Part shown: positions 1 to 64,000 of the stretch, piece by piece
How positions within the stretch are numbered: the stretch's first letter is position 1
Layout of the letters: each line of letters begins with the position of its first letter
Source: Escherichia coli
GTDB lineage: Bacteria; Pseudomonadota; Gammaproteobacteria; Enterobacterales; Enterobacteriaceae
DNA length: 64,000 nucleotides
NCBI RefSeq assembly: GCF_013122565.1
Contig: NZ_CP053258.1
Reading direction: 5' to 3' (one strand)
The notes under the pieces: generated by a model
What the model was told of the DNA's origin: nothing
Databases searched by the model: none
What the model saw: the letters and a program-made list of their open reading frames with translations, nothing else
Made by a program: the position numbers and the translations under genes

Positions 1-86
1 AAAGCGAAACGTCACCGGTCGATCTGTGCGTGATTGGCATCGTCGATGAGGTGGTGTCTGGCGGTCAGGTAATTTTCCACAAATAA
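1..86 (+). CDS. eutN: EutN, ethanolamine-utilisation microcompartment vertex protein (3' fragment; gene starts upstream of window)
   Basis: Open frame ending in ...VIGIVDEVVSGGQVIFHK* with stop at 84-86, directly upstream of eutE; matches recalled EutN C-terminus. Confidence 0.7.
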   Translation, partial: SETSPVDLCVIGIVDEVVSGGQVIFHK

Positions 87-97
87 GGCAGAACATC

Positions 98-1501
98 ATG
101 AATCAACAGGATATTGAACAGGTGGTGAAAGCGGTACTGCTGAAAATGCAAAGCAGTGACACGCCGCCCGCCGCCGTTCATGAGATGGGCGTTTTCGCGT
201 CCCTGGATGACGCCGTTGCGGCAGCCAAAATTGCCCAGCAAGGGTTAAAGAGCGTGGCAATGCGCCAGTTAGCCATTGCTGCCATTCGTGAAGCAGGCGA
301 AAAACACGCCAGAGATTTAGCGGAACTTGCCGTCAGTGAAACCGGTATGGGCCGCGTTGAAGATAAATTTGCCAAAAACGTCGCTCAGGCGCGCGGCACG
401 CCAGGCGTTGAGTGCCTCTCTCCGCAGGTGCTGACCGGTGACAACGGCCTGACTTTAATTGAAAACGCGCCCTGGGGCGTGGTGGCTTCGGTAACGCCGT
501 CCACAAACCCGGCGGCAACCGTAATTAACAACGCCATCAGCCTGATTGCCGCGGGCAACAGCGTCATTTTTGCCCCGCATCCGGCGGCGAAAAAAGTCTC
601 CCAGCGGGCGATCACGCTGCTCAACCAGGCGATTGTTGTCGCAGGCGGGCCGGAAAACTTACTGGTTACTGTGGCAAATCCGGATATCGAAACCGCGCAA
701 CGTTTGTTCAAGTTTCCGGGCATCGGCCTTCTGGTGGTGACCGGCGGCGAAGCGGTAGTCGAAGCGGCGCGTAAACACACCAATAAACGTCTGATTGCCG
801 CAGGCGCTGGCAACCCGCCGGTAGTGGTGGATGAAACCGCTGACCTCGCCCGTGCTGCTCAGTCCATCGTCAAAGGCGCGTCTTTCGATAACAACATCAT
901 TTGTGCCGACGAAAAGGTACTGATTGTTGTTGATAGCGTAGCCGATGAACTGATGCGTCTGATGGAAGGCCAGCACGCGGTGAAACTGACCGCCGAGCAG
1001 GCGCAGCAGCTGCAACCGGTGTTGCTGAAAAATATCGACGAGCGCGGAAAAGGTACCGTCAGCCGTGACTGGGTTGGTCGCGATGCGGCGAAAATCGCGG
1101 CGGCAATCGGCCTGAACGTGCCGCAAGAAACGCGTTTGCTGTTTGTGGAAACCACCGCAGAACATCCGTTTGCTGTGACTGAACTGATGATGCCGGTGCT
1201 GCCCGTCGTGCGCGTCGCCAACGTGGCGGATGCCATTGCGCTGGCGGTGAAACTGGAGGGCGGTTGCCACCACACGGCGGCAATGCACTCGCGCAACATC
1301 GAAAACATGAACCAGATGGCGAACGCCATTGATACCAGCATTTTCGTTAAGAACGGACCGTGCATTGCCGGGCTGGGGCTGGGCGGGGAAGGCTGGACCA
1401 CCATGACCATCACCACGCCAACCGGTGAAGGGGTAACCAGCGCGCGGACGTTTGTCCGTCTGCGTCGCTGTGTATTAGTCGATGCGTTTCGCATTGTTTA
1501 A
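98..1501 (+). CDS. eutE: Acetaldehyde dehydrogenase (acetylating) EutE
   Basis: 467-aa ORF, aldehyde dehydrogenase-like sequence; position and sequence match recalled E. coli EutE. Confidence 0.93.
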   Translation: MNQQDIEQVVKAVLLKMQSSDTPPAAVHEMGVFASLDDAVAAAKIAQQGLKSVAMRQLAIAAIREAGEKHARDLAELAVSETGMGRVEDKFAKNVAQARGTPGVECLSPQVLTGDNGLTLIENAPWGVVASVTPSTNPAATVINNAISLIAAGNSVIFAPHPAAKKVSQRAITLLNQAIVVAGGPENLLVTVANPDIETAQRLFKFPGIGLLVVTGGEAVVEAARKHTNKRLIAAGAGNPPVVVDETADLARAAQSIVKGASFDNNIICADEKVLIVVDSVADELMRLMEGQHAVKLTAEQAQQLQPVLLKNIDERGKGTVSRDWVGRDAAKIAAAIGLNVPQETRLLFVETTAEHPFAVTELMMPVLPVVRVANVADAIALAVKLEGGCHHTAAMHSRNIENMNQMANAIDTSIFVKNGPCIAGLGLGGEGWTTMTITTPTGEGVTSARTFVRLRRCVLVDAFRIV

Positions 1502-1511
1502 GGAGTAACCG

Positions 1512-2348
1512 ATGGCGCATGACGAACAATGGCTCACCCCACGTCTGCACATAGCGGCAACGCTGTGTAACCAGACGCCCGCCGCGACGGAATCCCCGCT
1601 GTGGCTGGGGGTGGATCTGGGCACCTGCGATGTGGTGTCGATGGTTGTCGACCACGACGGTCAGCCGGTGGCGGTATGCCTCGACTGGGCCGATGTGGTC
1701 CGCGACGGCATCGTCTGGGATTTCTTCGGTGCGGTCACCATTGTTCGTCGCCATCTCGACACCCTTGAGCAGCAATTCGGTCGCCGTTTTAGCCATGCGG
1801 CGACTTCATTTCCTCCGGGTACGGACCCGCGTATTTCCATCAACGTGCTGGAATCAGCCGGACTGGAAGTGAGCCATGTGCTGGATGAGCCAACCGCAGT
1901 CGCGGATCTGCTGCAACTGGATAACGCCGGTGTAGTGGATATCGGCGGCGGCACCACCGGCATTGCCATCGTGAAAAAGGGCAAGGTGACGTACTCGGCG
2001 GATGAAGCCACTGGCGGACATCACATCTCTCTGACTCTCGCCGGAAATCGTCGTATTTCGCTGGAAGAGGCGGAGCAGTACAAGCGCGGTCATGGTGAAG
2101 AGATTTGGCCCGCGGTGAAACCGGTGTACGAAAAAATGGCGGACATTGTCGCCCGGCATATTGAAGGGCAGGGCATTACTGATTTATGGCTGGCGGGCGG
2201 CTCCTGTATGCAACCGGGCGTGGCGGAACTGTTTAGCAAACAATTCCCGGCATTACAGGTGCATTTACCGCAGCACAGTTTGTTTATGACCCCGCTGGCG
2301 ATCGCCAGTAGTGGGCGAGAGAAAGCGGAGGGGATCTATGCAAAATGA
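1512..2348 (+). CDS. eutJ: Ethanolamine utilisation protein EutJ (Hsp70/actin-fold chaperone-like)
   Basis: 278-aa ORF, DIGGGTTG ATPase-fold motif; eut operon synteny. Confidence 0.92.
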   Translation: MAHDEQWLTPRLHIAATLCNQTPAATESPLWLGVDLGTCDVVSMVVDHDGQPVAVCLDWADVVRDGIVWDFFGAVTIVRRHLDTLEQQFGRRFSHAATSFPPGTDPRISINVLESAGLEVSHVLDEPTAVADLLQLDNAGVVDIGGGTTGIAIVKKGKVTYSADEATGGHHISLTLAGNRRISLEEAEQYKRGHGEEIWPAVKPVYEKMADIVARHIEGQGITDLWLAGGSCMQPGVAELFSKQFPALQVHLPQHSLFMTPLAIASSGREKAEGIYAK

Positions 2349-3525
2349 ATTGCAGACCGCGCTCTTTCAGGCGTTCGATACCCTGAATCTGCAACGGGTA
2401 AAAACATTTAGCGTTCCACCGATGACGCTTTGCGGTCCGGGCGCGGTGAGCAGTTGTGGGCAGCAAGCGCAAACGCGTGGGCTGAAACATCTGTTCGTGA
2501 TGGCAGACAGCTTTTTGCATCAGGCGGGGATGACCGCCGGGCTGACGCGCAGCCTGGCCGTTAAAGGTATCGCCATGACGCTCTGGCCATGTCCGGTGGG
2601 CGAACCATGCATCACCGACGTATGTGCAGCCGTGGCGCAGCTGCGTGAATCAGGCTGTGACGGGGTGATCGCGTTTGGCGGCGGCTCGGTGCTGGATGCG
2701 GCGAAAGCCGTGGCGTTGCTGGTGACGAACCCCGATAGCACGCTGGCGGAAATGTCAGAAACCAGCGTTCTGCAACCGCGCCTGCCGTTGATTGCCATTC
2801 CAACGACCGCCGGAACCGGCTCTGAAACCACCAACGTAACGGTGATTATCGACGCGGTGAGCGAGCGCAAGCAGGTGTTAGCCCATGCCTCGCTGATGCC
2901 GGATGTGGCGATCCTCGACGCCGCATTGACCGAAGGTGTGCCGTCGCATGTCACGGCGATGACCGGTATCGACGCGTTAACTCATGCCATTGAAGCGTAC
3001 AGCGCGCTGAACGCCACACCGTTTACCGACAGTCTGGCGATTGGCGCTATTGCGATGATTGGCAAATCGCTGCCGAAAGCGGTGGGCTACGGTCACGACC
3101 TTGCCGCGCGCGAGAGCATGTTGCTGGCTTCATGTATGGCGGGAATGGCGTTTTCCAGTGCGGGGCTTGGGGTATGCCACGCGATGGCGCATCAGCCGGG
3201 GGCGGCGCTGCATATTCCGCACGGTCTGGCGAACGCCATGCTACTGCCAACGGTGATGGAGTTTAACCGGATGGTCTGTCGCGAACGCTTTAGTCAGATT
3301 GGTCGGGCACTGCGAACTAAAAAATCCGACGATCGTGACGCTATTAACGCGGTAAGTGAGTTGATTGCGGAGGTCGGGATCAACAAGCGGCTGGCAGACG
3401 TGGGCGCAACCACCGGACATTACGGCGCATGGGCGCAGGCCGCGCTGGAAGATATTTGTCTGCGCAGCAACCCGCGTACCGCCAGCCTGGAACAGATTGT
3501 CGGCCTGTACGCAGCGGCGCAATAA
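2338..3525 (+). CDS. eutG: Iron-containing alcohol dehydrogenase EutG
   Basis: Track ORF 2311-3525 trimmed to ATG at 2338 (MQNELQTALF...), giving 395 aa as recalled for EutG; overlaps eutJ 3' end by 11 nt. Confidence 0.9.
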   Translation: MQNELQTALFQAFDTLNLQRVKTFSVPPMTLCGPGAVSSCGQQAQTRGLKHLFVMADSFLHQAGMTAGLTRSLAVKGIAMTLWPCPVGEPCITDVCAAVAQLRESGCDGVIAFGGGSVLDAAKAVALLVTNPDSTLAEMSETSVLQPRLPLIAIPTTAGTGSETTNVTVIIDAVSERKQVLAHASLMPDVAILDAALTEGVPSHVTAMTGIDALTHAIEAYSALNATPFTDSLAIGAIAMIGKSLPKAVGYGHDLAARESMLLASCMAGMAFSSAGLGVCHAMAHQPGAALHIPHGLANAMLLPTVMEFNRMVCRERFSQIGRALRTKKSDDRDAINAVSELIAEVGINKRLADVGATTGHYGAWAQAALEDICLRSNPRTASLEQIVGLYAAAQ

Positions 3526-3527
3526 AT

Positions 3528-3611
<84 letters not shown>

Positions 3612-3641
3612 ATAAATAACAACTAACAGGGAGTAAAGGCG

Positions 3642-4868
3642 ATGGGAATTAACGAAATCATCATGTACATCATGATGTTCTTTATGCTGATAGCTGCCGT
3701 AGACAGGATCCTGTCGCAGTTCGGCGGTTCTGCTCGTTTCCTCGGTAAGTTCGGTAAAAGTATCGAAGGATCAGGCGGTCAGTTCGAAGAAGGCTTTATG
3801 GCAATGGGCGCTCTGGGTCTGGCGATGGTCGGTATGACCGCGCTGGCACCGGTACTGGCTCACGTACTCGGGCCGGTAATTATCCCGGTTTACGAAATGC
3901 TCGGCGCAAACCCGTCAATGTTCGCCGGAACGCTGCTGGCGTGCGATATGGGCGGCTTCTTCCTCGCCAAAGAGCTGGCGGGCGGCGACGTAGCAGCGTG
4001 GCTATACTCTGGGTTAATTCTCGGGTCGATGATGGGGCCAACGATTGTGTTTTCCATTCCGGTGGCGCTCGGCATTATCGAACCTTCTGACCGTCGTTAT
4101 CTGGCGCTCGGCGTGCTGGCGGGCATTGTGACCATTCCGATTGGTTGTATCGCTGGTGGTCTGGTAGCTATGTACTCCGGTGTTCAGATCAACGGCCAGC
4201 CGGTGGAATTCACTTTCGCCCTGATCCTGATGAACATGATCCCGGTGATCATTGTTGCGATTCTGGTGGCGCTGGGGCTGAAATTCATCCCGGAAAAAAT
4301 GATCAACGGCTTCCAGATCTTCGCCAAATTCCTCGTTGCATTGATCACCCTCGGTCTTGCCGCTGCGGTAGTGAAATTCCTGCTTGGCTGGGAACTGATC
4401 CCCGGTCTGGATCCTATCTTTATGGCCCCTGGCGATAAACCCGGTGAGGTGATGCGCGCCATTGAAGTTATCGGTTCTATCTCCTGCGTGCTGTTAGGGG
4501 CGTATCCGATGGTGCTGCTGCTGACCCGTTGGTTTGAAAAACCGCTGATGAGCGTCGGTAAAGTGCTGAATATGAACAACATCGCGGCAGCCGGCATGGT
4601 GGCAACGCTTGCCAACAACATCCCGATGTTCGGCATGATGAAGCAGATGGATACCCGCGGCAAAGTCATCAACTGCGCCTTCGCCGTTTCCGCTGCTTTC
4701 GCCCTGGGCGACCACTTAGGCTTCGCCGCTGCCAACATGAACGCCATGATTTTCCCGATGATTGTCGGCAAGTTGATCGGCGGCGTAACGGCGATTGGCG
4801 TGGCGATGATGCTGGTGCCAAAAGAAGACGCGACCGCGGCTAAAACCGAAGCGGAGGCACAATCGTGA
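3642..4868 (+). CDS. eutH: Ethanolamine permease EutH
   Basis: 408-aa highly hydrophobic polytopic membrane ORF; eut synteny. Confidence 0.93.
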   Translation: MGINEIIMYIMMFFMLIAAVDRILSQFGGSARFLGKFGKSIEGSGGQFEEGFMAMGALGLAMVGMTALAPVLAHVLGPVIIPVYEMLGANPSMFAGTLLACDMGGFFLAKELAGGDVAAWLYSGLILGSMMGPTIVFSIPVALGIIEPSDRRYLALGVLAGIVTIPIGCIAGGLVAMYSGVQINGQPVEFTFALILMNMIPVIIVAILVALGLKFIPEKMINGFQIFAKFLVALITLGLAAAVVKFLLGWELIPGLDPIFMAPGDKPGEVMRAIEVIGSISCVLLGAYPMVLLLTRWFEKPLMSVGKVLNMNNIAAAGMVATLANNIPMFGMMKQMDTRGKVINCAFAVSAAFALGDHLGFAAANMNAMIFPMIVGKLIGGVTAIGVAMMLVPKEDATAAKTEAEAQS

Positions 4869-6268
4869 ACACTCGCCAGCTACTGAGCGTCGGTATCGAT
4901 ATCGGCACTACCACCACCCAGGTGATCTTCTCCCACCTGGAGCTGGTTAACCGTGCGGCGGTGTCGCAGGTGCCGCGCTACGAATTCATCAAACGCGAAA
5001 TTAGCTGGCAAAGCCCGGTGTTCTTTACCCCTGTCGATAAACAGGGTGGTTTAAAAGAAGCGGAACTGAAAACCTTAATCCTCGAGCAATATCAGGCTGC
5101 GGGCATTGCGCCGGAAAGCGTTGATTCTGGTGCCATCATCATCACCGGTGAAAGCGCGAAAACCCGCAATGCTCGCCCGGCGGTGATGGCGCTCTCCCGG
5201 TCGCTGGGCGATTTTGTCGTCGCCAGCGCCGGGCCGCATCTCGAATCCGTGATCGCCGGTCACGGTGCCGGGGCGCAAACCCTTTCTGAACAACGGCTGT
5301 GTCGGGTCCTGAATATCGATATCGGCGGTGGCACCGCGAACTACGCCCTGTTCGATGCCGGAAAAATCAGCGGTACTGCCTGCCTCAACGTCGGCGGTCG
5401 CCTGCTGGAAACCGACAGCCAGGGGCGCGTGGTTTACGCTCATAAACCGGGGCAGATGATTGTGGATGAGTGCTTCGGCGCAGGCACCGACGCCCGTTCG
5501 CTGACCGGCGCGCAGCTGGTGCAGGTTACCCGGCGGATGGCAGAGCTGATTGTCGAAGTGATTGACGGAACGCTTTCGCCGCTCGCGCAGGCATTAATGC
5601 AAACCGGTTTGCTGCCCGCAGGTGTTACGCCCGAAATCATTACGCTTTCTGGCGGCGTGGGCGAATGTTATCGCCACCAGCCCGCCGACCCGTTCTGTTT
5701 TGCCGATATTGGCCCGCTGCTGGCAACGGCGCTGCATGACCATCCGCGCCTGCGTGAGATGAACGTGCAGTTTCCGGCGCAAACCGTGCGTGCCACGGTG
5801 ATTGGCGCGGGGGCACATACCCTTTCGCTCTCTGGCAGCACAATCTGGCTTGAGGGCGTACAACTGCCGCTGCGCAATTTGCCGGTGGCGATCCCGATTG
5901 ATGAAACGGATCTGGTGGGTGCCTGGCAACAGGCGCTGATTCAGCTGGATCTTGATCCCAAAACTGACGCGTACGTGCTGGCGCTTCCCGCCTCGCTGCC
6001 TGTGCGTTACGCCGCGGTACTGACGGTCATCAACGCGTTGGTCGATTTCGTCGCGCGTTTTCCGAATCCGCATCCCCTGCTGGTGGTGGCCGGGCAGGAC
6101 TTTGGTAAAGCTCTGGGCATGTTGTTGCGCCCACAGCTACAACAACTCCCGTTGGCAGTCATTGACGAAGTGATTGTCCGCGCGGGGGACTATATCGACA
6201 TTGGTACGCCTCTTTTTGGCGGATCGGTTGTGCCGGTGACGGTGAAATCACTCGCATTTCCTTCCTGA
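4865..6268 (+). CDS. eutA: Ethanolamine ammonia-lyase reactivase EutA
   Basis: 467-aa ORF; GTG start overlapping eutH stop (GTGA); eut synteny. Confidence 0.92.
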   Translation: MNTRQLLSVGIDIGTTTTQVIFSHLELVNRAAVSQVPRYEFIKREISWQSPVFFTPVDKQGGLKEAELKTLILEQYQAAGIAPESVDSGAIIITGESAKTRNARPAVMALSRSLGDFVVASAGPHLESVIAGHGAGAQTLSEQRLCRVLNIDIGGGTANYALFDAGKISGTACLNVGGRLLETDSQGRVVYAHKPGQMIVDECFGAGTDARSLTGAQLVQVTRRMAELIVEVIDGTLSPLAQALMQTGLLPAGVTPEIITLSGGVGECYRHQPADPFCFADIGPLLATALHDHPRLREMNVQFPAQTVRATVIGAGAHTLSLSGSTIWLEGVQLPLRNLPVAIPIDETDLVGAWQQALIQLDLDPKTDAYVLALPASLPVRYAAVLTVINALVDFVARFPNPHPLLVVAGQDFGKALGMLLRPQLQQLPLAVIDEVIVRAGDYIDIGTPLFGGSVVPVTVKSLAFPS

Positions 6269-6279
6269 GGGAACGACTT

Positions 6280-7641
6280 ATGAAACTAAAGACCACATTG
6301 TTCGGCAATGTATATCAGTTTAAGGATGTAAAAGAGGTGCTGGCTAAAGCCAACGAACTGCGTTCGGGGGATGTGCTGGCGGGCGTCGCAGCGGCAAGCT
6401 CACAGGAGCGCGTGGCGGCAAAGCAGGTGTTGTCGGAAATGACCGTAGCGGACATCCGCAATAATCCGGTGATTGCCTATGAAGATGACTGCGTGACGCG
6501 GCTGATTCAGGACGATGTTAACGAAACGGCCTACAACCAGATTAAAAACTGGAGCATCAGCGAACTGCGTGAGTATGTGCTGAGCGATGAAACCAGCGTG
6601 GACGACATTGCCTTTACCCGCAAAGGGCTGACCTCGGAAGTGGTCGCGGCGGTAGCGAAGATTTGCTCCAACGCGGACCTGATTTACGGCGCGAAGAAAA
6701 TGCCGGTAATCAAAAAGGCCAATACCACCATCGGTATTCCGGGCACCTTCAGCGCCCGTTTGCAGCCAAATGACACCCGTGACGACGTGCAAAGTATCGC
6801 CGCGCAAATCTACGAAGGGCTTTCCTTCGGGGTGGGCGATGCGGTGATCGGCGTTAACCCGGTGACTGACGACGTGGAAAACTTAAGCCGCGTGCTGGAC
6901 ACCATCTATGGCGTGATCGACAAATTCAACATCCCAACTCAGGGCTGCGTACTGGCGCACGTCACCACCCAGATCGAAGCGATTCGTCGCGGCGCGCCTG
7001 GCGGACTGATTTTCCAGAGTATCTGTGGCAGCGAAAAAGGGCTGAAAGAGTTTGGCGTGGAACTGGCGATGCTCGACGAAGCGCGCGCAGTGGGTGCAGA
7101 GTTCAACCGTATCGCCGGGGAAAACTGCCTCTACTTCGAAACCGGACAAGGTTCAGCGCTATCCGCTGGCGCTAACTTCGGCGCAGACCAGGTGACGATG
7201 GAAGCACGTAACTATGGGCTGGCGCGTCATTACGATCCGTTTATCGTCAACACCGTGGTCGGCTTTATTGGGCCGGAGTATCTCTACAACGACCGCCAGA
7301 TTATCCGTGCGGGCTTAGAAGATCACTTTATGGGCAAGCTGAGCGGCATCTCTATGGGCTGTGACTGCTGTTACACCAACCACGCTGACGCTGACCAGAA
7401 CCTCAACGAAAACCTGATGATCCTGCTCGCCACCGCAGGCTGCAACTACATCATGGGGATGCCGCTGGGTGATGACATCATGCTCAACTACCAGACCACC
7501 GCATTCCACGATACCGCCACTGTGCGTCAGTTACTCAACCTGCGCCCGTCACCGGAGTTTGAACGCTGGCTGGAAAGCATGGGCATTATGGCAAACGGTC
7601 GCCTGACCAAACGGGCGGGCGATCCGTCACTGTTCTTCTGA
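6280..7641 (+). CDS. eutB: Ethanolamine ammonia-lyase heavy chain EutB
   Basis: 453-aa ORF immediately downstream of eutA; sequence matches recalled EutB. Confidence 0.95.
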   Translation: MKLKTTLFGNVYQFKDVKEVLAKANELRSGDVLAGVAAASSQERVAAKQVLSEMTVADIRNNPVIAYEDDCVTRLIQDDVNETAYNQIKNWSISELREYVLSDETSVDDIAFTRKGLTSEVVAAVAKICSNADLIYGAKKMPVIKKANTTIGIPGTFSARLQPNDTRDDVQSIAAQIYEGLSFGVGDAVIGVNPVTDDVENLSRVLDTIYGVIDKFNIPTQGCVLAHVTTQIEAIRRGAPGGLIFQSICGSEKGLKEFGVELAMLDEARAVGAEFNRIAGENCLYFETGQGSALSAGANFGADQVTMEARNYGLARHYDPFIVNTVVGFIGPEYLYNDRQIIRAGLEDHFMGKLSGISMGCDCCYTNHADADQNLNENLMILLATAGCNYIMGMPLGDDIMLNYQTTAFHDTATVRQLLNLRPSPEFERWLESMGIMANGRLTKRAGDPSLFF

Positions 7642-7661
7642 TGACGCGGAGATAACACATC

Positions 7662-8549
7662 ATGGATCAAAAACAGATTGAAGAAATTGTACGCAGCGTG
7701 ATGGCGTCAATGGGACAAGCGGCCCCCGCGCCGTCAGAAGCAAAGTGCGCCACTACCACCTGTGCGGCACCGGTGACCTCGGAAAGCTGCGCGCTGGATT
7801 TAGGTTCTGCGGAAGCAAAAGCGTGGATTGGTGTTGAAAACCCGCATCGCGCAGACGTATTAACAGAACTGCGCCGCAGCACCGTGGCCCGCGTTTGTAC
7901 CGGTCGTGCCGGTCCGCGTCCGCGTACCCAGGCGTTGCTGCGTTTCCTGGCCGATCACTCTCGTTCGAAAGATACCGTACTTAAAGAAGTGCCGGAAGAG
8001 TGGGTGAAAGCGCAGGGCTTGCTGGAAGTCCGCTCCGAAATTAGCGACAAAAATCTCTACCTGACTCGCCCGGATATGGGCCGCCGCCTGTGTGCAGAAG
8101 CTGTTGAAGCGCTGAAAGCACAGTGTGTTGCTAATCCGGACGTACAGGTCGTTATTTCTGATGGCCTGTCAACTGATGCCATCACCGTGAACTACGAAGA
8201 GATCCTGCCGCCGCTGATGGCGGGCCTGAAACAGGCCGGGCTGAAAGTCGGTACACCATTCTTTGTTCGTTATGGTCGCGTGAAGATTGAAGATCAGATC
8301 GGTGAGATCCTCGGCGCGAAAGTAGTGATCCTGCTGGTGGGCGAACGTCCGGGGTTGGGTCAGTCAGAAAGCCTCTCCTGCTACGCCGTTTACTCGCCGC
8401 GTATGGCGACCACCGTTGAGGCCGATCGCACCTGTATCTCTAACATTCACCAGGGCGGCACGCCGCCGGTTGAAGCCGCAGCCGTCATTGTGGATTTGGC
8501 GAAACGTATGCTGGAGCAGAAAGCATCCGGCATCAACATGACCCGATAA
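7662..8549 (+). CDS. eutC: Ethanolamine ammonia-lyase light chain EutC
   Basis: 295-aa ORF; eut synteny. Confidence 0.95.
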
Positions 8550-8558
8550 GGAGGCATC

Positions 8559-9218
8559 ATGCCAGCTTTAGATTTGATTCGACCGTCTGTCACCGCTATG
8601 CGGGTGATTGCCTCCGTTAACGCCGATTTTGCGCGTGAACTGAAATTGCCGCCGCATATTCGTAGCCTCGGTCTGATTTCTGCTGATTCCGATGACGTCA
8701 CCTACATTGCCGCTGATGAAGCGACCAAGCAGGCGATGGTGGAAGTGGTGTATGGCCGCTCGCTGTATGCGGGCGCTGCACACGGCCCGTCACCGACTGC
8801 CGGTGAAGTGCTGATTATGCTTGGTGGGCCAAACCCGGCGGAAGTGCGTGCAGGTCTGGATGCGATGGTTGCGCATATTGAAAATGGCGCTGCTTTCCAG
8901 TGGGCTAATGATGCGCAAGATACGGCATTCCTGGCACATGTGGTTTCGCGTACCGGTTCTTATCTTTCATCAACCGCCGGGATCACGCTTGGCGATCCGA
9001 TGGCGTATCTGGTGGCACCGCCGCTGGAAGCGACCTACGGCATTGATGCAGCGTTGAAATCTGCCGACGTACAGCTGGTGACCTATGTCCCGCCACCGTC
9101 TGAAACTAACTACTCGGCAGCATTTTTAACCGGTAGCCAGGCAGCGTGTAAAGCGGCCTGTAACGCCTTTACCGATGCAGTGCTGGAAATCGCGCGTAAT
9201 CCAATCCAGCGTGCGTAA
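8559..9218 (+). CDS. eutL: Bacterial microcompartment shell protein EutL (tandem BMC domains)
   Basis: 219-aa ORF; eut synteny. Confidence 0.93.
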
Positions 9219-9230
9219 TGGAGGTTGCCG

Positions 9231-9731
9231 ATGATCAATGCACTGGGATTGCTGGAAGTGGACGGCATGGTCGCTGCGATAGATGCAGCGGATGCCATGC
9301 TCAAAGCAGCTAACGTTCGTCTGCTCAGTCACGAAGTGCTTGACCCTGGTCGCTTAACGCTGGTGGTGGAAGGCGATCTGGCGGCGTGTCGTGCTGCGCT
9401 GGACGCAGGTTGTGCTGCCGCGATGCGTACCGGGCGTGTCATCAGCCGCAAGGAGATCGGTCGGCCAGACGATGACACCCAGTGGCTGGTTACTGGCTTT
9501 AACCGCCAGCCGAAGCAACCCGTAAAGGAACCCGACGCGCCAGTTATCGTCGCGGAATCTGCTGACGAGTTGTTGGCGCTGTTAACATCAGTACGTCAGG
9601 GAATGACGGCAGGAGAAGTGGCTGCCCACTTTGGCTGGCCGCTGGAAAAAGCCAGAAATGCGCTCGAACAGCTCTTTTCTGCAGGGACGTTACGTAAACG
9701 CAGTAGTCGTTATCGTCTCAAGCCCCATTAA
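9231..9731 (+). CDS. eutK: Bacterial microcompartment shell protein EutK
   Basis: BMC-domain N-terminus MINALGLLEVDGMVAAIDAADAM...; ATG at 9231 preferred over 9225 (GGAGG 8 nt upstream), giving 166 aa. Confidence 0.9.
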   Translation: MINALGLLEVDGMVAAIDAADAMLKAANVRLLSHEVLDPGRLTLVVEGDLAACRAALDAGCAAAMRTGRVISRKEIGRPDDDTQWLVTGFNRQPKQPVKEPDAPVIVAESADELLALLTSVRQGMTAGEVAAHFGWPLEKARNALEQLFSAGTLRKRSSRYRLKPH

Positions 9732-9776
9732 CCTGTCGGAGGTGCCGGGTGTCCTACAACACCCGGCATTAACATC

Positions 9777-10829
9777 ATGAAAAAGACCCGTACAGCCAAT
9801 TTGCACCATCTTTATCATGAACCCTTACCCGAAAACCTGAAGCTCACGCCGAAGGTCGAAGTGGATAATGTTCATCAACGACAGACAACGGATGTCTATG
9901 AACATGCTTTAACGATTACCGCCTGGCAGCAGATTTACGATCAGCTGCATCCGGGCAAGTTTCATGGTGAATTTACGGAAATTCTACTCGATGATATTCA
10001 GGTTTTTCGTGAATACACCGGTCTGGCGCTGCGTCAGTCGTGCCTGGTCTGGCCGAACTCGTTCTGGTTTGGCATTCCGGCGACGCGCGGTGAGCAGGGA
10101 TTTATCGGTTCGCAATGTCTGGGAAGCGCAGAAATAGCGACGCGCCCCGGTGGCACTGAGTTTGAATTAAGTACGCCGGACGATTACACGATCCTGGGCG
10201 TAGTGCTTTCTGAAGATGTCATCACCCGTCAGGCTAACTTTTTGCATAATCCGGATCGGGTATTACATATGCTGCGTAGCCAGTCGGCGCTGGAAGTGAA
10301 AGAGCAGCATAAAGCCGCGCTGTGGGGCTTTGTCCAACAGGCGCTGGCGACGTTTTGCGAGAACCCGGAAAATCTCCATCAGCCTGCAGTGCGAAAAGTG
10401 CTGGGGGATAATTTGCTCATGGCGATGGGGGCGATGCTGGAAGAAGCGCAACCAATGGTGACGGCGGAAAGCATCAGTCATCAGAGTTACCGTAGATTAC
10501 TTTCCCGCGCCCGTGAATATGTGCTGGAAAACATGTCCGAACCGGTGACGGTGCTGGATTTGTGTAATCAACTGCATGTCAGCCGCCGCACGCTACAAAA
10601 CGCGTTTCACGCTATTTTAGGCATTGGCCCGAACGCGTGGCTGAAACGCATTCGCCTGAACGCCGTACGCCGCGAACTGATAAGCCCGTGGTCGCAAAGC
10701 ACAACGGTAAAAGACGCCGCCATGCAGTGGGGATTCTGGCATCTGGGGCAATTTGCCACGGATTACCAGCAGCTGTTTTCCGAGAAGCCGTCGTTGACGT
10801 TGCATCAGCGGATGCGGGAATGGGGGTGA
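9777..10829 (+). CDS. eutR: AraC-family transcriptional activator of the eut operon, EutR
   Basis: 350-aa ORF with C-terminal AraC-type HTH; last gene of the eut cluster. Confidence 0.93.
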
Positions 10830-10834
10830 GGGGG

Positions 10835-11737
<903 letters not shown>

Positions 11738-12607
11738 TTATCGCTTTTTCGAATGTGCTTTCTGGTTGTCGAACCAGTGGAAATAACTGATCACGCCTTC
11801 AGCAATCGCTGTGGCGATTTTCTGACGAAACGCCGCCGTGCCTAACAGTCGCTCTTCTTCCGGGTTGGTGATAAACGAGGTTTCCACCAGCACCGAAGGA
11901 ACCGACGGCGATTTCAACACCACAAACGCGGCTTGTTCGGTGTTGCGGCTGTGCAGTTTATGCACCGGCTTAATCTTCTTCAGAATATGCGAGCCAAGCG
12001 TCAGACTGTTTTTAATAGTATCGGTTTGCACCAAATCAAACAGCACTTGTTGCAATAGGTGATCCTTGTCAGTTGCCTTTTTACCGGCAACTTCATCAGC
12101 GCGGTTTTCGCGTTCAGACAGGTACTTCGCCATTGCGCTACTTGCCCCACGGTTAGAAAGGGCAAAAACCGAAGCGCCTGCTGCTTTTGGGTTAGTAAAA
12201 CCGTCGGCGTGAATTGACATAAACAGATCTGCTCGATGCTTATGGGCGATTTCAACACGATCGTAAAGGGGGATAAACGTATCGCCAGAACGCGTTAAAC
12301 GTGCATCAATGCCGTGATTGCGCAAAATGGAACGAACATTTTTGGCGATCGCCAGCACCACATGTTTTTCTTTCGAACCGTTGCGGCCAATCGCTCCGGT
12401 ATCAATCCCGCCATGACCAGGATCGAGAACGACTATCCGTTTGCTCCCGGCTTTTTTGGCTTTCGGCTTACTGTGTCCGTTGCTGGTTTTTAAAGGTTCG
12501 TCTTTGGCGATGGCTTGCGACATTCCTGACAACGTCAGGGCAGCCAAACCGGCTTTCAGCACCTGGCGGCGCGAAGTGAGTGTTTTTAGTGGTTTAAAAG
12601 TGCTCAT
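11738..12607 (-). CDS. amiA: N-acetylmuramoyl-L-alanine amidase AmiA
   Basis: 289-aa ORF with N-terminal Tat-type signal (SRRQVLKAGLAAL); amidase_3 fold. Confidence 0.95.
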   Translation of the reverse strand: MSTFKPLKTLTSRRQVLKAGLAALTLSGMSQAIAKDEPLKTSNGHSKPKAKKAGSKRIVVLDPGHGGIDTGAIGRNGSKEKHVVLAIAKNVRSILRNHGIDARLTRSGDTFIPLYDRVEIAHKHRADLFMSIHADGFTNPKAAGASVFALSNRGASSAMAKYLSERENRADEVAGKKATDKDHLLQQVLFDLVQTDTIKNSLTLGSHILKKIKPVHKLHSRNTEQAAFVVLKSPSVPSVLVETSFITNPEEERLLGTAAFRQKIATAIAEGVISYFHWFDNQKAHSKKR

Positions 12608-12820
12608 ACGGCCTGAGTTGTAATAATAAAGTTCCAGATGTTATATCGTATCGCGTAATCCGTTACGACGGTTTGATGTTGAGAATTGTTTTACTTTTCA
12701 TTTCAATAGTTGACAACTCCCCATTATGCCACTTTTTCAACCTATTTTCGTCAGATATTGGCTAATTCGACCGTTCACGCCATAATCAGCCTTTTAACCC
12801 GCAAAAAGGTAACGAATACC

Positions 12821-13246
12821 ATGGAGATACGCGTATTTCGCCAGGAAGATTTCGAAGAGGTCATCACCCTTTGGGAACGTTGCGACTTGCTGCGTCCGTG
12901 GAACGATCCGGAAATGGACATCGAGCGTAAGATGAACCATGACGTCAGTTTGTTTTTGGTCGCTGAGGTGAACGGTGAAGTGGTCGGAACGGTGATGGGC
13001 GGTTATGACGGGCATCGCGGGTCTGCTTATTATCTTGGCGTGCATCCAGAGTTTCGTGGGCGTGGGATTGCCAATGCGTTGCTTAACCGGCTGGAGAAAA
13101 AGCTGATTGCTCGCGGCTGCCCGAAAATTCAGATCAACGTGCCGGAAGATAACGACATGGTGCTCGGAATGTATGAACGCCTGGGATATGAACACGCCGA
13201 CGTGCTGAGTCTGGGTAAGCGTTTGATTGAAGATGAAGAGTACTGA
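12821..13246 (+). CDS. ypeA: GNAT-family acetyltransferase YpeA
   Basis: Track ORF 12710-13246 trimmed to ATG at 12821 ([14 protein letters not shown]...), 141 aa. Confidence 0.88.
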
Positions 13247-13682
13247 GTTTCATCCTGTCCATTATGATGCGCACGGTCGCCTGCGTTTACCCTTGCTCTT
13301 CTGGCTTGTGCTATTGCTTCAGGCGCGAACCTGGGTGCTGTTTGTCATTGCCGGTGCGTCGCGCGAGCAGGGTACTGCGCTGCTAAATCTGTTTTATCCC
13401 GATCACGATAATTTCTGGCTGGGGCTGATTCCTGGCATTCCGGCGGTGCTGGCGTTTTTGTTGAGCGGTCGGCGGGCTACGTTTCCTCGCACCTGGCGTG
13501 TACTCTATTTTCTGTTGCTGTTGGCGCAGGTGGTTTTACTTTGCTGGCAACCGTGGCTGTGGCTGAACGGTGAATCCGTTAGCGGTATCGGTCTGGCGCT
13601 GGTAGTGGCGGATATTGTGGCGTTAATCTGGCTGCTGACCAATCGACGTTTACGCGCTTGTTTTAATGAAGAAAAAGAATAA
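13233..13682 (+). CDS. yfeZ: Inner-membrane protein YfeZ
   Basis: Hydrophobic ~149-aa ORF overlapping ypeA 3' end; start at second Met assumed. Confidence 0.8.
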
Positions 13683-13703
13683 CGCAGAGGTGCGCTTTGT
13701 TTA

Positions 13704-13802
13704 TGCCGGATGCGGCGTGAACGCCTTATCCGGCCTACAAAACATCGAAAATTCAATATATTGCAGGAGAAAGTAGGCCTGATAAGCGTAGCGCATCAGG
13801 CA
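13704..13802. repeat. REP/BIME cluster in yfeZ-yfeY intergenic
   Basis: Two REP cores in opposite orientation (tgccggatgcggcgtgaacgccttatccggcctac ... gtaggcctgataagcgtagcgcatcaggc). Confidence 0.8.
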
Positions 13803-13888
13803 ATTTTGTGTTTGTCATCAACCTTTAACGGCACTTTTTGGTGAATTTGAACTCCAAGCAACGTTATTGAATAACCAAAGGAAGTGAC

Positions 13889-14464
13889 ATGAAATCGCTG
13901 CGTTTAATGTTATGCGCTATGCCGTTGATGCTGACCGGCTGTTCCACGATGTCGTCAGTTAACTGGTCTGCCGCTAACCCGTGGAACTGGTTTGGGTCGT
14001 CCACCAAAGTGAGCGAGCAGGGCGTTGGTGAATTAACGGCGTCCACACCACTGCAAGAACAAGCCATTGCCGATGCGCTTGATGGCGATTATCGCCTGCG
14101 CAGCGGAATGAAAACCGCGAACGGCAACGTGGTGCGCTTTTTTGAAGTGATGAAGGGCGACAACGTGGCGATGGTGATTAACGGCGATCAAGGCACGATC
14201 AGTCGCATTGACGTGCTGGATAGCGATATTCCTGCTGACACCGGTGTTAAAATCGGTACACCGTTTAGCGACCTTTACAGCAAAGCATTTGGCAATTGCC
14301 AAAAAGCTGATGGTGATGATAATCGTGCCGTCGAATGTAAAGCCGAAGGCAGTCAACATATTAGCTACCAGTTCAGCGGGGAATGGAGTGGTCCTGAAGG
14401 GTTAATGCCTTCGGACGATACCCTGAAAAACTGGAAAGTCAGTAAAATTATCTGGCGGCGTTAA
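13889..14464 (+). CDS. yfeY: Lipoprotein YfeY
   Basis: 191-aa ORF with lipoprotein signal and lipobox (LMLTGCS). Confidence 0.9.
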   Translation: MKSLRLMLCAMPLMLTGCSTMSSVNWSAANPWNWFGSSTKVSEQGVGELTASTPLQEQAIADALDGDYRLRSGMKTANGNVVRFFEVMKGDNVAMVINGDQGTISRIDVLDSDIPADTGVKIGTPFSDLYSKAFGNCQKADGDDNRAVECKAEGSQHISYQFSGEWSGPEGLMPSDDTLKNWKVSKIIWRR

Positions 14465-14475
14465 TTTGCGTCTGA

Positions 14476-15459
<984 letters not shown>

Positions 15460-15482
15460 GCGTTTCTGATTCGATGATGAAA

Positions 15483-15520
15483 GGCCAGGCAGTAACATTA
15501 CTGACTGGCCTTTTTATTAC
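15483..15520. terminator. Bidirectional hairpin terminator between convergent yfeX and yfeW
   Basis: Long imperfect inverted repeat ggccaggcagtaacattactgactggcc flanked by A/T runs. Confidence 0.55.
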
Positions 15521-16818
15521 TGCTTTAACGCCGCATATACCTGATCAACAACCCAACCATAAGTTGCAATCGGCAACTGACCGCTTTCGAACATATTGGG
15601 ATTTTTTTGTGGATCGGCAACGGGTGAATGTGGCTTGTTGCTTAACATCACAATCGCCATATGATTCACCGGATCGATAACGGTTACCGTCCCGGTCCAA
15701 CCTGTGTGACCGTAGGTTTGCGGGCTTGCCAGCGTGCCAAACGTCGGCGTCATGGTGGCATTACCATTCACGCGCCAGCCGAGGCCAAAAGTGGCATCTT
15801 CCTTAGAGCTGGTGGTGAACATCTTCACCGTTTCCGCACTGAACAGCTGCACATCGCCATAGCCACCGCCGTTCAGCATCGTTTGCATTAACACCGCAAT
15901 ATCGCCGGTATTGGAAAACAAACCTGCGTGCCCGGAAACGCCGCCCATCGAATAAAAGGCTTTTTCATCGTGCACCTGACCCCAGAGAGTGGAGGTGCGG
16001 ATATTCGGGAAGTGGATCACGCCATCGCGGGTATTGCCGTTCAATTCTGTGGCGGCAATTTGTTGCGGTTTAAAGCCTTTCAGTAGCGGATTAAACACCG
16101 TATGCGTCAGACCGAGCGGGCGATAAATCGACTCTTCAACATAGCGGTCAAGCGGCTGACCGGTGACCGACTCGACGATAAATCCAAGCAGCATATAATC
16201 GACATCACTGTAAATATGCTTGCTGCCGGGCTGATACTCCAGCGGCGTGCGCTTGATCATCTCCAGCGTCTGGCCTTTATCCTGGGAATATAACGCGCCC
16301 GCGACCGCTTTATTCGGGTATTGCGGGTCCGCCGGGAAACCGCCGCTGTGATGCAGCAGATCAGAAATCCGCAGGGTGTTTTTGCCTTTAATCGCATCGT
16401 TCGCGCCATCGGCAAATCCCGGAATATATTTCGCAATCAGATCGTCAGGATGCAGCTTGCCTTCGCTCATTAGCTTTTGCAGAGCGAAGTTAGTGGCGTA
16501 CATCTTGGTGTTTGAGGCTAGATCATACAGCGTCCCGGTGGTGGCTTTTACCGGCTGCGCCATCAATACGCTGCCATCGTACTTTTTCGCCGCGCCCCAG
16601 GCTTTGCGATACACAATCTGATTATCTTTAATAATCAGCAGGTTTACGCCGGGATAACCGGCATCAACTTGCTGGCTTATCCAGCGATCCATCTGGTTAA
16701 GCCGTTCGACGTTGAACCCTGCTTTCTCTGGCGAACTTTCTGTCAGAACAGGGTATTTTGCGGCGCTGACGCTACAACTAACAGCCAGCAGAGAAAGATA
16801 GAGCATTGTCCGTTTCAT
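15517..16818 (-). CDS. yfeW: Penicillin-binding protein 4B (class C beta-lactamase fold) YfeW
   Basis: SxxK motif (SNTK) seen; start placed at ATG 16818 (MKRTMLYL..., signal peptide), 4 nt downstream of murP stop; track ORF begins at an upstream TTG. Confidence 0.88.
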   Translation of the reverse strand: MKRTMLYLSLLAVSCSVSAAKYPVLTESSPEKAGFNVERLNQMDRWISQQVDAGYPGVNLLIIKDNQIVYRKAWGAAKKYDGSVLMAQPVKATTGTLYDLASNTKMYATNFALQKLMSEGKLHPDDLIAKYIPGFADGANDAIKGKNTLRISDLLHHSGGFPADPQYPNKAVAGALYSQDKGQTLEMIKRTPLEYQPGSKHIYSDVDYMLLGFIVESVTGQPLDRYVEESIYRPLGLTHTVFNPLLKGFKPQQIAATELNGNTRDGVIHFPNIRTSTLWGQVHDEKAFYSMGGVSGHAGLFSNTGDIAVLMQTMLNGGGYGDVQLFSAETVKMFTTSSKEDATFGLGWRVNGNATMTPTFGTLASPQTYGHTGWTGTVTVIDPVNHMAIVMLSNKPHSPVADPQKNPNMFESGQLPIATYGWVVDQVYAALKQ

Positions 16819-16822
16819 AATA

Positions 16823-18247
<1,425 letters not shown>

Positions 18248-18250
18248 GGG

Positions 18251-19147
18251 TTATTCCTTGTCTAAAACCTGACGAATAAAGCCGCCGTGTTGATCCAGGC
18301 GTTTTTTAGCTTCTGCTGCATCGAGATTTTTCAGCACCATCACAATGGCCGTTTTACAGTTGCGCTCGCAGGCAATTAACGCCGCTTCCGCTTGCTCTGC
18401 GCTACATCCGGTAGCGTTTTTGACGATATTGACCTGGCGCACGTGCAGTTTTTCGTTGGTGGCGACCACATCGACCATCAGGTTGCCGAACACTTTGCCG
18501 GATTTAATCATCAGCCCGGTGGAGAGCATATTGAGCACCAGTTTCTGCGCTGTGCCTGCTTTCATTCGCGAAGAACCAGTGACCACTTCGGCACCTACAA
18601 TCGGTGTAATGGCAAACTCGGCGGTGGTTGAAACGGCACTCCCCGGATTACAGGAAATTCCCACTGTGCGGCAGCCGAGCTGGCGTGCGTATTCCAGTCC
18701 GGCAATTACATACGGCGTGCGACCACTGGCCGCAATACCAACCACCACATCCTGCGCGGTTAAACCGATGTTTTTCAGATCGTTAACGCCGCCTTCCCGG
18801 CTATCTTCCGCGCCTTCCACCGCGTGCTGAATGGCATATTCGCCGCCAGCAATTAATCCAACTACCAGGCCTGGTTTCACGCCGTAGGTGGGCGGACATT
18901 CGCTGGCATCCAGAATCCCCAGACGACCGGATGTTCCCGCACCGAGATAAATCAGACGACCGCCGCCGCTTACCTGGGCGTGGATAACATCGATCGCCGC
19001 GGCGATATCCGGCAGGACGCGCTCAACAGCAAGCGGTACGGCTTTATCTTCATCGTTGATAATCCGGCACATTTCCAGCGTCGATACGCGGTCAATTTCA
19101 GCCGAAGCGGCGTTTGAGCCTTCAGTAATCATCTTTTCAAGTTGCAT
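18251..19147 (-). CDS. murQ: N-acetylmuramic acid 6-phosphate etherase MurQ
   Basis: 298-aa SIS-domain ORF; murQP synteny. Confidence 0.93.
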
Positions 19148-19310
19148 CGGTGGTGACCTTACTATTTACGATCAAATAATTGCAGATGTATGGAATCATA
19201 TATCCCGAATTGACAGACTTAAAGGAATCATTGAGTCTACACTCGCAGAGTGTGAAGAGCGTCATAAGAACTTAAGCGGAATTTATGCTGCCAGCCCAGG
19301 AGAGTGGAAG

Positions 19311-20168
19311 ATGTTGTACCTGACGAAAATACGCAATGCGGAAAGTGAATTTACCGGGAACGAGCAAAAAATTGCTGACTTTCTGCGGGCCAACGTGAGT
19401 GAGCTGAAATCCGTCTCTTCTCGCAAGATGGCGAAACAGCTCGGCATCAGCCAGTCGAGTATTGTGAAGTTTGCCCAGAAGCTCGGCGCTCAAGGTTTTA
19501 CCGAATTGCGTATGGCGTTAATTGGCGAATACAGTGCCAGCCGGGAGAAAACGAATGCCACGGCGCTGCACCTGCACAGTTCGATTACCAGTGATGATTC
19601 GCTGGAAGTGATTGCCCGCAAACTGAATCGCGAAAAAGAGCTGGCGCTGGAGCAAACCTGCGCGTTGTTCGACTACGCACGGCTGCAAAAAATCATTGAT
19701 GTCATCAGTAAAGCGCAATTTATCCAGATAACGGGCCTGGGCGGATCGGCGCTGGTGGGGCGCGATCTGTCGTTCAAACTGATGAAAATTGGATATCGCG
19801 TGGCCTGCGAAGCCGACACGCACGTACAAGCCACCGTTTCCCAGGCGTTGAAAAAAGGCGATGTACAAATCGCTATCTCTTACAGCGGCAGTAAAAAAGA
19901 GATTGTCTTGTGCGCAGAAGCGGCACGAAAGCAGGGGGCAACGGTGATTGCCATTACTTCTCTGGCTGACTCTCCGCTGCGGCGGCTGGCGCATTTCACG
20001 CTCGATACCGTTTCCGGTGAAACCGAATGGCGTAGCTCGTCGATGTCTACCCGCACGGCGCAAAATTCTGTTACCGATTTACTGTTTGTTGGTCTTGTGC
20101 AACTCAATGATGTGGAGTCATTGAAAATGATTCAGCGCAGCAGTGAGCTAACACAACGCCTGAAATGA
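19311..20168 (+). CDS. murR: RpiR-family repressor MurR (HTH + SIS domain)
   Basis: Track ORF 19056-20168 overlaps murQ; trimmed to ATG 19311 ([14 protein letters not shown]...), 285 aa; divergent from murQ. Confidence 0.9.
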
Positions 20169-20296
20169 TGCATAAAGCAGCGACTGGATTGAGATTTTCC
20201 TGAATTAGTGAGCTGATCCGCAGCAATATTTTGTTTATCCTGTATTTTCAGAGGGAATGGAGTGTAACGCTCTGTATTAACAAGGAGAGCATTAAA

Positions 20297-21088
20297 ATGG
20301 GTAAACTCACGGGCAAGACAGCACTGATTACGGGCGCATTGCAGGGAATTGGCGAAGGAATTGCCAGAACTTTTGCGCGTCATGGCGCAAACCTAATCTT
20401 GCTGGATATCTCCCCTGAGATCGAAAAGCTGGCGGACGAACTGTGTGGTCGTGGTCATCGCTGTACGGCGGTTGTCGCCGATGTGCGTGACCCGGCGTCG
20501 GTAGCCGCAGCTATCAAACGCGCGAAGGAAAAAGAAGGGCGCATTGATATCCTGGTGAATAACGCAGGCGTTTGTCGTCTGGGCAGTTTCCTCGATATGA
20601 GCGATGAAGATCGCGATTTCCATATTGATATCAATATTAAAGGCGTATGGAACGTCACGAAGGCGGTGCTGCCGGAGATGATTGCGCGCAAAGATGGTCG
20701 CATTGTGATGATGTCTTCGGTCACTGGCGATATGGTGGCCGATCCGGGTGAAACGGCGTACGCGTTAACGAAAGCGGCAATTGTTGGCCTGACTAAATCG
20801 CTGGCGGTAGAGTACGCGCAGTCGGGGATTCGCGTTAACGCCATCTGCCCGGGATACGTCCGCACGCCAATGGCGGAAAGCATTGCCCGCCAGTCGAACC
20901 CGGAAGATCCAGAATCGGTGCTGACTGAAATGGCGAAAGCAATCCCGCTGCGTCGCCTCGCCGATCCGCTGGAAGTTGGCGAACTGGCGGCCTTCCTCGC
21001 ATCGGATGAATCCAGCTATTTAACCGGTACACAGAATGTGATTGATGGCGGCAGCACACTGCCAGAGACGGTTAGCGTCGGTATCTGA
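20297..21088 (+). CDS. ucpA: Short-chain dehydrogenase/reductase UcpA
   Basis: Trimmed to ATG 20297 (MGKLTGKTALITGALQGIGEG...), 263 aa; SDR glycine-rich NAD(P)-binding motif. Confidence 0.9.
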   Translation: MGKLTGKTALITGALQGIGEGIARTFARHGANLILLDISPEIEKLADELCGRGHRCTAVVADVRDPASVAAAIKRAKEKEGRIDILVNNAGVCRLGSFLDMSDEDRDFHIDINIKGVWNVTKAVLPEMIARKDGRIVMMSSVTGDMVADPGETAYALTKAAIVGLTKSLAVEYAQSGIRVNAICPGYVRTPMAESIARQSNPEDPESVLTEMAKAIPLRRLADPLEVGELAAFLASDESSYLTGTQNVIDGGSTLPETVSVGI

Positions 21089-21101
21089 TTCACTTCTGTT
21101 T

Positions 21102-21126
21102 CCTCCCTGCATTTGTGGGGAGGATT
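21102..21126 (+). terminator. ucpA rho-independent terminator
   Basis: Hairpin cctccctgcatttgtggggagg followed by a T-containing tract. Confidence 0.55.
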
Positions 21127-21391
21127 TCGTCTTGAACTACGTTCACCAGGCTATTTTATTTGTCATTTTGGCCCCGGGCAGTGCTCGAAATCCTCACGTA
21201 CTATGTGTACGCCCCGGTTTCTCCGCGCTGTTCGTGTCCAAACTGACTGCAACAATTACGCCTGTTGAACCAAGTTCTTATTCCCTTTTCAACTTCCAAA
21301 TCACCAAACGGTATATAAAACCGTTACTCCTTTCACGTCCGTTATAAATATGATGGCTATTAGAAAGTCATTAAATTTATAAGGGTGCGCA

Positions 21392-22408
21392 ATGGCCGTT
21401 AACTTACTGAAAAAGAACTCACTCGCGCTGGTCGCTTCTCTGCTGCTGGCGGGCCATGTACAGGCAACGGAACTGCTGAACAGTTCTTATGACGTCTCCC
21501 GCGAGCTGTTTGCCGCCCTGAACCCGCCGTTTGAACAGCAATGGGCCAAAGATAATGGCGGCGACAAACTGACGATAAAACAATCTCATGCCGGGTCATC
21601 AAAACAGGCGCTGGCAATTTTGCAGGGCTTAAAAGCCGACGTTGTCACTTATAACCAGGTGACCGACGTACAAATTCTGCACGATAAAGGCAAGCTTATC
21701 CCGGCGGACTGGCAGTCGCGCCTGCCGAATAATAGCTCGCCGTTCTACTCCACCATGGGCTTCCTGGTGCGTAAGGGCAACCCGAAGAATATCCACGACT
21801 GGAACGACCTGGTGCGCTCCGACGTGAAGCTGATTTTCCCGAACCCGAAAACGTCGGGTAACGCGCGTTACACCTATTTAGCCGCGTGGGGCGCAGCGGA
21901 TAAAGCTGACGGTGGCGACAAAGCCAAAACCGAACAGTTTATGACCCAGTTCCTGAAAAACGTTGAAGTGTTCGATACCGGCGGTCGTGGCGCGACCACC
22001 ACTTTTGCCGAGCGCGGCCTGGGCGATGTGCTGATCAGCTTCGAGTCGGAAGTGAACAACATCCGCAAACAGTATGAAGCGCAGGGCTTTGAAGTGGTGA
22101 TTCCGAAAACCAACATTCTGGCGGAATTCCCGGTGGCGTGGGTTGATAAAAACGTGCAGGCCAACGGTACGGAAAAAGCCGCCAAAGCCTACCTGAACTG
22201 GCTCTACAGCCCGCAGGCGCAAACCATTATCACCGACTATTACTACCGCGTGAATAACCCGGAAGTCATGGACAAACTGAAAGATAAATTCCCGCAGACC
22301 GAGCTGTTCCGCGTGGAAGACAAATTTGGCTCCTGGCCGGAAGTGATGAAAACCCACTTCACCAGCGGCGGCGAGTTAGACAAGCTGTTAGCGGCGGGGC
22401 GTAATTAA
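21392..22408 (+). CDS. cysP: Thiosulfate-binding periplasmic protein CysP
   Basis: 338-aa ORF with signal peptide; cysPUWAM synteny. Confidence 0.95.
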
Positions 22409-23241
22409 TGTTTGCAGTTTCTTCAAGACGCGTGCTGCCGGGCTTTACTTTAAGCCTTGGCACCAGTCTGCTGTTTGTGTGCCTGATATTGCTGCTGCCG
22501 CTCTCTGCGCTGGTGATGCAGCTTTCTGAGATGAGCTGGGCGCAGTACTGGGAGGTGATCACCAACCCGCAGGTGGTCGCGGCCTACAAAGTGACGCTGC
22601 TGTCGGCGTTTGTGGCATCGATTTTTAACGGCGTTTTCGGTCTGCTGATGGCGTGGATCTTAACCCGCTATCGCTTTCCGGGTCGCACGCTGCTTGATGC
22701 GCTGATGGATTTACCCTTTGCGCTGCCAACGGCAGTCGCCGGTTTAACGCTGGCCTCGCTCTTTTCCGTAAACGGTTTTTACGGTGAATGGCTGGCGAAG
22801 TTTGATATCAAAGTCACCTATACCTGGCTTGGTATTGCGGTGGCGATGGCCTTTACCAGCATTCCGTTTGTGGTGCGTACCGTGCAGCCGGTGCTGGAAG
22901 AGTTAGGCCCGGAATATGAAGAAGCGGCAGAAACGCTCGGTGCAACGCGCTGGCAGAGTTTCTGCAAAGTGGTGCTGCCGGAACTTTCTCCGGCGCTGGT
23001 GGCGGGCGTGGCGTTGTCGTTTACCCGTAGTCTTGGTGAGTTTGGCGCGGTGATTTTTATCGCCGGGAACATCGCCTGGAAGACGGAAGTGACGTCGCTG
23101 ATGATTTTTGTGCGCTTGCAGGAGTTTGATTACCCGGCGGCGAGTGCGATTGCTTCGGTGATCCTCGCGGCATCTCTGCTGCTGCTGTTCTCAATTAACA
23201 CTCTGCAAAGTCGCTTTGGTCGGCGTGTGGTAGGTCATTAA
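22408..23241 (+). CDS. cysU: Sulfate/thiosulfate ABC transporter permease CysU (CysT)
   Basis: 277-aa membrane ORF; 1-nt overlap with cysP. Confidence 0.95.
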   Translation: MFAVSSRRVLPGFTLSLGTSLLFVCLILLLPLSALVMQLSEMSWAQYWEVITNPQVVAAYKVTLLSAFVASIFNGVFGLLMAWILTRYRFPGRTLLDALMDLPFALPTAVAGLTLASLFSVNGFYGEWLAKFDIKVTYTWLGIAVAMAFTSIPFVVRTVQPVLEELGPEYEEAAETLGATRWQSFCKVVLPELSPALVAGVALSFTRSLGEFGAVIFIAGNIAWKTEVTSLMIFVRLQEFDYPAASAIASVILAASLLLLFSINTLQSRFGRRVVGH

Positions 23242-24116
23242 TGGCGGAAGTTACCCAATTGAAGCGTTATGACGCGCGCCCGATTAACTGGGGCAAATGG
23301 TTTCTGATTGGCATCGGGATGCTGGTATCGGCGTTCATCCTGCTGGTGCCGATGATTTACATCTTCGTGCAGGCGTTCAGCAAAGGGCTGATGCCGGTTT
23401 TACAGAATCTGGCCGACCCGGACATGCTGCACGCCATCTGGCTGACGGTGATGATTGCGCTGATTGCCGTACCGGTAAACCTGGTGTTCGGTATTCTGCT
23501 GGCCTGGCTGGTGACGCGCTTTAACTTCCCCGGACGCCAGTTACTGCTGACGCTACTGGACATTCCTTTTGCCGTGTCACCGGTGGTTGCCGGTCTGGTG
23601 TATCTGCTGTTCTACGGCTCCAACGGCCCGCTCGGCGGCTGGCTGGATGAACATAATCTGCAAATTATGTTCTCCTGGCCCGGAATGGTGCTGGTCACGA
23701 TCTTCGTGACGTGTCCGTTTGTGGTGCGCGAACTGGTGCCGGTGATGTTAAGCCAGGGCAGCCAGGAAGACGAAGCGGCGATTTTGCTTGGCGCATCCGG
23801 CTGGCAGATGTTCCGCCGTGTCACATTGCCGAACATCCGCTGGGCGCTGCTTTATGGCGTAGTGCTGACCAACGCCCGCGCGATTGGCGAGTTTGGCGCG
23901 GTATCGGTGGTTTCCGGCTCGATTCGTGGCGAAACACTTTCGCTGCCGTTACAGATTGAATTGCTGGAGCAGGACTACAACACCGTCGGCTCCTTTACCG
24001 CCGCCGCGTTGTTGACGCTGATGGCGATTATCACCCTGTTTTTAAAGAGTATGTTGCAGTGGCGCCTGGAGAATCAGGAAAAACGCGCACAGCAGGAGGA
24101 ACATCATGAGCATTGA
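23241..24116 (+). CDS. cysW: Sulfate/thiosulfate ABC transporter permease CysW
   Basis: 291-aa membrane ORF; 1-nt overlap with cysU. Confidence 0.95.
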
Positions 24117-25203
24117 GATTGCCAATATTAAGAAGTCTTTTGGTCGCACCCAGGTGCTGAACGATATCTCACTGGATATTCCTTCAGGTCAGATGGTCGC
24201 GTTGCTGGGGCCGTCTGGTTCCGGGAAAACCACGCTGCTGCGCATTATTGCCGGGCTGGAGCATCAAACCAGTGGGCATATTCGCTTTCACGGTACCGAC
24301 GTCAGCCGTCTGCACGCGAGGGACCGCAAGGTCGGTTTCGTGTTCCAGCATTACGCGCTGTTCCGTCATATGACGGTGTTCGACAATATCGCTTTTGGTC
24401 TGACGGTGCTGCCGCGTCGCGAGCGCCCGAATGCCGCGGCGATCAAAGCGAAAGTGACAAAATTGCTGGAAATGGTCCAGCTTGCTCATCTGGCGGATCG
24501 TTATCCGGCACAGCTTTCCGGCGGCCAGAAACAGCGCGTGGCGCTGGCGCGCGCGCTGGCTGTGGAACCGCAAATTCTGCTGCTTGATGAACCGTTTGGC
24601 GCGCTGGATGCGCAGGTGCGTAAAGAGCTGCGTCGCTGGCTGCGTCAACTGCATGAAGAGCTGAAATTCACCAGCGTGTTTGTGACCCACGACCAGGAAG
24701 AGGCGACCGAAGTAGCCGATCGTGTAGTGGTGATGAGCCAGGGCAATATTGAACAGGCTGATGCGCCGGATCAGGTATGGCGCGAACCAGCGACCCGTTT
24801 TGTACTCGAATTTATGGGCGAAGTGAACCGCCTGCAGGGAACCATTCGAGGCGGGCAGTTCCACGTCGGCGCACATCGCTGGCCGCTGGGCTACACACCT
24901 GCTTATCAGGGGCCGGTGGATCTCTTCCTGCGCCCGTGGGAAGTGGATATCAGCCGCCGTACCAGCCTCGATTCGCCGCTGCCGGTACAGGTACTGGAAG
25001 CCAGCCCGAAAGGTCACTACACCCAATTAGTGGTGCAGCCGCTGGGGTGGTACAACGAACCGCTGACGGTCGTGATGCATGGCGACGATGCCCCGCAGCG
25101 TGGCGAGCGTTTATTCGTTGGTCTGCAACATGCGCGGCTGTATAACGGCGACGAGCGTATCGAAACCCGAGATGAGGAACTTGCTCTCGCACAAAGCGCC
25201 TGA
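24106..25203 (+). CDS. cysA: Sulfate/thiosulfate ABC transporter ATP-binding protein CysA
   Basis: 365-aa ORF, Walker [10 protein letters not shown] and ABC signature LSGGQKQR seen. Confidence 0.95.
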
Positions 25204-25224
25204 TAGGTTGAGTGAATGTTAAAC

Positions 25225-25258
25225 GCCCGGAGGCGCTTCCAGCGATCCGGGTTTTTTA
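25225..25258 (+). terminator. cysA-distal hairpin terminator
   Basis: cccggaggcgcttccagcgatccggg followed by tttttt. Confidence 0.6.
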
Positions 25259-25277
25259 ATGGCAAGGTTTGTAACCT

Positions 25278-25315
25278 GTAGGCCTGATAAGACGCGCAAG
25301 CGTCGCATAAGGCAA
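25278..25315. repeat. REP unit in cysA-cysM intergenic
   Basis: gtaggcctgataagacgcgcaagcgtcgcataaggc, REP-type palindromic unit. Confidence 0.75.
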
Positions 25316-25336
25316 CACCACGTATGGACAGAGATC

Positions 25337-26248
25337 GTGAGTACATTAGAACAAACAATAGGCAATACGCCTCTGGTGAAGTTGCAGCGAATGGGGCCGA
25401 ATAACGGCAGTGAAGTGTGGTTAAAACTGGAAGGCAATAACCCGGCAGGTTCGGTGAAAGATCGTGCGGCGCTTTCGATGATCGTCGAGGCGGAAAAGCG
25501 CGGGGAAATTAAACCGGGTGATGTGTTAATCGAAGCCACCAGTGGTAACACCGGCATTGCGCTGGCAATGATTGCCGCGCTTAAAGGCTATCGCATGAAA
25601 TTGCTGATGCCCGACAACATGAGCCAGGAACGCCGTGCGGCGATGCGTGCTTATGGTGCGGAACTGATTCTTGTCACCAAAGAGCAGGGCATGGAAGGTG
25701 CGCGCGATCTGGCGCTGGAGATGGCGAATCGTGGTGAAGGAAAGCTGCTCGATCAGTTCAATAATCCCGATAACCCTTATGCGCATTACACCACCACCGG
25801 GCCGGAAATCTGGCAGCAGACTGGCGGGCGCATTACCCATTTTGTCTCCAGCATGGGAACAACCGGTACTATCACCGGCGTTTCACGCTTTATGCGCGAA
25901 CAATCCAAACCGGTGACCATTGTTGGCCTGCAGCCGGAAGAGGGTAGCAGCATTCCCGGCATTCGCCGCTGGCCTGCGGAATATCTGCCGGGGATTTTCA
26001 ACGCTTCTCTGGTGGATGAGGTGCTGGATATTCATCAGCGCGATGCGGAAAACACCATGCGCGAACTGGCAGTGCGGGAAGGAATATTCTGTGGCGTCAG
26101 CTCCGGCGGCGCGGTTGCCGGAGCATTGCGGGTGGCAAAAGCTAACCCTGGTGCGGTGGTGGTAGCGATCATCTGCGATCGTGGCGATCGCTACCTCTCC
26201 ACCGGAGTGTTTGGGGAAGAGCATTTTAGCCAGGGAGCGGGGATTTAA
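25337..26248 (+). CDS. cysM: Cysteine synthase B (O-acetylserine sulfhydrylase B) CysM
   Basis: Track ORF trimmed to GTG at 25337 (MSTLEQTIGNTPLVKL...), 303 aa; PLP-enzyme fold. Confidence 0.9.
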   Translation: MSTLEQTIGNTPLVKLQRMGPNNGSEVWLKLEGNNPAGSVKDRAALSMIVEAEKRGEIKPGDVLIEATSGNTGIALAMIAALKGYRMKLLMPDNMSQERRAAMRAYGAELILVTKEQGMEGARDLALEMANRGEGKLLDQFNNPDNPYAHYTTTGPEIWQQTGGRITHFVSSMGTTGTITGVSRFMREQSKPVTIVGLQPEEGSSIPGIRRWPAEYLPGIFNASLVDEVLDIHQRDAENTMRELAVREGIFCGVSSGGAVAGALRVAKANPGAVVVAIICDRGDRYLSTGVFGEEHFSQGAGI

Positions 26249-26287
26249 GGATTAATAGCATTGGAGACTGATGACAAACGCAAAACT

Positions 26288-26371
26288 GCCTGATGTGCCA
26301 CGCTTATCAGGCCTACAAGGTTTCTGCAATATATTGAATTAGCACGATTTTGTAGGCCGGATAAGGCGTTT
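26288..26371. repeat. REP/BIME cluster downstream of cysM (left portion; interrupted by IS)
   Basis: PU copies gcctgatgtgccacgcttatcaggcctac and tgtaggccggataaggcgttt; the last unit continues after the IS as acgccgcatccggc. Confidence 0.8.
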
Positions 26372-27126
<755 letters not shown>

Positions 27127-27230
27127 ATCAGCATACTTGTCCTTAGCCTTCTGCAGTGACAGCTGGTAGTACAGCGTGCTTCTGGCCAGCCCTGCAGCCT
27201 TTAACAGGTCAGACTGGCAGTGTCCGCACT

Positions 27231-27761
27231 TCAGGCTCTGGATGACTTTCGTTTTTTCTCCAGCTCCTGGCGCTTTTTTTCCAGGAGATGCTCCTGCATG
27301 GCTTTCAGATATGCATTTTCTGCGCGAAGATAACGCAGCTCATTCTTCATCTCTTCCGGCGTCATGTTTGCCTCGTTTTCATGGGTATCATCAGAACGGG
27401 TCATGCTTTTCTCCTTCCTGCGCCTGATAAAGGCCTCATTACCAGATTTGCGGTAGCCTTTTATCCAGTTTTTAACCATGTTGTGGCTGGGAATGTTAAA
27501 CCGGGCAGCTACCCGGGGTAGAGACTCAGAATGCCCGAGAGCATAAAGAACCACGCAAAGTTTATCTTCAGGAGAATAGCTACGCTTGTGTCTGCAATCC
27601 AGTGCCTGAGGACCGTGAAGAAGAAAAAGATTAATCCAGTGTGAGAGGCTGGTGTGAGAAAGTTGAAAGAGTTTTGCCGTAGAAAGGATGCCTGCATGAC
27701 CGGCCAGGTAATGATTTACAGCGGCAAGTTTTACTTCAAATGAATGTTTCATAAACTGCAC
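27231..27761 (-). CDS. IS transposase OrfA (HTH + leucine-zipper region)
   Basis: 176-aa ORF; C-terminal heptad-like LRYLRAENAYLKAMQEHL; contains slippery heptamer near its 3' end. Confidence 0.8.
   Translation of the reverse strand: MQFMKHSFEVKLAAVNHYLAGHAGILSTAKLFQLSHTSLSHWINLFLLHGPQALDCRHKRSYSPEDKLCVVLYALGHSESLPRVAARFNIPSHNMVKNWIKGYRKSGNEAFIRRRKEKSMTRSDDTHENEANMTPEEMKNELRYLRAENAYLKAMQEHLLEKKRQELEKKRKSSRA
27274..27280 (-). other. Programmed -1 ribosomal frameshift slippery heptamer A_AAA_AAG (orfA to orfB)
   Basis: Minus-strand codons GAA AAA AAG CGC within orfA (..LLEKKRQEL..) read directly. Confidence 0.6.
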
Positions 27762-27803
27762 CTTCAGATGTCAGATTATGTCCAACATTTGGGGTGCAGT
27801 TCA

Positions 27804-27822
27804 GTTTACGCCGCATCCGGCA
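27804..27822. repeat. Right half of the REP unit split by the IS insertion
   Basis: gtttacgccgcatccggca completes the canonical REP core when joined to 26351-26371. Confidence 0.75.
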
Positions 27823-27872
27823 TAAACAAAGCGCACTTTGTCAACAGTTGTTGCTGCCGACAAATGCAGTAT

Positions 27873-28607
27873 TTAATTTTCGTGAGGAAAAGCCGTAAGG
27901 TCATCAATCATTTTTTGAAGTATTGGTGAGTCCTGACCGTCACCCCATTGAAGAATTTTTGCGGTAAGCTGATGACGTTCTAGCGCATTGAGTCCCATCT
28001 TTTTAAGTTTAAGGGAGATTTTACCCATGACTTTAATCTGACCGAATGCAGTTGCGTAGGTAATCATATTGCTCTGGATAGTGCTCATTTCATCGACTAG
28101 TAATTGCGCACGAACATCCTCTTCAAGAATACTGTCCATAGCGATGTATTTCATACCCCACATAGTTTCAATTAACATTTGAGGGAAATCAGCACAGTCC
28201 AGATCCGGCTCTTTACGGAGGCTATTTTCAAGAACGTTTAGAGCATCAGCACCTTCATCGCTGCCAAAAGGAGATTCTTCATCCCAGCAACACATATAAA
28301 GTGGATCAGTAAAATGGCACTGGAAGTTTGGGTGTGACGTTTTAACATGTAACCCAATTTCTTCATCATCAAAATAGTAGCGATCCATGAAGTTAAACTT
28401 TGGATCTTCTTGATATCCTTTTTTCATTTTTGCGGCAATCAATTTACTGGCTTCTTTCAGACACTGTTCTTCATTATCGAATTCTTTTGTATGGAATTTA
28501 CCAATACTACCTACCTTGCCATAGTTGACAGCTAAACTATCCCCTTCGTAATCTATCCACCAAAATTTATTCGATTTTTCATCGTGATAAATAAAGCATT
28601 TTTTCAT
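27873..28607 (-). CDS. yfeS: WGR-domain protein YfeS
   Basis: 244-aa ORF; WGR-like N-terminus (FWWIDYEGDSLAVNYGKVG); synteny cysM-yfeS-yfeK-pdxK. Confidence 0.85.
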   Translation of the reverse strand: MKKCFIYHDEKSNKFWWIDYEGDSLAVNYGKVGSIGKFHTKEFDNEEQCLKEASKLIAAKMKKGYQEDPKFNFMDRYYFDDEEIGLHVKTSHPNFQCHFTDPLYMCCWDEESPFGSDEGADALNVLENSLRKEPDLDCADFPQMLIETMWGMKYIAMDSILEEDVRAQLLVDEMSTIQSNMITYATAFGQIKVMGKISLKLKKMGLNALERHQLTAKILQWGDGQDSPILQKMIDDLTAFPHEN

Positions 28608-28639
28608 GTTACCTCCTGTAAATGCCTTACCAAAGCGGA

Positions 28640-29105
<466 letters not shown>

Positions 29106-29118
29106 GAGAAAAAATTAA

Positions 29119-29970
29119 ATGAGTAGTTTGTTGTTGTTTAACGATAAGAGTAGGGCGCTGCAGGCGGATATCGTCGCCGTGCAGTCGCAGGTAGTGTACG
29201 GCAGCGTAGGCAACAGCATTGCAGTGCCTGCTATAAAACAGAACGGCCTGAATGTCTTTGCCGTGCCGACGGTATTGCTGAGCAATACACCGCATTATGA
29301 CACTTTCTACGGTGGTGCGATTCCGGACGACTGGTTTAGCGGCTATTTGCGTGCGCTTCAGGAGCGTGATGCGCTGCGCCAACTTCGTGCTGTAACCACG
29401 GGCTATATGGGAACGGCATCGCAAATCAAAATCCTTGCCGAGTGGCTGACTGCGCTACGCAAAGACCATCCTGACCTATTGATCATGGTCGATCCGGTGA
29501 TTGGCGATATTGATAGCGGAATTTATGTCAAACCTGACCTTCCCGAGGCGTATCGACAATATTTACTGCCGCTGGCGCAGGGAATTACCCCCAATATCTT
29601 TGAGCTGGAAATCCTGACCGGTAAAAATTGCCGCGATCTCGACAGTGCCATTGCTGCCGCAAAAAGTCTGCTTTCAGACACATTAAAATGGGTGGTGATT
29701 ACCAGCGCCTCCGGTAATGAAGAAAATCAGGAGATGCAGGTGGTGGTGGTCACTGCCGACAGCGTGAATGTCATTTCCCATTCACGGGTAAAAACCGACC
29801 TGAAAGGGACTGGCGACCTGTTTTGTGCTCAGCTTATCAGTGGTTTGCTGAAAGGGAAGGCATTAAACGATGCGGTGCACCGCGCGGGGTTGCGCGTACT
29901 GGAAGTGATGCGCTACACCCAGCAGCATGAGAGCGATGAATTGATTTTGCCGCTGCTGGCGGAAGCATAA
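29119..29970 (+). CDS. pdxK: Pyridoxal/pyridoxine/pyridoxamine kinase PdxK
   Basis: 283-aa ribokinase-fold ORF; sequence matches recalled PdxK. Confidence 0.93.
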
Positions 29971-29999
29971 AAAAATGGCGCCGATGGGCGCCATTTTTC
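29969..29999. terminator. Bidirectional terminator between convergent pdxK and crr
   Basis: aaaaaaatGGCGCCgatgGGCGCCattttt: self-complementary GC stem flanked by A and T runs. Confidence 0.7.
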
Positions 30000-30012
30000 A
30001 CTGCGGCAAGAA

Positions 30013-30522
30013 TTACTTCTTGATGCGGATAACCGGGGTTTCACCCACAGTCACGCTACCGGACAGTTTGATCAGTTCTTTGATTTCGTCCATGTTGGAG
30101 ATAACAACCGGAGTCAGGGTAGACTTGGCTTTCTCTTCCAGCAGCGGCAGATCAAATTCAATGACAGTATCGCCAACTTTCACGCGCTGACCTTCTTCAG
30201 CAATACGCTTGAAGCCTTCGCCTTTCAGTTCAACGGTGTCGATACCGAAGTGGACGAACAGTTCAACGCCGCTATCAGATTCGATAGAGAATGCGTGGTT
30301 GGTTTCAAAGATTTTACCAATGGTGCCGTCTACAGGCGCGACCATTTTGTTACCCGTTGGTTTGATAGCAATACCATCACCAACGATTTTTTCCGCAAAA
30401 ACGACATCCGGCACGTCTTCGATATTGACGATCTCGCCAGAGAGCGGAGCAATGATCTCAATAGTTCCGGTATCCTTCTTGTCGTCGGAAACCAGAGATT
30501 TCAGTTTATCGAACAAACCCAT
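30013..30522 (-). CDS. crr: PTS glucose-specific EIIA component Crr
   Basis: 169-aa ORF; exact-looking match to recalled EIIA-Glc. Confidence 0.97.
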
Positions 30523-30562
30523 GATCTTCTCCTAAGCAGTAAATTGGGCCGCATCTCGTGGA

Positions 30563-32290
30563 TTAGCAGATTGTTTTTTCTTCAATGAACTTGTTAACCA
30601 GCGTCATTAACTCGTCCGTTGTCGGTTGAGCAAGAGCCTGCTCTGCTAACACCTTCGCATCTTCGAAGTTCGTGTTACGGATAATCTTCTTAATGCGCGG
30701 GATAGAAATGGCGCTCATAGAGAATTCGTCCAGACCCATCCCCAGCAACAGAAGTGTAGCACGTTCATCGCCAGCAAGCTCACCACACATGCCAGTCCAT
30801 TTGCCTTCAGCATGAGAAGCATCAATAACTTGCTTGATCAAGTTCAGCACGGACGGTGACATTGGCTGGTAAAGGTGTGAAATCATATCATTACCACGGT
30901 CAACTGCCAGAGTGTACTGCGTTAAATCATTGGTGCCGATACTAAAGAAATCAACTTCTTTGGCTAAATGACGTGCAATTGTTGCGGCAGCCGGTGTTTC
31001 CACCATTACGCCGATTTCAATTGACTCGTCAAACGCTTTACCTTCGTCGCGCAGTTCCTGTTTGTAGATTTCAATCTCTTTGCGCAGTGTACGCACTTCT
31101 TCAACAGAGATGATCATCGGGAACATAATGCGCAATTTACCGAAAGCCGAGGCACGCAGGATAGCGCGGAGCTGATCGCGCAGGATCTCTTTACGATCCA
31201 TCGCGATACGGATAGCGCGCCAGCCGAGGAACGGGTTCTCTTCTTTCGGGAAGTTCATGTATGGCAGCTCTTTGTCGCCGCCGATGTCCATGGTACGAAC
31301 GATAACCGCCTGCGAGCCACACGCTTCAGCCACTGCTTTGTAAGCAGCAAACTGTTCTTCTTCAGTGGGCAGCGCGTCGCGGTCCATGAACAGGAACTCA
31401 GTACGATACAGACCAACGCCTTCAGCGCCGTTACGCTCTGCACCTTCAACGTCACGAACCGTACCAATGTTTGCGCACACTTCTACCTGGTGACCGTCCA
31501 GCGTAATAGCTGGCAGATCTTTCAGTTTAGCAAGCTCTGCTTTTTCAGAAGCCACTTGCTCCTGAACAGCGCGCATTTTATCAATAACTTCGTTGGTTGG
31601 ATTGACGTAAACCTGATTATTTACGGCATCCAGAATCAGATAGTCGTCATTTTTCACCTGAGAGGTGACGCTACCGGTACCCACGATAGCAGGCAGTTCC
31701 AGAGAACGCGCCATGATAGAGGTGTGGGAAGTACGGCCACCCGCGTCGGTGATGAAACCCAGCACCTTCTTCAGGTTCAGCTGTGCGGTTTCGGACGGCG
31801 TCAGGTCAGCGGCAACCAGAATGACTTCATCCTGAATGGCGCTCAGGTCGATAATCTTCAGGCCCAGGATGTTGCGCAGCAGGCGCTTACCGATATCACG
31901 TACGTCAGCCGCACGTTCTTTCAGGTATTCATCATCCAACTCTTCCAGGGCAGAAGCCTGACCTTCGATAACTTCATGAGCAGCTGCGTCAGCTGTCATG
32001 TGCTTATCTTTAATCAGGGCTATGATTTCCTGCTCCAGCTCCTCATCTTCGAGCAGCATAATATGCCCTTCAAAGATGGCTTCTTTTTCTTCACCGAACG
32101 TTTCACCAGCTTTCGTTTTGATCGTTTCCAGCTGGGCTGATGCCTTGGCACGACCGCTCAGAAAACGTTCAACTTCCTGATCAACCTGGTCGGCAGAAAT
32201 TTTTTTCCGGTCAATGACAATTTCGTCTTCTTTCAGAAGCAGAGCTTTACCGAAAGCGATACCCGGGGATGCTAAAATGCCTGAAATCAT
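30563..32290 (-). CDS. ptsI: PTS Enzyme I (phosphoenolpyruvate-protein phosphotransferase) PtsI
   Basis: 575-aa ORF; ptsHI-crr synteny. Confidence 0.97.
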
Positions 32291-32334
32291 AACCCTACCT
32301 TACTTGTGACTGATTTTTAAAAGAACCCGGGAAA

Positions 32335-32592
32335 TTACTCGAGTTCCGCCATCAGTTTAACCAGATGTTCAACCGCTTTCTGCTCGTCTTCGCCTTCTGC
32401 GGAGATAGTCACAACGGTACCTTGAGTCAGGCCCAGAGTCTGCAGTTTAAACAGGCTTTTCGCGCTGGCGCTTTTGCCGTTGGAAGTCACAGTAATTTCA
32501 GAAGTGAAGCCCTTAGCTTCTTTTACAAACTGGGCAGCAGGGCGGGTGTGCAGACCGTTCGGAGCGGTAATGGTAACTTCTTGCTGGAACAT
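32335..32592 (-). CDS. ptsH: Phosphocarrier protein HPr
   Basis: 85-aa ORF with active-site His context (NGLHTRPAA). Confidence 0.97.
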
Positions 32593-32924
32593 TGTATTTC
32601 CCCAACTTATAGGTTTAGTGTTGTGGAACTAAAGTCTAGCCTGGCGGTTCGACTTTAGCCTGGATAGTTAGCGCCAGTTTTTAACAGACGCGACGCACGA
32701 AGAGCGCAATACAGTCCATTGCTGGCGGGTGTTGACCGCTGACGTTTCGTACGTCATTAAACATTATGCCGCTAAAGGAAGAATTGAACCAAATCATAAA
32801 ATCGATTCAGCTTTGGCTTTTCCTGTAACGATTAATTTCGCGCATCAAAATAATTAGTCTGGTTAAATACCAGTTCCGACAGGCTGAATCAATGCCAGGA
32901 GGGGCGAAAGTTTGAAGCAGGCCA

Positions 32925-32953
32925 CAAAAAAGCACCTGAAAAGGTGCTTTTTT
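32925..32953 (-). terminator. cysK rho-independent terminator
   Basis: aaaaaagcacctgaaaaggtgctttttt hairpin just downstream of cysK stop. Confidence 0.7.
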
Positions 32954-32975
32954 ACGCATTTTTAACAAGCTGGCA

Positions 32976-33947
32976 TTACTGTTGCAATTCTTTCTCAGTG
33001 AAGAGATCGGCAAACAATGCGGTGCTTAAATAACGCTCACCCGATGATGGTAGAATAACCACAACATTCTTGTTGGTAAAGCTTTCATCTTCTTGTAGTT
33101 TCAACGCCGCAGCAACAGCTGCTCCAGAAGAGATACCTGCAAGAATACCTTCTTCTTCCATTAGACGACGGGCGGTAGAAATGGCTTCTTCATTGGTGAT
33201 GCCAATGACTTTATCGACCAGCTTGAGATCGAGGTTAGCCGGGATAAAACCAGCGCCAATACCCTGAATTTTATGCGGGCCAGGTTTAATCTCTTCACCT
33301 GCCAGCGCCTGGGCGATAACTGGAGAATCGGTTGGCTCAACGGCGACAGAGATAAGATCGGTCTTGCCTTTAGTGCCTTTAATGTAGCGGCTAACGCCAG
33401 TCAGCGTACCGCCAGTCCCAACGCCAGCAATAAATACATCAACCTGACCGTCGGTATCTTCCCAGATCTCCGGACCGGTGGTTTTTTCGTGAATTTCAGG
33501 GTTTGCCGGATTGCTGAATTGTTGCAGCAGCAGGTATTTATCTGGATTGCTGGCGACAATTTCTTCTGCTTTTTGGATTGCGCCTTTCATGCCTTTAGCA
33601 CCTTCGGTCAGCACCAGGTTTGCACCTAACGCTTTCAGCAGCTTGCGGCGTTCAATACTCATGGTTTCTGGCATGGTCAGGGTAAGTTTGTAACCGCGAG
33701 CGGCAGCGACATAGGCCAGTGCAATCCCGGTATTACCGCTGGTTGGTTCAACCAGTTCAACGCCTGGTTTAAGCACGCCGCGCTTTTCGGCATCCCAAAT
33801 CATGTTGGCACCGATACGGCACTTAACGCTGAAGCTGGGGTTACGAGATTCCACCTTCGCCAGAATGCGTCCGTTACCGATGCGATTCAGGCGAACCAGC
33901 GGCGTGTGACCGATAGTCAGCGAGTTATCTTCAAAAATCTTACTCAT
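32976..33947 (-). CDS. cysK: Cysteine synthase A (O-acetylserine sulfhydrylase A) CysK
   Basis: 323-aa PLP-enzyme ORF. Confidence 0.97.
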
Positions 33948-34131
33948 GGCCTGTCCTTAACTGTATGAAATTGGGATACAACAGGTAGCATACCCGCTCA
34001 GAGAATATGCGGAAGTAAGGATTTAGCATATCTATATGCAGAAGGGAAATAATGACATGCAAGATGGAATAAGGGGCGGCATAAGCAACCCCTGTTTCAC
34101 ACAAGCGGTTTACAAAATAACCGGTAGATTG

Positions 34132-34893
34132 TTACCGCCACATCGCGTGTTTATCGCGATAGCAATCGACCCACATCGCCGTCGCGCCACAAACGGCAAC
34201 GGGCATGATGAACAGATTAAGCAGAGGGATCATCGTAAACAGGCTGGTTAAAGCACCAAACTGCATATTGGTGATTTTGCGTGTGCGCAGGGCGGTGCGC
34301 ATCTCTTTAAACGGCACTTTGTGGTTATCGAAGGGGTAATCGCAATACTGGATGGCTAACATCCAGGCGCTAAACAGGAACCACAGTACCGGCGCGACGG
34401 TTTGCCCAATACCAGGGATGAAGTAAAGAATTAGCAATACAATTGCGCGCGGCAGATACCAGGCAAATTTTTGCCATTCGCGTTTCATGATTCGCGGCAC
34501 ATCTTTCATGATACCGAAAATCCCGGTATCTGGCGGTGTAGCGCCAGTCAGTCTTGCTTCCAGTTGTTCAGCCAATAAACCGTTAAACGGAGCGGCAATC
34601 CAGTTAGCAATCGTTGAGAAGAAATAGCCAAACACTAACAGCACAGAGATGACAGCCAGAGGCCACAACAGATAGCTCAGCCATTGTAACCAGTCCGGAA
34701 CATAACTCATGAGAGTCGGGATCCAGACATCGAGTTGCGTAAAGAGCCACCAGAATGCGCCCCCCATCAACAAAATATTGACCAGCAGCGGTAAAATAAC
34801 GAAACGCCGAATCCCTGGTTGCGAGACGAGCTTCCAGCCTTGCGCAAAATAGTAAAAACCGCTGCGTGGGGCAGATGTGAATGATGAAACCAT
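34132..34893 (-). CDS. cysZ: Sulfate transporter CysZ
   Basis: 253-aa membrane ORF upstream of cysK. Confidence 0.93.
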
Positions 34894-35122
34894 AATCAGG
34901 ATGAGCTCCTTTTGACCAATCCCAGGAAAATTCTGCGTATTTTACCGGGTAATTGCGCAATGGACAGTTAGGATATGTTCGAAAAAACAGCAAAAAGCAC
35001 GATTTCATCTATCTTTGTGCTGTGAAAGTTAATAGTGCACTTGCACTTGAGGTAATCGGCAAATACTCTTAGTGAGTAAATGTTTGCCGTGGTGGCAAGG
35101 TGTTAGAACAACAGAGAATATA

Positions 35123-36121
35123 ATGATGCAGGATTTGCGTCTGATATTAATCATTGTTGGCGCGATCGCCATAATCGCTTTACTGGTACATGGTTTCTGG
35201 ACCAGCCGTAAAGAACGATCTTCTATGTTCCGCGATCGGCCATTAAAACGAATGAAGTCAAAACGTGACGACGATTCTTATGACGAGGATGTCGAAGATG
35301 ATGAGGGCGTTGGTGAGGTTCGAGTTCACCGCGTGAATCATGCCCCGGCTAACGCCCAGGAGCATGAGGCTGCTCGTCCGTCGCCGCAACACCAGTACCA
35401 ACCGCCTTATGCGTCTGCCCAGCCCCGTCAACCGGTCCAGCAGCCGCCTGAAGCGCAGGTACCGCCGCAACATGCTCCGCGTCCAGCGCAGCCGGTGCAG
35501 CAACCCGTGCAGCAGCCTGCCTATCAGCCGCAGCCTGAACAGCCGTTGCAGCAGCCAGTTTCGCCACAGGTCGCATCAGCGCCGCAGCCAGTGCATTCAG
35601 CACCGCAATCGGCACAACAGGCTTTCCAGCCTGCAGAACCCGTAGCGGCACCACAGCCTGAGCCTGTAGTGGAACCGGCTCCAGTTATGGATAAACCGAA
35701 GCGCAAAGAAGCGGTGATTATCATGAACGTCGCGGCGCATCACGGTAGCGAGCTAAACGGTGAACTGCTTCTTAACAGCATTCAACAAGCGGGCTTCATT
35801 TTTGGCGATATGAATATTTACCATCGTCATCTTAGCCCGGATGGCAGCGGCCCGGCGTTATTTAGCCTGGCGAATATGGTGAAACCGGGAACCTTTGATC
35901 CTGAAATGAAGGATTTCACTACTCCGGGTGTCACTATCTTTATGCAGGTACCGTCTTACGGTGACGAGCTGCAGAACTTCAAGCTGATGCTGCAATCTGC
36001 GCAGCATATTGCCGATGAAGTGGGCGGTGTAGTGCTTGACGATCAGCGCCGTATGATGACTCCGCAGAAATTGCGCGAGTACCAGGACATCATCCGCGAA
36101 GTCAAAGACGCCAACGCCTGA
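35123..36121 (+). CDS. zipA: Cell division protein ZipA
   Basis: Trimmed to ATG 35123 ([18 protein letters not shown]...); N-terminal TM anchor, P/Q-rich linker, C-terminal FtsZ-binding domain. Confidence 0.93.
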
Positions 36122-36151
36122 TACACTTAAGGCAAATTAACTCCTCTTCGA

Positions 36152-36175
36152 ACCCCCGCTTGTCGGGGGTTTTTA
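36152..36175 (+). terminator. zipA-distal hairpin
   Basis: acccccgcttgtcgggggttttt. Confidence 0.6.
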
Positions 36176-36182
36176 GCATTGA

Positions 36183-38207
<2,025 letters not shown>

Positions 38208-38208
38208 G

Positions 38209-38427
38209 ATGGAAAAAGAGCAGCTGATTGAAATAGCCAATACGATAATGCCGTTTGGCAAATACAAAGGGCGTCGCTTAATCGACCTGCCGGAGGAGTA
38301 TCTGCTGTGGTTTGCCCGCAAAGATGAGTTCCCGGCAGGGAAGCTCGGTGAGCTAATGCAAATCACGCTGCTGATTAAAACCGAGGGGCTGACGCAACTG
38401 GTCCAGCCCCTGAAGCGTCCGCTTTAA
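38209..38427 (+). CDS. ypeB: Small protein YpeB (DUF3820)
   Basis: Trimmed to ATG 38209 (MEKEQLIEIANTIMPFGKYKGRR...), 72 aa, immediately after ligA stop. Confidence 0.8.
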   Translation: MEKEQLIEIANTIMPFGKYKGRRLIDLPEEYLLWFARKDEFPAGKLGELMQITLLIKTEGLTQLVQPLKRPL

Positions 38428-39422
38428 GCTTTATCGGCGCTGCTTTCCTGCTGCGCCTGTAACTGTTCGGTCTGGCGTTTGTATCGACGCGCCAGCACCG
38501 CACAGACCATCAATTGGATCTGATGGAAAATCATCAGGGGCAGCACCATCATACCGATCACCGATGTGGGGAACAGAATGTTTGCCATCGGGATGCCATT
38601 TGCCAGACTCTTTTTCGAACCACAAAAGACGATAGTAATTTCATCTGCTTTATTGAAGCCCAGTCGGCGTGCCATAAAGACGTTAACTACAATCACGATA
38701 GCCAGAAGAACGCAGCTGGCCACCACGATAAACAGCAATGATCCCCAGCCAACTTTATGCCAGATACCATTAACGACGGCTTCGCTGAACGCTGTATAAA
38801 CCACCAACAGAATGGACGTCTGGTCAGTTTTCGCAATCCATTTTTTATTGCGCGACACCCAGTCACCAATCCACGGCCGGGAAAGATGCCCTAACACAAA
38901 CGGCAGCAACAGTTGCAGCATAATTTTACCGACCTGCTCAAGGCTGCCCCCTGCACCGTGAACATTCATCACCAGGCCAACCAACAATGGTGAAAGGAAA
39001 ATCCCCAGCAGGCTGGATGCCGACGCAGAACAAACCGCCGCCGCGACGTTACCGCCCGCCATTGACGTGAAGGCGATTGCAGACTGCACGGTCGCGGGGA
39101 GAATGCACAAGTAGAGAAAACCGGAGTAGAGCATCGGGTCGACATTTACCGGTTTCCACCAGGCAAACAGCACGCCCAGAATCGGAAACAGCACGAAGGT
39201 GCTGCACATTACCCACAAATGCAGTCGCCAGTGACCACCGCCAGCAATAATCGCCTCACGCGACAACTTCGCGCCGTGCATAAAGAACAGCAGGGCAATC
39301 GCTGCGGTGGTCAGATTTTCAAAGAAGGGGACGAAATCGCCTCTGGCCGGAAAGAAAGAGGCCAACAACACCACCGTGATCAGGGTTAAGGTGAAAGGAT
39401 CGAGGATACGAAAAAGTTTCAT
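38424..39422 (-). CDS. yfeH: Bile acid:sodium symporter (BASS) family transporter YfeH
   Basis: 332-aa polytopic membrane ORF. Confidence 0.9.
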   Translation of the reverse strand: MKLFRILDPFTLTLITVVLLASFFPARGDFVPFFENLTTAAIALLFFMHGAKLSREAIIAGGGHWRLHLWVMCSTFVLFPILGVLFAWWKPVNVDPMLYSGFLYLCILPATVQSAIAFTSMAGGNVAAAVCSASASSLLGIFLSPLLVGLVMNVHGAGGSLEQVGKIMLQLLLPFVLGHLSRPWIGDWVSRNKKWIAKTDQTSILLVVYTAFSEAVVNGIWHKVGWGSLLFIVVASCVLLAIVIVVNVFMARRLGFNKADEITIVFCGSKKSLANGIPMANILFPTSVIGMMVLPLMIFHQIQLMVCAVLARRYKRQTEQLQAQQESSADKA

Positions 39423-39939
39423 AAAGACTCCAGATGATCGATGCTTTCATTGTGCGTTGTTCTGATTGATAAATAAAACTGAATTGCTTATCAATTTGTG
39501 CGCGAGGAGTGTGAGTGAGTTGCTCGCTCGCTTCGACTGGTTGGCAGAGCGGGGGAGGATATCCCGGATGAGACAAATAAGACGTTCGACAAGAGAATCA
39601 GGTGACTACAGAAAAAATCACAGGATGTTATTACTGCTGATGTTCATGTCGGTTTTCGCGTTATCAGAACTGGTTTTAGAACTGCTATTTAATCGATAAT
39701 GCCATTCTGCAGGAAAGCTTTACCTACTTTATTATTTGCGGTGTGGTAAAACCTGGTCACCAGAGGCAGGTTTAATACCAGACGCTGTCTTTTATCAGAT
39801 ATCCCATGTAAATAATAAATGCAATGAATATTAATTCATTATGTATTTATTTTGTGATTGTTTGGTGTTACTAGTTTGTTGGACAAATAACAACTCTAAC
39901 TAATACATAAACCTTGCATAGTGACAGAGTATCGATCTG

Positions 39940-39977
39940 AATGTTTTCAACATTGATATCAAATTGCAATTGATATC
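39940..39977. promoter_or_regulatory. Candidate operator upstream of the NupG-like transporter: inverted repeat ATGTT-ttc-AACAT followed by two TTGATATC palindromes spaced 17 bp
   Basis: Read directly: gaATGTTttcAACATTGATATCaaattgcaaTTGATATCcg, 75-110 bp upstream of the 40051 start. Confidence 0.35.
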
Positions 39978-40050
39978 CGTGGTAAAAAGTATTGGTAAAT
40001 TTGATGAATTTCCGGATATTTAAAGGGGCGGCTCAAAGACGAAGGGGAAG

Positions 40051-41307
40051 ATGGTGAATCTAAAACTACAGTTAAAAGTTCTTTCATTTCTGCAATTCTT
40101 TTTGTGGGGAAGTTGGCTCAACACATTCGGTTCTTATATGTTTATCACGCTGCGTTTTAAGGGCGAAGATATAGGCGCAGTCTACAGTACACTGGGTATC
40201 GCAGCATTAATAACATCAACGTTATTTGGTATCGTGGCCGATAAATGGATTAGTGCTAAATGGATATATGCCGCTTGTCATTTATTTGGCGCGATAACAT
40301 TATTTATCGCAGCATCGGTTACCACGCCTTCGGCAATGTTCATTGTCATTTTACTTAACTCTCTTGTGTATATGCCAACACTCGGTTTGAGTAATACAAT
40401 TTCCTATTACCGCCTACAAACAGCGGGGATGGATATTGTGACAGAATTTCCGCCAATCCGTATCTGGGGCACGATTGGATTTATTGTCGCAATGTGGGCG
40501 GTTAGCCTGGCTGGTTTTGAATTAAGTCATATGCAATTATATATCGGTGCGGCGGCTTCATTAGGCTTGAGCCTGTTCACGTTGACTTTACCAACTGTAC
40601 CAGTGGCGAAATCTAACCAGGCGCAAGGAATGATAGATGTTCTCGGATTGCGTGCATTTACACTGTTTAAAAACAGCAAAATGGCGATTTTCTTTATCTT
40701 TGCCATGCTGCTCGGGGCAGAGTTACAAATTACCGGGATGTTTGGTAATACATTTCTCCACAGCTTTGAGAGCGTTCCAGAGTTTACCAATAGTTTTGTT
40801 GTTACCCATGCTTCTATTCTGTTATCAATTTCTCAGATATCCGAAGTCTGTTTCATTCTTGCCATTCCTTTTTTCCTGAAAAAATACGGTATCAAAAATG
40901 TCATGCTGATGAGCATGGTGGCCTGGATGCTGCGTTTTGGTTTATTCGCTTATGGCGATCCTTCATTCGGTGGTACCATTCTGTTAATTCTTTCGATGAT
41001 TGTTTATGGCTGTGCTTTTGACTTCTTCAATATATCTGGCTCGGTATTTGTTGAACAAGAAGTTGATCCATCGATTCGTAACAGCGCTCAGGGCGTTTTC
41101 CTGATGATGGCCAATGGTTTTGGTTGTATTCTGGGCGGTTTTATCAGTGGTAAAGTCGTCGATTATTTAACAACGGATGGCAATCCACAGTGGTCAACCA
41201 TTTGGCTGGTATTTGCCGGATATTCACTGGTTCTGGCTCTCGCATTTATGGTGTTGTTTAAATATAAACACAACGGTAACCCGACAACGTCCGGTCATTT
41301 CGCCTGA
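40051..41307 (+). CDS. Nucleoside:H+ symporter, NHS family (NupG/XapB paralog)
   Basis: 418-aa 12-TM-like ORF; near-collinear similarity to recalled NupG and to XapB encoded 2 kb downstream (e.g. LQFFLWGSWL, FPPIRIWGTIGFI, GCAFDFFNISGSVFVEQEV). AT-rich codon usage. Confidence 0.85.
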   Translation: MVNLKLQLKVLSFLQFFLWGSWLNTFGSYMFITLRFKGEDIGAVYSTLGIAALITSTLFGIVADKWISAKWIYAACHLFGAITLFIAASVTTPSAMFIVILLNSLVYMPTLGLSNTISYYRLQTAGMDIVTEFPPIRIWGTIGFIVAMWAVSLAGFELSHMQLYIGAAASLGLSLFTLTLPTVPVAKSNQAQGMIDVLGLRAFTLFKNSKMAIFFIFAMLLGAELQITGMFGNTFLHSFESVPEFTNSFVVTHASILLSISQISEVCFILAIPFFLKKYGIKNVMLMSMVAWMLRFGLFAYGDPSFGGTILLILSMIVYGCAFDFFNISGSVFVEQEVDPSIRNSAQGVFLMMANGFGCILGGFISGKVVDYLTTDGNPQWSTIWLVFAGYSLVLALAFMVLFKYKHNGNPTTSGHFA

Positions 41308-41361
41308 TACGGAGTTTATCAAAATTAATAATGTTTTATAGGATTCGCAAAAGAGGAAGTT

Positions 41362-42273
41362 ATGGCAAATCAATTGTATAACCAGTGTCGGGTTTATTGT
41401 GCACCCTGGCGATTAGATGCTTTAAATTTAAATGATATCATTGATCAATGGATTGACGAGGGGCTGTTGCCGCCCCTGATCCATACTTTTCTTCCATATC
41501 GCGATGATGCCGGTGCCTCCAGTGAAGAAGAGATTTTTGTTAACGATGTCGCGAATATGGATAACAGTGTTGGGGTTATCGGTTATTTCGATGGTGGAAC
41601 CTATGATTCCGGTTATGCATGGGCTTTAGGGATGCCTGTTCACCTGGTAACGACAGACTTTCTTATATGGGCAGCGGGGAATTCTTCAGAGTTTTATCCT
41701 ATAAGTAAGCTGATGAATTATGTGGCAAAAGTGGTTTCTGTGTCAGATTCCGATACCAGTATCAGCAATTATCGTGAACAAACCGACGATATCATCAAGC
41801 GTGCGTTGCAAATTTTTCAACAAAATTTAATCGCCGACTTCGGCACGACGATTAATCCAGCAGTACCGGTTACTCCATTGCCGATTGAGTATGACTACTA
41901 TATTGATCCTAACTTTATGTATACCGAACCCTCTCGGGACTTACTGGTGAAGATCAAAGATGCGATCATTAGTGCAGGTAAGACTTTCATCGTTGGCGAC
42001 AACATGAATGATATTGCGACTGATATTGATAACTTAAGAAAATCCAGACAGGCCATCTTTTATTCCGATACCTTTGAGCCGAATGTTGACACCGGCATTA
42101 TGAATGGTATTGCCTATGCATTAGGACAGCAATCGATTATTTATTGTAGCAAGCAACAAAAATATCAATCTGCGCTCGCGACAGATTATTTAAATTTAAT
42201 GATTACCTGGTCGTCAACGGTGGCGCATTCATTTGCGGAACTTGAAACATTGATTGGTAACACAGAAAAATAA
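41362..42273 (+). CDS. Hypothetical protein with two tandem nucleoside 2-deoxyribosyltransferase-like repeats
   Basis: 303-aa ORF with RBS agaggaag; internal repeat ([DS]G..[YI]A[WY]ALG at ~aa 80-95 and ~aa 255-270) resembling the NDT/DNPH1 D-x-G-..-E-x-G-Y-A-x-A-x-G-K-P-V motif. Fold assignment is inference. Confidence 0.6.
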   Translation: MANQLYNQCRVYCAPWRLDALNLNDIIDQWIDEGLLPPLIHTFLPYRDDAGASSEEEIFVNDVANMDNSVGVIGYFDGGTYDSGYAWALGMPVHLVTTDFLIWAAGNSSEFYPISKLMNYVAKVVSVSDSDTSISNYREQTDDIIKRALQIFQQNLIADFGTTINPAVPVTPLPIEYDYYIDPNFMYTEPSRDLLVKIKDAIISAGKTFIVGDNMNDIATDIDNLRKSRQAIFYSDTFEPNVDTGIMNGIAYALGQQSIIYCSKQQKYQSALATDYLNLMITWSSTVAHSFAELETLIGNTEK

Positions 42274-42284
42274 TAGTTAATTTT

Positions 42285-42330
42285 ACTGATTATCAGGTGA
42301 GTGATTGCCTGATAATCAGCTTTTTGTTAG
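42285..42330 (+). terminator. Rho-independent terminator after the 303-aa gene
   Basis: Perfect 12-bp inverted repeat CTGATTATCAGG...CCTGATAATCAG followed by ctttttg. Confidence 0.65.
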
Positions 42331-42501
42331 CCACCAAAGAAAAATATACTGCCGTTATATTTCTCTGCCGGGGAACGATATGATCGATTTCAAAATTATA
42401 TTGAATATCTCTGGAAAATGTATTGGTCACTCGCGACTTTTTCTCGCTATAAAAAAATGTGACTCAGATCTAACGCATAATGCTTATTACAAGGACTTGC
42501 C

Positions 42502-43335
42502 ATGACCCAATCTCATTTTTCACAAAACCCGTGGTATTGCGCAGATATCATTCGTCGTCATAAACCAGACTTTACCCCACGCGTTGCGTTTATTTTGGGT
42601 TCGGGACTGGGAGCGCTGGCTGAACAAATAGAAGACGCAGTTGCCATTTCTTATAGCGATTTGCCGGGGTTTCCGGTGAGCACCGTACACGGCCATGCAG
42701 GAGAGTTGGTCCTCGGCGTGCTTTCTGGTGTGCCTGTAGCCTGCATGAAAGGTCGCGGTCATTTTTATGAGGGCCGGGGAATGACTGTCATGACTGATGC
42801 TATTCGCACGTTCAAGTTGCTGGGCTGTGAATTGTTGTTCTGCACTAACGCTGCAGGTTCGCTTCGCCCGGAAGTAGGGGCGGGTAGTCTGGTTGCGCTG
42901 AAAGATCACATTAATACGATGCCAGGCACACCGATGACAGGCCTTAATGATGAGCGTTTTGGTGAACGTTTTTTCTCATTAGCGAATGCTTACGATGCTG
43001 ATTACCGCGCCGTTTTACAAACCGTCGCGCATGAAGAAGGTTTTCCGCTGACAGAAGGGGTTTTTGTTTCTTATCCGGGGCCGAACTTCGAAACGGCGGC
43101 AGAAATTCGCATGATGCAGCTGTTTGGTGGCGACGTAGTAGGTATGTCTGTAGTGCCTGAAGTGATTAGCGCACGTCATTGCGAAATGAAAGTCGTTGCC
43201 GTGTCAGCAATAACCAACATGGCGGAAGGCTTAAGCGATGTGAAATTGTCGCATGCCCAAACCCTGGCTGCAGCAGAGTTATCACGACAAAACTTTATTA
43301 ATTTGATTTGCGGATTCTTACGCAAAATCGCCTGA
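42502..43335 (+). CDS. xapA: Xanthosine phosphorylase (purine nucleoside phosphorylase II) XapA
   Basis: 277-aa PNP-family ORF; xapAB-xapR synteny. Confidence 0.93.
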   Translation: MTQSHFSQNPWYCADIIRRHKPDFTPRVAFILGSGLGALAEQIEDAVAISYSDLPGFPVSTVHGHAGELVLGVLSGVPVACMKGRGHFYEGRGMTVMTDAIRTFKLLGCELLFCTNAAGSLRPEVGAGSLVALKDHINTMPGTPMTGLNDERFGERFFSLANAYDADYRAVLQTVAHEEGFPLTEGVFVSYPGPNFETAAEIRMMQLFGGDVVGMSVVPEVISARHCEMKVVAVSAITNMAEGLSDVKLSHAQTLAAAELSRQNFINLICGFLRKIA

Positions 43336-43392
43336 AAACAATAAAAATGGCCTCGCGGATGGGGCCATCTCTCTGCGATAAGGAAACGAAAA

Positions 43393-44640
43393 ATGAATAT
43401 CGCAACGCGTTTAAAGGTAATGTCTTTCTTACAATATTTTATCTGGGGGAGTTGGTTAGTTACCCTCGGATCTTACATGATAAACACCTTACATTTTACC
43501 GGGGCTGATGTCGGTATGGCATACAGTTCTAAAGGCATTGCGGCCATTATTATGCCAGCCATTATGGGCATTATTGCCGATAAATGGTTACGGGCTGAAC
43601 GTACCTATATGCTGTGTCACTTAATTTGTGCCGGGGTGCTTTTTTATGCCGCCTCCGTAACTGAACCGAATATGATGTTCTGGGTGATGTTGCTTAACGC
43701 GATGGCTTTCATGCCCACGATTGCGTTATCCAACAGTGTTTCCTATTCGTGCCTGGCGCAGGCCGGATTAGACCCAGTCACCAGTTTTCCGCCAATCCGT
43801 GTTTATGGCACCGTGGGATTTATTGTCGCAATGTGGCTGGTGAGTTTATTGCATCTGGAGTTAAGTAGTGTGCAGTTGTATATCGCTTCTGGAGCATCTT
43901 TAGTGTTAGCGATCTATGCATTAACATTACCGAAAATTCCAGTGGCGGAACATAAAGCCAGTACGACGCTTTCCAGTAAATTAGGCCTGGATGCGTTTGT
44001 GTTATTTAAAAATCCGCGTATGGCGATTTTCTTTTTATTTGCTATGTTATTAGGTGCGGTACTGCAAATTACTAACGTTTTTGGTAATCCTTTCCTGCAT
44101 GACTTTGCCCGCAATCTTGAGTTTGCTGATAGCTTCGTGGTGAAATATCCATCCATTTTGCTCTCGGTTTCACAAATGGCGGAAGTCGGCTTCATTCTTA
44201 CCATTCCATTCTTCCTGAAGCGTTTTGGCATCAAAACCGTCATGTTGATGAGTATGGTAGCGTGGACGTTACGCTTTGGCTTCTTTGCCTTTGGCGACCC
44301 ATCGGCAGGTGGCTTTGTATTATTGTTGTTGTCGATGATTGTGTATGGCTGCGCGTTCGACTTTTTCAATATCTCCGGTTCAGTGTTTGTCGAGCAAGAA
44401 GTGGACTCCAGGATCCGCGCCAGCGCTCAGGGTTTATTTATGACTATGGTCAATGGCGTTGGGGCGTGGATTGGTTCTCTTCTGAGTGGCATGGCAGTTG
44501 ACTATTTCACGGTTGATGGCGTGAAAGACTGGCAAACCATCTGGCTAGTATTTGCTGCGTATGCACTGGCCTTAGCGGTGATTTTTGCCCTGTTCTTCCG
44601 TTATAAGCATGAACCTGATAAATGGCGCAGAAATCATTGA
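43393..44640 (+). CDS. xapB: Xanthosine permease XapB (NHS family)
   Basis: 415-aa membrane ORF downstream of xapA. Confidence 0.93.
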   Translation: MNIATRLKVMSFLQYFIWGSWLVTLGSYMINTLHFTGADVGMAYSSKGIAAIIMPAIMGIIADKWLRAERTYMLCHLICAGVLFYAASVTEPNMMFWVMLLNAMAFMPTIALSNSVSYSCLAQAGLDPVTSFPPIRVYGTVGFIVAMWLVSLLHLELSSVQLYIASGASLVLAIYALTLPKIPVAEHKASTTLSSKLGLDAFVLFKNPRMAIFFLFAMLLGAVLQITNVFGNPFLHDFARNLEFADSFVVKYPSILLSVSQMAEVGFILTIPFFLKRFGIKTVMLMSMVAWTLRFGFFAFGDPSAGGFVLLLLSMIVYGCAFDFFNISGSVFVEQEVDSRIRASAQGLFMTMVNGVGAWIGSLLSGMAVDYFTVDGVKDWQTIWLVFAAYALALAVIFALFFRYKHEPDKWRRNH

Positions 44641-44716
44641 CTCACTGATGTAAACAGGGTTTTCCTTGATTGCAATGTGCTAAGTTTGCAGCCTTACCCA
44701 TACCGCGTGGAGCGCA

Positions 44717-45607
44717 ATGATTATGGAAGGTACGCATCGTATTGATCTCAAGTTATTGCGCTATTTTCTTGCGGTCGCAGAAGAACTTCACTTTGGGCGG
44801 GCCGCTGCGCGGCTGAATATGTCGCAACCGCCATTAAGTATTCATATTAAAGATCTGGAGCAACAGTTGGGCACGTTGCTGTTCGTTCGTCATTCGCGCA
44901 GTGTGGCGCTCACTCATGCGGGGAAAATTTTACTGGAAGAGTCACGTCGTCTGCTGGCTAATGCCAGTCAGGCGTTGGCACGAGTAGAACAGATCGGTCG
45001 TGGTGAGGCAGGGCGCATTGAGCTGGGCGTGGTGGGAACCGCAATGTGGGGGCGAATGCGTCCGGTAATGCGGCGGTTTTTGAAAGAGTGCCCTAATGTT
45101 CATGTCTCATTTCGTGAAAAATCACCAGGGATGCAAATGGCATTGCTCGAGCGGCGGGAGCTGGACGCGGGTATCTGGCGGATGGCAATTGAACCCACGA
45201 CGGGATTTACCAGTCTGCGATTACACGAATCTTCGTTTTTGGTGGCGATACCGGAAGATCATCATCTGGCTTGCGAAAACGCTATCCCGTTAATGGCATT
45301 ACGCAATGAATACTTTGTGACGCTGCCATCGGTCCATTCCGACTGGGCGTTTTTACAGCGTGTCTGTCAGCAGGCAGGGTTTTCACCGATGATCGTTCGG
45401 GAGGCCGTAGAACCGCAAACCGTACTGGCGATGATCAGTATGGGGCTGGGTGTGACATTAATGGCAGATAGCTATGCCCAAATGAGCTGGCCGGGTGTGG
45501 TATTTCGTCCACTCGAGGAACGTATTCCAGCAGATTTGTATATTGTTTATGAACAGCAACAGGCAACACCAGCGCTGGAGAGATTAGTTAATGCTTTGAT
45601 AGCATGA
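44717..45607 (+). CDS. xapR: LysR-family regulator XapR
   Basis: 296-aa ORF with N-terminal LysR HTH (LKLLRYFLAVAEELHFGRAAARLNMSQPPLS); exact start uncertain. Confidence 0.85.
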   Translation: MIMEGTHRIDLKLLRYFLAVAEELHFGRAAARLNMSQPPLSIHIKDLEQQLGTLLFVRHSRSVALTHAGKILLEESRRLLANASQALARVEQIGRGEAGRIELGVVGTAMWGRMRPVMRRFLKECPNVHVSFREKSPGMQMALLERRELDAGIWRMAIEPTTGFTSLRLHESSFLVAIPEDHHLACENAIPLMALRNEYFVTLPSVHSDWAFLQRVCQQAGFSPMIVREAVEPQTVLAMISMGLGVTLMADSYAQMSWPGVVFRPLEERIPADLYIVYEQQQATPALERLVNALIA

Positions 45608-45626
45608 AAGAAGATATCGCAGATAG

Positions 45627-45654
45627 CAAAAAAGCGCCTTTAGGGCGCTTTTTT
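45627..45654. terminator. Bidirectional terminator (xapR on +, tRNA operon on -)
   Basis: aaaaaagcgcctttagggcgctttttt. Confidence 0.7.
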
Positions 45655-45658
45655 GCAT

Positions 45659-45734
45659 TGGTGGGTCGTGCAGGATTCGAACCTGCGACCAATTGATTAA
45701 AAGTCAACTGCTCTACCAACTGAGCTAACGACCC
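45659..45734 (-). tRNA. lysV: tRNA-Lys (anticodon UUU)
   Basis: Reverse complement folds as tRNA: GGGTCGTTAGCTCAGTTGG... anticodon loop CTTTTAA ...CCA. Confidence 0.95.
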
Positions 45735-45738
45735 GAAG

Positions 45739-45814
45739 TGGTGGGTGATGACGGGATCGAACCGCCGACCCCCTCCTTGTAAGGGAGGTGCTCTCCCAGC
45801 TGAGCTAATCACCC
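45739..45814 (-). tRNA. valY: tRNA-Val (anticodon UAC)
   Basis: Reverse complement GGGTGATTAGCTCAGCTGGGAGAGCACCTCCCTTACAAGGAGG...CCA; copy 1 of 3 identical genes. Confidence 0.95.
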
Positions 45815-45860
45815 ACTTCGGTACTTCACATTTTTACAAGAAATTTAGCTGGCGAGAAAG

Positions 45861-45936
45861 TGGTGGGTGATGACGGGATCGAACCGCCGACCCCCTCCTT
45901 GTAAGGGAGGTGCTCTCCCAGCTGAGCTAATCACCC
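45861..45936 (-). tRNA. valX: tRNA-Val (anticodon UAC)
   Basis: Identical copy 2. Confidence 0.95.
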
Positions 45937-45980
45937 ACTTCTCAATTTCTTGCTACACGGCGGAGACTACATAAAGTAGT

Positions 45981-46056
45981 TGGTGGGTGATGACGGGATC
46001 GAACCGCCGACCCCCTCCTTGTAAGGGAGGTGCTCTCCCAGCTGAGCTAATCACCC
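45981..46056 (-). tRNA. valU: tRNA-Val (anticodon UAC)
   Basis: Identical copy 3 (promoter-proximal on minus strand). Confidence 0.95.
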
Positions 46057-46314
46057 CCGCTGTGTGGAGTCGCATTATAGGGAGAGTTCAAAATGAGTCA
46101 ACGCATTTTCTAAAGAAATTGTTCGTTCGTCGTAAATTTAAGCAAGATGATCGCAAAACAGACCGTGTTGCGCAATTTGTCAACGAAAACAATAATGCGT
46201 AAGGTTGCAACCCGAACTACATTGAGGAATCAGGCGGGAGTGATAGAATATCGCCCACTCAATTTTTCCAGGATTTGCCGGTTGTCGGCATCTTTCTAAA
46301 CGTAAGGCCATTTC

Positions 46315-47730
46315 ATGAAAATCAAAACTCGCTTCGCGCCAAGCCCAACAGGCTATCTGCACGTTGGCGGCGCGCGTACTGCTCTTTACTCCTGGCTTTT
46401 TGCACGTAATCACGGCGGTGAGTTCGTGCTGCGTATTGAAGACACCGATCTTGAGCGTTCCACGCCGGAAGCTATCGAAGCCATTATGGATGGCATGAAC
46501 TGGCTGAGCCTGGAGTGGGATGAAGGTCCGTACTTCCAGACCAAACGTTTTGATCGCTACAACGCGGTGATCGATCAGATGCTGGAAGAGGGCACAGCTT
46601 ATAAATGCTATTGCTCTAAAGAGCGCCTGGAAGCGCTGCGCGAAGAGCAAATGGCGAAAGGTGAGAAGCCGCGTTATGACGGTCGCTGCCGCCACAGTCA
46701 TGAGCATCACGCTGATGATGAGCCGTGTGTCGTACGTTTTGCTAACCCGCAGGAAGGTTCTGTTGTTTTTGACGATCAGATCCGTGGTCCGATCGAGTTC
46801 AGCAACCAGGAACTGGACGATCTTATTATCCGCCGTACCGATGGTTCCCCAACCTATAACTTCTGTGTGGTTGTCGATGACTGGGATATGGAAATCACCC
46901 ACGTTATCCGTGGCGAAGACCATATCAACAACACGCCACGCCAGATCAACATTCTTAAGGCCCTGAAAGCGCCAGTGCCGGTTTACGCGCACGTTTCTAT
47001 GATCAACGGCGATGACGGTAAAAAACTGTCCAAACGTCACGGGGCGGTCAGCGTAATGCAGTATCGTGATGACGGTTATTTGCCAGAAGCACTGCTGAAC
47101 TATCTGGTGCGTCTGGGCTGGTCCCACGGCGATCAGGAAATCTTCACTCGTGAAGAGATGATCAAATACTTCACCCTGAATGCCGTCAGCAAATCTGCCA
47201 GTGCGTTCAACACCGACAAGCTGCTGTGGCTGAACCATCACTACATTAATGCGCTGCCGCCGGAGTATGTTGCTACTCACTTACAGTGGCACATTGAGCA
47301 GGAAAATATCGATACCCGTAACGGCCCGCAGCTGGCTGAGCTGGTGAAACTGCTGGGCGAACGCTGCAAGACGCTGAAAGAGATGGCACAGAGCTGCCGT
47401 TATTTCTACGAAGATTTTGCTGAGTTCGATGCCGACGCCGCGAAAAAACATCTGCGCCCAGTAGCGCGTCAGCCGCTGGAAGTGGTTCGTGACAAACTGA
47501 CTGCGATTACTGACTGGACCGCTGAAAACGTTCATCACGCTATTCAGGCGACGGCGGATGAGCTGGAAGTGGGTATGGGTAAAGTTGGTATGCCGCTGCG
47601 TGTCGCCGTAACCGGTGCGGGGCAGTCTCCGGCACTGGATGTTACCGTTCACGCAATCGGTAAGACCCGCAGTATCGAGCGTATCAACAAAGCTCTGGCT
47701 TTTATTGCGGAACGTGAAAATCAGCAGTAA
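46315..47730 (+). CDS. gltX: Glutamyl-tRNA synthetase GltX
   Basis: 471-aa class I aaRS ORF; HIGH-type (HVGGART) and KMSKS-type (KLSKR) motifs seen. Confidence 0.97.
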
Positions 47731-47748
47731 TTAGCGCATAAAAGATAA

Positions 47749-47778
47749 ACGGCAGGAGAAATACCCCTGCCGTTTTTT
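47749..47778. terminator. Bidirectional terminator between convergent gltX and yfeD
   Basis: aacggcaggagaaatacccctgccgtttttt. Confidence 0.7.
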
Positions 47779-47780
47779 AT

Positions 47781-48173
47781 TCATGCTGATTCATCTATGT
47801 CGAGACGAGCAAGGAAATTACGAATTCCTTCGCGTGACAAAAATTGCGCAACTTTTTCCTGCTCACTGTGAGTCATGTTGTCTATTGCGCTGATGATTTG
47901 CCGATAAGCAGGAGTGCGAATCCCCGGTGCGTATTCGGCAAGGGGTTCTTCGGCTTCCAGAAGCATCGGTGTGTTATGGAAGGCTGGCGTGTTCTGAATA
48001 AACTCGCAAACTTGCGTATCGACCAGAATAAGTCTGGCACGACCGCCTTTCACGCCGGGAAATTTTTCCGTTTTCCAGCCTTTTTCTCTGATCCAACGGT
48101 TAACAGTTTGTTTAGCCACACCGAGGCATTCAGCCAGTTCTTCGGTGGTCATTTTATTGCGTAATCTTTTCAT
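47781..48173 (-). CDS. yfeD: DUF1323 HTH protein YfeD
   Basis: 130-aa ORF; paralog of the adjacent yfeC (shared ...EELAECLGVAKQTVNRWIREKGW... core). Confidence 0.85.
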   Translation of the reverse strand: MKRLRNKMTTEELAECLGVAKQTVNRWIREKGWKTEKFPGVKGGRARLILVDTQVCEFIQNTPAFHNTPMLLEAEEPLAEYAPGIRTPAYRQIISAIDNMTHSEQEKVAQFLSREGIRNFLARLDIDESA

Positions 48174-48174
48174 A

Positions 48175-48519
48175 TTATTTGCTATCGCGAATCCCTAAGC
48201 GTTGTAACAATCCGATAATCCCTTCCCGCAGAAGCAAGGATGTAAACTGTTTTTGTTCAACTGGCGTCATCTCTTTCGCCAGTGTCACCAGCAATACTTC
48301 AAGCGGCGCATCACCAGAAAGGGCAGGCGTTTCTCCCTGACTTTCCGGACGTTCAGCATTGCGAATATATTCACGAACCTGTTCATTGACGTGAACCAGT
48401 CGGGCTTTGCCACCCTGGACGCCAGGTTTTGGTGACGTTGTCCAGCCTTCCTTGCGTACCCATTTATTAATGGTCTGGCGGCTATAGCCGGTCAGTCTGG
48501 CAAGTTCATCTGGCGTCAT
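48175..48519 (-). CDS. yfeC: DUF1323 HTH protein YfeC
   Basis: ORF 48175-48534; start placed at second Met (MTPDELARL...), upstream ATG at 48534 also possible. Confidence 0.8.
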   Translation of the reverse strand: MTPDELARLTGYSRQTINKWVRKEGWTTSPKPGVQGGKARLVHVNEQVREYIRNAERPESQGETPALSGDAPLEVLLVTLAKEMTPVEQKQFTSLLLREGIIGLLQRLGIRDSK

Positions 48520-48754
48520 CCTCTCCTTGAACATAACAATTCCCTGAATGTATGTGGGTCTATTAGTAGTTCATTTTATAACACCACTTTACAGGAAACC
48601 GTGACATGAATAACTACTGAATGCGAGCGGTTTTCCAAAATTGTTCATTTGCCTGATTTTTCAGCGATTGAAACTACACGTTGCAATTTGCCGTTGACAC
48701 ATTCGGACGGAATTCATATGATGCCGCCCGTCAACTCGACAAGCTTTACGTGAC

Positions 48755-48830
<76 letters not shown>

Positions 48831-48869
48831 AATTTTGCACCCAGCAAATTTGGTACGTAAACGCATCGT

Positions 48870-48945
<76 letters not shown>

Positions 48946-48952
48946 AATTTCA

Positions 48953-48980
48953 AACCCTCGCTGCAAAGCGGGGGTTTTTT
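48953..48980 (+). terminator. Terminator of the tRNA-Ala operon
   Basis: aaaccctcgctgcaaagcgggggtttttt. Confidence 0.65.
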
Positions 48981-49152
48981 GTCTCTGCTTTTTGCCGCTT
49001 TTGTAATACAGTCTATGTTCGGGTTAGCGCCGCCTGGTGAAAGCATCATTGGATGAAAAATCGGCAACAGGCTGGCCCCTGTTTGCTTCGCGATGCGAAT
49101 AAACTTATTATTTGTGTGCCTGAAAACCCCGATCAGTGAGAGTAGTGTACTC

Positions 49153-51342
49153 ATGTTTGTGGAGCATAACCTGATAAAAAATATCAAGATATTCACACTA
49201 GCGTTTACGCTCACCGTGGTACTTATTCAGCTATCCCGTTTTATTTCGCCACTTGCTATTATCCATTCCAGTTATATCTTTCTGGCGTGGATGCCACTGT
49301 GCGTAATGCTGTCAATCTTGTTTATCTTTGGCTGGCGCGGTGTCGTTCCCGTTTTATGCGGAATGTTTTGCACCAATCTGTGGAACTTTCATCTCTCTTT
49401 TTTACAGACTGCGGTCATGCTCGGCAGCCAGACGTTTGTCGTGTTGTGTGCCTGCGCAATATTACGCTGGCAGCTAGGGACGCGTTGGCGTTATGGATTG
49501 ACCAGCCGATATGTCTGGCAACGTCTGTTCTGGCTTGGTTTGGTGACGCCGATCGGCATCAAATGCAGCATGTATCTTGTGGGGAGCTTCTTTGATTTCC
49601 CGCTAAAGATTTCCACCTTTTTCGGCGATGCGGATGCCATTTTCACGGTCGTTGATTTGCTAAGCCTTTTCACCGCGGTGCTGATTTACAACATGCTTTT
49701 CTACTATCTCACTCGCATGATTGTAAGTCCCCACTTTGCGCAGATATTGTGGCGCAGGGATATCGCTCCGTCGTTGGGCAAAGAGAAACGCGCATTTACC
49801 TTAAGCTGGCTGGCAGCGTTAAGCGTGCTGCTACTTCTGTTGTGCACACCTTATGAAAACGACTTTATTGCCGGTTACCTGGTACCCGTTTTCTTCATCA
49901 TCTTTACCCTCGGGGTCGGTAAGCTTCGCTATCCGTTTTTAAATCTCACCTGGGCTGTTTCAACGCTTTGCCTGCTGAATTACAACCAGAACTTTTTACA
50001 AGGGGTGGAAACCGAATATTCGCTGGCATTTATTCTCGCGGTGCTGATTTCCTTTAGCGTTTGCCTGCTCTATATGGTGCGCATTTATCATCGCAGTGAA
50101 TGGCTTAATCGACGCTGGCATTTGCAGGCGCTGACCGATCCGTTAACGCTCCTACCCAACTTTCGTGCGTTGGAACAAGCACCGGAGCAAGAGGTGGGCA
50201 AGAGTTTTTGCTGCCTGCGCATTGATAATCTTGAGTTTATGAGTCGTCATTACGGGTTAATGATGCGCGTTCACTGTATCCGCTCAATTTACCGTACGCT
50301 GCTGCCGTTGATGCAGGAAAACGAAAAGTTGTATCAATTGCCGGGCAGTGAACTGCTGTTAGTGCTGAGCGGGCCGGAAACGGAAGGGCGACTCCAGCAT
50401 ATGGTTAACATCCTGAATAGTCGGCAAATTCACTGGAACAATACCGGGCTGGATATGGGCTATGGTGCTGCCTGGGGGCGTTTTGATGGAAATCAGGAAA
50501 CCCTGCAACCCTTGTTGGGGCAGTTAAGCTGGCTGGCGGAGCAATCCTGCGCACATCATCATGTGCTGGCGCTGGATAGCAGAGAGGAGATGGTTTCCGG
50601 GCAGACCACTAAACAAGTGCTATTGCTGAATACCATTCGCGCGGCGTTAGATCAGGGGGATTTGCTGCTCTACGCCCAGCCCATTCGCAACAAAGAGGGT
50701 GAAGGTTATGATGAGATCCTCGCGCGACTGAAATATGACGGCGGCATTATGACCCCGGATAAGTTTCTGCCCCTTATTGCTCAGTTTAACCTTAGCGCGC
50801 GTTTTGATTTGCAAGTGCTGGAATCCCTGTTGAAGTGGCTTGCAACACACCCTTGCGACAAAAAAGGTCCACGCTTTTCAGTCAATTTAATGCCGCTCAC
50901 GCTGCTGCAAAAGAATATTGCCGGGCGGATTATTCGTCTGTTTAAGCGTTATCACATCTCCCCGCAGGCGGTCATTCTTGAGATCACCGAGGAGCAGGCG
51001 TTTTCTAACGCAGAAAGCAGCATGTACAACATCGAGCAGCTGCATAAGTTTGGTTTCCGGATTGCGATTGATGACTTTGGCACCGGCTATGCCAACTACG
51101 AACGGTTAAAGCGTTTGCAGGCTGATATCATCAAAATTGATGGCGTCTTTGTGAAAGATATCGTCACGAACACGCTGGATGCGATGATTGTGAGATCAAT
51201 TACCGATCTGGCGAAAGCGAAGTCATTGAGTGTGGTCGCGGAGTTTGTCGAGACGCAACAGCAGCAGGCGCTATTGCATAAGCTCGGGGTGCAATATCTG
51301 CAAGGGTATTTGATTGGTCGCCCGCAGCCATTAGCTGATTAA
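49153..51342 (+). CDS. pdeA: c-di-GMP phosphodiesterase PdeA (YfeA): MASE1 membrane sensor, degenerate GGDEF, EAL
   Basis: Track ORF 49093-51342 trimmed to ATG 49153 (MFVEHNLIKNIKIF...), 729 aa; EAL-domain motifs (EIL..., DDFGTGYANY) seen. Confidence 0.9.
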   Translation: MFVEHNLIKNIKIFTLAFTLTVVLIQLSRFISPLAIIHSSYIFLAWMPLCVMLSILFIFGWRGVVPVLCGMFCTNLWNFHLSFLQTAVMLGSQTFVVLCACAILRWQLGTRWRYGLTSRYVWQRLFWLGLVTPIGIKCSMYLVGSFFDFPLKISTFFGDADAIFTVVDLLSLFTAVLIYNMLFYYLTRMIVSPHFAQILWRRDIAPSLGKEKRAFTLSWLAALSVLLLLLCTPYENDFIAGYLVPVFFIIFTLGVGKLRYPFLNLTWAVSTLCLLNYNQNFLQGVETEYSLAFILAVLISFSVCLLYMVRIYHRSEWLNRRWHLQALTDPLTLLPNFRALEQAPEQEVGKSFCCLRIDNLEFMSRHYGLMMRVHCIRSIYRTLLPLMQENEKLYQLPGSELLLVLSGPETEGRLQHMVNILNSRQIHWNNTGLDMGYGAAWGRFDGNQETLQPLLGQLSWLAEQSCAHHHVLALDSREEMVSGQTTKQVLLLNTIRAALDQGDLLLYAQPIRNKEGEGYDEILARLKYDGGIMTPDKFLPLIAQFNLSARFDLQVLESLLKWLATHPCDKKGPRFSVNLMPLTLLQKNIAGRIIRLFKRYHISPQAVILEITEEQAFSNAESSMYNIEQLHKFGFRIAIDDFGTGYANYERLKRLQADIIKIDGVFVKDIVTNTLDAMIVRSITDLAKAKSLSVVAEFVETQQQQALLHKLGVQYLQGYLIGRPQPLAD

Positions 51343-51350
51343 CAGGCGTA

Positions 51351-51382
51351 AAAAAGCCGGGGAATTATCCCCGGCTTTTTTA
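51351..51382. terminator. Bidirectional terminator between convergent pdeA and nupC
   Basis: aaaaaagccggggaattatccccggctttttt. Confidence 0.75.
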
Positions 51383-51391
51383 TGTATGGTC

Positions 51392-52594
51392 TTACAGCAC
51401 CAGTGCTGCGATTGACGCCGACAGCACACTCACCAGGGTAGAGCCGTAAACCAGTTTCAGACCGAAGCGAGAAACCACGTTACCTTGCTCTTCATTCAGG
51501 CCTTTAACTGCACCTGCGATAATCCCGATTGATGAGAAGTTAGCGAAGGAAACCAGGAACACAGAGATGATGCCTTCAGCACGCGGAGAGAGCGTGGAAG
51601 CAATTTTCTGCAGATCCATCATCGCAACGAACTCGTTGGAAACCAGTTTGGTCGCCATGATACTGCCCACTTGCAGTGCTTCACTGGAAGGAACACCCAT
51701 CACCCATGCAATCGGATAGAAGATGTAGCCCAGGATGCCCTGGAAGGAGATGCTGTAGCCAAACCAGCCAGTCACGGTGGCAAACAGTGCGTTCAGCGCG
51801 GCGATCAGGGCGATAAAGCCAATCAGCATTGCGGCAACGATAATGGCAACTTTGAAACCTGCCAGAATGTATTCACCCAGCATTTCGAAGAAGCTCTGAC
51901 CTTCGTGCAGGTTGGACATCTGAATGTTTTCTTCACTGGCATCAACACGGTAAGGGTTGATCAGCGACAGCACGATAAAGGTGCTGAACATGTTAAGTAC
52001 CAGCGCCGCAACGACATATTTCGGCTCCAGCATGGTCATGTATGCACCAACGATGGACATAGAAACGGTGGACATCGCCGTTGCTGCCATGGTGTACATA
52101 CGATTGCGGGAGATTTTGCCGAGGATATCTTTATAGGCAATAAAGTTTTCAGACTGACCCAGAATCAGGGAGCTGACGGCGTTAAAGGATTCCAGTTTGC
52201 CCATACCGTTGACTTTGGAGAGCAGGAAACCAATTGCGCGGATAATCACCGGCAACACGCGAATGTGTTGGAGAATACCGATCAGTGCAGAGATAAAGAC
52301 GATTGGGCACAGCACTTTCAGGAAGAAGAATGCCAGGCCTTGATCATTCATGCTACCAAAGACGAAGTTAGTCCCTTCGTTGGCAAATCCGAGCAGTTTT
52401 TCGAACATTTCGGAGAAGCCTTTCACGAAGCCTAAACCAACGTCGGAGTTCAGGAAGAACCACGCCAGTAACACTTCGATAACAAGCAGTTGAATAACAT
52501 AACGGATACGAATTTTTTTGCGGTCGCTGCTTACCAGCAGTGCGAGAATCGCAACAACGGCAAGTGCCAGTACAAAATGAAGGACGCGGTCCAT
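51392..52594 (-). CDS. nupC: Concentrative nucleoside transporter NupC (CNT family)
   Basis: Track ORF trimmed to ATG 52594 ([14 protein letters not shown]...), 400 aa. Confidence 0.93.
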
Positions 52595-52865
52595 ATTTGC
52601 TCCAAATATGAGGCAGGTTAAATTTCCGTGCACATTCTATGTAACATGGTTAAGGAAAACGAGATCTGACACACACTATAATGACGTCCTGTGACAAGCT
52701 TCAAAAATAGTGATCTGCCATACATTTCTGCTATGTTGTGTATGGAAGCTGAAAGTTATGTAAATGTGCTAACATTAAACATAACCATAACATTCGAGTC
52801 ATCAATCTTTTCGTAGTCATAATCCTGGTCTATCAGAGAAATCACCACAACCCATTTAAATGAAT

Positions 52866-52880
52866 TTGATAATCATTCTC
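52866..52880. promoter_or_regulatory. Fur-box-like sequence in mntH promoter
   Basis: TGATAATCATTCTC resembles Fur consensus GATAATGATAATCATTATC. Confidence 0.5.
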
Positions 52881-52895
52881 GTTTGGCATAGCATG

Positions 52896-52917
52896 AAACA
52901 TAGCAAAGGCTATGTTT
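52896..52917. promoter_or_regulatory. MntR operator palindrome in mntH promoter
   Basis: Perfect inverted repeat AAACATAGC-aaag-GCTATGTTT immediately upstream of the mntH RBS. Confidence 0.7.
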
Positions 52918-52920
52918 TAG

Positions 52921-54168
<1,248 letters not shown>

Positions 54169-54195
54169 TTGAATGAGCGTCGCATCTGGCACTAT

Positions 54196-54286
<91 letters not shown>

Positions 54287-54308
54287 TGTGCTCCATTGGC
54301 AAATGTGT

Positions 54309-54635
54309 TTAATGGCGGTGCCCATGTCCGCGGCCTTTTCCGCGATGATCGTCACGATCGCGCCAGCCTTCACGATAGCCACGCTCATACGCTTTACGCT
54401 TATCCCAGCCACGGTGGTAGCCATTATCATGACGCCACCAGCGGTTTTTACGCCATTCATAATTGCGATGCCAGTAGTCACGGTCGCGCCAGTGACCACC
54501 GTCCCAGTAATTACCGTAATGATCGCGATCGCCAATTTGTAATTTGATTGATGGCAGTAGGGTGATTTCACCTGCGTTTGCCGCAAGCGGGGTAAATGCC
54601 ATCAGGGCGGCCGCCAGAAACAGTGACCTGAACAT
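54309..54635 (-). CDS. ypeC: Secreted DUF2502 protein YpeC (His/Arg/Trp/Asp-rich)
   Basis: 108-aa ORF with signal peptide ([21 protein letters not shown]) and repeats such as [19 protein letters not shown]...GRGHGHRH. Confidence 0.85.
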
Positions 54636-54749
54636 TGTTATTCTCCTTCACGATCGAAGCCGTCAGCGGCCTGTTAACGCAATATTACGGGGAGGTAAAG
54701 CCCCGTATCATCGCCATAACTCTTAAATCATAAAGGAGAGCATTTTTTG

Positions 54750-56006
54750 CTAAACGTTATCGTGGGGTGGCTGTTGCTTCGGACGATTGACCATCATCAT
54801 CGGCTTACCTGCTAATAACAGCCATGCCGGAAGCATGACGATACAGAGCAGCGGTAGCAAGGTGGTATTGGGTACAACGACTGCCGCCATAAAAAGACTT
54901 AACCAGCCATCACGTGTTACCACCAGCACGATGCCGAGAATAGCGCAGGAAACGGTTATTGCCGCTGGAACGGCGGGTACGTGCTCATGCAGCATCAACC
55001 CTAATGCCACGCCGACAAACACTGCCGGGAAGATTCGTCCACCGCGAAAGCCACTGGCGGCAGCAACGACCAGGGCGGTAAGTTTAATTACCGCCAGCAA
55101 AAAGTAATCGCTGGTGCTGAAAGCCTGATTTGCCACCATCTGCTGCATCTCATCCAGTCCTTTAAACAGCGAAACCGGCCCACCAATAACCCCCAGAATA
55201 CCGAGAATAAATCCGCCAATACCCAGCACGAGCACCGGATTTTTCATTTGATGCATCATCGCGTGCAATCGTGGTAAGCACCATACGGCGACCATCCCTG
55301 CTGCGATGGCAATCGCCGCGACAATTGCACCGCTGAGAATATCGGTCATTTCCATCTGTCCGTAATGCGCAATGGGCAGTGAAAAATGAGGATGGAAAAA
55401 TAATCCGGTAGTAAGTGCACCAGCTGCTGCCGCCATTAACGGCGCAAAGAGACGATCCCATAGCGGAACTTCACTACTGCCATTTAAGGTTTGCGAAAAT
55501 ATCAACGCCGCCGCAACAGGTGTGCCAAACAGTGCGCCAATGGTTCCGGCAGAGGCTAAAATAGTCCACTCCATTCGGTTGACGCGCGGTAACAGACGAG
55601 CGCCAATGGCGACGGCAAGGGCGATATTGACGGTCATGATCGGATGTTCCGGCCCCAGGCTGACGCCGCCAGCAAGACCGAGAATTAATGCTACGATAAG
55701 TCCAGGTAGCGCAGAGGGCGGAACCGGTGCGCCGATCAGCGGTTCACAGGCGGGGTCTGGTCCGGCATGACCCTGGCTGAAACGGATAACCAACCCCACC
55801 GCAATACCCGTTAGCGTTAATACACCGATGATCCAGAGGGGTGAATCCTGGGCTATCCCCAGAGTTCCCGGCAGTCGTTGCCAGAGCAAATTCTGTAATA
55901 CCGAGGCGATTTTCATCACCACAATCAGAATAAGACTGGACGCAATCCCAATTGCCACGGCGGGGAGCGATAATAACAACATGGTTCTGGCTCGCGGATG
56001 GAGCAT
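54750..56006 (-). CDS. yfeO: ClC-family ion channel-like membrane protein YfeO
   Basis: 418-aa polytopic ORF; synteny glk-yfeO-ypeC-mntH. Confidence 0.9.
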
Positions 56007-56209
56007 GTTCTATTCCTTATGCGGGGTCAGATACTTAGTTTGCCCAGCTTGCAAAAAGGCATCGCTGCAATTGGTGCTGAAACGATAAAGTAATTGTGTG
56101 ACCCAGATCGATATTTACAGGGAGCCTGCCTTTCCGGCGTTGTTGTTATGCCCCCAGGTATTTACAGTGTGAGAAAGAATTATTTTGACTTTAGCGGAGC
56201 AGTTGAAGA

Positions 56210-57175
56210 ATGACAAAGTATGCATTAGTCGGTGATGTGGGCGGCACCAACGCACGTCTTGCTCTGTGTGATATTGCCAGTGGTGAAATCTCGCAGGCTA
56301 AGACCTATTCAGGGCTTGATTACCCCAGCCTCGAAGCGGTCATTCGCGTTTATCTTGAAGAACATAAGGTCGAGGTGAAAGACGGCTGTATTGCCATCGC
56401 TTGCCCGATTACCGGAGACTGGGTGGCAATGACCAACCATACCTGGGCGTTCTCAATTGCCGAAATGAAAAAGAATCTCGGTTTTAGCCATCTGGAAATT
56501 ATTAACGATTTTACCGCTGTATCGATGGCGATCCCGATGCTGAAAAAAGAGCATCTGATTCAGTTTGGTGGCGCAGAACCGGTAGAAGGTAAGCCTATTG
56601 CGGTTTACGGTGCCGGAACGGGGCTTGGGGTTGCGCATCTGGTCCATGTCGATAAGCGTTGGGTAAGCTTGCCAGGCGAAGGCGGTCACGTTGATTTTGC
56701 GCCGAATAGTGAAGAAGAGGCCATTATCCTCGAAATATTGCGTGCGGAAATTGGTCATGTTTCGGCGGAACGTGTGCTTTCTGGCCCAGGACTGGTGAAT
56801 TTGTATCGCGCAATTGTTAAAGCCGACAACCGCCTGCCAGAAAATCTCAAGCCAAAAGATATTACCGAACGCGCGCTGGCTGACAGCTGCACCGATTGCC
56901 GCCGTGCGTTGTCGCTGTTTTGCGTCATTATGGGCCGTTTTGGCGGCAATCTGGCGCTCAATCTCGGGACATTTGGCGGCGTGTTTATTGCGGGCGGTAT
57001 CGTGCCGCGCTTCCTTGAGTTCTTCAAAGCCTCTGGTTTCCGTGCCGCATTTGAAGATAAAGGGCGCTTTAAAGAATATGTCCATGATATTCCGGTGTAT
57101 CTCATCGTCCATGACAATCCGGGTCTTCTCGGTTCCGGTGCACATTTACGCCAGACCTTAGGTCACATTCTGTAA
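56210..57175 (+). CDS. glk: Glucokinase Glk
   Basis: 321-aa ROK-like/glucokinase ORF ([20 protein letters not shown]...). Confidence 0.97.
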
Positions 57176-57393
57176 ATCCTTCCTGTTATATCGGGAGATA
57201 ACTCTCCCGATAATCTTTTAAATCATACAGTTAATTCAATTTTTCTTTGTGTCCCCTCACAAGGCCGACCTGCGTCACACTTCCGTACAGCGGGATTAAT
57301 TCTCCAGTAAATGCATTATTTGTCTGGTAACGGCGATTTGTTTTGCACGTTCATAATTTCACTCGTCAACTATCACTGAACGAGGAATTAACG

Positions 57394-57720
57394 ATGAGTA
57401 AGAAACTGATTGCCTTATGTGCCTGCCCGATGGGCCTGGCTCACACTTTTATGGCCGCTCAGGCGCTGGAAGAAGCAGCGGTAGAAGCCGGTTATGAAGT
57501 GAAAATTGAAACCCAGGGCGCGGACGGTATCCAGAATCGCCTGACGGCGCAGGATATCGCCGAAGCGACAATCATCATCCACTCCGTGGCAGTTACCCCG
57601 GAAGATAACGAGCGTTTCGAATCACGCGACGTTTATGAAATCACTTTGCAGGACGCAATTAAAAACGCTGCGGGCATCATCAAAGAAATCGAAGAGATGA
57701 TTGCCTCTGAACAACAGTAA
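57394..57720 (+). CDS. fryB: PTS fructose-like EIIB component FryB
   Basis: Trimmed to ATG 57394 (MSKKLIALCACPMGLAHTFMAA...), 108 aa; EIIB-Fru-type Cys motif. Confidence 0.88.
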   Translation: MSKKLIALCACPMGLAHTFMAAQALEEAAVEAGYEVKIETQGADGIQNRLTAQDIAEATIIIHSVAVTPEDNERFESRDVYEITLQDAIKNAAGIIKEIEEMIASEQQ

Positions 57721-57741
57721 TATTCGACAGGGATAATTGTT

Positions 57742-58989
57742 ATGGCCATTAAAAAACGCAGTGCAACCGTTGTGCCTGGCGCATCCGGTGCGGCAGCGGC
57801 AGTTAAGAATCCGCAGGCCTCTAAAAGCAGCTTCTGGGGTGAACTCCCGCAGCATGTGATGTCAGGGATTTCACGCATGGTGCCGACCTTAATTATGGGC
57901 GGTGTGATCCTCGCTTTCAGCCAGTTGATTGCTTATAGCTGGCTTAAAATTCCTGCTGATATCGGCATCATGGATGCTCTTAATAGCGGAAAATTCTCCG
58001 GTTTCGACCTCTCCTTACTGAAATTTGCCTGGCTGTCGCAGTCCTTCGGCGGCGTGTTGTTTGGTTTTGCCATTCCGATGTTTGCTGCTTTTGTGGCGAA
58101 CTCTATCGGTGGCAAATTGGCGTTCCCGGCTGGTTTTATCGGCGGGTTGATGTCTACCCAGCCGACGCAACTGCTGAACTTCGATCCCAGCACTATGCAA
58201 TGGGCGACCTCTTCGCCGGTGCCGTCCACCTTCATTGGTGCCCTGATTATTTCTATCGTTGCTGGTTACCTTGTGAAGTGGATGAACCAGAAAATCCAGT
58301 TACCGGATTTCCTGTTAGCGTTCAAAACCACATTTTTGCTACCGATTCTTTCCGCCATTTTTGTCATGCTGGCGATGTACTACGTCATTACCCCATTTGG
58401 TGGCTGGATCAACGGCGGTATCCGTACCGTGCTGACTGCCGCAGGTGAGAAGGGCGCGCTAATGTATGCGATGGGGATCGCCGCGGCGACAGCAATCGAC
58501 CTTGGTGGACCGATCAACAAAGCCGCAGGTTTCGTTGCCTTCAGCTTTACCACTGACCACGTATTACCGGTCACCGCACGTTCTATCGCTATCGTTATTC
58601 CGCCGATTGGTCTGGGGCTGGCGACCATTATTGACCGTCGTTTAACCGGCAAACGCCTGTTCAATGCTCAGCTTTATCCGCAGGGTAAGACCGCGATGTT
58701 CCTGGCGTTTATGGGGATCAGTGAGGGTGCGATTCCGTTTGCGCTGGAAAGCCCCATCACCGCCATTCCGTCGTATATGGTCGGCGCGATTGTCGGCTCA
58801 ACCGCCGCTGTCTGGCTGGGCGCAGTGCAATGGTTCCCGGAGTCCGCTATCTGGGCATGGCCGCTGGTCACTAACCTTGGCGTCTATATGGCGGGGATCG
58901 CGCTGGGGGCAATCATTACAGCGCTGATGGTGGTGTTCCTGCGTCTGATGATGTTCCGCAAAGGCAAATTGTTAATCGATAGCCTGTAA
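57742..58989 (+). CDS. fryC: PTS fructose-like EIIC component FryC
   Basis: 415-aa polytopic ORF. Confidence 0.92.
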
Positions 58990-59003
58990 GAAGGAAAATC
59001 CAG

Positions 59004-60089
59004 ATGACATTACTCGCTTCGCTGCGCGACTGGCTTAAGGCGCAACAACTGGATGCGGTGCTTCTCTCATCACGGCAGAACAAACAGCCGCATCTGGGGA
59101 TCTCCACCGGATCAGGCTATGTGCTGATTAGCCGTGAAAGTGCGCACATTCTGGTGGATTCGCGATATTACGCGGATGTGGAAGCCCGCACGCAAGGCTA
59201 CCAGCTGCATTTGCTTGACGCGACGCACACGCTTGCAACCATCGTCAATCAAATCATTGCCGATGAACAGATACAGACGCTCGGTTTTGAAGGTCAGCAG
59301 GTGAGTTGGGAAACCGCGCACCGCTGGCAGTCTGAACTCAATGCGAAACTGGTTAGCGCCACGCCGGATGTGCTGCGGCAAATCAAAACGCCAGAGGAGG
59401 TGGAGAAAATCCGCCTTGCCTGTGGGATTGCCGATCGCGGTGCAGAGCATATTCGCCGCTTTATTCAGGCGGGGATGAGCGAGCGCGAGATAGCCGCTGA
59501 ACTGGAGTGGTTTATGCGCCAGCAGGGCGCAGAAAAAGCCTCTTTTGACACCATTGTCGCCAGCGGCTGGCGTGGGGCGCTACCGCACGGCAAAGCCAGC
59601 GACAAGATTGTTGCAGCGGGCGAGTTTGTCACTCTCGATTTCGGTGCGCTCTATCAGGGCTACTGCTCTGATATGACGCGCACCTTGCTGGTGAATGGCG
59701 AAGGGGTGAGCGCCGAATCTCATCCGCTGTTTAACGTCTATCAGATTGTTTTGCAGGCACAGCTTGCGGCAATCTCTGCAATTCGCCCCGGCGTGCGCTG
59801 CCAGCAGGTTGACGACGCCGCGCGCCGGGTGATTACCGAGGCAGGTTTTAGCGACTATTTTGGTCATAACACCGGTCATGCTATCGGCATTGAAGTCCAT
59901 GAAGATCCGCGTTTTTCACCGCGGGATACCACGACGCTACAGCCAGGCATGTTACTGACCGTGGAGCCGGGGATTTATTTGCCAGGGCAAGGGGGCGTGC
60001 GCATCGAAGATGTTGTGCTGGTCACCCCGCAAGGCGCAGAAGTGCTCTACGCCATGCCGAAAACAGTGTTGCTCACGGGAGAGGCATAA
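59004..60089 (+). CDS. ypdF: Xaa-Pro aminopeptidase-like M24 peptidase YpdF
   Basis: 361-aa ORF with pita-bread fold motifs (HNTGHAIG..., metal-binding D/H/E pattern). Confidence 0.9.
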
Positions 60090-61126
60090 TGGATTTATCG
60101 CTATTAAAAGCGTTGAGCGAGGCAGATGCGATCGCCTCCTCGGAACAGGAAGTGCGGCAGATCCTGCTGGAAGAAGCGGATCGCCTGCAAAAAGAAGTGC
60201 GATTTGATGGTCTGGGATCGGTGCTGATCCGCCTCAATGAATCGACAGGTCCGAAGGTGATGATCTGTGCGCATATGGACGAAGTGGGATTTATGGTGCG
60301 CAGCATCTCCCGCGAAGGGGCGATTGATGTGCTGCCGGTTGGCAACGTACGCATGGCTGCCCGCCAGCTGCAGCCGGTGCGCATCACCACCCGTGAAGAG
60401 TGCAAAATTCCAGGCCTGCTTGACGGCGACCGGCAGGGGAATGACGTCAGCGCCATGCGCGTGGATATTGGCGCGCGCTCGTATGACGAAGTGATGCAGG
60501 CGGGAATTCGTCCAGGCGATCGCGTCACGTTTGATACTACTTTTCAGGTTCTCCCTCACCAGCGGGTGATGGGGAAAGCCTTTGATGACCGCCTCGGTTG
60601 CTACCTGCTGGTGACGTTACTGCGCGAACTACACAGCGCTGAACTGCCTGCGGAAGTGTGGCTGGTGGCCAGTTCCAGCGAAGAGGTGGGGTTACGCGGC
60701 GGGCAAACTGCCACCCGCGCGGTGTCGCCGGACGTCGCCATTGTGCTTGATACCGCCTGCTGGGCGAAAAACTTTGATTATGGCGCGGCTAACCATCGCC
60801 AGATTGGTAACGGGCCGATGCTGGTGTTAAGCGATAAATCGCTGATTGCGCCGCCAAAACTTACCGCGTGGATTGAAACCGTGGCGGCAGAAATTGGCGT
60901 GCCGTTGCAGGCGGATATGTTCAGCAACGGCGGCACGGACGGCGGGGCGGTGCACTTAACCGGCACCGGCGTGCCCACGGTGGTGATGGGGCCAGCAACC
61001 CGCCACGGACATTGCGCCGCATCGATTGCCGACTGCCGTGACATTTTGCAGATGCAGCAGCTTTTATCTGCCCTTATTCAACGTCTTACGCGTGAGACGG
61101 TTGTTCAACTGACGGATTTCAGATGA
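60089..61126 (+). CDS. ypdE: M42-family aminopeptidase YpdE
   Basis: 345-aa ORF; 1-nt overlap with ypdF. Confidence 0.9.
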
Positions 61127-61150
61127 TCTCCTGATTAACCCGGAGCGGTT

Positions 61151-63646
61151 ATGTTAACGATTCAATTTCTCTGTCCTTTGCCTAACGGTCTTCATGCCCG
61201 TCCGGCGTGGGAACTTAAAGAACAGTGCAGCCAGTGGCAAAGCGAAATCACCTTCATCAACCATCGCCAGAACGCAAAGGCAGATGCGAAAAGCTCGCTG
61301 GCGCTGATTGGCACCGGCACCTTATTTAATGACAGTTGCAGCCTGAACATTAGCGGCAGCGATGAAGAGCAGGCGCGGCGCGTGCTGGAAGAGTACATCC
61401 AGGTGCGCTTTATCGACAGCGACAGCATCCAGCCAACGCAGGCAGAACTGACGGCGCATCCGCTGCCGCGTTCATTAAGCCGCCTGAACCCGGATTTACT
61501 GTACGGCAACGTGCTGGCAAGCGGCGTCGGCGTGGGGACGCTGACCCTGTTACAGAGTGACAGCCTCGACAGTTATCGGGCGATCCCCGCCAGTGCGCAA
61601 GATTCCACCCGGCTGGAGCACAGCCTGGCAACGCTTGCCGAGCAACTGAACCAGCAATTGCGTGAGCGTGACGGCGAAAGCAAAACTATCCTCAGCGCCC
61701 ATTTGTCGCTGATTCAGGATGATGAATTTGCAGGCAATATCCGTCGCCTGATGACAGAACAGCATCAGGGGCTGGGGGCGGCGATCATCAGCAATATGGA
61801 GCAGGTTTGTGACAAGCTTTCTGCCTCTGCCAGCGATTATCTGCGCGAGCGGGTTAGCGACATTCGCGATATCAGCGAACAGTTGCTGCATATCACCTGG
61901 CCGGAACTGAAGCCGCGCAACAATCTGGTGCTTGAAAAACCGACCATTCTGGTGGCTGAAGATTTAACCCCAAGCCAGTTTTTGAGCCTGGATTTAAAAA
62001 ATCTTGCGGGCATGATTCTGGAGAAAACCGGGCGCACCTCGCATACACTGATTCTGGCCCGCGCCTCGGCGATCCCGGTACTGAGCGGCCTGCCGCTGGA
62101 TGCGATTGCCCGTTATGCCGGGCAACCGGCGGTGCTTGACGCCCAGTGCGGCGTGCTGGCGATTAACCCGAATGACGCGGTGAGCGGTTATTATCAGGTC
62201 GCGCAGACGCTGGCGGATAAACGCCAAAAACAACAGGCGCAGGCTGCCGCGCAGCTGGCTTATTCCCGTGATAACAAGCGTATTGATATCGCGGCGAATA
62301 TCGGCACCGCTCTGGAAGCGCCAGGCGCGTTTGCCAACGGCGCGGAAGGCGTTGGACTGTTCCGTACTGAAATGCTGTATATGGATCGCGACAGCGCGCC
62401 GGACGAGCAGGAGCAATTTGAAGCCTACCAGCAGGTGCTACTGGCGGCGGGCGACAAGCCGATTATCTTCCGCACAATGGACATCGGCGGCGATAAAAGC
62501 ATTCCTTACCTCAACATTCCCCAGGAAGAGAACCCGTTCCTCGGCTATCGCGCGGTACGTATTTACCCGGAATTTGCTGGCCTGTTCCGCACTCAACTGC
62601 GGGCTATTTTGCGTGCTGCCAGTTTCGGCAACGCCCAGTTGATGATCCCTATGGTTCACAGCCTCGATCAGATCTTATGGGTGAAGGGCGAGATCCAAAA
62701 AGCGATCGTTGAGCTTAAGCGCGATGGCCTGCGTCATGCAGAGACGATTACGCTGGGTATCATGGTGGAAGTGCCGTCGGTGTGCTACATCATCGACCAC
62801 TTCTGCGATGAGGTCGATTTCTTCAGTATCGGCTCCAACGATATGACCCAGTATCTGTATGCGGTCGATCGTAATAACCCGCGCGTATCGCCGCTGTATA
62901 ACCCGATTACGCCATCGTTCCTGCGCATGTTACAGCAGATAGTTACCACTGCGCATCAGCGGGGCAAATGGGTAGGCATTTGCGGTGAACTGGGCGGTGA
63001 AAGCCGTTATCTGCCGCTACTGCTTGGGCTGGGCCTGGATGAGCTGAGTATGAGTAGCCCACGCATTCCGGCGGTGAAAAGCCAGCTTCGTCAACTGGAT
63101 AGCGAGGCGTGTCGGGAACTGGCGCGTCAGGCATGTGAATGCCGCAGCGCGCAGGAAATTGAAGCGTTACTCACCGCCTTTACGCCGGAAGAAGACATTC
63201 GCCCATTACTGGCGCTGGAGAATATCTTTGTTGATCAGTCCTTTAGCAATAAAGAGCAGGCGATTCAGTTCCTGTGCGGTAACCTCGGCGTTAACGGGCG
63301 CACTGAACATCCGTTCGAGCTGGAAGAAGATGTCTGGCAGCGGGAAGAGATAGTCACCACTGGCGTTGGTTTTGGCGTGGCGATCCCGCACACCAAATCG
63401 CAGTGGATCCGTCATTCCAGTATCAGCATTGCCCGGCTGGCGAAACCGGTTGACTGGCAGTCAGAAATGGGCGAAGTCGAACTGGTGATCATGCTGACGC
63501 TGGGTGCTAACGAAGGTATGAATCATGTGAAAGTCTTCTCGCAGCTGGCGCGTAAACTGGTGAATAAAAACTTCCGCCAGTCGTTGTTTGCCGCGCAAGA
63601 TGCACAAAGTATCCTGACGCTGCTGGAAACAGAATTAACCTTCTGA
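61151..63646 (+). CDS. fryA: PTS multiphosphoryl transfer protein FryA (HPr-like / Enzyme I-like / EIIA-Fru-like fusion)
   Basis: 831-aa ORF; HPr-like N-terminus (LCPLPNGLHARPA), EI-like centre, EIIA C-terminus. Confidence 0.92.
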   Translation: MLTIQFLCPLPNGLHARPAWELKEQCSQWQSEITFINHRQNAKADAKSSLALIGTGTLFNDSCSLNISGSDEEQARRVLEEYIQVRFIDSDSIQPTQAELTAHPLPRSLSRLNPDLLYGNVLASGVGVGTLTLLQSDSLDSYRAIPASAQDSTRLEHSLATLAEQLNQQLRERDGESKTILSAHLSLIQDDEFAGNIRRLMTEQHQGLGAAIISNMEQVCDKLSASASDYLRERVSDIRDISEQLLHITWPELKPRNNLVLEKPTILVAEDLTPSQFLSLDLKNLAGMILEKTGRTSHTLILARASAIPVLSGLPLDAIARYAGQPAVLDAQCGVLAINPNDAVSGYYQVAQTLADKRQKQQAQAAAQLAYSRDNKRIDIAANIGTALEAPGAFANGAEGVGLFRTEMLYMDRDSAPDEQEQFEAYQQVLLAAGDKPIIFRTMDIGGDKSIPYLNIPQEENPFLGYRAVRIYPEFAGLFRTQLRAILRAASFGNAQLMIPMVHSLDQILWVKGEIQKAIVELKRDGLRHAETITLGIMVEVPSVCYIIDHFCDEVDFFSIGSNDMTQYLYAVDRNNPRVSPLYNPITPSFLRMLQQIVTTAHQRGKWVGICGELGGESRYLPLLLGLGLDELSMSSPRIPAVKSQLRQLDSEACRELARQACECRSAQEIEALLTAFTPEEDIRPLLALENIFVDQSFSNKEQAIQFLCGNLGVNGRTEHPFELEEDVWQREEIVTTGVGFGVAIPHTKSQWIRHSSISIARLAKPVDWQSEMGEVELVIMLTLGANEGMNHVKVFSQLARKLVNKNFRQSLFAAQDAQSILTLLETELTF

Positions 63647-63648
63647 CG

Positions 63649-64000
63649 TTAGCCCTGAAAACGGGCGCTGTACTCTCCCGGCGTCAGACCAAACTGACGC
63701 CGGAAAACGCGACAAAAATAGTCGCTATCCGGAAAACCGCAACGCTGTGCCACTTCATGAATTGACAGATGATATTTCTGCAAAATCATCCTCGCCTTCG
63801 CCATTCGCACCCAACGCACATACTCGATAAAACGCATCGTTCCATGCTGAGCAAACAGTTTTGACAGATGATTGGGCGTGATATTAAAAAACTGCGCCAC
63901 GCTCTCGCGGGTGAGCGGCTGGGCATAATTATCCTGAACCCAGTTACAAATGCTGTGATAGAGAAAATCGCCGCGCGGCTGCGAATTGCCCGGCGGCATA
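63649..64000 (-). CDS. ypdC: AraC-family regulator YpdC (3' portion; gene start lies beyond window end)
   Basis: Open frame to the window edge with C-terminal AraC-type HTH (…HSICNWVQDNYAQPLTRESVAQFFNITPNHLSKLF…). Confidence 0.8.
   Translation of the reverse strand, partial: MPPGNSQPRGDFLYHSICNWVQDNYAQPLTRESVAQFFNITPNHLSKLFAQHGTMRFIEYVRWVRMAKARMILQKYHLSIHEVAQRCGFPDSDYFCRVFRRQFGLTPGEYSARFQG

Follow-up and report, generated by a model that had tools for sequence, protein, structure and literature searches.

In Escherichia coli K-12, a cryptic prophage, CPZ-55, interrupts the eut operon. We asked whether the same junction is open in a 64-kb stretch of DNA from another E. coli (the window), how common and how old its state is, and what that state would mean for ethanolamine use.

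The eutA-eutB junction and the surrounding genes

The sequence-only reading had eutA and eutB lying side by side with no prophage between them, and this is what we found. In the ORF list eutA stops at 6268 and eutB begins at 6280, in the context TGA-GGGAACGACTT-ATG, and the 11 nt between them hold neither a tyrosine integrase gene (intZ) nor any cargo. When the whole window was compared with K-12 by blastn, the CPZ-55 interval was unmatched, and no CPZ-55 DNA is present in the 64 kb. The same reading had placed a ribosome-binding site in the gap, which is right in part: a Shine-Dalgarno-like GAGG (6267-6270) is present 9 nt before the eutB ATG, the only such motif at the junction, but it begins inside the eutA stop codon (TGA, 6266-6268) and runs two bases into the gap, so that only part of it lies there. 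On the + strand, a pattern scan picked up neither a terminator-like nor a promoter-like site at the junction. Over positions 1-11000, where shuffles led us to expect 5.8 promoter-like and 12.9 terminator-like sites, the scan returned 0 and 15 respectively, none of the latter on the + strand near 6268-6280. The eut region gave no Rfam matches. Antisense ORFs within eutA and eutB (5075-5443, 5594-6073 and 6400-6807) were unsupported and were treated as chance ORFs.

Gene identities were assigned with NCBIfam profile models, mostly equivalogs, with curated cut-offs (Table 1). The ten complete eut genes are all of full length, and each clears its curated equivalog cut-off by a good margin. They include the signature enzymes of a EUT1-type operon, EutB and EutC together with the reactivase EutA, as well as the shell genes and EutR, in the canonical order N-E-J-G-H-A-B-C-L-K-R. 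This order is colinear with K-12 bar the prophage, and with the profile matches it bears out the uninterrupted run, from the truncated eutN onward, that had been proposed. The true start of eutG is the ATG at 2338, the GTG at 2311 in the ORF list being an upstream extension: NF011998 (395 positions) covers residues 10-404 of the extended ORF, and K-12 eutG has 1188 nt. We conclude that the window almost certainly carries the distal two-thirds, eutN' to eutR, of an ordinary, intact E. coli eut operon.

A junction may be intact in an operon that does not function, if there is a lesion beyond the window edge or some subtle fault within the window, in which case contiguity would have no physiological consequence. 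Window position 1 does lie downstream of the induced main promoter and of the first third of the operon (eutS-P-Q-T-D-M), which are outside the analysed DNA, and eut genes can decay: strain WS3294A has a eutC pseudogene, although the operon of that strain is itself interrupted. However, the completeness and the profile scores of the ten genes, together with the conservation of eut in 47 of 47 sequenced urinary E. coli strains (PMC6652756), make a non-functional operon very unlikely, and we retain the intact operon as our reading.

Table 1. Features of the eut region, in window coordinates
Feature	Coordinates	Strand	Evidence and remarks
eutN 3' end, truncated by window edge	1..86	+	stop 84-86; aligns with last 86 nt of K-12 eutN
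eutE, acetaldehyde dehydrogenase (acetylating), 467 aa, intact	98..1501	+	NF011927, 737 bits, full length; length equals K-12 eutE
eutJ, 278 aa, intact	1512..2348	+	NF011660 EutJ equivalog, 399 bits
eutG, alcohol dehydrogenase, 395 aa	2338..3525	+	ATG 2338; overlaps eutJ end by 11 nt
eutG-eutH intergenic region, 116 nt, REP-type palindromic units	3526..3641		sequence
eutH, ethanolamine permease, 408 aa, intact	3642..4868	+	NF011665 equivalog, 873 bits; 4-nt overlap with eutA start
eutA, ethanolamine ammonia-lyase reactivase, 467 aa, intact	4865..6268	+	GTG start; NF007991 equivalog, 1072 bits (cut-off 799), positions 1-467 of 467
Most conserved stretch of the eutA-eutB segment	6245..6275	+	ungapped comparison, 30 sequences
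Empty attB core CTTCCTGA, single copy	6261..6268	+	two K-12 alignment pieces overlap exactly there
eutA-eutB spacer GGGAACGACTT, 11 nt	6269..6279	+	sequence; identical in 28 species representatives
eutB, ethanolamine ammonia-lyase large subunit, 453 aa, intact	6280..7641	+	ATG start; NF011649, 665 bits (cut-off 554)
eutC, ethanolamine ammonia-lyase small subunit, 295 aa, intact	7662..8549	+	NF003971 equivalog, 340 bits
eutL, microcompartment shell protein, 219 aa	8559..9218	+	NF011934 equivalog, 401 bits
eutK, shell protein, 166 aa	9231..9731	+	ATG 9231; NF012010 matches residues 3-168 of TTG-extended ORF
eutR, AraC-type operon activator, 350 aa	9777..10829	+	NF007522 equivalog, 789 bits

Two repeats were also noted. 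The eutG-eutH intergenic region holds one copy of a unit of about 100 nt, of which K-12 has two (216 nt), as judged from overlapping blastn pieces against K-12, and L008 several in tandem. For a dispersed repeat at 13685-13825 we considered an ERIC identity; a search of it with the ERIC2 primer sequence (an approximate query) gave no match within 3 mismatches, and the repeat was left without a name.

The K-12 insertion and the empty attachment site

The RefSeq annotation of K-12 MG1655 places the cryptic prophage CPZ-55 (2558691-2565480, 6,790 bp) between eutB (start 2558679) and eutA (stop 2565481), that is, in the precise interval from the eutA stop codon to eutB, where the sequence-only reading had placed it. 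Alignment of the window to the K-12 eut region was colinear and located CPZ-55 at eutA/eutB and not at a different junction. The flanking genes, the eutA 3' end and the eutB 5' region of MG1655 and BW25113 are the same as in the window, and the K-12 junctions correspond to the window split at CTTCCTGA; K-12, however, carries intZ and yffL-yffS between the two genes, in the opposite orientation, and the window carries nothing of the kind. The 8-bp core CTTCCTGA, made up of the last eutA codons and the stop codon, is duplicated around the insert in K-12 and in strains C3 and WS3294A but occurs once in the window, whose junction consists of the eutA-side left flank and the eutB-side right flank of these three strains. 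On the phage side, the arm in occupied strains is ...ATCATCGATTCTTCCTGA; its counterpart in the window is the bacterial ...ACTCGCATTTCCTTCCTGA. An 8-bp duplication, TCAGGAAG, has been reported (PMC6379469) and is the reverse complement of CTTCCTGA. Since the core is single and has bacterial arms on both sides, the window holds an empty attB; we are highly confident, from these alignments, that 6261-6268 represents the unoccupied form of the site at which CPZ-55 and its IntZ-type relatives cross over.

The eutA/eutB site is an insertion hot spot for prophages (PMC6652756). In the IntZ-type elements found there in C3, WS3294A and U71, the crossover core is the sequence at window 6261-6268. These strains have inserts of 10-13 kb whose cargo is different (C3 has a tape-measure gene; WS3294A has gadC, murI and an IS1 element), whereas the site in the window is empty.

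Occupancy in E. coli and the ancestral state

To guard against small insertions masked by hit merging, occupancy was scored with a junction query of 90 nt, too short to span an IS element. The junction was intact in 4,961 of 5,426 complete E. coli genomes (91.4%), and the intact matches that were sampled are 100% identical to the window over the 90 nt. A separate count with a 2.8-kb query gave 4,964 of 5,426; the totals being essentially unchanged, small insertions hidden by merging were ruled out. Full CPZ-55 was present in 213 genomes of the complete E. coli set and, among the matches listed, the full-length element was found largely in K-12-type laboratory strains. About 200 further genomes gave a weaker match, mainly to the integrase end of CPZ-55 and mostly at 80-90% identity; the two that we inspected, C3 and WS3294A, have other elements, one of 12.8 kb and one of 10.3 kb, between eutB and eutA. 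Contiguous eutA-eutB is the modal state of the species and not a statistical signal. Because the uninterrupted state is the norm, it does not distinguish the source genome. The contrast with K-12 drawn in the sequence-only reading is correct, but how ordinary the open junction is had been underplayed; at this locus it is K-12 that is the atypical reference.

The intact eut operons of non-K-12 E. coli (Nissle 1917, BL21, O157:H7 and uropathogenic strains) and of Salmonella enterica LT2 have the same order, eutN-E-J-G-H-A-B-C-L-K-R, and the same 11-nt spacer, and the window differs from intact operons elsewhere by ordinary allelic differences only. The junction is identical over 36 nt in representatives of Salmonella, Citrobacter and Klebsiella. 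Across species representatives, from Escherichia to Rhodocyclaceae, the eutA-eutB spacing is 10-13 nt in about 59 of 74 loci; the genera include Escherichia, Citrobacter, Salmonella, Klebsiella, Morganella, Photorhabdus, Hafnia and Serratia, along with two Rhodocyclaceae. Contiguity is therefore ancestral, and the earlier description of the arrangement as such is upheld by the outgroups. For annotators the caution is that absence of CPZ-55 is the default of E. coli, in about 91% of complete genomes, as well as the ancestral state.

An exact, integrase-mediated excision leaves the same sequence as a site that was never entered, and the two histories therefore look alike. The window could accordingly have held an IntZ-type element that was later precisely removed, restoring attB, so that contiguity was regained secondarily. 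Such elements use a conservative site-specific core, which would make excision scarless, and a laboratory stock of W3110 is described in one report as eut+ in comparison with prophage-carrying BW25113 (PMC11334477), loss of the prophage in that stock being a guess. Nevertheless, the site is empty in 91% of E. coli and in every informative outgroup representative examined, so that retention is far more parsimonious, and the window junction is the consensus one, with the bacterial arm and without phage-arm polymorphism. Secondary restoration thus appears extremely improbable. The window is 96-98% identical to K-12; the best complete RefSeq E. coli reach at most 97.4% identity over 1-25000 and at most 98.1% over 51400-64000, so the complete-genome set holds no close relative (99% or more identity). 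Representatives of other Escherichia species are more distant (93-96.5%); the window belongs to E. coli, broadly taken. Nothing that we found contradicts an intact operon with an empty attB, and our confidence in that explanation is close to certainty.

Predicted consequences and conservation of the junction

In occupied strains, namely K-12 and roughly 8.5% of the other E. coli sequenced, an element with a tyrosine integrase recombined at CTTCCTGA; this is CPZ-55 in K-12 and a different element in the two other strains inspected. The insertion separates eutA from eutB by 6.8-13 kb of DNA in the opposite orientation and severs eutBCLK from the induced upstream promoter. In BW25113, which carries the prophage, eutB is not induced and microcompartments are not made (PMC7617246), and scarless removal of the prophage is described as restoring growth on ethanolamine as nitrogen source (PMC11334477). 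In the window the integration presumably never occurred, or was exactly reversed, and eutB, only 11 nt after eutA and with a Shine-Dalgarno motif overlapping the eutA stop codon, would be transcribed and translated within the long eut transcript. By analogy with these published experiments on other strains, we infer that the uninterrupted arrangement would allow induction of eutB and use of ethanolamine. Integration at this documented hotspot abolishes ethanolamine use, so scoring the site helps to predict ethanolamine catabolism from genomes. The picture as a whole is already in the literature, from the duplicated 8 bp and the hotspot to the inability of interrupted K-12 to use ethanolamine and its rescue by scarless prophage removal; the source genome has a standard, presumably functional distal eut operon, which is of little discovery value.

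A small addition to the published picture is a peak of conservation at the junction itself. When the window was compared without gaps to 29 species representatives (75-98% identity), 55% of columns were invariant overall, and the stretch 6245-6275 consists of invariant runs of 20 nt (6245-6264, the longest) and 10 nt (6266-6275, the third longest) split by one variable position. It runs from the final codons of eutA through the stop codon and the GAGG motif to the start of the spacer, and its conservation includes synonymous positions. Tentatively, this stretch may be under nucleotide-level selection beyond coding, for example as a translation-initiation or coupling element that sets EutB relative to EutA output, and its invariance is perhaps why IntZ-type integrases adopted it as attB. 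If so, what the window carries would simply be this junction element in its pristine form.

The eutA-eutB junction and its K-12 counterpart

Ten consecutive genes on the + strand encode EutE, EutJ, EutG, EutH, EutA, EutB, EutC, EutL, EutK and EutR, in that order, and all ten proteins gave full-length NCBIfam equivalog or subfamily matches far over the curated cut-offs. For eutG and eutK, the starts are ATG 2338 and ATG 9231, respectively; the mechanical ORF-list starts of both are upstream extensions. The sequence-only reading had described eutA and eutB as contiguous, and the ORF coordinates bear this out: the two genes are separated by 11 nt, the junction reading ...TCC TGA GGGAACGACTT ATG... 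It had also placed a ribosome-binding site in this gap. This is roughly right, but the sole Shine-Dalgarno-like motif for eutB, GAGG at 6267-6270, overlaps the eutA stop codon and the placement is therefore only approximate. A pattern scan of the window detected neither terminator-like nor promoter-like sites on the + strand here, which is consistent with read-through transcription across the junction.

Positions of features in the window
Feature	Position	Strand	Detail
eutN 3' end	1-86		
eutG-eutH intergenic region	3526-3641		REP-type palindromic units
eutA	4865-6268	+	467 aa (ORF list)
eutB	6280-7641	+	453 aa (ORF list)
Dispersed repeat, yfeZ-yfeY	13685-13825		~135 nt; no copy there in K-12
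pbp4b-yfeX	~15482-15511		repeat copy of K-12 missing
Dispersed repeat beside IS	26264-26370		directly adjoins IS1397
Rfam match ES036/CssrF	26309-26351		given by the repeat copy
IS3-family insertion sequence	26372-27803		1,432 bp, between cysM and yfeS
xap nucleoside locus	39485-45615		rare, highly divergent variant
Second nucleoside:H+ symporter	40051-41307		in place of K-12 yfeR/yfeN region
303-aa protein	41362-42273		nucleoside 2-deoxyribosyltransferase domain (Pfam PF05014, 35 bits)
nupC-pdeA	51360-51371		no IS186 copy; present in K-12
Relative of eutG-eutH unit	54193-54287		

The statement that K-12 carries a prophage at this very junction proved accurate. In the RefSeq annotation of MG1655, the cryptic prophage CPZ-55 occupies 2558691-2565480, exactly between eutB (b2441) and eutA (b2451), and comprises intZ and yffL-yffS in opposite orientation. 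When the window was aligned to the K-12 eut region by blastn, the alignment broke at eutA-eutB into two pieces, one reaching window position 6268 and the other starting at 6261. Their 8-bp overlap is the duplicated core, CTTCCTGA; the K-12 junctions read ...CATTTCCTTCCTGA|ATGCGGTA... on the eutA side and ...ATCGATTCTTCCTGA|GGGAACGACTTATG... on the eutB side. In the window the core occurs once and is flanked by bacterial arms on either side; the junction is therefore an empty attachment site (attB). The same blastn comparison found no CPZ-55 DNA in the rest of the 64-kb window. CPZ-55 is reported to have integrated directly behind the stop codon of eutA, duplicating the 8 bp TCAGGAAG (PMC6379469).

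What the uninterrupted junction would mean functionally in this strain rests on literature about other strains. In BW25113, eutS and eutR are induced, eutB is not, and microcompartments are not formed; in Nissle 1917, which has an intact operon, eutB is induced and microcompartments are formed (PMC7617246). When the prophage was removed scarlessly from BW25113, growth on ethanolamine as a nitrogen source was restored (PMC11334477).

Occupancy of the site and its ancestral state

A 90-nt junction probe (window 6225-6314) found the intact junction in 4,961 of 5,426 complete E. coli genomes, the sampled matches being 100% identical to the window, and a 2.8-kb eutA-eutB query returned 4,964. The site is split in about 8.5% of these genomes. 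CPZ-55 itself was present at full length and at least 99% identity in 213 of them, largely K-12-type laboratory strains among the matches listed, and about 200 more had a weaker match, mostly at 80-90% identity and chiefly to the integrase end. Two of the latter, C3 and WS3294A, were inspected; both carry an element other than CPZ-55 at this site, with the same core. The insert of C3 is 12.8 kb long and includes a tape-measure gene; that of WS3294A is a 10.3-kb IntZ-type element with gadC, murI and an IS1 element. The annotation of WS3294A marks eutC (17720-18607 of its locus) as a pseudogene broken by an internal stop, a single case that is consistent with decay of the distal genes after interruption. 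In published surveys, 8% of 638 genomes carried CPZ-55 (PMC6379469), and the eutA-eutB site was described as a hot spot of prophage insertion, occupied by a novel prophage in one urinary isolate out of 47 (PMC6652756).

The arrangement had also been called ancestral. A scan with EutA over GTDB species, each represented by a single genome, returned 74 loci. About 59 of these have eutB starting 10-13 nt after eutA, among them five Escherichia lineages, Citrobacter, Salmonella, Klebsiella, Pseudocitrobacter, Yokenella and Pluralibacter and, further, Morganella, Photorhabdus, Hafnia, Serratia, two Rhodocyclaceae and a Telmatospirillum MAG. The others offered no EutB match that could be scored, were truncated or, in the case of a Citrobacter koseri locus whose matches were fragmentary, had a gap of about 23 nt. 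No informative representative had an insert at eutA-eutB; contiguity is therefore ancestral, and the uninterrupted junction is the ordinary, already published state of the locus.

Conservation of the attachment site

The eutA-eutB segment was aligned ungapped to 29 species representatives from several genera (75-98% nucleotide identity). Among the 30 sequences, 55% of the 2,777 columns show no variation. Of the runs of invariant columns, 6245-6264 (20 nt) ranks first in length and 6266-6275 (10 nt) third, a single variable position lying between them; 28 representatives, from Escherichia to Klebsiella, share the same 36 nt up to and including the eutB start. Nowhere else in the segment is conservation as strong as at 6245-6275, synonymous positions included, and on this alignment the IntZ attB lies at the most conserved part of the two genes. 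This conservation plausibly reflects the eutB translation-initiation region overlapping the 3' end of eutA; a plausible contribution is also that integrases tend to target invariant sequence.

Other differences from K-12 in the window

At the xap locus, xapA, xapB and xapR are 72-77% identical to K-12, the flanks 98%, and a second symporter and a 303-aa protein stand where K-12 has yfeR and yfeN. The whole arrangement occurs in only 15 of the 5,426 genomes (best match LHM10-1, from a pig, 99.1%) and looks like an allelic replacement by horizontal transfer. The IS3-family element is absent from K-12; matching copies in other strains are named IS1397 by RefSeq annotation, and the orfB of the window copy has only 240 aa (profile positions 136-369). 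Presence and absence of the ~135-nt intergenic repeat, which showed no match to the ERIC2 primer sequence, suggests a mobile MITE- or BIME-like element. Between eutG and eutH, the window has a single ~100-nt unit where K-12 has two (116 nt against 216 nt of intergenic sequence), and another Escherichia representative (L008) has several in tandem. None of the complete RefSeq E. coli genomes is close to the window: the best are 97.4% identical over 1-25000 and 98.1% over 51400-64000, and representatives of other Escherichia species 93-96.5%; the window may come from an E. coli lineage that branches deeply or is poorly sampled.

Follow-up and report, generated by a model that had tools for sequence, protein, structure and literature searches.

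Length variation and alternative reading frames in the P/Q linker of Escherichia coli ZipA

The low-complexity tract in the middle of zipA in a 64,000-nt stretch of Escherichia coli DNA (the window) is the known disordered P/Q tether of ZipA, which links the membrane anchor to the FtsZ-binding domain. We consider it very probable that the observations reported here are explained by this known tether, by a common length variant, with repeat slippage as the probable cause of the variation, and by open frames that are not genes. The biological weight of the case is small, given a known tether and a common allele. Its practical consequences are that open frames over P/Q/A-rich coding tracts should not be called genes and that the 328 aa of K-12 ZipA is not the sole standard length of the protein, as a protein of 332 aa is encoded in about two-fifths of the complete E. 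coli genomes.

The gene for cell division protein ZipA occupies positions 35123-36121 (+) and encodes 332 aa plus a stop codon from the annotated MMQDL start. Its identity as zipA is secure. Against the NCBIfam equivalog TIGR02205 (septum_zipA), the full-length protein reaches 414.6 bits, well above the curated cut-off of 119.65, and the gene matches RefSeq-annotated zipA at 99% identity in 5,425 of the 5,426 complete E. coli genomes searched. The gene order, cysZ (34132-34893, -), zipA, ligA (36192-38207, +), is that of K-12 and RefSeq. An E. coli ZipA of identical sequence has a database entry (WP_171460536.1 / QJU27524.1) and was seen on only two contigs; at the DNA level, no identical copy occurs among the 5,426 complete genomes, the best match being 99.4%. 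A role in FtsZ binding and Z-ring anchoring would follow from the 99% identity to the studied K-12 ZipA. A mechanical ORF list starts the gene at an upstream GTG at 35072, which adds 17 codons (35072-35122, +) and gives 349 aa, whereas MMQDL is the start in every RefSeq zipA annotation inspected. ZipA proteins of 349 aa do exist in databases (P0002 and P0003). Extension from the upstream GTG was considered as their source and rejected, because the alignment shows a linker duplication instead. Between zipA and ligA, a GC-rich hairpin followed by T5 (36151-36174, +), read from the sequence and by folding, resembles an intrinsic terminator. It has six G-C pairs lengthened by A-U pairs, with a folding energy of -15.5 kcal/mol and z = -2.0. 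A consensus promoter and terminator scan did not report this hairpin, and Rfam at gathering thresholds gave no match in or near zipA.

The domain layout follows that described for ZipA in PMC6904479, with a single N-terminal anchor, a charged region and a P/Q-rich linker. The transmembrane anchor (aa 7-28; 35141-35206, +) is a hydrophobic stretch in the translation, and its limits, like those of the charged domain (aa 29-85; 35207-35377, +), are taken from that work. Within residues 1-85, R and D are the most enriched amino acids, and E is also frequent. The P/Q linker (aa 86-188; 35378-35686, +) was delimited by its composition, 29% P, 25% Q and 15% A, and by its position outside the Pfam ZipA_C match. 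Its DNA is 65% GC, versus 52% for the window. An earlier note on this DNA had described a P/Q/A-rich, low-complexity linker and had quoted a 43-letter repeat peptide from it; the composition bears out the description, and the peptide occurs verbatim in the zipA translation. The C-terminal domain for FtsZ binding (aa 189-332; 35687-36118, +) is defined by Pfam PF04354, whose match is confined to aa 198-321 (E = 3e-46), and by the C-domain chains of PDB entries 1f46, 1f47 and 1f7w, which match aa 189-332. These constructs start at aa 189, and the linker lies outside every solved one.

In the literature, the P/Q domain follows the charged region (aa 29-85), precedes the FtsZ-binding domain and is regarded as a flexible tether without structure (PMC6904479, citing Ohashi et al. 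2002). The tether and its disorder are thus already known and are textbook matter for the field. The same article argues that in SMALP particles the P/Q domain can be compact rather than a free-ranging tether (PMC6904479), which counts against a flexible-tether explanation. The tether probably acts through its length and flexibility rather than through a fold and, for that reason, tolerates substitutions and in-frame indels. The FtsZ C-terminal linker, a disordered linker of another bacterial division protein, offers a likeness from general knowledge. Both are low-complexity spacers in which length and flexibility outweigh sequence and in-frame indels are tolerated, while the flanking folded domains are conserved; they belong to different proteins and differ in composition. 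The closest known system is the P/Q domain of K-12 ZipA itself (Hale and de Boer 1997; Ohashi et al. 2002, cited in PMC6904479), which is alike in gene, position, domain order and neighbours. The two proteins share 99% identity outside one four-residue gap and an equally P/Q/A-rich composition. The window protein differs from that of K-12 by four extra residues, which form a second PVQQ unit, and by H120R, P152S, P163S and A183V (window numbering), of which the last two do not occur in the other four alleles of the K-12 comparison alignment.

The K-12 gene has 987 nt and encodes 328 aa, so the 332-aa protein of the window is longer, as the earlier note had supposed, and the whole difference is a single 12-nt gap in the alignment with K-12. 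DNA alignment and breakpoint analysis place the gap at one PVQQ unit, GTGCAGCAACCC (35495-35506, +), which is present here and absent in K-12. It is followed by a second, kept unit, GTGCAGCAGCCT (35507-35518, +), which matches the first at 10 of 12 bases and is the only one that K-12 has, such that the K-12 protein reads QPVQQP at this site. Eight nucleotides of exact homology, GTGCAGCA, are found at both breakpoints. These observations agree with the repeat expansion or contraction that had been suggested, in the form of one 12-nt PVQQ unit with two imperfect copies here and one in K-12.

Allele frequencies were obtained from two short-query searches of the 5,426 complete E. coli genomes, in which identity bands split gapped from ungapped matches; both searches agree. 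The long form accounts for about 2,300-2,375 of about 5,425 records (42-44%), with O157:H7 and UTI89 as examples, and the short, K-12-like form for about 3,050-3,118 (about 56%), with K-12, BL21 and O111 as examples. Larger changes at the site, defined as matches covering <80% of the query, make up about 70 records (about 1.3%). The 332-aa long form is therefore not specific to this strain but a common allele in nature. One could ask whether errors of sequencing or assembly in the window produced the 12-nt difference, since low-complexity DNA is error-prone and one complete-genome record, NZ_CM172810.1 (H86), has a 2-nt length anomaly, with 138 nt where the query has 140. The likelihood of such an artefact is negligible, and the population data have already refuted it: the long form occurs in about 2,300 independent complete genomes, O157:H7 and UTI89 included, and the exact protein is already on record as WP_171460536.1. 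In H86, the linker may contain a frameshift or have been misassembled. The polymorphism between long and short ZipA can be seen in public annotations and is no surprise in a linker that is disordered; a literature search found no paper specific to ZipA linker-length polymorphism.

The direction of the change can be refined from the outgroups. E. albertii and E. marmotae have 18 nt more than K-12 at the indel site, which suggests that the longer state is probably ancestral and that K-12 carries a contracted, derived state; this polarity rests on two outgroups whose linkers have diverged and are hard to align. Of the two possibilities left open by the earlier note, contraction in the K-12 lineage is thus more likely than expansion here. 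The short form may also have arisen more than once. In a neighbour-joining tree of 17 alleles, it appears in the K-12/O111 group and separately in LHM10-1, whose zipA differs from that of the window by 7 SNPs but from the remaining short alleles by 12-16 SNPs. The 12-kb neighbourhood of LHM10-1 is also the closest match to the window, at 99.1%. As these two allele backgrounds are distant from each other, the PVQQ unit may have been lost independently on two or more occasions, which would mean recurrent slippage. The second origin could instead be a short gene-conversion tract. R120H had been considered as a marker of independent short-allele origin and was rejected, because R120 occurs in many records of the short allele (1,675) and the site is not diagnostic; the 17-allele SNP tree replaced it.

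The 12-nt indel belongs to a wider pattern of length variation. The alignment of linkers across strains that the earlier note had proposed, run on 26 E. coli and Escherichia ZipA proteins, shows that lengths differ rather than being identical to the reference. Within this set, the shortest E. coli ZipA has 295 aa and the longest 375 aa, and the 309-aa and 308-aa alleles are found on 827 and 371 contigs, respectively. All large indels among the 26 proteins fall within aa ~99-188; the charged domain shows a few changes of 1-3 residues, and the C domain (aa 189-332) has no indels, with 141 of 144 residues invariant. Across nine alleles, the ratio of synonymous to non-synonymous differences in the C domain is 60:2, again nearly invariant. 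One ENA-derived protein, P0013, has 16 additional residues, SRRISLFFFVVLFSPP, immediately behind the membrane anchor; this insert and the anomaly in NZ_CM172810.1 look like artefacts.

Indels of 12, 69, 111 and 129 nt are seen, all multiples of 3. The 111-nt deletion, in strain EM10-18-28, joins copies 1 and 3 of a 26-nt repeat via the shared sequence CAGCAGCC. The 309-aa allele has a 69-nt deletion, which joins what are two copies of GCGCAGCCG in typical alleles; in this window, the GCGCAGCCG repeat is interrupted by two synonymous changes. All three deletions examined at the DNA level are flanked by direct repeats of 8-9 nt. The region thus has the features of a slippage-prone tract, with indels that keep the frame, large indels confined to the low-complexity region and breakpoints in short direct repeats. 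A repeat search of the linker returned direct repeats of 10-26 nt that are imperfect (67-92% identity), together with one exact 10-nt pair, and Tandem Repeats Finder reported no array in zipA. The linker is accordingly a low-complexity tract with imperfect short repeats and not a tandem array. Three imperfect 26-nt direct repeats span 35420-35556 (+), with copies at 35420-35445, 35492-35517 and 35531-35556; they are 69-73% identical, and each codes for a motif like Q-P-x-Q-Q-P. The 12-nt unit came out of the repeat search as a separate family.

The linker DNA is rich in short imperfect direct repeats made of CAG, CCG and GCN codons. A mechanism consistent with these data is one in which replication slippage or unequal pairing between repeats of 8-9 nt would remove or duplicate whole codons. 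The window has the two-PVQQ form (332 aa) and K-12 the one-unit form (328 aa), probably derived by contraction. Slippage is the mechanism to which the microhomology at the breakpoints points. The linker resembles simple-sequence contingency loci in that short direct repeats are the sites of change, slippage is the probable cause, and one change or more appears recurrent. It differs from them in having no perfect multi-copy array, in that the reading frame is always kept and in showing no on/off switching. A phase-variable contingency locus is ruled out by the lack of an array in Tandem Repeats Finder, by the presence of only two imperfect copies and by the fact that all alleles are in frame.

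We infer that the four extra residues are functionally neutral because the domain is disordered and a wide natural range of lengths is tolerated; it is unlikely that the four-residue difference changes function. An opposing interpretation is that linker length is under selection, with lineages tuning the reach of the tether or evading factors that act through ZipA, and that the indels are adaptive. In favour of this interpretation, both major lengths are at high frequency, the 309-aa and 308-aa alleles are present on 827 and 371 contigs, the 12-nt change occurs on two allele backgrounds, and the ratio of synonymous to non-synonymous differences is 61:32 in the linker versus 60:2 in the C domain. 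The higher non-synonymous share is, however, what relaxed constraint gives, and the natural range of 295-375 aa fits weak constraint better than tuning. Moreover, four of about 100 disordered residues would shift the expected reach by only a few percent. Adaptive length change thus seems improbable. We assign an equally small chance to a stronger form of the idea, in which the tether is an actively mutating length module whose repeats recurrently make in-frame alleles (295-375 aa) that are then selectively kept. Were it true, the reach of the tether would matter for how the Z-ring is anchored or for how sensitive cells are to inhibitors that depend on ZipA, for instance division blockers encoded by phages, and lineages would keep different lengths among repeat-made alleles, including the PVQQ unit lost at least twice. 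Natural E. coli tolerate tethers of about 66 to about 146 residues. These natural lengths are a ready-made allele series for tests of tether length versus Z-ring anchoring; a literature search found no experiment on the length tolerance of the ZipA linker.

The linker is also overlapped by long open frames on both strands. Three of these had been named before and exist exactly where they were placed: an ORF of 101 aa in frame +2 relative to zipA (35340-35645, +), an antisense ORF of 101 aa (35349-35654, -) and an antisense ORF of 66 aa whose third codon positions coincide with those of zipA (35524-35724, -). A fourth, absent from the earlier note, is an antisense ORF of 81 aa that is codon-aligned with zipA (35258-35503, -). 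All four were judged to be non-coding. In the five alternative frames of zipA, stop-free runs reach at most 102, 58, 105, 82 and 111 codons. These lengths were compared with a synonymous recoding null, in which the protein is fixed and codons are redrawn from the window's own usage in 2,000 trials. Recoded genes equal or exceed the observed runs in 69-90% of cases (P = 0.69 for 35340-35645, +; 0.70 for 35349-35654, -; and 0.90 for 35258-35503, -). The amino-acid sequence of ZipA and codon usage explain the lengths, which supports the reading of these ORFs as compositional artefacts.

The tract itself adds less to this openness than had been supposed. The earlier note held that the low-complexity linker generates the long spurious ORFs; the frames are indeed non-coding, but the tract adds only modestly to their openness. 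When the codons of the whole gene are permuted, runs equal to or longer than those observed arise in 17-63% of trials (P = 0.17-0.63), and the permuted genes still average runs of 67-106 codons. Nested alternative-frame runs of >=100 codons number 76 in the 64-kb window, or about 1.2 per kb of long ORF, and three of them lie in zipA. The P/Q tract is therefore only a modest contributor, and runs of about 100 codons are routine. Run length tracks linker length, from 65-74 codons in the 295-aa allele to 102-111 here and up to 148 in the 375-aa allele. The frames are open on both strands on account of codon content: in most registers, no stop codon can be made from codons for P, Q or A or from their reverse complements.

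Antisense overlapping genes have been proposed in enterohaemorrhagic E. coli, and the frames considered here are like those proposals in being open for about 100 codons opposite an annotated gene. They are unlike them in showing no excess length, constraint, family or promoter-like signal. Substitutions were compared across nine alleles, including those of E. albertii and E. marmotae. Variable sites in the linker are distributed 15/14/54 over zipA codon positions 1/2/3, with 54 of 83 at position 3, and in the zipA frame synonymous differences outnumber non-synonymous ones 61:32. The best candidate for a real overlapping gene is the antisense ORF at 35524-35724 (-), in which synonymous differences exceed non-synonymous ones by 39 to 20. 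This ratio arises from wobble alignment alone, because the wobble positions of the ORF coincide with those of zipA, and four differences within it make or remove stops. The +2 frame keeps its boundary stops in E. albertii and E. marmotae, and the frames as a group are open for 66-111 codons, yet these lengths are no greater than the ZipA sequence predicts (P = 0.69-0.90). In other frames, non-synonymous changes exceed synonymous ones by a factor of 5-6: 67 against 13, with one stop change, in 35340-35645 (+), and 71 against 12, also with one stop change, in 35349-35654 (-). In 35258-35503 (-), 23 changes are non-synonymous, 12 are synonymous and one affects a stop. Every frame thus shows either a non-synonymous excess or the gain or loss of stops, and not the pattern of purifying selection.

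Searches for other signs of coding gave no support. Pfam matched none of the four products to a family, and none is present in a collection of 15 billion proteins, which is weak evidence because that look-up needs an identical sequence. No antisense feature to zipA is annotated in the RefSeq records inspected, and a simple consensus scan of 34850-36250 found no sigma-70-like promoter on either strand. A literature search for antisense or overlapping genes at zipA gave nothing relevant; one relevant-looking paper was discarded because its sigma-54 site is in cysK, not zipA. We regard a real overlapping gene at this locus as very improbable. The data support instead the reading that the alternative-frame ORFs are likely chance by-products of zipA codon content and not genes. 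The description of them as compositional artefacts in the earlier note is therefore upheld by their expected lengths, by the absence of a Pfam family and by a substitution pattern that favours the zipA frame only.

Several other features of the window were recorded. An exact copy of a 17-nt sigma-54 binding motif, CTGGCATTACTGTTGCA, is present at 32970-32986 (+); it corresponds to the intragenic sigma-54 site IA18 in cysK, for which zipA is the nearest downstream gene (PMC4591121). A match to the Rfam sRNA family ES036 (CssrF) at 26309-26351 (-) scores 40.9 bits and just exceeds the gathering score of 37.6. The segment 30000-42000 has a best match of 99.1% among the 5,426 complete E. coli genomes (LHM10-1, CP52E and XJ5.2). 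Because the best 12-kb match is only 99.1% and that of zipA only 99.4%, the window appears to come from a sparsely sampled E. coli lineage. The region 39450-42400 is a rare accessory islet, present in only 16 of the 5,426 complete genomes with a best identity of 98.7%. It contains ORFs at 40051-41307 (+) and 41362-42273 (+), between yfeH and a xapA-like ORF, and RefSeq relatives identify its genes as a nucleoside permease and a nucleoside 2-deoxyribosyltransferase. Further downstream are two tRNA clusters, one with Lys(ttt) and three Val(tac) genes (45659-46056, -) and one with two Ala(ggc) genes (48755-48945, +).

What the first reader, a model, noticed from the sequence alone, without database searches (positions are those of the whole stretch)
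38424..38427. Convergent genes ypeB and yfeH overlap at their stop codons
The ypeB stop (TAA, 38425-38427, plus strand) and the yfeH stop (TAA on the minus strand, 38424-38426) share two nucleotides, so the two convergent transcripts must overlap at their 3' ends with no intergenic terminator. This could give mutual antisense interference.
Basis: seen in the sequence. Interest (0 to 1): 0.2.

Follow-up and report, generated by a model that had tools for sequence, protein, structure and literature searches.

The report
Overlapping stop codons of ypeB and yfeH
Two real E. coli genes that face each other share four bases at their stop codons, a common arrangement already annotated and catalogued; each gene's likely transcript-ending hairpin lies inside the other gene's coding sequence.

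Summary
ypeB (38209-38427, +) ends with TAA at 38425-38427. yfeH (39422-38424, -) ends with TAA at 38424-38426. The coding sequences share TTAA and the stop codons share two bases. RefSeq and K-12 MG1655 annotate the same geometry, and the junction is identical to K-12 over +-120 nt. It is ordinary: 4 bp is the commonest overlap length for convergent genes, E. coli has 58 convergent overlaps (PMC2174442), and yfeH-ypeB is already listed among 165 convergent excludons of MG1655 (PMC12288877).

New here: the 4-nt overlap is kept in 57 of 80 related species loci, mostly Enterobacteriaceae. Pantoea and Rahnella instead have a 30-68 nt spacer holding a canonical bidirectional terminator. In the overlap taxa two hairpins appear to replace it.
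- One lies inside ypeB codons 59-68 (38384-38411). Its synonymous sites are frozen, and on the yfeH strand it is followed by CGGUUUUAAU.
- One lies inside the yfeH tail codons 322-329 (38436-38457). Its wobble pairs fit only the ypeB strand.

So "no intergenic terminator" is true, but terminator-like elements are not missing; they are embedded. I predict a transcript overlap of about 90 nt. Antisense interference is untested. Low interest, already known.

The parts
36192..38207 (+). ligA coding sequence (NAD-dependent DNA ligase), the upstream gene of the ligA-ypeB unit
   Evidence: 671-aa ORF. Annotated as ligA in the matching E. coli records.
38209..38427 (+). ypeB coding sequence (72 aa, DUF3820/PF12843). 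It starts 1 nt after the ligA stop and ends with TAA at 38425-38427.
   Evidence: Translation. Pfam PF12843, E = 4e-29. Same coordinates relative to ligA and yfeH in RefSeq.
38424..39422 (-). yfeH coding sequence (332 aa, SBF-like transporter). Its stop codon TAA is the reverse complement of 38424-38426.
   Evidence: ORF. Pfam SBF_like, E = 4e-113, residues 8-316; the tail 317-332 lies outside the domain.
38424..38427 (.). TTAA tetramer shared by both coding sequences (the two stop codons are offset by 1 nt)
   Evidence: Sequence. The same YTAR geometry occurs in 57 of 80 related species loci, as TTAA, TTAG, CTAA and CTAG.
38384..38411 (-). Hairpin 1: AGGGGCUG-N12-CAGCCCCU inside ypeB codons 59-68, 13-40 nt downstream of the yfeH stop. 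Candidate 3'-end-forming stem-loop of the yfeH transcript.
   Evidence: Perfect 8-bp inverted repeat. Folding energy -15.9 kcal/mol. 95.7% of cells paired across 61 species. Stem codons are frozen at synonymous sites: Gly60 GGG 59/59, Pro67 CCC 59/59, Leu61 CTG 58/59, Gln66 CAG 53/54. In yfeH of the same taxa, 0 of 153 comparable codons are that constrained.
38374..38383 (-). Tail CGGUUUUAAU that follows hairpin 1 on the yfeH strand (ypeB codons Ile56-Lys57-Thr58). The UUUU run is at 38377-38380.
   Evidence: Tail C-N-G-UUUU-R-AU in most of the 61 species. Lys57 is AAA in 57 of 58, whereas the other Lys codons of ypeB vary freely (entropy 0.6-1.0).
38436..38457 (+). Hairpin 2: GGCGC.GC-N6-GC.GCGCC inside yfeH tail codons 322-329, 9-30 nt downstream of the ypeB stop. 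Candidate 3'-end stem-loop of the ligA-ypeB transcript; weak in Escherichia.
   Evidence: Folding energy -13.4 kcal/mol; the tail UGUAACUGUUCGG is poor in U. In 45 species 90.8% of cells are paired, 0 of 500 shuffles reach this value, and the innermost pair switches GC (30) to CG (12). There are 57 wobble cells valid only on the + strand against 5 valid only on the - strand. In Enterobacter the stem is 8 bp and is followed by AGCUUUUC.

Best explanation
This is a compact tail-to-tail gene junction, not a special device.

Shown by comparison:
- Relatives outside the core Enterobacteriaceae (Pantoea, Rahnella) separate ypeB and yfeH by a 30-68 nt spacer that holds one canonical bidirectional intrinsic terminator.
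- In the sampled Enterobacteriaceae that spacer is absent and the two reading frames abut in a YTAR tetramer.

Inferred about persistence: once formed, the tetramer is a mutational trap. The only single-base changes that keep both stop codons are T/C at position 1 and A/G at position 4, and exactly these variants are seen. Purifying selection on the two stop codons alone is therefore enough to keep the overlap.

Inferred about 3'-end formation (from conservation, position and strand-specific wobble pairs; not shown by RNA mapping):
- Hairpin 1, inside ypeB codons 59-68 and followed by CGGUUUUAAU on the yfeH strand, ends or protects the yfeH mRNA near 38374-38380.
- Hairpin 2, inside the non-domain C-terminal tail of yfeH, does the same for the ligA-ypeB mRNA near 38460-38470. 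In Escherichia hairpin 2 is weak and its tail is U-poor, so Rho is likely to help there.
- The two mRNAs are then predicted to be complementary over about 90 nt.
For: Geometry and gene reality.

Conservation: 57 of 80 species loci have the -4 overlap, 3 have a +2 gap, 13 have gaps of 6-165 nt and 7 lack an adjacent yfeH.

Outgroups: the spacers contain AAAACGGCCCGC-loop-GCGGGCCGUUUU or AAAGGCGCUGA-loop-UCAGCGCCUUU, folding at about -21 to -35 kcal/mol on both strands. Species with intermediate gaps (Erwinia 6-7 nt, Buttiauxella 10 nt) already carry the yfeH-sense hairpin inside the ypeB 3' coding end. Buttiauxella also has a canonical ypeB-sense terminator inside the yfeH tail.

Hairpin 1: frozen synonymous sites that coincide exactly with the stem and the U run, against a background of 0 of 153 such codons in yfeH. 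Compensatory variants occur: GGGGUUG/CAACCCC in L032 and AAGGGCUG/CAGCCCUU in L033 and L044. The Pantoea, Erwinia and Hafnia outgroups encode Lys-Pro (AAACCG/AAGCCG) where the overlap taxa have CAGCCC, and form no such stem.

Hairpin 2: pairing, covariation and + strand-only wobble pairs.

Literature: 4 bp is the modal convergent overlap length, and 23 of 116 convergently overlapping E. coli genes have predicted rho-independent terminators inside the partner gene (PMC2174442). yfeH-ypeB transcripts overlap in at least 50% of 58 MG1655 RNA-seq sets (PMC12288877).
Against: - No mapped 3' ends were available for either gene.
- The consensus terminator scan did not call either hairpin. Hairpin 1 has a 12-nt nominal loop, and its U run starts 3 nt after the stem.
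- Folding energy does not tell the strand of hairpin 1: the + strand is slightly more stable in 50 of 61 species. Its wobble asymmetry is weak (12 cells against 5).
- Hairpin 1 shows very little variation, so classical covariation support is thin (2 pairs with double changes).
- RNAalifold on the hairpin 2 alignment gave only a weak consensus (-4.25 kcal/mol, 5 pairs). I chose the hairpin 2 structure after folding + strand sequences, which biases the strand test.
- The window's own hairpin 2 has z = -1.4 against shuffles.
- The 80 loci are the closest relatives of 380 confirmed matches, so the sample is biased.
Confidence: 0.6

Rival explanations
1. Excludon. The complementary 3' ends are a selected regulatory device: transcription of one gene lowers expression of the other by RNA polymerase collision and/or RNase III cleavage of the RNA duplex. 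This would give mutually exclusive expression of ligA-ypeB and yfeH.
For: yfeH-ypeB is in the MG1655 'excludome'. That paper's abstract describes this mechanism for excludons in general. The overlap has been kept across many genera.
Against: - The listing shows only overlapping read coverage, not regulation.
- ligA is an essential housekeeping gene (established knowledge), which is a poor candidate for being shut off by a minor transporter gene.
- Conservation of the tetramer is fully explained by selection on the two stop codons.
- Conserved hairpins on both sides look like devices that limit read-through, not ones that promote it.
Confidence: 0.12
2. Hairpin 1 does not serve yfeH. Its frozen synonymous sites would reflect a function on the + strand or in the DNA. 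Candidates are a stabilising or pausing stem-loop near the 3' end of the ligA-ypeB mRNA, a protein-binding palindrome, or a translation-level constraint on ypeB.
For: The + strand version folds slightly better in 50 of 61 species. Four Cedecea-type sequences have a pair that is a wobble only on the + strand.
Against: - On the + strand the hairpin lies inside the ypeB reading frame, 14 nt before the stop. An mRNA trimmed to it would lack a stop codon.
- There is no U run after it on the + strand.
- The conserved AAA of Lys57 makes sense only as the U run on the - strand.
- 12 sequences have G.U on the - strand, which is an A.C mismatch on the + strand.
- Outgroups place a yfeH-sense terminator at the equivalent distance from the yfeH stop.
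Confidence: 0.12
3. Both transcripts are ended by Rho, acting on untranslated antisense RNA beyond each stop codon. The hairpins then only block 3'-to-5' exonucleases and mark the processed ends, rather than acting as intrinsic terminators.
For: - Both downstream regions are C-rich relative to G. C/G is 1.1-1.8 on the + strand and 1.3-2.1 on the - strand, in 78-nt windows.
- The U tracts are imperfect in Escherichia.
- Trimming of Rho-dependent transcripts back to a stem-loop is the subject of PMC6061677. I recall that finding from my own knowledge; only the paper's header was returned here.
Against: Many relatives have good U tracts right after hairpin 2 (AGCUUUUC, AGUUUUUC, CUUUUCUCU). Lys57 AAA, which supplies the U run after hairpin 1, is frozen. 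A pure exonuclease block would not need either.
Confidence: 0.25

Closest known systems
4-bp convergent (tail-to-tail) gene overlaps of prokaryotes, the YTAR class (Lillo and Krakauer 2007, PMC2174442)
   Same: Two stop codons on opposite strands offset by one base in TTAA. The partner's coding sequence has to carry any termination signal. That paper counts 58 convergent overlaps in E. coli and finds predicted rho-independent terminators for 23 of the 116 genes involved.
   Different: Nothing in kind. Added here for this pair: distribution across species, an outgroup with a spacer, and synonymous-site evidence for the embedded hairpins.
Convergent excludons (ExcludonFinder, PMC12288877)
   Same: yfeH-ypeB is itself in that paper's list of 165 convergent pairs of MG1655 with overlapping transcription.
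   Different: An excludon in the strict sense implies mutual repression. That has not been shown for this pair, and the conserved hairpins suggest a bounded overlap.
Bidirectional intrinsic terminators between convergent genes
   Same: The outgroup junctions (Pantoea, Rahnella) have exactly this: one GC-rich hairpin flanked by an A tract and a U tract that serves both genes.
   Different: The window has no shared hairpin. It has two separate hairpins, each usable on one strand, and each inside the other gene's coding sequence.

Membership tests
4-bp convergent overlapping gene pair | Both overlapping reading frames are real protein-coding genes | tested here: met
   Pfam PF12843, E = 4e-29 for YpeB. 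SBF_like, E = 4e-113 for YfeH. Orthologues found in 80 loci for ypeB and 73 for yfeH.
4-bp convergent overlapping gene pair | Stop codons on opposite strands offset by 1 nt within a YTAR tetramer | tested here: met
   TTAA at 38424-38427. Same in K-12.
Convergent excludon | Transcripts of the two convergent genes overlap in vivo | not testable with these tools
   Reported for MG1655 from RNA-seq coverage (PMC12288877). The junction sequence is identical to the window. No RNA data could be analysed here.
Convergent excludon | Expression of one gene lowers expression of the other (transcriptional interference or RNase III processing) | not testable with these tools
   No expression or RNase III data are accessible through these tools, and none were found in the literature searched.
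Intrinsic (Rho-independent) terminator, hairpin 1 on the yfeH strand | Stable GC-rich stem-loop shortly after the stop codon | tested here: met
   8-bp stem, -15.9 kcal/mol, 13 nt after the yfeH stop. -11 to -21.7 kcal/mol in 61 species.
Intrinsic (Rho-independent) terminator, hairpin 1 on the yfeH strand | U-rich tract immediately 3' of the stem | tested here: inconclusive
   The tail is CGGUUUUAAU: four U starting at the fourth base after the stem. It is conserved, but the consensus scan did not call it.
Intrinsic (Rho-independent) terminator, hairpin 2 on the ypeB strand | Stem-loop followed by a U-rich tract | tested here: inconclusive
   The window has a stem with a U.U mismatch (-13.4 kcal/mol) and the tail UGUAACUGUUCGG, which is not U-rich. 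In Enterobacter, Cedecea and Buttiauxella relatives the stem is 8-10 bp with the tail AGCUUUUC or UUUUGUUUCUU.
Intrinsic terminator (both hairpins) | RNA 3' ends map a few nt after the stem, independent of Rho | not testable with these tools
   The term-seq supplements that could be read contain no ypeB or yfeH rows.
Bidirectional terminator | One hairpin flanked by an A tract 5' and a U tract 3', usable from both strands | tested here: not met
   The window has two separate hairpins. Hairpin 1 has the A-rich flank on the + strand only upstream, with no U tract after it. The feature is met in Pantoea and Rahnella outgroups.
Any Rfam RNA family | Match to a curated covariance model | tested here: not met
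   No match with E <= 1 in 37800-39800 on either strand.

The most novel reading that the evidence does not exclude
The reciprocal arrangement (each gene's terminator hairpin written into the other gene's codons, giving a fixed duplex of about 90 nt between the two mRNAs) is itself selected as a regulatory coupling between the ligA-ypeB unit and the yfeH transporter, and has been kept across Enterobacteriaceae.
Probability: 0.1. Interest if true: 0.4.

Novelty: already known. Interest (0 to 1): 0.15.

Why it matters
It matters little. The overlap is a routine feature of compact bacterial genomes. It is present in every annotation of E. coli, and this pair is already catalogued as having overlapping transcripts.

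The modest value of this work is as a clean worked example. When a spacer with a bidirectional terminator is lost, 3'-end hairpins can be rebuilt inside the neighbouring coding sequences. There they freeze synonymous sites: Gly GGG, Pro CCC, Leu CTG and Lys AAA in ypeB.

This is relevant to people who recode genes, since synonymous recoding of the ypeB 3' end could disturb yfeH termination. It is also relevant to studies of selection on synonymous sites.

Tried and rejected
- Consensus promoter/terminator scan of 37800-39700. It found seven terminator-like sites, all on the - strand, and none at the junction hairpins. The one at 38342-38329 lies in ypeB codons whose synonymous sites vary freely, so I dropped it.
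- Rfam search of 37800-39800 on both strands: no match.
- Published 3' ends. The supplements of SMRT-Cappable-seq, TERMITe and Adams 2021 hold no ypeB or yfeH rows. The Dar and Sorek 2018 and ExcludonFinder supplements are not held.
- Full-text searches for yfeH and ypeB gave only the ExcludonFinder list and a sigma-54 ChIP table.
- Using folding energy to decide which strand hairpin 1 acts on: uninformative.
- The strongly folding + strand segment 38469-38500 (CUGGCG/CGCCAG; z = -3.8 for 38415-38520). I rejected it as a selected element because yfeH codons 311-317 show normal synonymous variation and several genera break the stem.
- C/G composition as a pointer to Rho. Both antisense directions are C-rich, so it does not discriminate.

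Full report
**1. The observation**

The window is Escherichia DNA. A 601-nt probe across the site matches 5425 of 5426 complete E. coli genomes at 95-99% identity, and ligA, ypeB and yfeH are annotated under the match.

The sequence at 38420-38429 is cgcTTTAAgc. ypeB ends ...CCG CTT TAA, with TAA at 38425-38427. The 332-aa ORF on the minus strand ends at 38424, so its stop codon is the complement of TTA at 38424-38426.

Both genes are real. YpeB matches Pfam PF12843 (E = 4e-29, residues 3-68) and YfeH matches SBF_like (E = 4e-113, residues 8-316). RefSeq gives the same geometry for strain RM8352 and for K-12 MG1655 (yfeH 2526946..2527944, ypeB 2527941..2528159). The window is identical to MG1655 over +-120 nt around the junction. 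The ypeB start is ATG 38209, one base after the ligA stop.

**2. Is it unusual?**

No. Lillo and Krakauer (PMC2174442) report the following:
- 4 bp is the modal overlap length in prokaryotes.
- E. coli has 58 convergent overlaps.
- 23 of the 116 genes involved have a predicted rho-independent terminator, which must then lie in the partner's coding sequence.

The pair yfeH-ypeB is also already listed among the 165 convergent "excludons" of MG1655. These are pairs whose RNA-seq coverage overlaps in at least 50% of 58 transcriptomes (PMC12288877).

**3. Comparative anatomy of the junction**

A scan of one genome per species with YpeB returned 80 loci. A script located both stop codons in each, with these results:
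- 57 loci have the same 4-nt overlap. They include Escherichia, Salmonella, Citrobacter, Enterobacter, Klebsiella, Raoultella, Kluyvera, Kosakonia and Cedecea. All four legal tetramers occur among them.
- 3 loci have a 2-nt gap.
- 13 loci have gaps of 6-165 nt (Pantoea, Erwinia, Rahnella, Buttiauxella and one Hafnia).
- 7 loci have no adjacent yfeH.

The only single-base changes that keep both stop codons are T/C at the first position and A/G at the fourth position of the tetramer. These are exactly the variants seen. Selection on the two stop codons therefore explains the persistence without any function for the overlap itself (inference).

In the outgroups with spacers of 30-68 nt, the spacer is a textbook bidirectional intrinsic terminator. 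Examples are UAAcaAAACGGCCCGCauuuGCGGGCCGUUUUcc in Pantoea and AAAGGCGCUGAuaUCAGCGCCUUU in Rahnella. These fold at about -21 to -35 kcal/mol on both strands.

**4. Hairpin 1, inside ypeB**

A perfect 8-bp inverted repeat AGGGGCTG/CAGCCCCT lies at 38384-38391 and 38404-38411. It covers ypeB codons 59-68 and sits 13-40 nt downstream of the yfeH stop. On the yfeH strand it folds at -15.9 kcal/mol and is followed by CGGUUUUAAU.

Across 61 Enterobacteriaceae sequences 95.7% of stem cells pair. Variation is scarce, but some of it is compensatory: GGGGUUG/CAACCCC in L032 and AAGGGCUG/CAGCCCUU in L033 and L044.

The stronger evidence is at synonymous sites:

| ypeB codon | Usage across species | Role |
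|---|---|---|
| Gly60 | GGG in 59/59 | stem |
| Pro67 | CCC in 59/59 | stem |
| Leu61 | CTG in 58/59 | stem |
| Gln66 | CAG in 53/54 | stem |
| Lys57 | AAA in 57/58 | supplies the U run on the minus strand |

The other Gly, Pro, Leu and Lys codons of the same gene have codon entropies of 0.47-1.95 bits. In yfeH of the same taxa, none of 153 conserved codons of at least four-fold degenerate amino acids has entropy <= 0.12.

The Pantoea, Erwinia and Hafnia outgroups encode Lys-Pro (AAACCG/AAGCCG) where the overlap taxa have Gln-Pro (CAGCCC), and form no such stem. Erwinia (gap 6-7) and Buttiauxella (gap 10) carry different yfeH-sense hairpins in the ypeB 3' coding end.

Which strand hairpin 1 acts on is not settled by energy, since the plus strand is slightly more stable in 50 of 61 species. 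It is only weakly favoured by wobble pairs: 12 cells valid only on the minus strand against 5 valid only on the plus strand. The assignment to yfeH rests on three points:
- the frozen U run on the minus strand;
- the position just past the yfeH stop;
- the fact that on the plus strand the hairpin lies inside the ypeB reading frame, with no U tract after it.

**5. Hairpin 2, inside the yfeH tail**

A hairpin lies 9-30 nt after the ypeB stop on the plus strand. In the window it is GGCGC.GC-N6-GC.GCGCC at 38436-38457, folding at -13.4 kcal/mol with the tail UGUAACUGUUCGG. It lies in yfeH codons 322-329, beyond the SBF_like domain, which ends at residue 316.

Most relatives have a hairpin here:
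- Enterobacter has GGCGCGGG-UCUCUU-CCUGCGCC followed by AGCUUUUC.
- Cedecea-type genomes have different arms with U-rich tails.
- Buttiauxella has AGUGGCAGC-UUUG-GCUGCCACU-UUUGUUUCUU.

On a 45-sequence alignment the following hold:
- 90.8% of cells pair, and 0 of 500 shuffles reach this value or the covariation score.
- The innermost pair switches between GC (30 sequences) and CG (12 sequences).
- 57 wobble cells are valid only on the plus strand against 5 valid only on the minus strand.

There are caveats. RNAalifold gave only a weak consensus. I derived the structure from plus-strand folds. The Escherichia version is the weakest, with z = -1.4.

**6. Best-supported picture**

The ancestral spacer with its bidirectional terminator was lost in the lineage leading to Enterobacteriaceae, and the two reading frames came to abut in a YTAR tetramer. 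Each gene's 3'-end stem-loop now lies in the partner's codons.

From this I predict a transcript overlap of about 90 nt (about 38375-38465). This agrees with the published listing of overlapping coverage, but it has not been measured here. Whether the ends are made by intrinsic termination, or by Rho followed by trimming to the stem-loops, cannot be told from sequence. Both downstream regions are C-rich relative to G.

Mutual antisense regulation remains a possibility without evidence. ligA is essential (established knowledge). The conserved hairpins look like devices that limit read-through rather than promote it.

**7. Verdict**

The thing itself is ordinary and already annotated and catalogued. 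The embedded, conserved hairpins are a tidy example of a known phenomenon, not a new kind of system.

Noticed in passing
window 39423-42273: The usual divergent LysR regulator gene yfeR next to yfeH (present in K-12 and in strain RM8352) is absent. In its place are a nucleoside permease gene (40051-41307) and a nucleoside 2-deoxyribosyltransferase gene (41362-42273), followed by xapA and xapB. This arrangement matches only 16 of 5426 complete E. coli genomes. The yfeH upstream region, and probably its regulation, therefore differ from K-12.
   Followed up: partly
window 37846-37862 (+), inside ligA: Sigma-54-type motif TTGGCATTGTCGTCGCA, about 347 nt upstream of the ypeB start. The K-12 version (TTGGCATTGTCGTTGCA) is intragenic sigma-54 ChIP-seq site IS30 of Bonocora et al. 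2015, listed as lying in ligA 343 bp upstream of ypeB (PMC4591121; position). It might give ypeB a transcript of its own.
   Followed up: no
window 38205-38211: The ligA stop (TGA 38205-38207) and the ypeB start (ATG 38209) are separated by a single base. In 32 of 59 related species the ypeB start codon is GTG. This suggests co-transcription and translational coupling of ypeB with ligA.
   Followed up: no
L067, L072, L079 (Erwinia) around 2700-2740; L060 (Buttiauxella) around 2690-2790: These genera have independent solutions to the same problem. In Erwinia the last six YpeB codons (RGHQAP) are themselves the yfeH-sense hairpin CGGGGCC-N4-GGCCCCG followed by UUUC or UUUU. In Buttiauxella a canonical ypeB-sense terminator lies inside the yfeH tail.
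   Followed up: partly
window 38469-38500 (+): A strong local fold, GGUCUGGCG-N11-CGCCAGCACC (z = -3.8 for 38415-38520), lies in yfeH codons 311-317 (ARRYKRQ). Those codons show normal synonymous variation and several genera break the stem. It is probably a by-product of the coding sequence.
   Followed up: yes

Follow-up and report, generated by a model that had tools for sequence, protein, structure and literature searches.

What occupies the interval between yfeH and xapA in this Escherichia coli chromosome, and does it constitute a second working unit for nucleoside uptake and cleavage beside xapA-xapB? The window, meaning the whole stretch of 64,000 nucleotides (64 kb) that was analysed, contains the following features in and around this interval.

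38424-39422, minus strand: yfeH, the left core flank, with 99.4% amino acid identity to K-12 YfeH; K-12 homology runs to 39485
39671-39797, minus strand: remnant (about 127 bp) of a yfeN-like (Tsx/OmpK-family) outer-membrane channel gene, with a 642-bp internal deletion and the start codon lost
39951-39996, plus strand: predicted xapA-type operator, with ATTGATATC twice (39951-39959 and 39969-39977) and ATTGA-N15-GTATTGGT at 39969-39996
40017-40022, plus strand: -10-like hexamer TATTTA, exactly 20 nt past the motif
40051-41307, plus strand: gene of a NupG-paralogous nucleoside:H+ symporter, apparently intact; likely true start GTG at 40054
41362-42273, plus strand: gene of a fused two-domain NDT-fold protein, with an 18-bp in-frame deletion (junction after 41610)
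42286-42326, plus strand: intrinsic terminator ending the two-gene operon, a 12-bp perfect inverted repeat and then a T-run
42400-42453, plus strand: xapA promoter, with a second motif copy at 42400-42427 and TATAAA at 42448-42453
42502-43335, 43393-44640 and 44717-45607, plus strand: xapA, xapB and xapR, a divergent allele of the same haplotype as the cassette
45659-45734, minus strand: tRNA-Lys (lysV), bounding the variable segment on the right

The K-12 gene order given in the preliminary description was correct: MG1655 carries yfeR and yfeN between yfeH and xapA, and no intact copy of either gene was found within the 64-kb window. In the blastn comparison with K-12, an identity of 97.7% extended up to position 39485 and then ended, and core-level homology was observed again from 45615. 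The segment differing from K-12 (39486-45614) spans about 6.1 kb and includes the xapABR allele at 72-77% nucleotide identity; it is not confined to the two genes of the preliminary description. The three xap genes were assigned by profile (xapA, TIGR01699, 511 bits; xapB, TIGR00889, 708 bits; xapR, NF007439, 515 bits) and showed nucleotide identities to K-12 of 77.5% and 72.5% and amino acid identities of 89.5, 89.4 and 79.5%.

Upstream of xapA, open reading frames of 418 aa (permease) and 303 aa (enzyme) are separated by a 54-nt gap and followed by the strongest terminator-like site of the region, a 12-bp perfect stem (42286-42319) and then CTTTTT, in agreement with the original coordinates. 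The AT-rich codon usage reported for the pair was also reproduced when composition was calculated. The permease gene has a GC content of 0.418 and a GC3 of 0.422, and the enzyme gene 0.411 for both, against GC3 values of 0.546, 0.578 and 0.628 in the core genes ligA, gltX and yfeH (0.42/0.41 against 0.55-0.63) and a GC content of 0.519 for the whole window. A permissive-threshold Rfam search of 39300-42600 gave no matches, and thus no riboswitch or known leader RNA was detected there.

The intergenic stretch from yfeH to the permease gene (39423-40050) had been described as a 628-bp AT-rich non-coding leader. Its length and GC content (0.379) agree with this description, but it is not purely non-coding, because the yfeN-like pseudogene remnant lies within it. 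Window positions 38401-39740 align to 3102-4431 of the corresponding IAI39 locus (L001), and the sequence from 39742 onward aligns from 5074 onward, placing the deletion junction at 39740/39742. The missing IAI39 positions (4432-5073) fall within an annotated OmpK CDS (4362-5129), whose YfeN homologue shares 86% amino acid identity with K-12 YfeN and matches NF008574 with 435 bits. Using tblastn, residues 231-248 of the IAI39 YfeN-like protein were matched at 39748-39695 (E 0.008). What can still be recognised in the remnant is the signal-peptide region together with residues ~233-255, and an intact Tsx/OmpK-family (yfeN) reading frame is absent from the window. No yfeR remnants were found in 39486-39670. 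Conversely, the K-12 yfeN-xapA spacer contained no cassette remnants, a shared promoter element being the sole find.

This promoter element links the operon to xapA. Within the 64 kb, the motif ATTGA-N15-GTATTGGT has exactly two copies, one upstream of the permease gene and one upstream of xapA, and none of 100 shuffled sequences reached two matches. K-12 xapA is likewise preceded by it, as are the cassette permease genes of IAI39, of Citrobacter and of L011, a locus from another Escherichia lineage. Combined with a TATWWA element at a distance of 20 nt, the motif was present, besides the window pair, at K-12 xapA and seven further promoters, and this spacing was the same in all nine aligned promoters. 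According to published work, XapR has two sites at the xapAB promoter, of which the first overlaps the -35 element and the second lies upstream (PMC7205307), and the position of the motif at the permease and xapA promoters agrees with this description. Since the operon promoter is laid out like xapA promoters, XapR control of the permease-enzyme operon is likely, and the operon would probably respond to xanthosine as xapA does. The same architecture makes the resemblance to the xapA-xapB unit, already pointed out in the preliminary description, stronger than was then appreciated. A sigma-70 consensus scan of the region yielded no excess of sites over shuffled sequence and was therefore uninformative. 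In Citrobacter, a LysR gene lies close to the cassette, but its product does not resemble XapR (24-27% identity).

The first gene of the operon encodes, as suggested, a NupG-like protein. It matches TIGR00889 ("nucleoside permease") over residues 3-412 of 418 with 633.1 bits against a cutoff of 446.1, and this full-length match above the curated cutoff places it by sequence in the NHS family, with nucleoside:H+ symport as its predicted activity. At the amino acid level it shares 74% identity with K-12 NupG, 61% with XapB and 86% with the cassette permease of Citrobacter. The NupG residues that contact ribose, R136, T140 and E264 (PMC8042404), are conserved without change in the window permease. 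Of the NupG uridine-pocket residues, 8 of 9 are kept, F143, Q225, Q261, Y318, F322 and D323 also being retained, and N228 is replaced by Gly, as in the Citrobacter copy. An assignment as a NupG orthologue of the same specificity is not supported, given the incompletely identical pocket (N228G) and the overall identity of 74%. Translation probably starts at GTG 40054, the start annotated in relatives and one that fits the NupG N-terminus.

The second protein had been proposed to process nucleosides, and its assignment to an NDT-fold enzyme family supports this as a predicted function. The window protein alone gave two weak PF05014 matches (i-E 0.0059 and 0.024), below Pfam significance, and neither it nor an intact homologue matched any NCBIfam model. 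A single-protein phmmer search against PDB sequences returned chance matches only, so a profile search was needed. A profile built from 14 intact homologues matched solved NDTs, with E-values from 3.8e-8 (7m5h) to 7e-3, and the family Glu aligned with residue 101 of the 1s2d chain, an entry whose title describes a ribosylated intermediate. The AF2 model of an intact homologue (P0003; the 309-aa form, not the window allele) reached a pLDDT of 79 and a pTM of 0.85. In a Foldseek search of the PDB with this model, the 18 best matches were all NDT or PDT (probability 0.99-1.00; target-normalised TM 0.42-0.64), and the family is accordingly assigned the NDT fold as modelled for its 309-aa form.

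The first and second halves of the enzyme matched each other in hhalign (probability 97.8%, E 8.7e-13), the second half lacking the Glu. The enzyme is thus an internally duplicated NDT-fold protein of a small uncharacterised family, and neither a tandem NDT nor the permease-enzyme cassette was found described in the literature. Among 103 two-domain relatives, D82, G84, E88 and G90 are invariant (103/103). A basic residue (R/K) occupies position 10 of the first loop in 84 members and position 17 in 99, and these residues could contribute to phosphate binding. In NDTs, the active site is completed by a neighbouring subunit of the homo-oligomer. By analogy, the second, Glu-less half may take over the role of the neighbouring subunit, for example through the invariant N284.

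The gene context of the relatives points to nucleoside catabolism. All closer relatives examined (37-80% identity) occur with nucleoside transporters or nucleoside-catabolic genes. In Clostridia and metagenomes, the neighbours include PNP, an ABC transporter, DeoB, DeoC (in two loci), a RihC-like hydrolase and DeoR- or CytR-like regulators. Distant two-domain relatives lie beside dNK, UDG and methyltransferase genes, or beside thymidylate-kinase-like, HD and dCTP deaminase genes, suggesting that the chemistry may vary across the two-domain family. An "adenine-releasing" reading was dropped, as the adenine deaminase of Citrobacter is the ordinary core ade. A similarly sized neighbour in a betaproteobacterial MAG is a rhodanese/MoeB-like protein and lends this reading no support.

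We also considered that the family might be an N-glycosidase acting on nucleoside 5'-monophosphates (Rcl/DNPH1 or MilB/BlsM type), releasing the base and (deoxy)ribose 5-phosphate for DeoC. The conserved basic residues 10 and 17, the DeoC neighbours and one distant member (L020) located among nucleotide-metabolism genes would fit such an activity. However, every significant PDB sequence or fold match is a nucleoside NDT or PDT, and DNPH1/Rcl chains were absent both from the PDB sequence matches, taken up to E 10, and from the top 50 fold matches. Furthermore, the partner transporters import nucleosides or sugars, and the DeoB encoded alongside points to a phosphorylase and a (deoxy)ribose-1-phosphate route. 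We therefore regard a monophosphate N-glycosidase as unlikely and retain a nucleoside-acting NDT-type enzyme.

The locus had been interpreted as a horizontal acquisition or a locus replacement, and as an uncharacterised system. In RefSeq, both genes are already named ("nucleoside permease" and "nucleoside 2-deoxyribosyltransferase"), so the cassette is not unannotated. Its rarity could suggest a recent foreign two-gene cassette that replaced yfeR-yfeN in this strain and brought in a second working uptake-and-cleavage unit. The pair is carried by only 15 of 5,426 complete E. coli genomes, and its GC3 is low (0.41-0.42). In addition, outside the enterobacteria the enzyme has its nearest relatives in Clostridia (41-54% identity), and Citrobacter carries the same pair at another chromosomal site, beside ade. 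Several observations contradict this scenario. In L011, yfeR, yfeN and the cassette are present together, and IAI39 has yfeN' and the cassette at the locus, its 309-aa enzyme being WP_000013329.1; with the yfeN' remnant in the window, these arrangements show that the cassette did not simply take the place of yfeR-yfeN. E. albertii carries the cassette at the same locus, and xapABR lies within the divergent block, its XapR being closer to those of other Enterobacteriaceae than K-12 XapR is. For these last two reasons, the haplotype looks old in the genus Escherichia and not recently acquired. With tblastn, the enzyme gave one remote Deinococcus match among plasmids and none among phages, that is, no sign of the cassette travelling on such elements. 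The enzyme allele of the window also lacks the catalytic Glu, which speaks against a working unit. The difference from K-12 thus stands, a clean yfeR-yfeN swap does not, and the scenario as a whole appears quite improbable.

The decay of the module in this strain bears directly on whether a second unit operates. The 18-bp deletion removes GCAWEV, and E88 with it; the near-repeat GGTT(G/A)TGCATGGG lies on either side. The Glu of the catalytic motif (D-x-G-x-x-x-E-x-G-x-A), invariant in 103/103 relatives and aligned with the NDT nucleophile, is therefore gone from the window allele, and the enzyme is probably inactive. With yfeN' reduced to a remnant and the enzyme gene lacking these 18 bp, the module is decaying here, and probably only the transporter still works. 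Accordingly, the two parallel uptake-and-cleavage units envisaged in the preliminary description are doubtful in this strain, since the enzyme of the second has lost its catalytic-motif glutamate.

It could be argued that the 303-aa allele is still functional, with Asp82 or a remodelled helix replacing the Glu, and that the operon retains full activity. The 18-bp loss preserves the reading frame, which is otherwise intact, and leaves D82 two residues ahead of G-Y-A, in the register of E88, so that some residual activity is possible. Nevertheless, D82 is as invariant as E88 in the 103 relatives and its own role would vanish, and the allele was seen in a single cluster of 2 sequences. Further decay in the same lineage, seen as the deletion within yfeN' and, in VE-T9, as an IS1 deletion, likewise speaks against full activity, which we consider very doubtful. 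We retain the reading of a decaying module.

Finally, retrons and other anti-phage systems include NDT-like domains, and the neighbours of distant family members include resolvases and a SMODS/SLATT locus. Even so, a defence or toxin effector in place of a metabolic enzyme is extremely improbable given that PADLOC matched neither protein, the window locus has no phage or mobile-element context, the closer relatives (37-80%) occur with PNP, DeoB, DeoC, RihC-like hydrolase and Tsx genes, and the promoter is of the xapA type.

Taking these results together, we favour with moderate confidence a rare Escherichia accessory operon, part of an alternative form of the xanthosine (xap) island, that combines a xapA-like promoter, a NupG paralogue and a single-chain duplicated NDT-fold enzyme and is decaying in this strain. 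The synteny, AT-richness, transporter, nucleoside enzyme and likeness to xapA-xapB of the earlier interpretation are kept in this account; clean replacement, recent acquisition, unannotated status and a second working unit are not.

In intact relatives, the operon has a Tsx-family channel gene (yfeN) directly upstream, divergently transcribed. YfeN and the permease would carry (deoxy)nucleosides across the outer and inner membranes. The enzyme, in which only the first half bears the catalytic Asp/Glu motif, would form a covalent Glu-(deoxy)ribosyl intermediate and in this way split off the base or exchange it for another. A purine nucleoside phosphorylase, here XapA, would receive the products, with DeoB and DeoC acting after it.

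More tentatively, the two-domain NDTs may be unrecognised single-chain, "pseudo-dimeric" N-glycosyl transferases or hydrolases which, with YfeN and the NupG paralogue, would form a XapR-controlled branch that swaps bases and makes poor substrates cleavable by XapA. If so, this would give the orphan yfeN of K-12 a function and a reason for its place beside xapA. The Escherichia xap island would exist in two deeply diverged forms, the rarer one comprising a full set of outer-membrane channel, inner-membrane permease and enzyme under xapA promoter logic. It would also add an uncharacterised single-chain version to the NDT family, which is widely used to make nucleoside analogues. Because its genes are already annotated and it is decaying, the window copy is a poor experimental starting point, and better material would come from IAI39, CE10 or E. 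albertii.

Among known systems, the operon resembles the xapABR regulon of K-12. It adjoins xapA-xapB-xapR, shares with them the logic of a transporter and a nucleoside-cleaving enzyme, and matches the xapA promoters in motif and -10 spacing. It differs in being a separate operon with its own terminator, whose enzyme has the NDT fold and is not a phosphorylase, and the window xapABR is itself divergent (79-90% amino acid identity). Relative to NupG and XapB, the permease is a third paralogue, distinct from both, with Gly at the base-contact position N228, an AT-rich gene and an NDT-like enzyme encoded alongside. As for the Tsx/YfeN channels, a YfeN homologue is encoded divergently from the permease in IAI39 and L011, whereas the window keeps only the ~127-bp remnant, and a true Tsx gene adjoins the enzyme gene in the betaproteobacterial MAG. 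With the NDTs (PF05014; Lactobacillus NDT/PDT 1f8x and 1s2d, Chroococcidiopsis 8pqt, E. faecalis 7m5h), the enzyme family shares the fold, the D-x-G-x-x-x-E-x-G-x-A motif with its nucleophile-aligned Glu, and a conserved N-terminal Tyr. In contrast to their oligomer-forming subunits of ~150 aa, its members are ~310 aa long, with two halves fused via a long helix. Their second half lacks the Glu but has its own invariant G255, N284 and M286, and the family is found in catabolic operons of Enterobacteria and Clostridia, the window allele being one from which the Glu has been lost.

The two-gene cassette between yfeH and xapA is real, and the preliminary description of it was largely right. Both open reading frames (ORFs) and the leader had been placed correctly, and K-12 MG1655 does carry yfeR and yfeN between yfeH and xapA, as that description stated; no intact yfeR or yfeN was found anywhere in the 64-kb window. 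The xap island around the cassette is of an old, alternative haplotype, and the cassette itself is degenerate in this strain. The features are as follows.

38424-39422, minus strand: yfeH, the upstream neighbour, divergent from the cassette
39423-40050: intergenic stretch between yfeH and the permease gene, 628 bp
~39671-39797: remnant of yfeN', a yfeN homologue of the Tsx/OmpK family
39969-39996: promoter motif, copy 1, 55 nt upstream of the permease ATG
40051-41307, plus strand: permease ORF, 418 aa
41362-42273, plus strand: ORF resembling nucleoside 2-deoxyribosyltransferases (NDTs), 303 aa
42286-42319: terminator, a 12-bp perfect stem followed by CTTTTT
42400-42427: promoter motif, copy 2, 75 nt upstream of the xapA start
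42502-45607: xapA-xapB-xapR, a deeply divergent allele
45659-45734: lysV tRNA, right edge of the divergent block

The two ORFs lie on the same strand, separated by 54 nt. The base composition of the cassette is clearly unlike that of the neighbouring genes, bearing out its reported AT-richness: GC3 is 0.422 in the permease gene and 0.411 in the NDT-like gene, compared with 0.546 in ligA, 0.628 in yfeH and 0.578 in gltX, and the leader (39423-40050) has a GC content of 0.379. A strong terminator had also been described, and no site in the region looks more like a terminator than its stem and T-run. Searches revealed no RNA element or defence signature in the cassette and no link to plasmids or phages.

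The block unlike K-12 spans about 6.1 kb (39486-45614), up to the lysV tRNA, compared with the 2.9 kb initially flagged, because xapA-xapB and xapR match K-12 at only 77.5% and 72.5% nucleotide identity, respectively, between flanks that are 97.7% (34356-39485) and 96.9% (45615-48000) identical. Amino acid identity to K-12 is 89.5% for XapA, 89.4% for XapB and 79.5% for XapR, and 99.1-99.4% for YfeH, LigA and GltX. The window XapR is 96% identical to that of E. albertii, 83-87% identical to those of Salmonella, Klebsiella, Citrobacter and E. fergusonii, and 79% identical to the K-12 type. Being closer to the XapR of other genera than to that of K-12, it marks the common E. coli xap allele as the outlier, and the common island looks like the xenologue. 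Between the point where K-12 homology stops and the yfeN' remnant lie ~185 bp (39486-39670) that match IAI39; this segment gave no match to yfeR or to the K-12 sequence at the locus, and its 77-aa and 85-aa ORFs look spurious.

The cassette does not strictly replace yfeR-yfeN. In the Escherichia locus L011, from a GTDB species representative with flanks 91% identical to the window, the order is yfeH (-), yfeR (+), yfeN (-), permease (+), NDT-like gene (+) and xapA, while IAI39 is without yfeR and has kept, alongside the cassette, a yfeN homologue 86% identical to K-12 YfeN. Core-level homology between K-12 and L011 stops 57 bp into the 5' end of yfeN, and E. albertii carries the cassette at the same locus (86% nucleotide identity). 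Relative to IAI39, the window lacks 642 bp within yfeN' (junction 39740/39742), leaving the C-terminal codons and the signal-peptide region without a start codon. The leader, correctly described as AT-rich and 628 bp long, is therefore partly pseudogene rather than simply non-coding. In the sister strain VE-T9, whose flanks are 98.8-99.5% identical to the window, an IS1A and a deletion were observed (L019 8461-9787), and the permease gene, the NDT-like gene, xapA and the 5' part of xapB are gone. This constitutes independent evidence of the locus being lost; in the window lineage, it is eroding.

A megablast search with 39300-42520 identified the cassette in 15 of 5,426 complete E. coli genomes. 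Seven share the window arrangement (96.9-98.7% identity), and the other eight, including IAI39 and CE10 (~93% identity), have an additional OmpK/Tsx-family gene that separates yfeH from the permease. In RefSeq the two genes are already called "nucleoside permease" and "nucleoside 2-deoxyribosyltransferase", so the pair, though rare, has been annotated. The permease was rightly taken for a NupG-like nucleoside:H+ symporter, scoring 633 bits against TIGR00889 (cutoff 446) with 74% identity to NupG, 61% to XapB and 86% to its counterpart in the Citrobacter copy of the cassette. Comparison with NupG and the RefSeq annotation makes GTG 40054 its likely start. Elsewhere in the window, GTG 35072 opens the mechanical zipA ORF (35072-36121), which is longer than zipA as annotated in relatives (987-999 bp); an internal ATG near 35123 is thus the more probable start.

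The NDT-like protein alone gave two weak PF05014 matches, at residues 41-99 (E 0.006) and 219-280 (E 0.024), and no match in NCBIfam. Its family is small: 26 clusters in the indexed database, from E. coli, E. albertii, Citrobacter (80% identity) and metagenomes (43-50%), with a relative encoded in only 7 of ~100,000 species genomes. An exhaustive profile search retrieved 112 representatives at E < 1e-10, and 102 among the 150 matches listed are of two-domain length (285-400 aa). A profile of 14 intact members matches the solved NDTs 7m5h (E 3.8e-8), 7o62, 6evs, 2a0k and 1s2d across the motif D-x-G-x-x-x-E-x-G-x-A. The family Glu aligns to residue 101 of the chain of 1s2d, a structure whose title refers to a ribosylated intermediate; in that enzyme, Glu101 acts as the nucleophile. 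The AF2 model of an intact 309-aa homologue (pLDDT 79, pTM 0.85) comprises two alpha/beta halves with a long helix between them; NDT and PDT entries make up all of its best PDB fold matches, and its full-length AFDB matches are all auto-named or uncharacterised. The halves align to each other (hhalign probability 97.8%, E 8.7e-13), pointing to an internal duplication, and the second is without the Glu. Across 103 two-domain relatives, P45, D82, G84, E88, G90 and G255 are invariant and D62, N284 and M286 nearly so. Profile and model together indicate a family of predicted NDT-fold enzymes with an invariant nucleophile motif.

The window allele lacks the family Glu (E88), because 18 bp are deleted in frame after base 41610. 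Where every 309-aa homologue has ...YDSGCAWEVGYAWAL..., the window has ...YDS------GYAWAL.... The deletion is flanked by the near-identical 13-nt repeats GGTTGTGCATGGG and GGTTATGCATGGG, typical of slippage. The exact 303-aa sequence forms one cluster of two sequences in the indexed database, and in the 15 complete genomes the matched sequence exceeds the query in length to an extent that fits the intact form. Since the invariant Glu is lost and the intact form occurs elsewhere, the window copy is probably inactive. Some activity is possible, as 41596-41625 reads D77-x4-D82-x-G-Y-A in place of D82-x5-E88-x-G-Y-A, so that Asp82, two residues before the G-Y-A helix, takes the register of the lost Glu88.

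The upstream regions of K-12 xapA and the cassette permease are alike. The motif ATTGA-N15-GTATTGGT has exactly two copies in the window, a number reached in 0 of 100 shuffles. It also precedes xapA in K-12, IAI39, L011 and E. albertii, and the cassette permease in IAI39, L011 and Citrobacter; a TATWWA hexamer follows exactly 20 nt past it in 9/9 promoters, and a related half-site (ATYGATWTC-like) is found immediately upstream. According to Laxhuber et al. (PMC7205307), XapR has two sites on the xapAB promoter, of which the first overlaps the -35 element in part and the second is further upstream; the window elements agree with these in position. Given the motif and spacing shared with the xapA promoters and this agreement in position, the permease-enzyme operon is a putative member of the XapR regulon. 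For K-12, a 2026 paper (PMC12844172) reports that HusR (YnfL) binds in the xapA-yfeN spacer (L003 6880-7127) and that stationary-phase expression of xapA depends on HusR.

Gene neighbourhoods of relatives of the NDT-like protein (identity to the query in brackets)
Citrobacter (80%): same permease and enzyme pair at another chromosomal site, adjoining the core ade gene
Clostridiales MAG, L013 (54%): ABC transporter, enzyme, RihC-like nucleoside hydrolase, CytR/LacI-like regulator
Metagenomic contig L007 (46%): CRP-like regulator, nucleoside phosphorylase, ABC transporter, enzyme, DeoB-like, DeoC
Enterocloster, L014 (44%): PNP of the XapA/PNPH family, ABC transporter, enzyme
Lachnospiraceae M18-1, L016 (41%): DeoR-like regulator, enzyme, DeoD, DeoC, ABC transporter
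Betaproteobacterial MAG, L017 (37%): Tsx, enzyme, LysR regulator

Genes for taking up and breaking down nucleosides thus consistently surround the closer sub-family, and DeoB and DeoC of the deoxyribose route are often among them. The earlier view of the second gene product as a putative nucleoside-processing protein is supported. Distant two-domain relatives (L022 124-3484, L023 1080-3924, L020 3608-10462) occur in other contexts. Some are encoded with deoxynucleoside kinase (dNK), UDG-family, methyltransferase or PRTase genes, next to resolvases and a SMODS/SLATT locus; others have thymidylate-kinase-like, HD, PfkB, nucleobase-permease and dCTP-deaminase genes as neighbours. These members may serve another purpose, for example in the metabolism of modified nucleotides.

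In the mechanism we propose, YfeN and the permease would import (deoxy)nucleosides and the enzyme would form a Glu-(deoxy)ribosyl intermediate. The sugar could then pass to a purine base, yielding a substrate for XapA or PNP and subsequently DeoB and DeoC; alternatively, the base would be released by hydrolysis. The main rival, a 5'-monophosphate substrate as in Rcl/DNPH1, is less likely, since every PDB match is a nucleoside NDT and the partner genes encode nucleoside importers and DeoB.

Compared with known systems, the gene pair is of a familiar type with modest novelty, which lies in an NDT-fold protein of two fused domains, a third paralogue of the NupG type and a xapA-type promoter. Nine NupG residues form the uridine pocket (PMC8042404), and eight of these are identical in the window permease. 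Unlike NupG, the window permease and the Citrobacter copy have Gly at the base-contact position N228, where the published N228A substitution abolishes uridine binding, which suggests a different base preference or nucleoside specificity. In classical NDTs, the active-site neighbour is a separate subunit, whereas here the second half, fused in the same chain, would stand in for it.

Follow-up and report, generated by a model that had tools for sequence, protein, structure and literature searches.

The clustered palindromes upstream of a nucleoside permease gene in the Escherichia coli DNA analysed here (the window, 64,000 nucleotides) most probably form the operator of a promoter that depends on XapR, a LysR-type, xanthosine-responsive regulator, and that would drive an operon for the permease and a protein resembling nucleoside 2-deoxyribosyltransferase (NDT). 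The window contains the ligA-ypeB-yfeH ... xapA-xapB-xapR-tRNA-gltX region of E. coli. Its flanks are 97.6-98.9% identical to K-12, and the segment 39486-45614, lying between sequences that are 98-99% identical, is a divergent, foreign-looking allele with 72-77% identity to K-12; for xapABR itself the nucleotide identity to K-12 is only 72-77%. The genes around the palindromes are the following:

38424-39422, minus strand: yfeH-like open reading frame (gene call)
39423-40050: gap between yfeH and the permease gene, 628 bp (gene boundaries)
40051-41307, plus strand: NupG/XapB-family nucleoside permease (TIGR00889, 633 bits)
41362-42273, plus strand: 303-aa tandem NDT-fold protein (PGAP name: nucleoside 2-deoxyribosyltransferase)
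40051-42273, plus strand: two-gene permease/NDT-like operon
42286-42328, plus strand: strong intrinsic terminator with a 15-bp stem and T run (folding -23.9 kcal/mol for 42286-42319, z -6.0)
44717-45607, plus strand: xapR, the proposed regulator (NF007439 equivalog, 515 bits vs a cut-off of 290)

The gap is long and AT-rich, as had been noticed at first reading, with a GC content of 37.9% vs 51.9% for the window, which places it in the lowest 1% among the window's 628-bp windows, and it contains no credible open reading frame, small ones included. The GC content is 25.6% at 39809-39929, 25.6-35.5% across 39809-40050 and 41% across the permease/NDT-like operon. This composition would be compatible with H-NS silencing and, together with the foreign-looking allele in which the operon lies, raises the question whether the main role of the AT-rich tract is to nucleate H-NS and so silence a horizontally acquired cassette, with palindromes that have no specific partner. 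However, composition alone does not explain the position-specific conservation of the boxes across genera described below, and H-NS binding would supplement rather than replace control by XapR, so that we regard such a partnerless role as very unlikely.

The repeats in the gap have the following positions:

39941-39953: inverted repeat ATGTT-ttc-AACAT, which extends to 6-bp arms AATGTT/AACATT at 39940-39954
39953-39960 and 39970-39977: copies of TTGATATC
39962-39971: second 10-bp palindrome, AATTGCAATT

The inverted repeat and the two-copy unit 17 bp apart lie exactly where the original prediction had put them. It had described the latter as two copies of a palindrome, of which the copy number and the 17-bp spacing are right, but TTGATATC alone is not palindromic; GATATC is, and the first copy is part of a 10-bp palindrome, TTGATATCAA. 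The repeated unit is really 9 nt long, ATTGATATC, and occurs at 39952 and 39969, 17 nt from start to start. The region has five inverted repeats whose arms reach 6 bp or more, compared with 2.2 expected from 500 shuffles of it (p ~0.10); in the same shuffles, p was ~0.08 for a direct repeat of 9 nt or longer within 30 bp and ~0.17 for two 10-bp palindromes. By the sequence statistics of the region alone, the repeats are thus only marginally above chance, so these statistics do not settle whether the repeats matter, and the weight of the TTGATATC boxes would have to come from comparison with other promoters.

To make this comparison, xapA promoters were gathered via XapR orthologues and aligned without gaps, anchored on the motif TATTGGT. 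The 11 promoters came from E. coli K-12, three window-type alleles, Salmonella, Klebsiella, Citrobacter enshiensis, Kluyvera, Leclercia, Enterobacter and Atlantibacter. One layout is shared by these 11 xapA promoters (8 genera) and by four permease promoters: AT(C/T)(G/A)ATA, N9, TAT(C/T)GAT, GAAAAnTG, TATTGGT, N20 and a -10 element. The conserved xapA dyad is ATCGATA-N9-TATCGAT, and the permease dyad aligns to it without gaps. TATTGGT occurs in every xapA promoter compared (as TATTGGC in C. enshiensis), usually after GAAAAnTG, and the xapA -10 element, TATAA(A/C), lies exactly 20 bases past it. The palindrome TTGATATCAA is also found in the xapA promoters of Klebsiella and C. enshiensis, and K-12 has TCGATATCGA. 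Based on this alignment, the elements upstream of the permease gene, and those of the window's own xapA promoter, are as follows:

39952-39974, plus strand: predicted XapR recognition site, the imperfect dyad ATTGATA-N9-AATTGAT (ungapped xapA alignment and sub-matrix)
39981-39996, plus strand: predicted XapR activation site, GGTAAAAAGTATTGGT, which overlaps the -35 region
40015-40022, plus strand: predicted -10 element, GATATT / TATTTA, placed by its position
40041-40056, plus strand: Shine-Dalgarno sequence GAAGGGGAA and permease start codon(s), ATG 40051 or GTG 40054
42383-42453, plus strand: the window's own xapA promoter, with the dyad at 42383-42405, TATTGGT at 42421-42427 and TATAAA at 42448-42453

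The half-sites of the permease dyad are ATTGATA at 39952-39958 and AATTGAT at 39968-39974, its T-N11-A corresponds to T39957 and A39969, and the two copies of TTGATATC cover both half-sites. TATTTA, at 40017-40022, starts 20 nt after TATTGGT, which is the same spacing as in the xapA promoters, and would put the transcription start at ~40027-40031, with the centre of the dyad ~66 bp further upstream. When the -10 hexamer is taken to end at -7, the dyad centre falls near -66 and TATTGGT at ~-39 to -33, and this placement agrees with what has been published on the K-12 xapAB promoter, which has two XapR sites, one upstream and one that partly overlaps the -35 element (PMC7205307). The -10 sequence does not conform to the xapA consensus (it reads TATTTA and lacks TCGC; rank 7712 with the -10 sub-matrix), and no consensus sigma-70 promoter was found on the plus strand of the region, which fits an activator-dependent promoter. 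The permease start codon is ATG 40051 in the window, and PGAP uses GTG 40054 in a 99%-identical strain.

Within the window, the sequence upstream of the permease gene finds its best local match upstream of xapA; the alignment of 39952-39996 with 42383-42427 gives a score of 33, which was reached in 0 of 2000 shuffles. An unrelated coding segment scores 31, via a 14-nt exact match, so the local alignment alone is not decisive, and independent evidence was sought. For this, a 73-nt weight matrix was derived solely from xapA promoters outside the window, those of eight other strains and genera, and the window was scanned with it on both strands (127,856 positions; mean -110, sd 18.7). The three best positions were:

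Rank 1: the window's own xapA promoter, 61.9 bits
Rank 2: the permease promoter, with the T of TATTGGT at 39990, 14.9 bits
Rank 3: an unrelated position, -25.9 bits

The 14.9 bits of the permease promoter are far below the score of true xapA promoters (~60-80 bits). With a 25-nt sub-matrix for the dyad alone, again from the eight foreign xapA promoters, the permease site scores 24.1 and ranks second among 127,952 positions, next to 25.8 for xapA and 15.9 for the best unrelated position. The activation-site sub-matrix also ranks it second, among 127,970 positions (18.0, vs 19.6 for xapA and 13.2 for the next match).

The site was also scored at four other loci that carry the permease operon:

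IAI39 permease site: 32.3 bits; next non-xapA match -12.6
SCPM-O-B-8794 permease site: 20.3 bits; next non-xapA match -12.3
E. albertii permease site: 32.5 bits; next non-xapA match -13.3
Citrobacter permease site: 46.9 bits; next non-xapA match -16.6

In all four, the permease site is the top match or is behind only the xapA site of that locus. In Citrobacter, the operon occupies an unrelated position in the chromosome where no xapABR genes are found within 8 kb, and the xapA-type site lies 274 bp upstream of the permease gene. A LysR-type gene upstream of this Citrobacter operon was considered as a relative of XapR and rejected, as the identity is only 27% and confined to the HTH region. In E. 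albertii, which differs from the window at 32% of third codon positions, boxes and spacing are kept (dyad sub-matrix 25.1), and the second TTGATATC copy has changed to TGGATCGT. The loss of this copy while the boxes are kept points to selection on the XapR boxes rather than on the palindrome as such. Among the closer relatives, the 46 nt of dyad and activation site show no differences from IAI39 and one from SCPM-O-B-8794, at third-codon divergences from the window of 9.8% and 15.3%, respectively. We take this conservation within Escherichia as modest support only, the comparison across genera and loci being the stronger one. A conservation boundary near 39930 had also been considered as a footprint, which is weakened by the window and IAI39 diverging by only ~5% overall; the real anomaly within Escherichia is the strongly diverged ompK side of the gap.

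The inverted repeat ATGTT-ttc-AACAT fared differently. The form AATGTT-ttc-AACATT is kept in the window and in strain LHM10-1, and the ATGTT/AACAT repeat is altered (ATGTCTTCAGGAT) in IAI39, SCPM-O-B-8794 and E. albertii; positions 39940-39954 read AATGTCTTCAGGATT in the first two and AATATGTTCAGGATT in E. albertii. No counterpart was found in the xapA promoters compared, and repeats of the AATGTT/AACATT sort are common in shuffles of the region. Because it is broken in related alleles and absent from xapA promoters, this repeat is probably an incidental, lineage-specific product of chance. Of the palindrome cluster that had been proposed as an operator, the two TTGATATC copies are retained, as an activator-type site, and the ATGTT/AACAT repeat is not.

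It had been remarked earlier that XapR lies 4.7 kb away, which is correct, and that the regulator is not obvious. The latter no longer applies, as the boxes match the recognition and activation sites of xapA promoters position for position, which makes XapR the candidate. The xapR gene starts 4.7 kb downstream of the gap and is intact; its product is 79% identical to K-12 XapR. Over residues 8-61, the winged-helix region, an alignment of nine orthologues, that of K-12 among them, is invariant at 51 of 54 columns. The xapAB operon of K-12 is reportedly activated by XapR with xanthosine, in work ascribed to Seeger et al. in 1995 and Jorgensen and Dandanell in 1999. To our knowledge, XapR is at present credited with a single target operon in K-12, and a literature search found nothing on the cassette described here or on a second XapR target. 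Removal of the upstream XapR site nearly abolishes induction of K-12 xapAB (PMC7205307). The prediction that the conserved boxes are XapR sites rests on their conservation and on this secondary description of the K-12 promoter. The sequence architecture, its conservation and the intact xapR are directly observed, and we infer that XapR binds here, what induces it, where transcription starts and in which direction the regulation goes. In the mechanism that we propose, one XapR dimer would bind the dyad ATTGATA-N9-AATTGAT (39952-39974, near -66) and a second one GGTAAAAAGTATTGGT (39981-39996), overlapping the weak -35 region. The tetramer, with xanthosine bound as inducer, would recruit RNA polymerase to the -10 element at 40015-40022, and transcription from near 40029 would yield an mRNA for the permease and the NDT-like protein with a leader of ~20-25 nt. 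The remainder of the 628-bp gap would then be non-leader sequence, made up of the yfeH spacer, a porin scar and the old AT-rich upstream region of the porin gene.

The closest known system is the K-12 xapAB promoter, which would be the same kind of element in front of a different operon. Both have an upstream T-N11-A dyad, a TATTGGT site over a weak -35 region and identical spacing to the -10 element, which is a predicted one in the permease promoter, and in both cases the cognate regulator is encoded nearby and the cargo serves nucleoside uptake and catabolism. Unlike in K-12 xapAB, the operon here encodes a second permease and a tandem NDT-fold protein, the predicted -10 element reads TATTTA instead of TATAAA, and the half-sites are ATTGATA/AATTGAT instead of ATCGATA/TATTGAA. 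More generally, LysR-type regulators bind T-N11-A dyads, and their promoters combine a regulatory site with activation sites; BenM, for example, recognizes ATAC-N7-GTAT and has its regulatory site near -65, the activation sites being near -35 (PMC11495319). The permease promoter resembles these generic LysR-type promoters in its two sites and T-N11-A motif and in where these lie with respect to the core promoter, but its half-sites are longer (7 bp, 16 bp from centre to centre), and xapR lies 4.7 kb downstream in the same orientation instead of being divergent from its target.

Since the cargo includes a nucleoside permease and a Tsx-family porin gene was once adjacent, control by the classical nucleoside regulators has to be considered as well, either by an anti-activator complex of CytR and CRP, as at tsx, nupG, cdd and deoP2, or by the DeoR repressor. 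The promoters of the CytR/CRP type (tsx-p2, nupG, cdd, deoP2) resemble the present one in their nucleoside transporter cargo, in the former Tsx-family neighbour and in a TTGCA(A) motif; here a TTGCAA palindrome occurs at 39965-39970, between the two boxes, and TTGCAA is one published form of the CytR core (PMC3454398). However, CytR needs flanking CRP sites, and the region has only two CRP-like matches of 7/10, a quality of match for which the chance level is ~3 per kb. A search for two CRP sites flanking CytR half-sites (TGCAA/TTGCA) found only the single TTGCAA and no such arrangement; the promoter thus differs from the CytR/CRP type in having no credible CRP sites and a TTGCAA that is not conserved, being located in the variable N9 spacer and reading TCGAAA in E. 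albertii. The operator of DeoR is a 16-bp palindrome, TGTTAGAATTCTAACA, usually present in several copies. Matches of 11/16 to it occur at 39877-39892 and 41255-41270, and there are only 11 such matches in 64 kb. In a scan of the region, the match at 39877 was the best and is weak, and the palindromes do not match the DeoR operator; ATGTT-ttc-AACAT, at 13 bp, fits the 16-bp operator neither in length nor in spacing, and it is not conserved. We therefore consider it quite unlikely that CytR or DeoR is the regulator that acts through these palindromes.

With XapR as the favoured regulator, the similarity to xap-type promoters could in part be inherited, the permease being a paralogue of xapB (~68% nucleotide identity). 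Taken further, the site might be a leftover from an ancient event in which a xap-type promoter was duplicated along with the permease gene, and might by now be independent of XapR or dead, so that expression would be constitutive, otherwise driven or absent. In keeping with this, the -10 element deviates from the xapA type and the adjacent porin gene has decayed, a sign of an eroding locus. Yet what is shared with xapA promoters is limited to the functional boxes and their spacing, the spacers being completely different, and the boxes have outlasted both the 32% synonymous-site divergence in E. albertii and the relocation in Citrobacter. Moreover, both operon genes are intact and, as judged from a divergence between the window and E. 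albertii of 2.6%, 0.7% and 32% at codon positions 1, 2 and 3, respectively, are under purifying selection. A mere relic is, in our view, unlikely.

The terminator at 42286-42328 separates the permease/NDT-like operon from xapA, which has its own predicted XapR promoter. The NDT-like protein belongs to a rare family of 26 clusters and consists of two weak PF05014 halves. In an AlphaFold2 model (pLDDT 77, pTM 0.82), one half matches nucleoside 2'-deoxyribosyltransferases. A scan of representative genomes with the protein yielded two loci only, and more distant ones were reached through protein clusters and their contigs; there, distant homologues adjoin genes for deoC, deoB, PNP and sugar ABC transporters. 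Only a minority of Escherichia carry the cassette, namely 15 of the 5426 complete E. coli genomes and E. albertii, and some Citrobacter have it as well. We lean towards the interpretation that in these bacteria the XapR regulon extends beyond xapAB and includes a separately terminated permease/tandem-NDT operon, which would point to an undescribed, xanthosine-induced branch of (deoxy)nucleoside salvage. The palindrome cluster is in this way turned into a specific prediction, namely that XapR and xanthosine switch on a second nucleoside operon, and the XapR regulon would be larger if this is true. The predicted promoter would also give access to the regulation of a rare tandem NDT-fold enzyme, and the cross-genus consensus of XapR sites can be used to scan other genomes. 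None of these results challenges existing concepts.

The length of the gap has a separate origin. The 628 bp had been called a leader, a label that does not fit, as the predicted -10 element at 40015-40022 leaves a 5' UTR of ~20-25 nt and the length is accounted for by a decayed ompK/yfeN-type porin gene (39677-39808) together with the upstream spacer of yfeH. A leader RNA or riboswitch was rejected on the lack of Rfam matches over 39300-40200 (0 matches at E up to 1) and the short predicted 5' UTR. The gap divides into 254 bp of yfeH upstream spacer, ~130 bp of pseudogene scar and ~240 bp of former divergent control region, and the features in it that precede the predicted promoter are:

39423-39676, no strand: yfeH upstream spacer, of which the first ~63 bp are common to the K-12 yfeH-yfeR intergenic region
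39677-39808, minus strand: scar of an ompK/yfeN (Tsx-family) outer-membrane porin gene (alignment to IAI39 and tblastn)
39809-39929: the half of the divergent ompK/permease control region that was once next to ompK, 25.6% GC, ~70% identical to the IAI39-type allele

In the scar, the 3' end of the porin gene (~39677-39741) is joined to its 5' end (39742-39808), ~642 bp of the interior having been lost where 39741 and 39742 now meet, and the former ATG start codon has mutated to ATA. The alignment to the IAI39 locus (L002) pairs window positions 39300-39740 with 4901-5331 and 39742-40199 with 5974-6431, and this locus contains an intact 768-bp ompK at 5262-6029. With tblastn, OmpK residues 231-248 match window positions 39748-39695 (E 6e-6), and the last codons are thus still OmpK-like. 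This upstream sequence is present in only 15 of the 5426 complete E. coli genomes; eight of the 15 (IAI39, CE10 and others) have an intact 768-bp ompK between yfeH and the permease gene, divergent from the latter, and the window, like seven similar genomes, lacks ~642 bp of ompK. The porin gene has been lost repeatedly; the 622-bp gap of E. albertii contains no remnant of it, and a Salmonella isolate has a frameshifted copy. The gap is long because this neighbouring gene decayed, and the recognition of the AT-rich "leader" as a gene-decay scar is relevant to annotation of the variable yfeH-xapR interval.

The absence of yfeR, which occupies this position in K-12, was confirmed, and a tblastn search with YfeR found no remnant in the gap. 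Strain SCPM-O-B-8794 has the full set of genes, in the order yfeH, yfeR, ompK, permease, NDT-like gene and xapABR. In the window, the identity to K-12 (97.6%) stops at 39485, and a perfect dyad, ATTGATAA-N15-TTATCAAT, is located at 39465-39495, inside the yfeH upstream spacer.

Nucleotide comparison with K-12 showed that the entire yfeH-to-tRNA-Lys interval (39486-45614) is a divergent allele, in which xapA, xapB and xapR share only 72-77% nucleotide identity with their K-12 counterparts, compared to 97.6-98.9% for the flanks on both sides. E. coli of the IAI39/CE10 type carry the same allele family at 95% identity, and E. albertii carries it at 86%. The interval looks like an allelic replacement or an old polymorphism.

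The ompK/yfeN gene for a Tsx-family porin, which adjoins the xap genes, has been lost several times independently, and its state differs between the loci:

39677-39808, minus strand, in the window: porin scar with an internal deletion and a mutated start codon
4083-4704 of the E. albertii locus (L021): porin position without any porin remnant left
4509-5587 of the Salmonella isolate locus (L014): frameshifted porin gene

Upstream of yfeH, a perfect dyad with 8-bp arms, ATTGATAA-N15-TTATCAAT, is located at 39465-39495. This dyad was found in the alleles that lack yfeR, perfect in the window and with one mismatch in IAI39, while genomes carrying yfeR have TTTGAGAAATAAAATTGATTTATTGCATC at this position.

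Between xapB and xapR, an ORF of 52-55 amino acids is called in Salmonella, Citrobacter, Kluyvera, Leclercia and Enterobacter, whereas in the window these two genes are separated by just a 76-bp gap. A Pfam search with this ORF gave no match. Its positions are:

L014 (Salmonella), 7791-7949: small ORF between xapB and xapR
L016 (Citrobacter), 7790-7948: small ORF at this place
L017 (Kluyvera), 7792-7950: small ORF at this place
L018 (Leclercia), 4788-4955: small ORF at this place
L019 (Enterobacter), 4791-4949: small ORF at this place

The segment 39997-40045, comprising the core-promoter spacer and a short leader (TTTGATGAATTTC.GGATATTTAAAGGGG.GGCTC), is conserved between the window and E. 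albertii, with only ~4 of 38 positions differing, compared to 32% at third codon positions. By this comparison, the conservation is higher than a simple spacer would need, and the segment may contain an additional sub-site for activation by XapR or a site for another factor.

For the LysR-type factor HusR/YnfL, a gSELEX site, TAGCGAGGTTGTCCCG, has been published in the K-12 xapA-yfeN spacer (PMC12844172). This site is the reverse complement of CGGGACAACCTCGCTA, which spans most of the N20 between TATTGGT and TATAAA in the K-12 xapA promoter and extends into the -10 element TATAAA. The spacers of the promoters in the window are unrelated to this K-12 spacer.

The permease gene is bracketed by two sequences matching the DeoR operator consensus at 11 of 16 positions, TGTTGGACAAATAACA at 39877-39892 and TGTTTAAATATAAACA at 41255-41270. 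Only 11 such matches occur across the 64-kb window, and the first site is retained at ~12 of 16 positions in the IAI39 allele, as counted by eye. The pair is weak, and could have arisen by chance. A 14-nt exact match, ATCTGAATGTTTTC, is shared by 39935-39948, a stretch that closely precedes the predicted XapR dyad, and 51918-51931, within a minus-strand ORF of 413 amino acids; this match is probably fortuitous. The octamer TTGATATC occurs 12 times over both strands of the window, compared to 1.8 copies expected from dinucleotide-preserving shuffles, and the majority of copies (e.g., at 18105, 20544, 20625, 22802, 28410, 37036 and 62283) lie far from the 39423-40050 gap.

The second gene of the permease operon (41362-42273, plus strand) is called a nucleoside 2-deoxyribosyltransferase (NDT), and its product of 303 amino acids is twice the usual NDT length, with PF05014 matching weakly in two halves. 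Its AlphaFold2 model (pLDDT 77, pTM 0.82) aligns with solved NDTs across only ~143 residues. The family is rare, with 26 clusters, and its distant metagenomic relatives neighbor deoC, deoB, PNP and ABC-transporter genes, in loci under DeoR- or Crp-family regulators.

Follow-up and report, generated by a model that had tools for sequence, protein, structure and literature searches.

Does this locus carry an NHS-family transporter gene additional to nupG and xapB, or a nupG gene out of place, and if it is an additional gene, what would it be used for? NHS transporters are the enterobacterial uptake route for nucleosides and for nucleoside drugs such as gemcitabine (PMC11241209). We addressed the question in a 64,000-nucleotide stretch of DNA from Escherichia coli (NZ_CP053258.1), referred to below as the window, where the open reading frame of interest occupies positions 40051-41307 of the + strand. 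A preliminary description of the window had proposed that this frame encodes an extra NupG-like permease and that the NDT-like gene directly behind it suggests a dedicated substrate.

Assignment of the open reading frame to the NHS family

The open reading frame is real. Translation from the ATG at 40051 gives 418 aa and translation from the GTG at 40054 gives 417 aa; the GTG aligns with the NupG start MNLKLQ and is the start chosen by PGAP in LHM10-1 and IAI39. A ribosome-binding site (AAGGGGAAG) is present at 40042-40050 (+). The product matched the TIGR00889 profile, “nucleoside permease”, with 633 bits against a cut-off of 446, from residue 3 to residue 412 (profile positions 2-411 of 418), and PF03825 is precomputed for every close homologue. 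Pairwise alignment to K-12 NupG was gapless over 411 aa, with 74% identity, compared to 61% identity with the XapB encoded in the window (43393-44640, +); XapB and NupG are themselves 60% identical. The earlier proposals that the 418-aa product is collinear with the NHS transporters and nearer to NupG than to XapB are thus borne out, and with xapB confirmed at its position the two NHS genes do lie within 4.6 kb.

As judged from its sequence, then, we assign the protein with high confidence as a full-length NHS nucleoside permease, and it very probably operates by proton-coupled nucleoside symport, the MFS mechanism of NupG. NupG (NHS, TC 2.A.1.10), for which a crystal structure is available (PMC8042404), is collinear with the permease and of the same length. 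YegT, the third NHS protein of K-12, belongs to the same family and its base-contact positions are also variable (PMC8042404); at a published identity to NupG of approximately 27% (PMC8042404), it is far more distant than the permease. The permease is labelled “nucleoside permease” in RefSeq and nothing more, and our literature search found no paper on this paralogue or on its cassette with the NDT-like gene. It is best classed as a subfamily, so far uncharacterised, within a familiar family of transporters and not as a new kind of system.

A permease additional to NupG and XapB

One possible explanation for the resemblance to NupG over XapB is that the permease is the strain's only nupG, shifted to a position beside the xap genes. 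The window stops short of the canonical nupG region, which leaves room for this idea. Of 5,426 complete E. coli genomes, 15 have the permease together with its NDT-like neighbor, and a sensitive DNA search found three NHS places (permease, nupG, and xapB) in all 15. In LHM10-1, the closest carrier (99.6% nucleotide identity in the permease gene), nupG lies between mltC and speC, the canonical site that it also occupies in K-12, whereas the permease gene of the window is located between yfeH and xapA.

The phylogeny is equally at odds with relocation. Thirty database proteins, from Escherichia, Citrobacter, Pseudocitrobacter, and metagenomes, were 84-100% identical to the window permease and 70-73% identical to NupG. 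The remaining homologues were either no more than 75% identical to the window permease and 73-100% identical to NupG, or XapB-like at ~60%; to no NupG was identity above 75%. In a neighbor-joining tree the permease clade (bootstrap 100/100) was sister to the NupG group (192/200), and XapB formed a third group (100/100). Grouping in the tree together with at least 80% identity would identify a NupG orthologue; the permease, at 70-73% and in its own clade, is not one. Nor is it a XapB orthologue as defined by tree grouping and xapA-xapB-xapR synteny, as it is 61% identical to XapB and the true xapB lies downstream. Finally, the homologues in Citrobacter and Pseudocitrobacter are found at unrelated sites, always paired with the NDT-like gene. 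Relocation of the only nupG is therefore extremely improbable, and the view that the canonical nupG lies elsewhere and the permease is additional is upheld. We conclude with high confidence that the permease is additional to nupG and xapB, and for the window strain we infer this from its closest relatives.

The permease gene is conserved as a pair with an NDT-like gene

The NDT-like open reading frame (41362-42273, +; 303 aa) begins 54 nt after the permease gene with no terminator between them, and a strong intrinsic terminator with a 15-bp stem and a T run (42286-42329, +) ends the two-gene operon ahead of the xapA promoter. The two genes were adjacent in every context seen, at five chromosomal sites. 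The pair is flanked by yfeN and xapA in Escherichia, by a LysR/MFS gene pair on one side and an adenine deaminase gene on the other in Citrobacter, and by purT and eda in Pseudocitrobacter. On the metagenomic contig L023 it is beside an EF-P-like gene and on a second one, L025, it occupies the distal end of a xap locus, where it and xapR are convergent. In every genus the GC content of the cassette was 41-45%, against 49-54% in the flanks. The type strain of E. albertii also has the cassette.

A relative at 91-93% identity (L004) has the order yfeH-yfeR-yfeN-permease-NDT-xapA. By gene order, the cassette of this relative has simply been added to the K-12 arrangement, with yfeN on one side and xapA on the other, and the absence of yfeR from IAI39 and the window is read as a secondary loss.

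Estimates of dN/dS for the permease were 0.04 between the window and IAI39 and 0.045 between the window and Citrobacter, with synonymous sites saturated in the comparison between genera; values of 0.04-0.05 are comparable to those of xapA and xapB. By such estimates both genes of the cassette are under strong purifying selection. That the permease and the NDT-like gene are conserved as a pair can be stated with high confidence.

In Citrobacter (L006-L009) the cassette is followed by the adenine-deaminase-like gene, which hints that it may serve in the salvage of nucleosides or bases.

The partner gene encodes a tandem NDT-fold protein

In a set of 1.84 billion proteins the NDT-like family, a very small one, had 31 representatives. 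No NCBIfam family matched the protein, and a search of the PDB with the single sequence gave nothing meaningful; a family profile was needed. With that profile, solved NDTs were matched at E = 2.7e-15, and the N-terminal Tyr, the DGxxxDxGxxxE motif, and the C-terminal NxM were aligned. PF05014 matched 24 of the 25 aligned members, the exception at E <= 0.001 being the window copy, whose Pfam hits were weak (E = 0.006 and 0.024). The AlphaFold (AF2) model of the IAI39 protein has a pLDDT of 94, and its top matches among solved structures were 2'-deoxyribosyltransferases, with target-normalised TM-scores of 0.6-0.77. A scan of contigs with peptide patterns of the NDT-like protein, which were too strict, returned only two near-identical loci, and the wider distribution was taken from protein searches.

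Residues invariant in the family include D62, D82, E88, and M286. The N-terminal half carries the Tyr, Asp, and Glu, while the C-terminal half has Gln/Asn instead of Glu and supplies the NxM. As aligned, the protein thus resembles a pseudo-dimer built in a single chain, with only one of its halves equipped with the catalytic Glu and hence one active site. LlNDT, PTD, CtNDT, and the D. psychrophila NDT share its fold and its three motifs (Tyr, DGxxxDxGxxxE, and NxM); unlike these enzymes it is ~310 aa long (309-310 aa in relatives of the window copy), with two NDT-like halves per chain.

The features by which we would recognize an NDT (the fold, the nucleophile Glu in DxGxxxE, and the Tyr and NxM) are all found in the relatives. 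The window copy, on the other hand, has lost the nucleophile through an 18-bp in-frame deletion (junction 41613/41614) between two GGTTxTGCATGGG repeats. The peptide lost in this way, GCAWEV, contains Glu88, a residue that does not vary in the family and is aligned to the nucleophile of NDTs. The 18 bp are retained in LHM10-1 and IAI39, and the deletion was absent from all carriers compared (LHM10-1, IAI39, Citrobacter, and Pseudocitrobacter).

A metagenomic member of the family at 49% identity (L019/L020) is flanked on one side by a gene for a GntR regulator and on the other by a gene of the cytidine/dCMP-deaminase family (389 aa), another hint of salvage.

The permease clade differs from NupG at one base-contact position

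The uridine site of NupG comprises R136, T140, F143, Q225, N228, Q261, E264, Y318, and F322; the protonation site is D323 (PMC8042404), which is within a GxxxD motif in TM10 (PMC11979927). The window permease and its whole clade have kept the ribose contacts R136, T140, and E264, the aromatic residues F143 and F322, and Q225, Q261, and Y318, and the GxxxD motif with D323 is present in the permease as YGCAFD. Position 228 is the exception: it is Gly in 29 of the 30 clade members and Ser in one, and it is Asn in all NupG and XapB sequences examined. Five of the six residues of the base-contact set (Q225, N228, Q261, Y318, F143, and F322) are therefore kept in the clade while N228 is replaced. 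In NupG, the N228A substitution abolishes uridine binding (PMC8042404), and N228 was invariable across the NupG/XapB cluster in a survey of 146 NHS proteins (PMC11241209). A further 28 positions are fixed in the clade and differ from NupG.

It is plausible that Asn228 to Gly confers a base preference unlike those of NupG and XapB. However, substrates are poorly predicted from one residue of the pocket: NupG and XapB differ in specificity although their pockets are identical (PMC8042404, PMC11241209). Our confidence in any particular substrate is low.

It could also be argued that the permease is a redundant, broad-specificity transporter of the NupG type, that Gly228 is without effect, and that the link to the NDT-like gene reflects nothing but co-transfer. 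Such a reading has in its favor that nine of the ten residues known to form the pocket or serve coupling in NupG are retained, and that specificity, as NupG and XapB themselves show, is determined outside the pocket. We consider this unlikely in view of the N228A phenotype and of the distribution of the residue, which is Gly/Ser throughout the clade and fixed as Asn in both sister groups; in addition, the pair has been kept at five independent sites despite saturated dS between genera, with both of its genes under the purifying selection estimated above. As to the earlier suggestion of a dedicated substrate, made from the NDT-like gene directly after the permease, the linkage holds at the level of the family, where the pair occupies five sites and the base-contact change is fixed; the dedicated substrate is a putative one.

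The cassette promoter resembles that of xapA

Upstream alignment revealed that the permease and xapA promoters have two blocks in common, with the same spacing and at the same distance from the -10 element. Block 1 is the upstream ATYGATATC...TTGA and block 2, AAAnnGTATTGGT, overlaps the -35 region. In the window the two blocks make up a XapR-type promoter box, ATTGATATCAAATTGCAATTGATATCCGTGGTAAAAAGTATTGGT (39952-39996, +), located 5' of the permease gene. A -10-like hexamer TATTTA (40017-40022, +) follows 20 nt past the box and aligns with the TATAAA of xapA promoters. The blocks agree in position with the published architecture of the xapAB promoter, where one XapR site lies over the -35 region and a second lies further upstream, although we found no exact XapR operator sequence in that report (PMC7205307).

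To score the box we used a 45-nt pattern with 31 specified bases, for which xapA promoters alone were the source; the XapR-type box of the window's own xapA promoter (42383-42427, +) served as the reference and scores 31/31 by construction. The region upstream of the permease gene scored 26/31 in the window and IAI39, 27/31 in Citrobacter, 25-26/31 in Pseudocitrobacter, and 24/31 on contig L023. Shuffled versions of the 17-kb Citrobacter and Pseudocitrobacter loci reached a maximum of 21-22/31, and the region around nupG gave 16-19/31. In each box-bearing locus the box upstream of the permease was the top-scoring site, aside from xapA's own promoter. An xapA-like box is thus present at four of the five cassette sites; at the fifth, L025, the score was 16/31 and there is no box, and the pair is instead directly beside xapR.

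These data support, as a well-founded deduction from promoter sequence, the placing of the permease operon under XapR-type control, and our confidence in this regulatory reading is moderate. Another possibility is that the promoter is not controlled by XapR and that its likeness to xapA stems from shared DNA ancestry or from a different LysR-type regulator. The boxless L025 context speaks for this. It is nevertheless the less likely account: the two XapR sites of the published promoter (PMC7205307) fall where the conserved blocks are, these blocks stay equally spaced in genera that have reached saturation at synonymous sites, two independent insertions adjoin xapABR, and XapR orthologues at 85-87% identity to that of the window exist in Citrobacter, Klebsiella, and Salmonella.

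Other searches of the upstream region gave the following results. Positions 39300-42600 had no match in Rfam, with E values of up to 1 admitted, and therefore no known riboswitch or leader. In a scan for consensus sigma-70 promoters, promoter-like sites were no commoner than in shuffled sequence and none fell at the proposed promoter; a miss at the -10 element would be expected because the promoter would be activator-dependent. The best half-site match to CRP upstream of the permease, 7/10, was not convincing. The nupG promoter, for its part, is of the CRP/CytR/DeoR type. The LysR gene beside the Citrobacter cassette was considered as a XapR and rejected at 27% identity.

The permease differs from NupG in forming its own clade, in carrying Gly228 and the 28 other fixed differences, in its location away from mltC-speC, in having an xapA-like promoter in place of a convincing CRP site, and in its predicted co-transcription with the NDT-like gene. 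With XapB it has in common the NHS sub-cluster, the island, and the promoter blocks and spacing of xapA. To our knowledge, xapAB is the only known member of the XapR regulon, and the permease operon is a possible second one.

We also observed a second, weaker XapR-like box, with a GTATTGG core and a score of 21-22/31, in the region between the divergent genes yfeN and xapA, on the side nearer to yfeN. It occurs in K-12 (L003, 6990-7034, +), Salmonella (L016/L017, 7477-7433 and 7324-7280, -), and IAI39 (L001, ~5134-5170, -), and in the window the core is mutated to GTATTAG. The YfeN channel may, on the basis of this box, be part of the XapR regulon.

A proposed role for the cassette

A dedicated nucleoside route is the best reading of the cassette because of the NDT pairing, the fixed Asn228-to-Gly change, and the xapA-like promoter. 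In the explanation that we propose, the permease would be an intact and functional nucleoside:H+ symporter, representing a third NHS subfamily alongside NupG and XapB. Its gene would have come in with that of the NDT-like enzyme, as an operon of low GC content that entered a minority version of the Escherichia xanthosine island at the yfeN-xapA interval. XapR or a XapR-type regulator, and hence xanthosine or a related nucleoside, would turn on the operon, and Gly228 would give the permease a base specificity unlike that of NupG or XapB. The imported nucleoside, most plausibly a 2'-deoxynucleoside, would then provide the NDT-like enzyme with a donor, to be cleaved or to have its base exchanged. 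We regard this explanation, a third symporter subfamily with an NDT partner forming a dedicated and probably XapR-induced nucleoside route, as probable on balance.

It could be speculated further that the cassette constitutes a XapR-controlled “deoxynucleoside branch” of the xanthosine regulon, in which a Gly228 importer would be joined to phosphate-free exchange or removal of the base by the tandem NDT. This more specific proposal is doubtful. If it were true, the substrate would be one that NupG and XapB handle poorly, for example a purine 2'-deoxynucleoside or a base-modified nucleoside, and the cassette would represent a salvage route that has not been described in the Enterobacteriaceae.

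A natural third subfamily that is altered at an “invariable” uridine-binding residue offers a ready-made test of specificity in the NupG/XapB cluster, and its association with a fused NDT of an unusual kind and, as it seems, with XapR is likewise a ready-made experiment. We see the permease as a useful lead for specialists and not as a surprise.

The cassette lies in a divergent xap island and is partly decayed in the window

Gene order in the window is of the E. coli type, zipA-ligA-ypeB-yfeH followed further on by xapA-xapB-xapR-tRNAs-gltX, and its flanks, 34356-39485 on one side and 45615-48986 on the other, match K-12 at 97.7% identity. Between them is a divergent “xap island” (39486-45614) that contains a yfeN remnant, the permease and NDT-like genes, xapA (xanthosine phosphorylase, 42502-43335, +), xapB (xanthosine permease), and xapR (LysR-type activator, 44717-45607, +). 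Inside the island nucleotide identity to K-12 drops to 77.5% for xapAB and 72.5% for xapR, and the cassette is absent from K-12. The window XapR, a non-K-12 allele, is 96-98% identical at the amino acid level to a minority E. coli and E. albertii type but only 79-81% identical to the common, K-12-type E. coli XapR. By these identities the xap island of E. coli exists as two deeply divergent alleles. This is consistent with the repeated transfer of xapR together with xapA documented by Price et al. 2008 (PMC2395238).

The yfeN gene, encoding a nucleoside channel of the Tsx/OmpK family, is intact in IAI39 (4262-5029, -). Comparison with that gene by blastn showed that a 642-bp internal deletion has left only the two ends in the window (39671-39797, -, ends approximate), with the junction at 39740/39742 (IAI39 4331 and 4974). 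The yfeR gene, present in K-12 and in L004, is absent from the window.

The cassette is partly decayed in the window while the permease is intact. In view of the disabled NDT-like enzyme and the deletion in yfeN, this lineage may be in the course of losing the module. A stronger version of this view is that the whole cassette is decaying in the window strain and that the permease is out of use. The rarity of the gene (15 of 5,426 genomes) would suit such a view, as would the yfeN deletion and the loss of the nucleophile Glu through an 18-bp slip that no other compared carrier has. We find it improbable, as the permease is full length, its sole private change (A245T) falls at a position where the commonest residue accounts for only 67% of the family, and the promoter box, -10 element, ribosome-binding site, and terminator are all intact. 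Moreover, the deletion in the NDT-like gene is in frame and looks recent (dS between the window and LHM10-1 is 0.03). Under the explanation that we favor, the permease of the window strain would act alone, its partner enzyme being without the nucleophile, and would feed the ordinary XapA and Deo routes.

Two minor observations concern the surroundings of the island. None of the 5,426 complete E. coli genomes has a ligA more than 98.5% identical to that of the window (36192-38207), and the window lineage is therefore not closely represented among them. A 52-aa gene without a Pfam hit was found between xapB and xapR in C. enshiensis (L014, 9790-9948), Salmonella (L016, 9791-9949), and a metagenomic contig (L025, 4228-4386); in the window the gap between xapB and xapR is 76 nt and the gene is absent.
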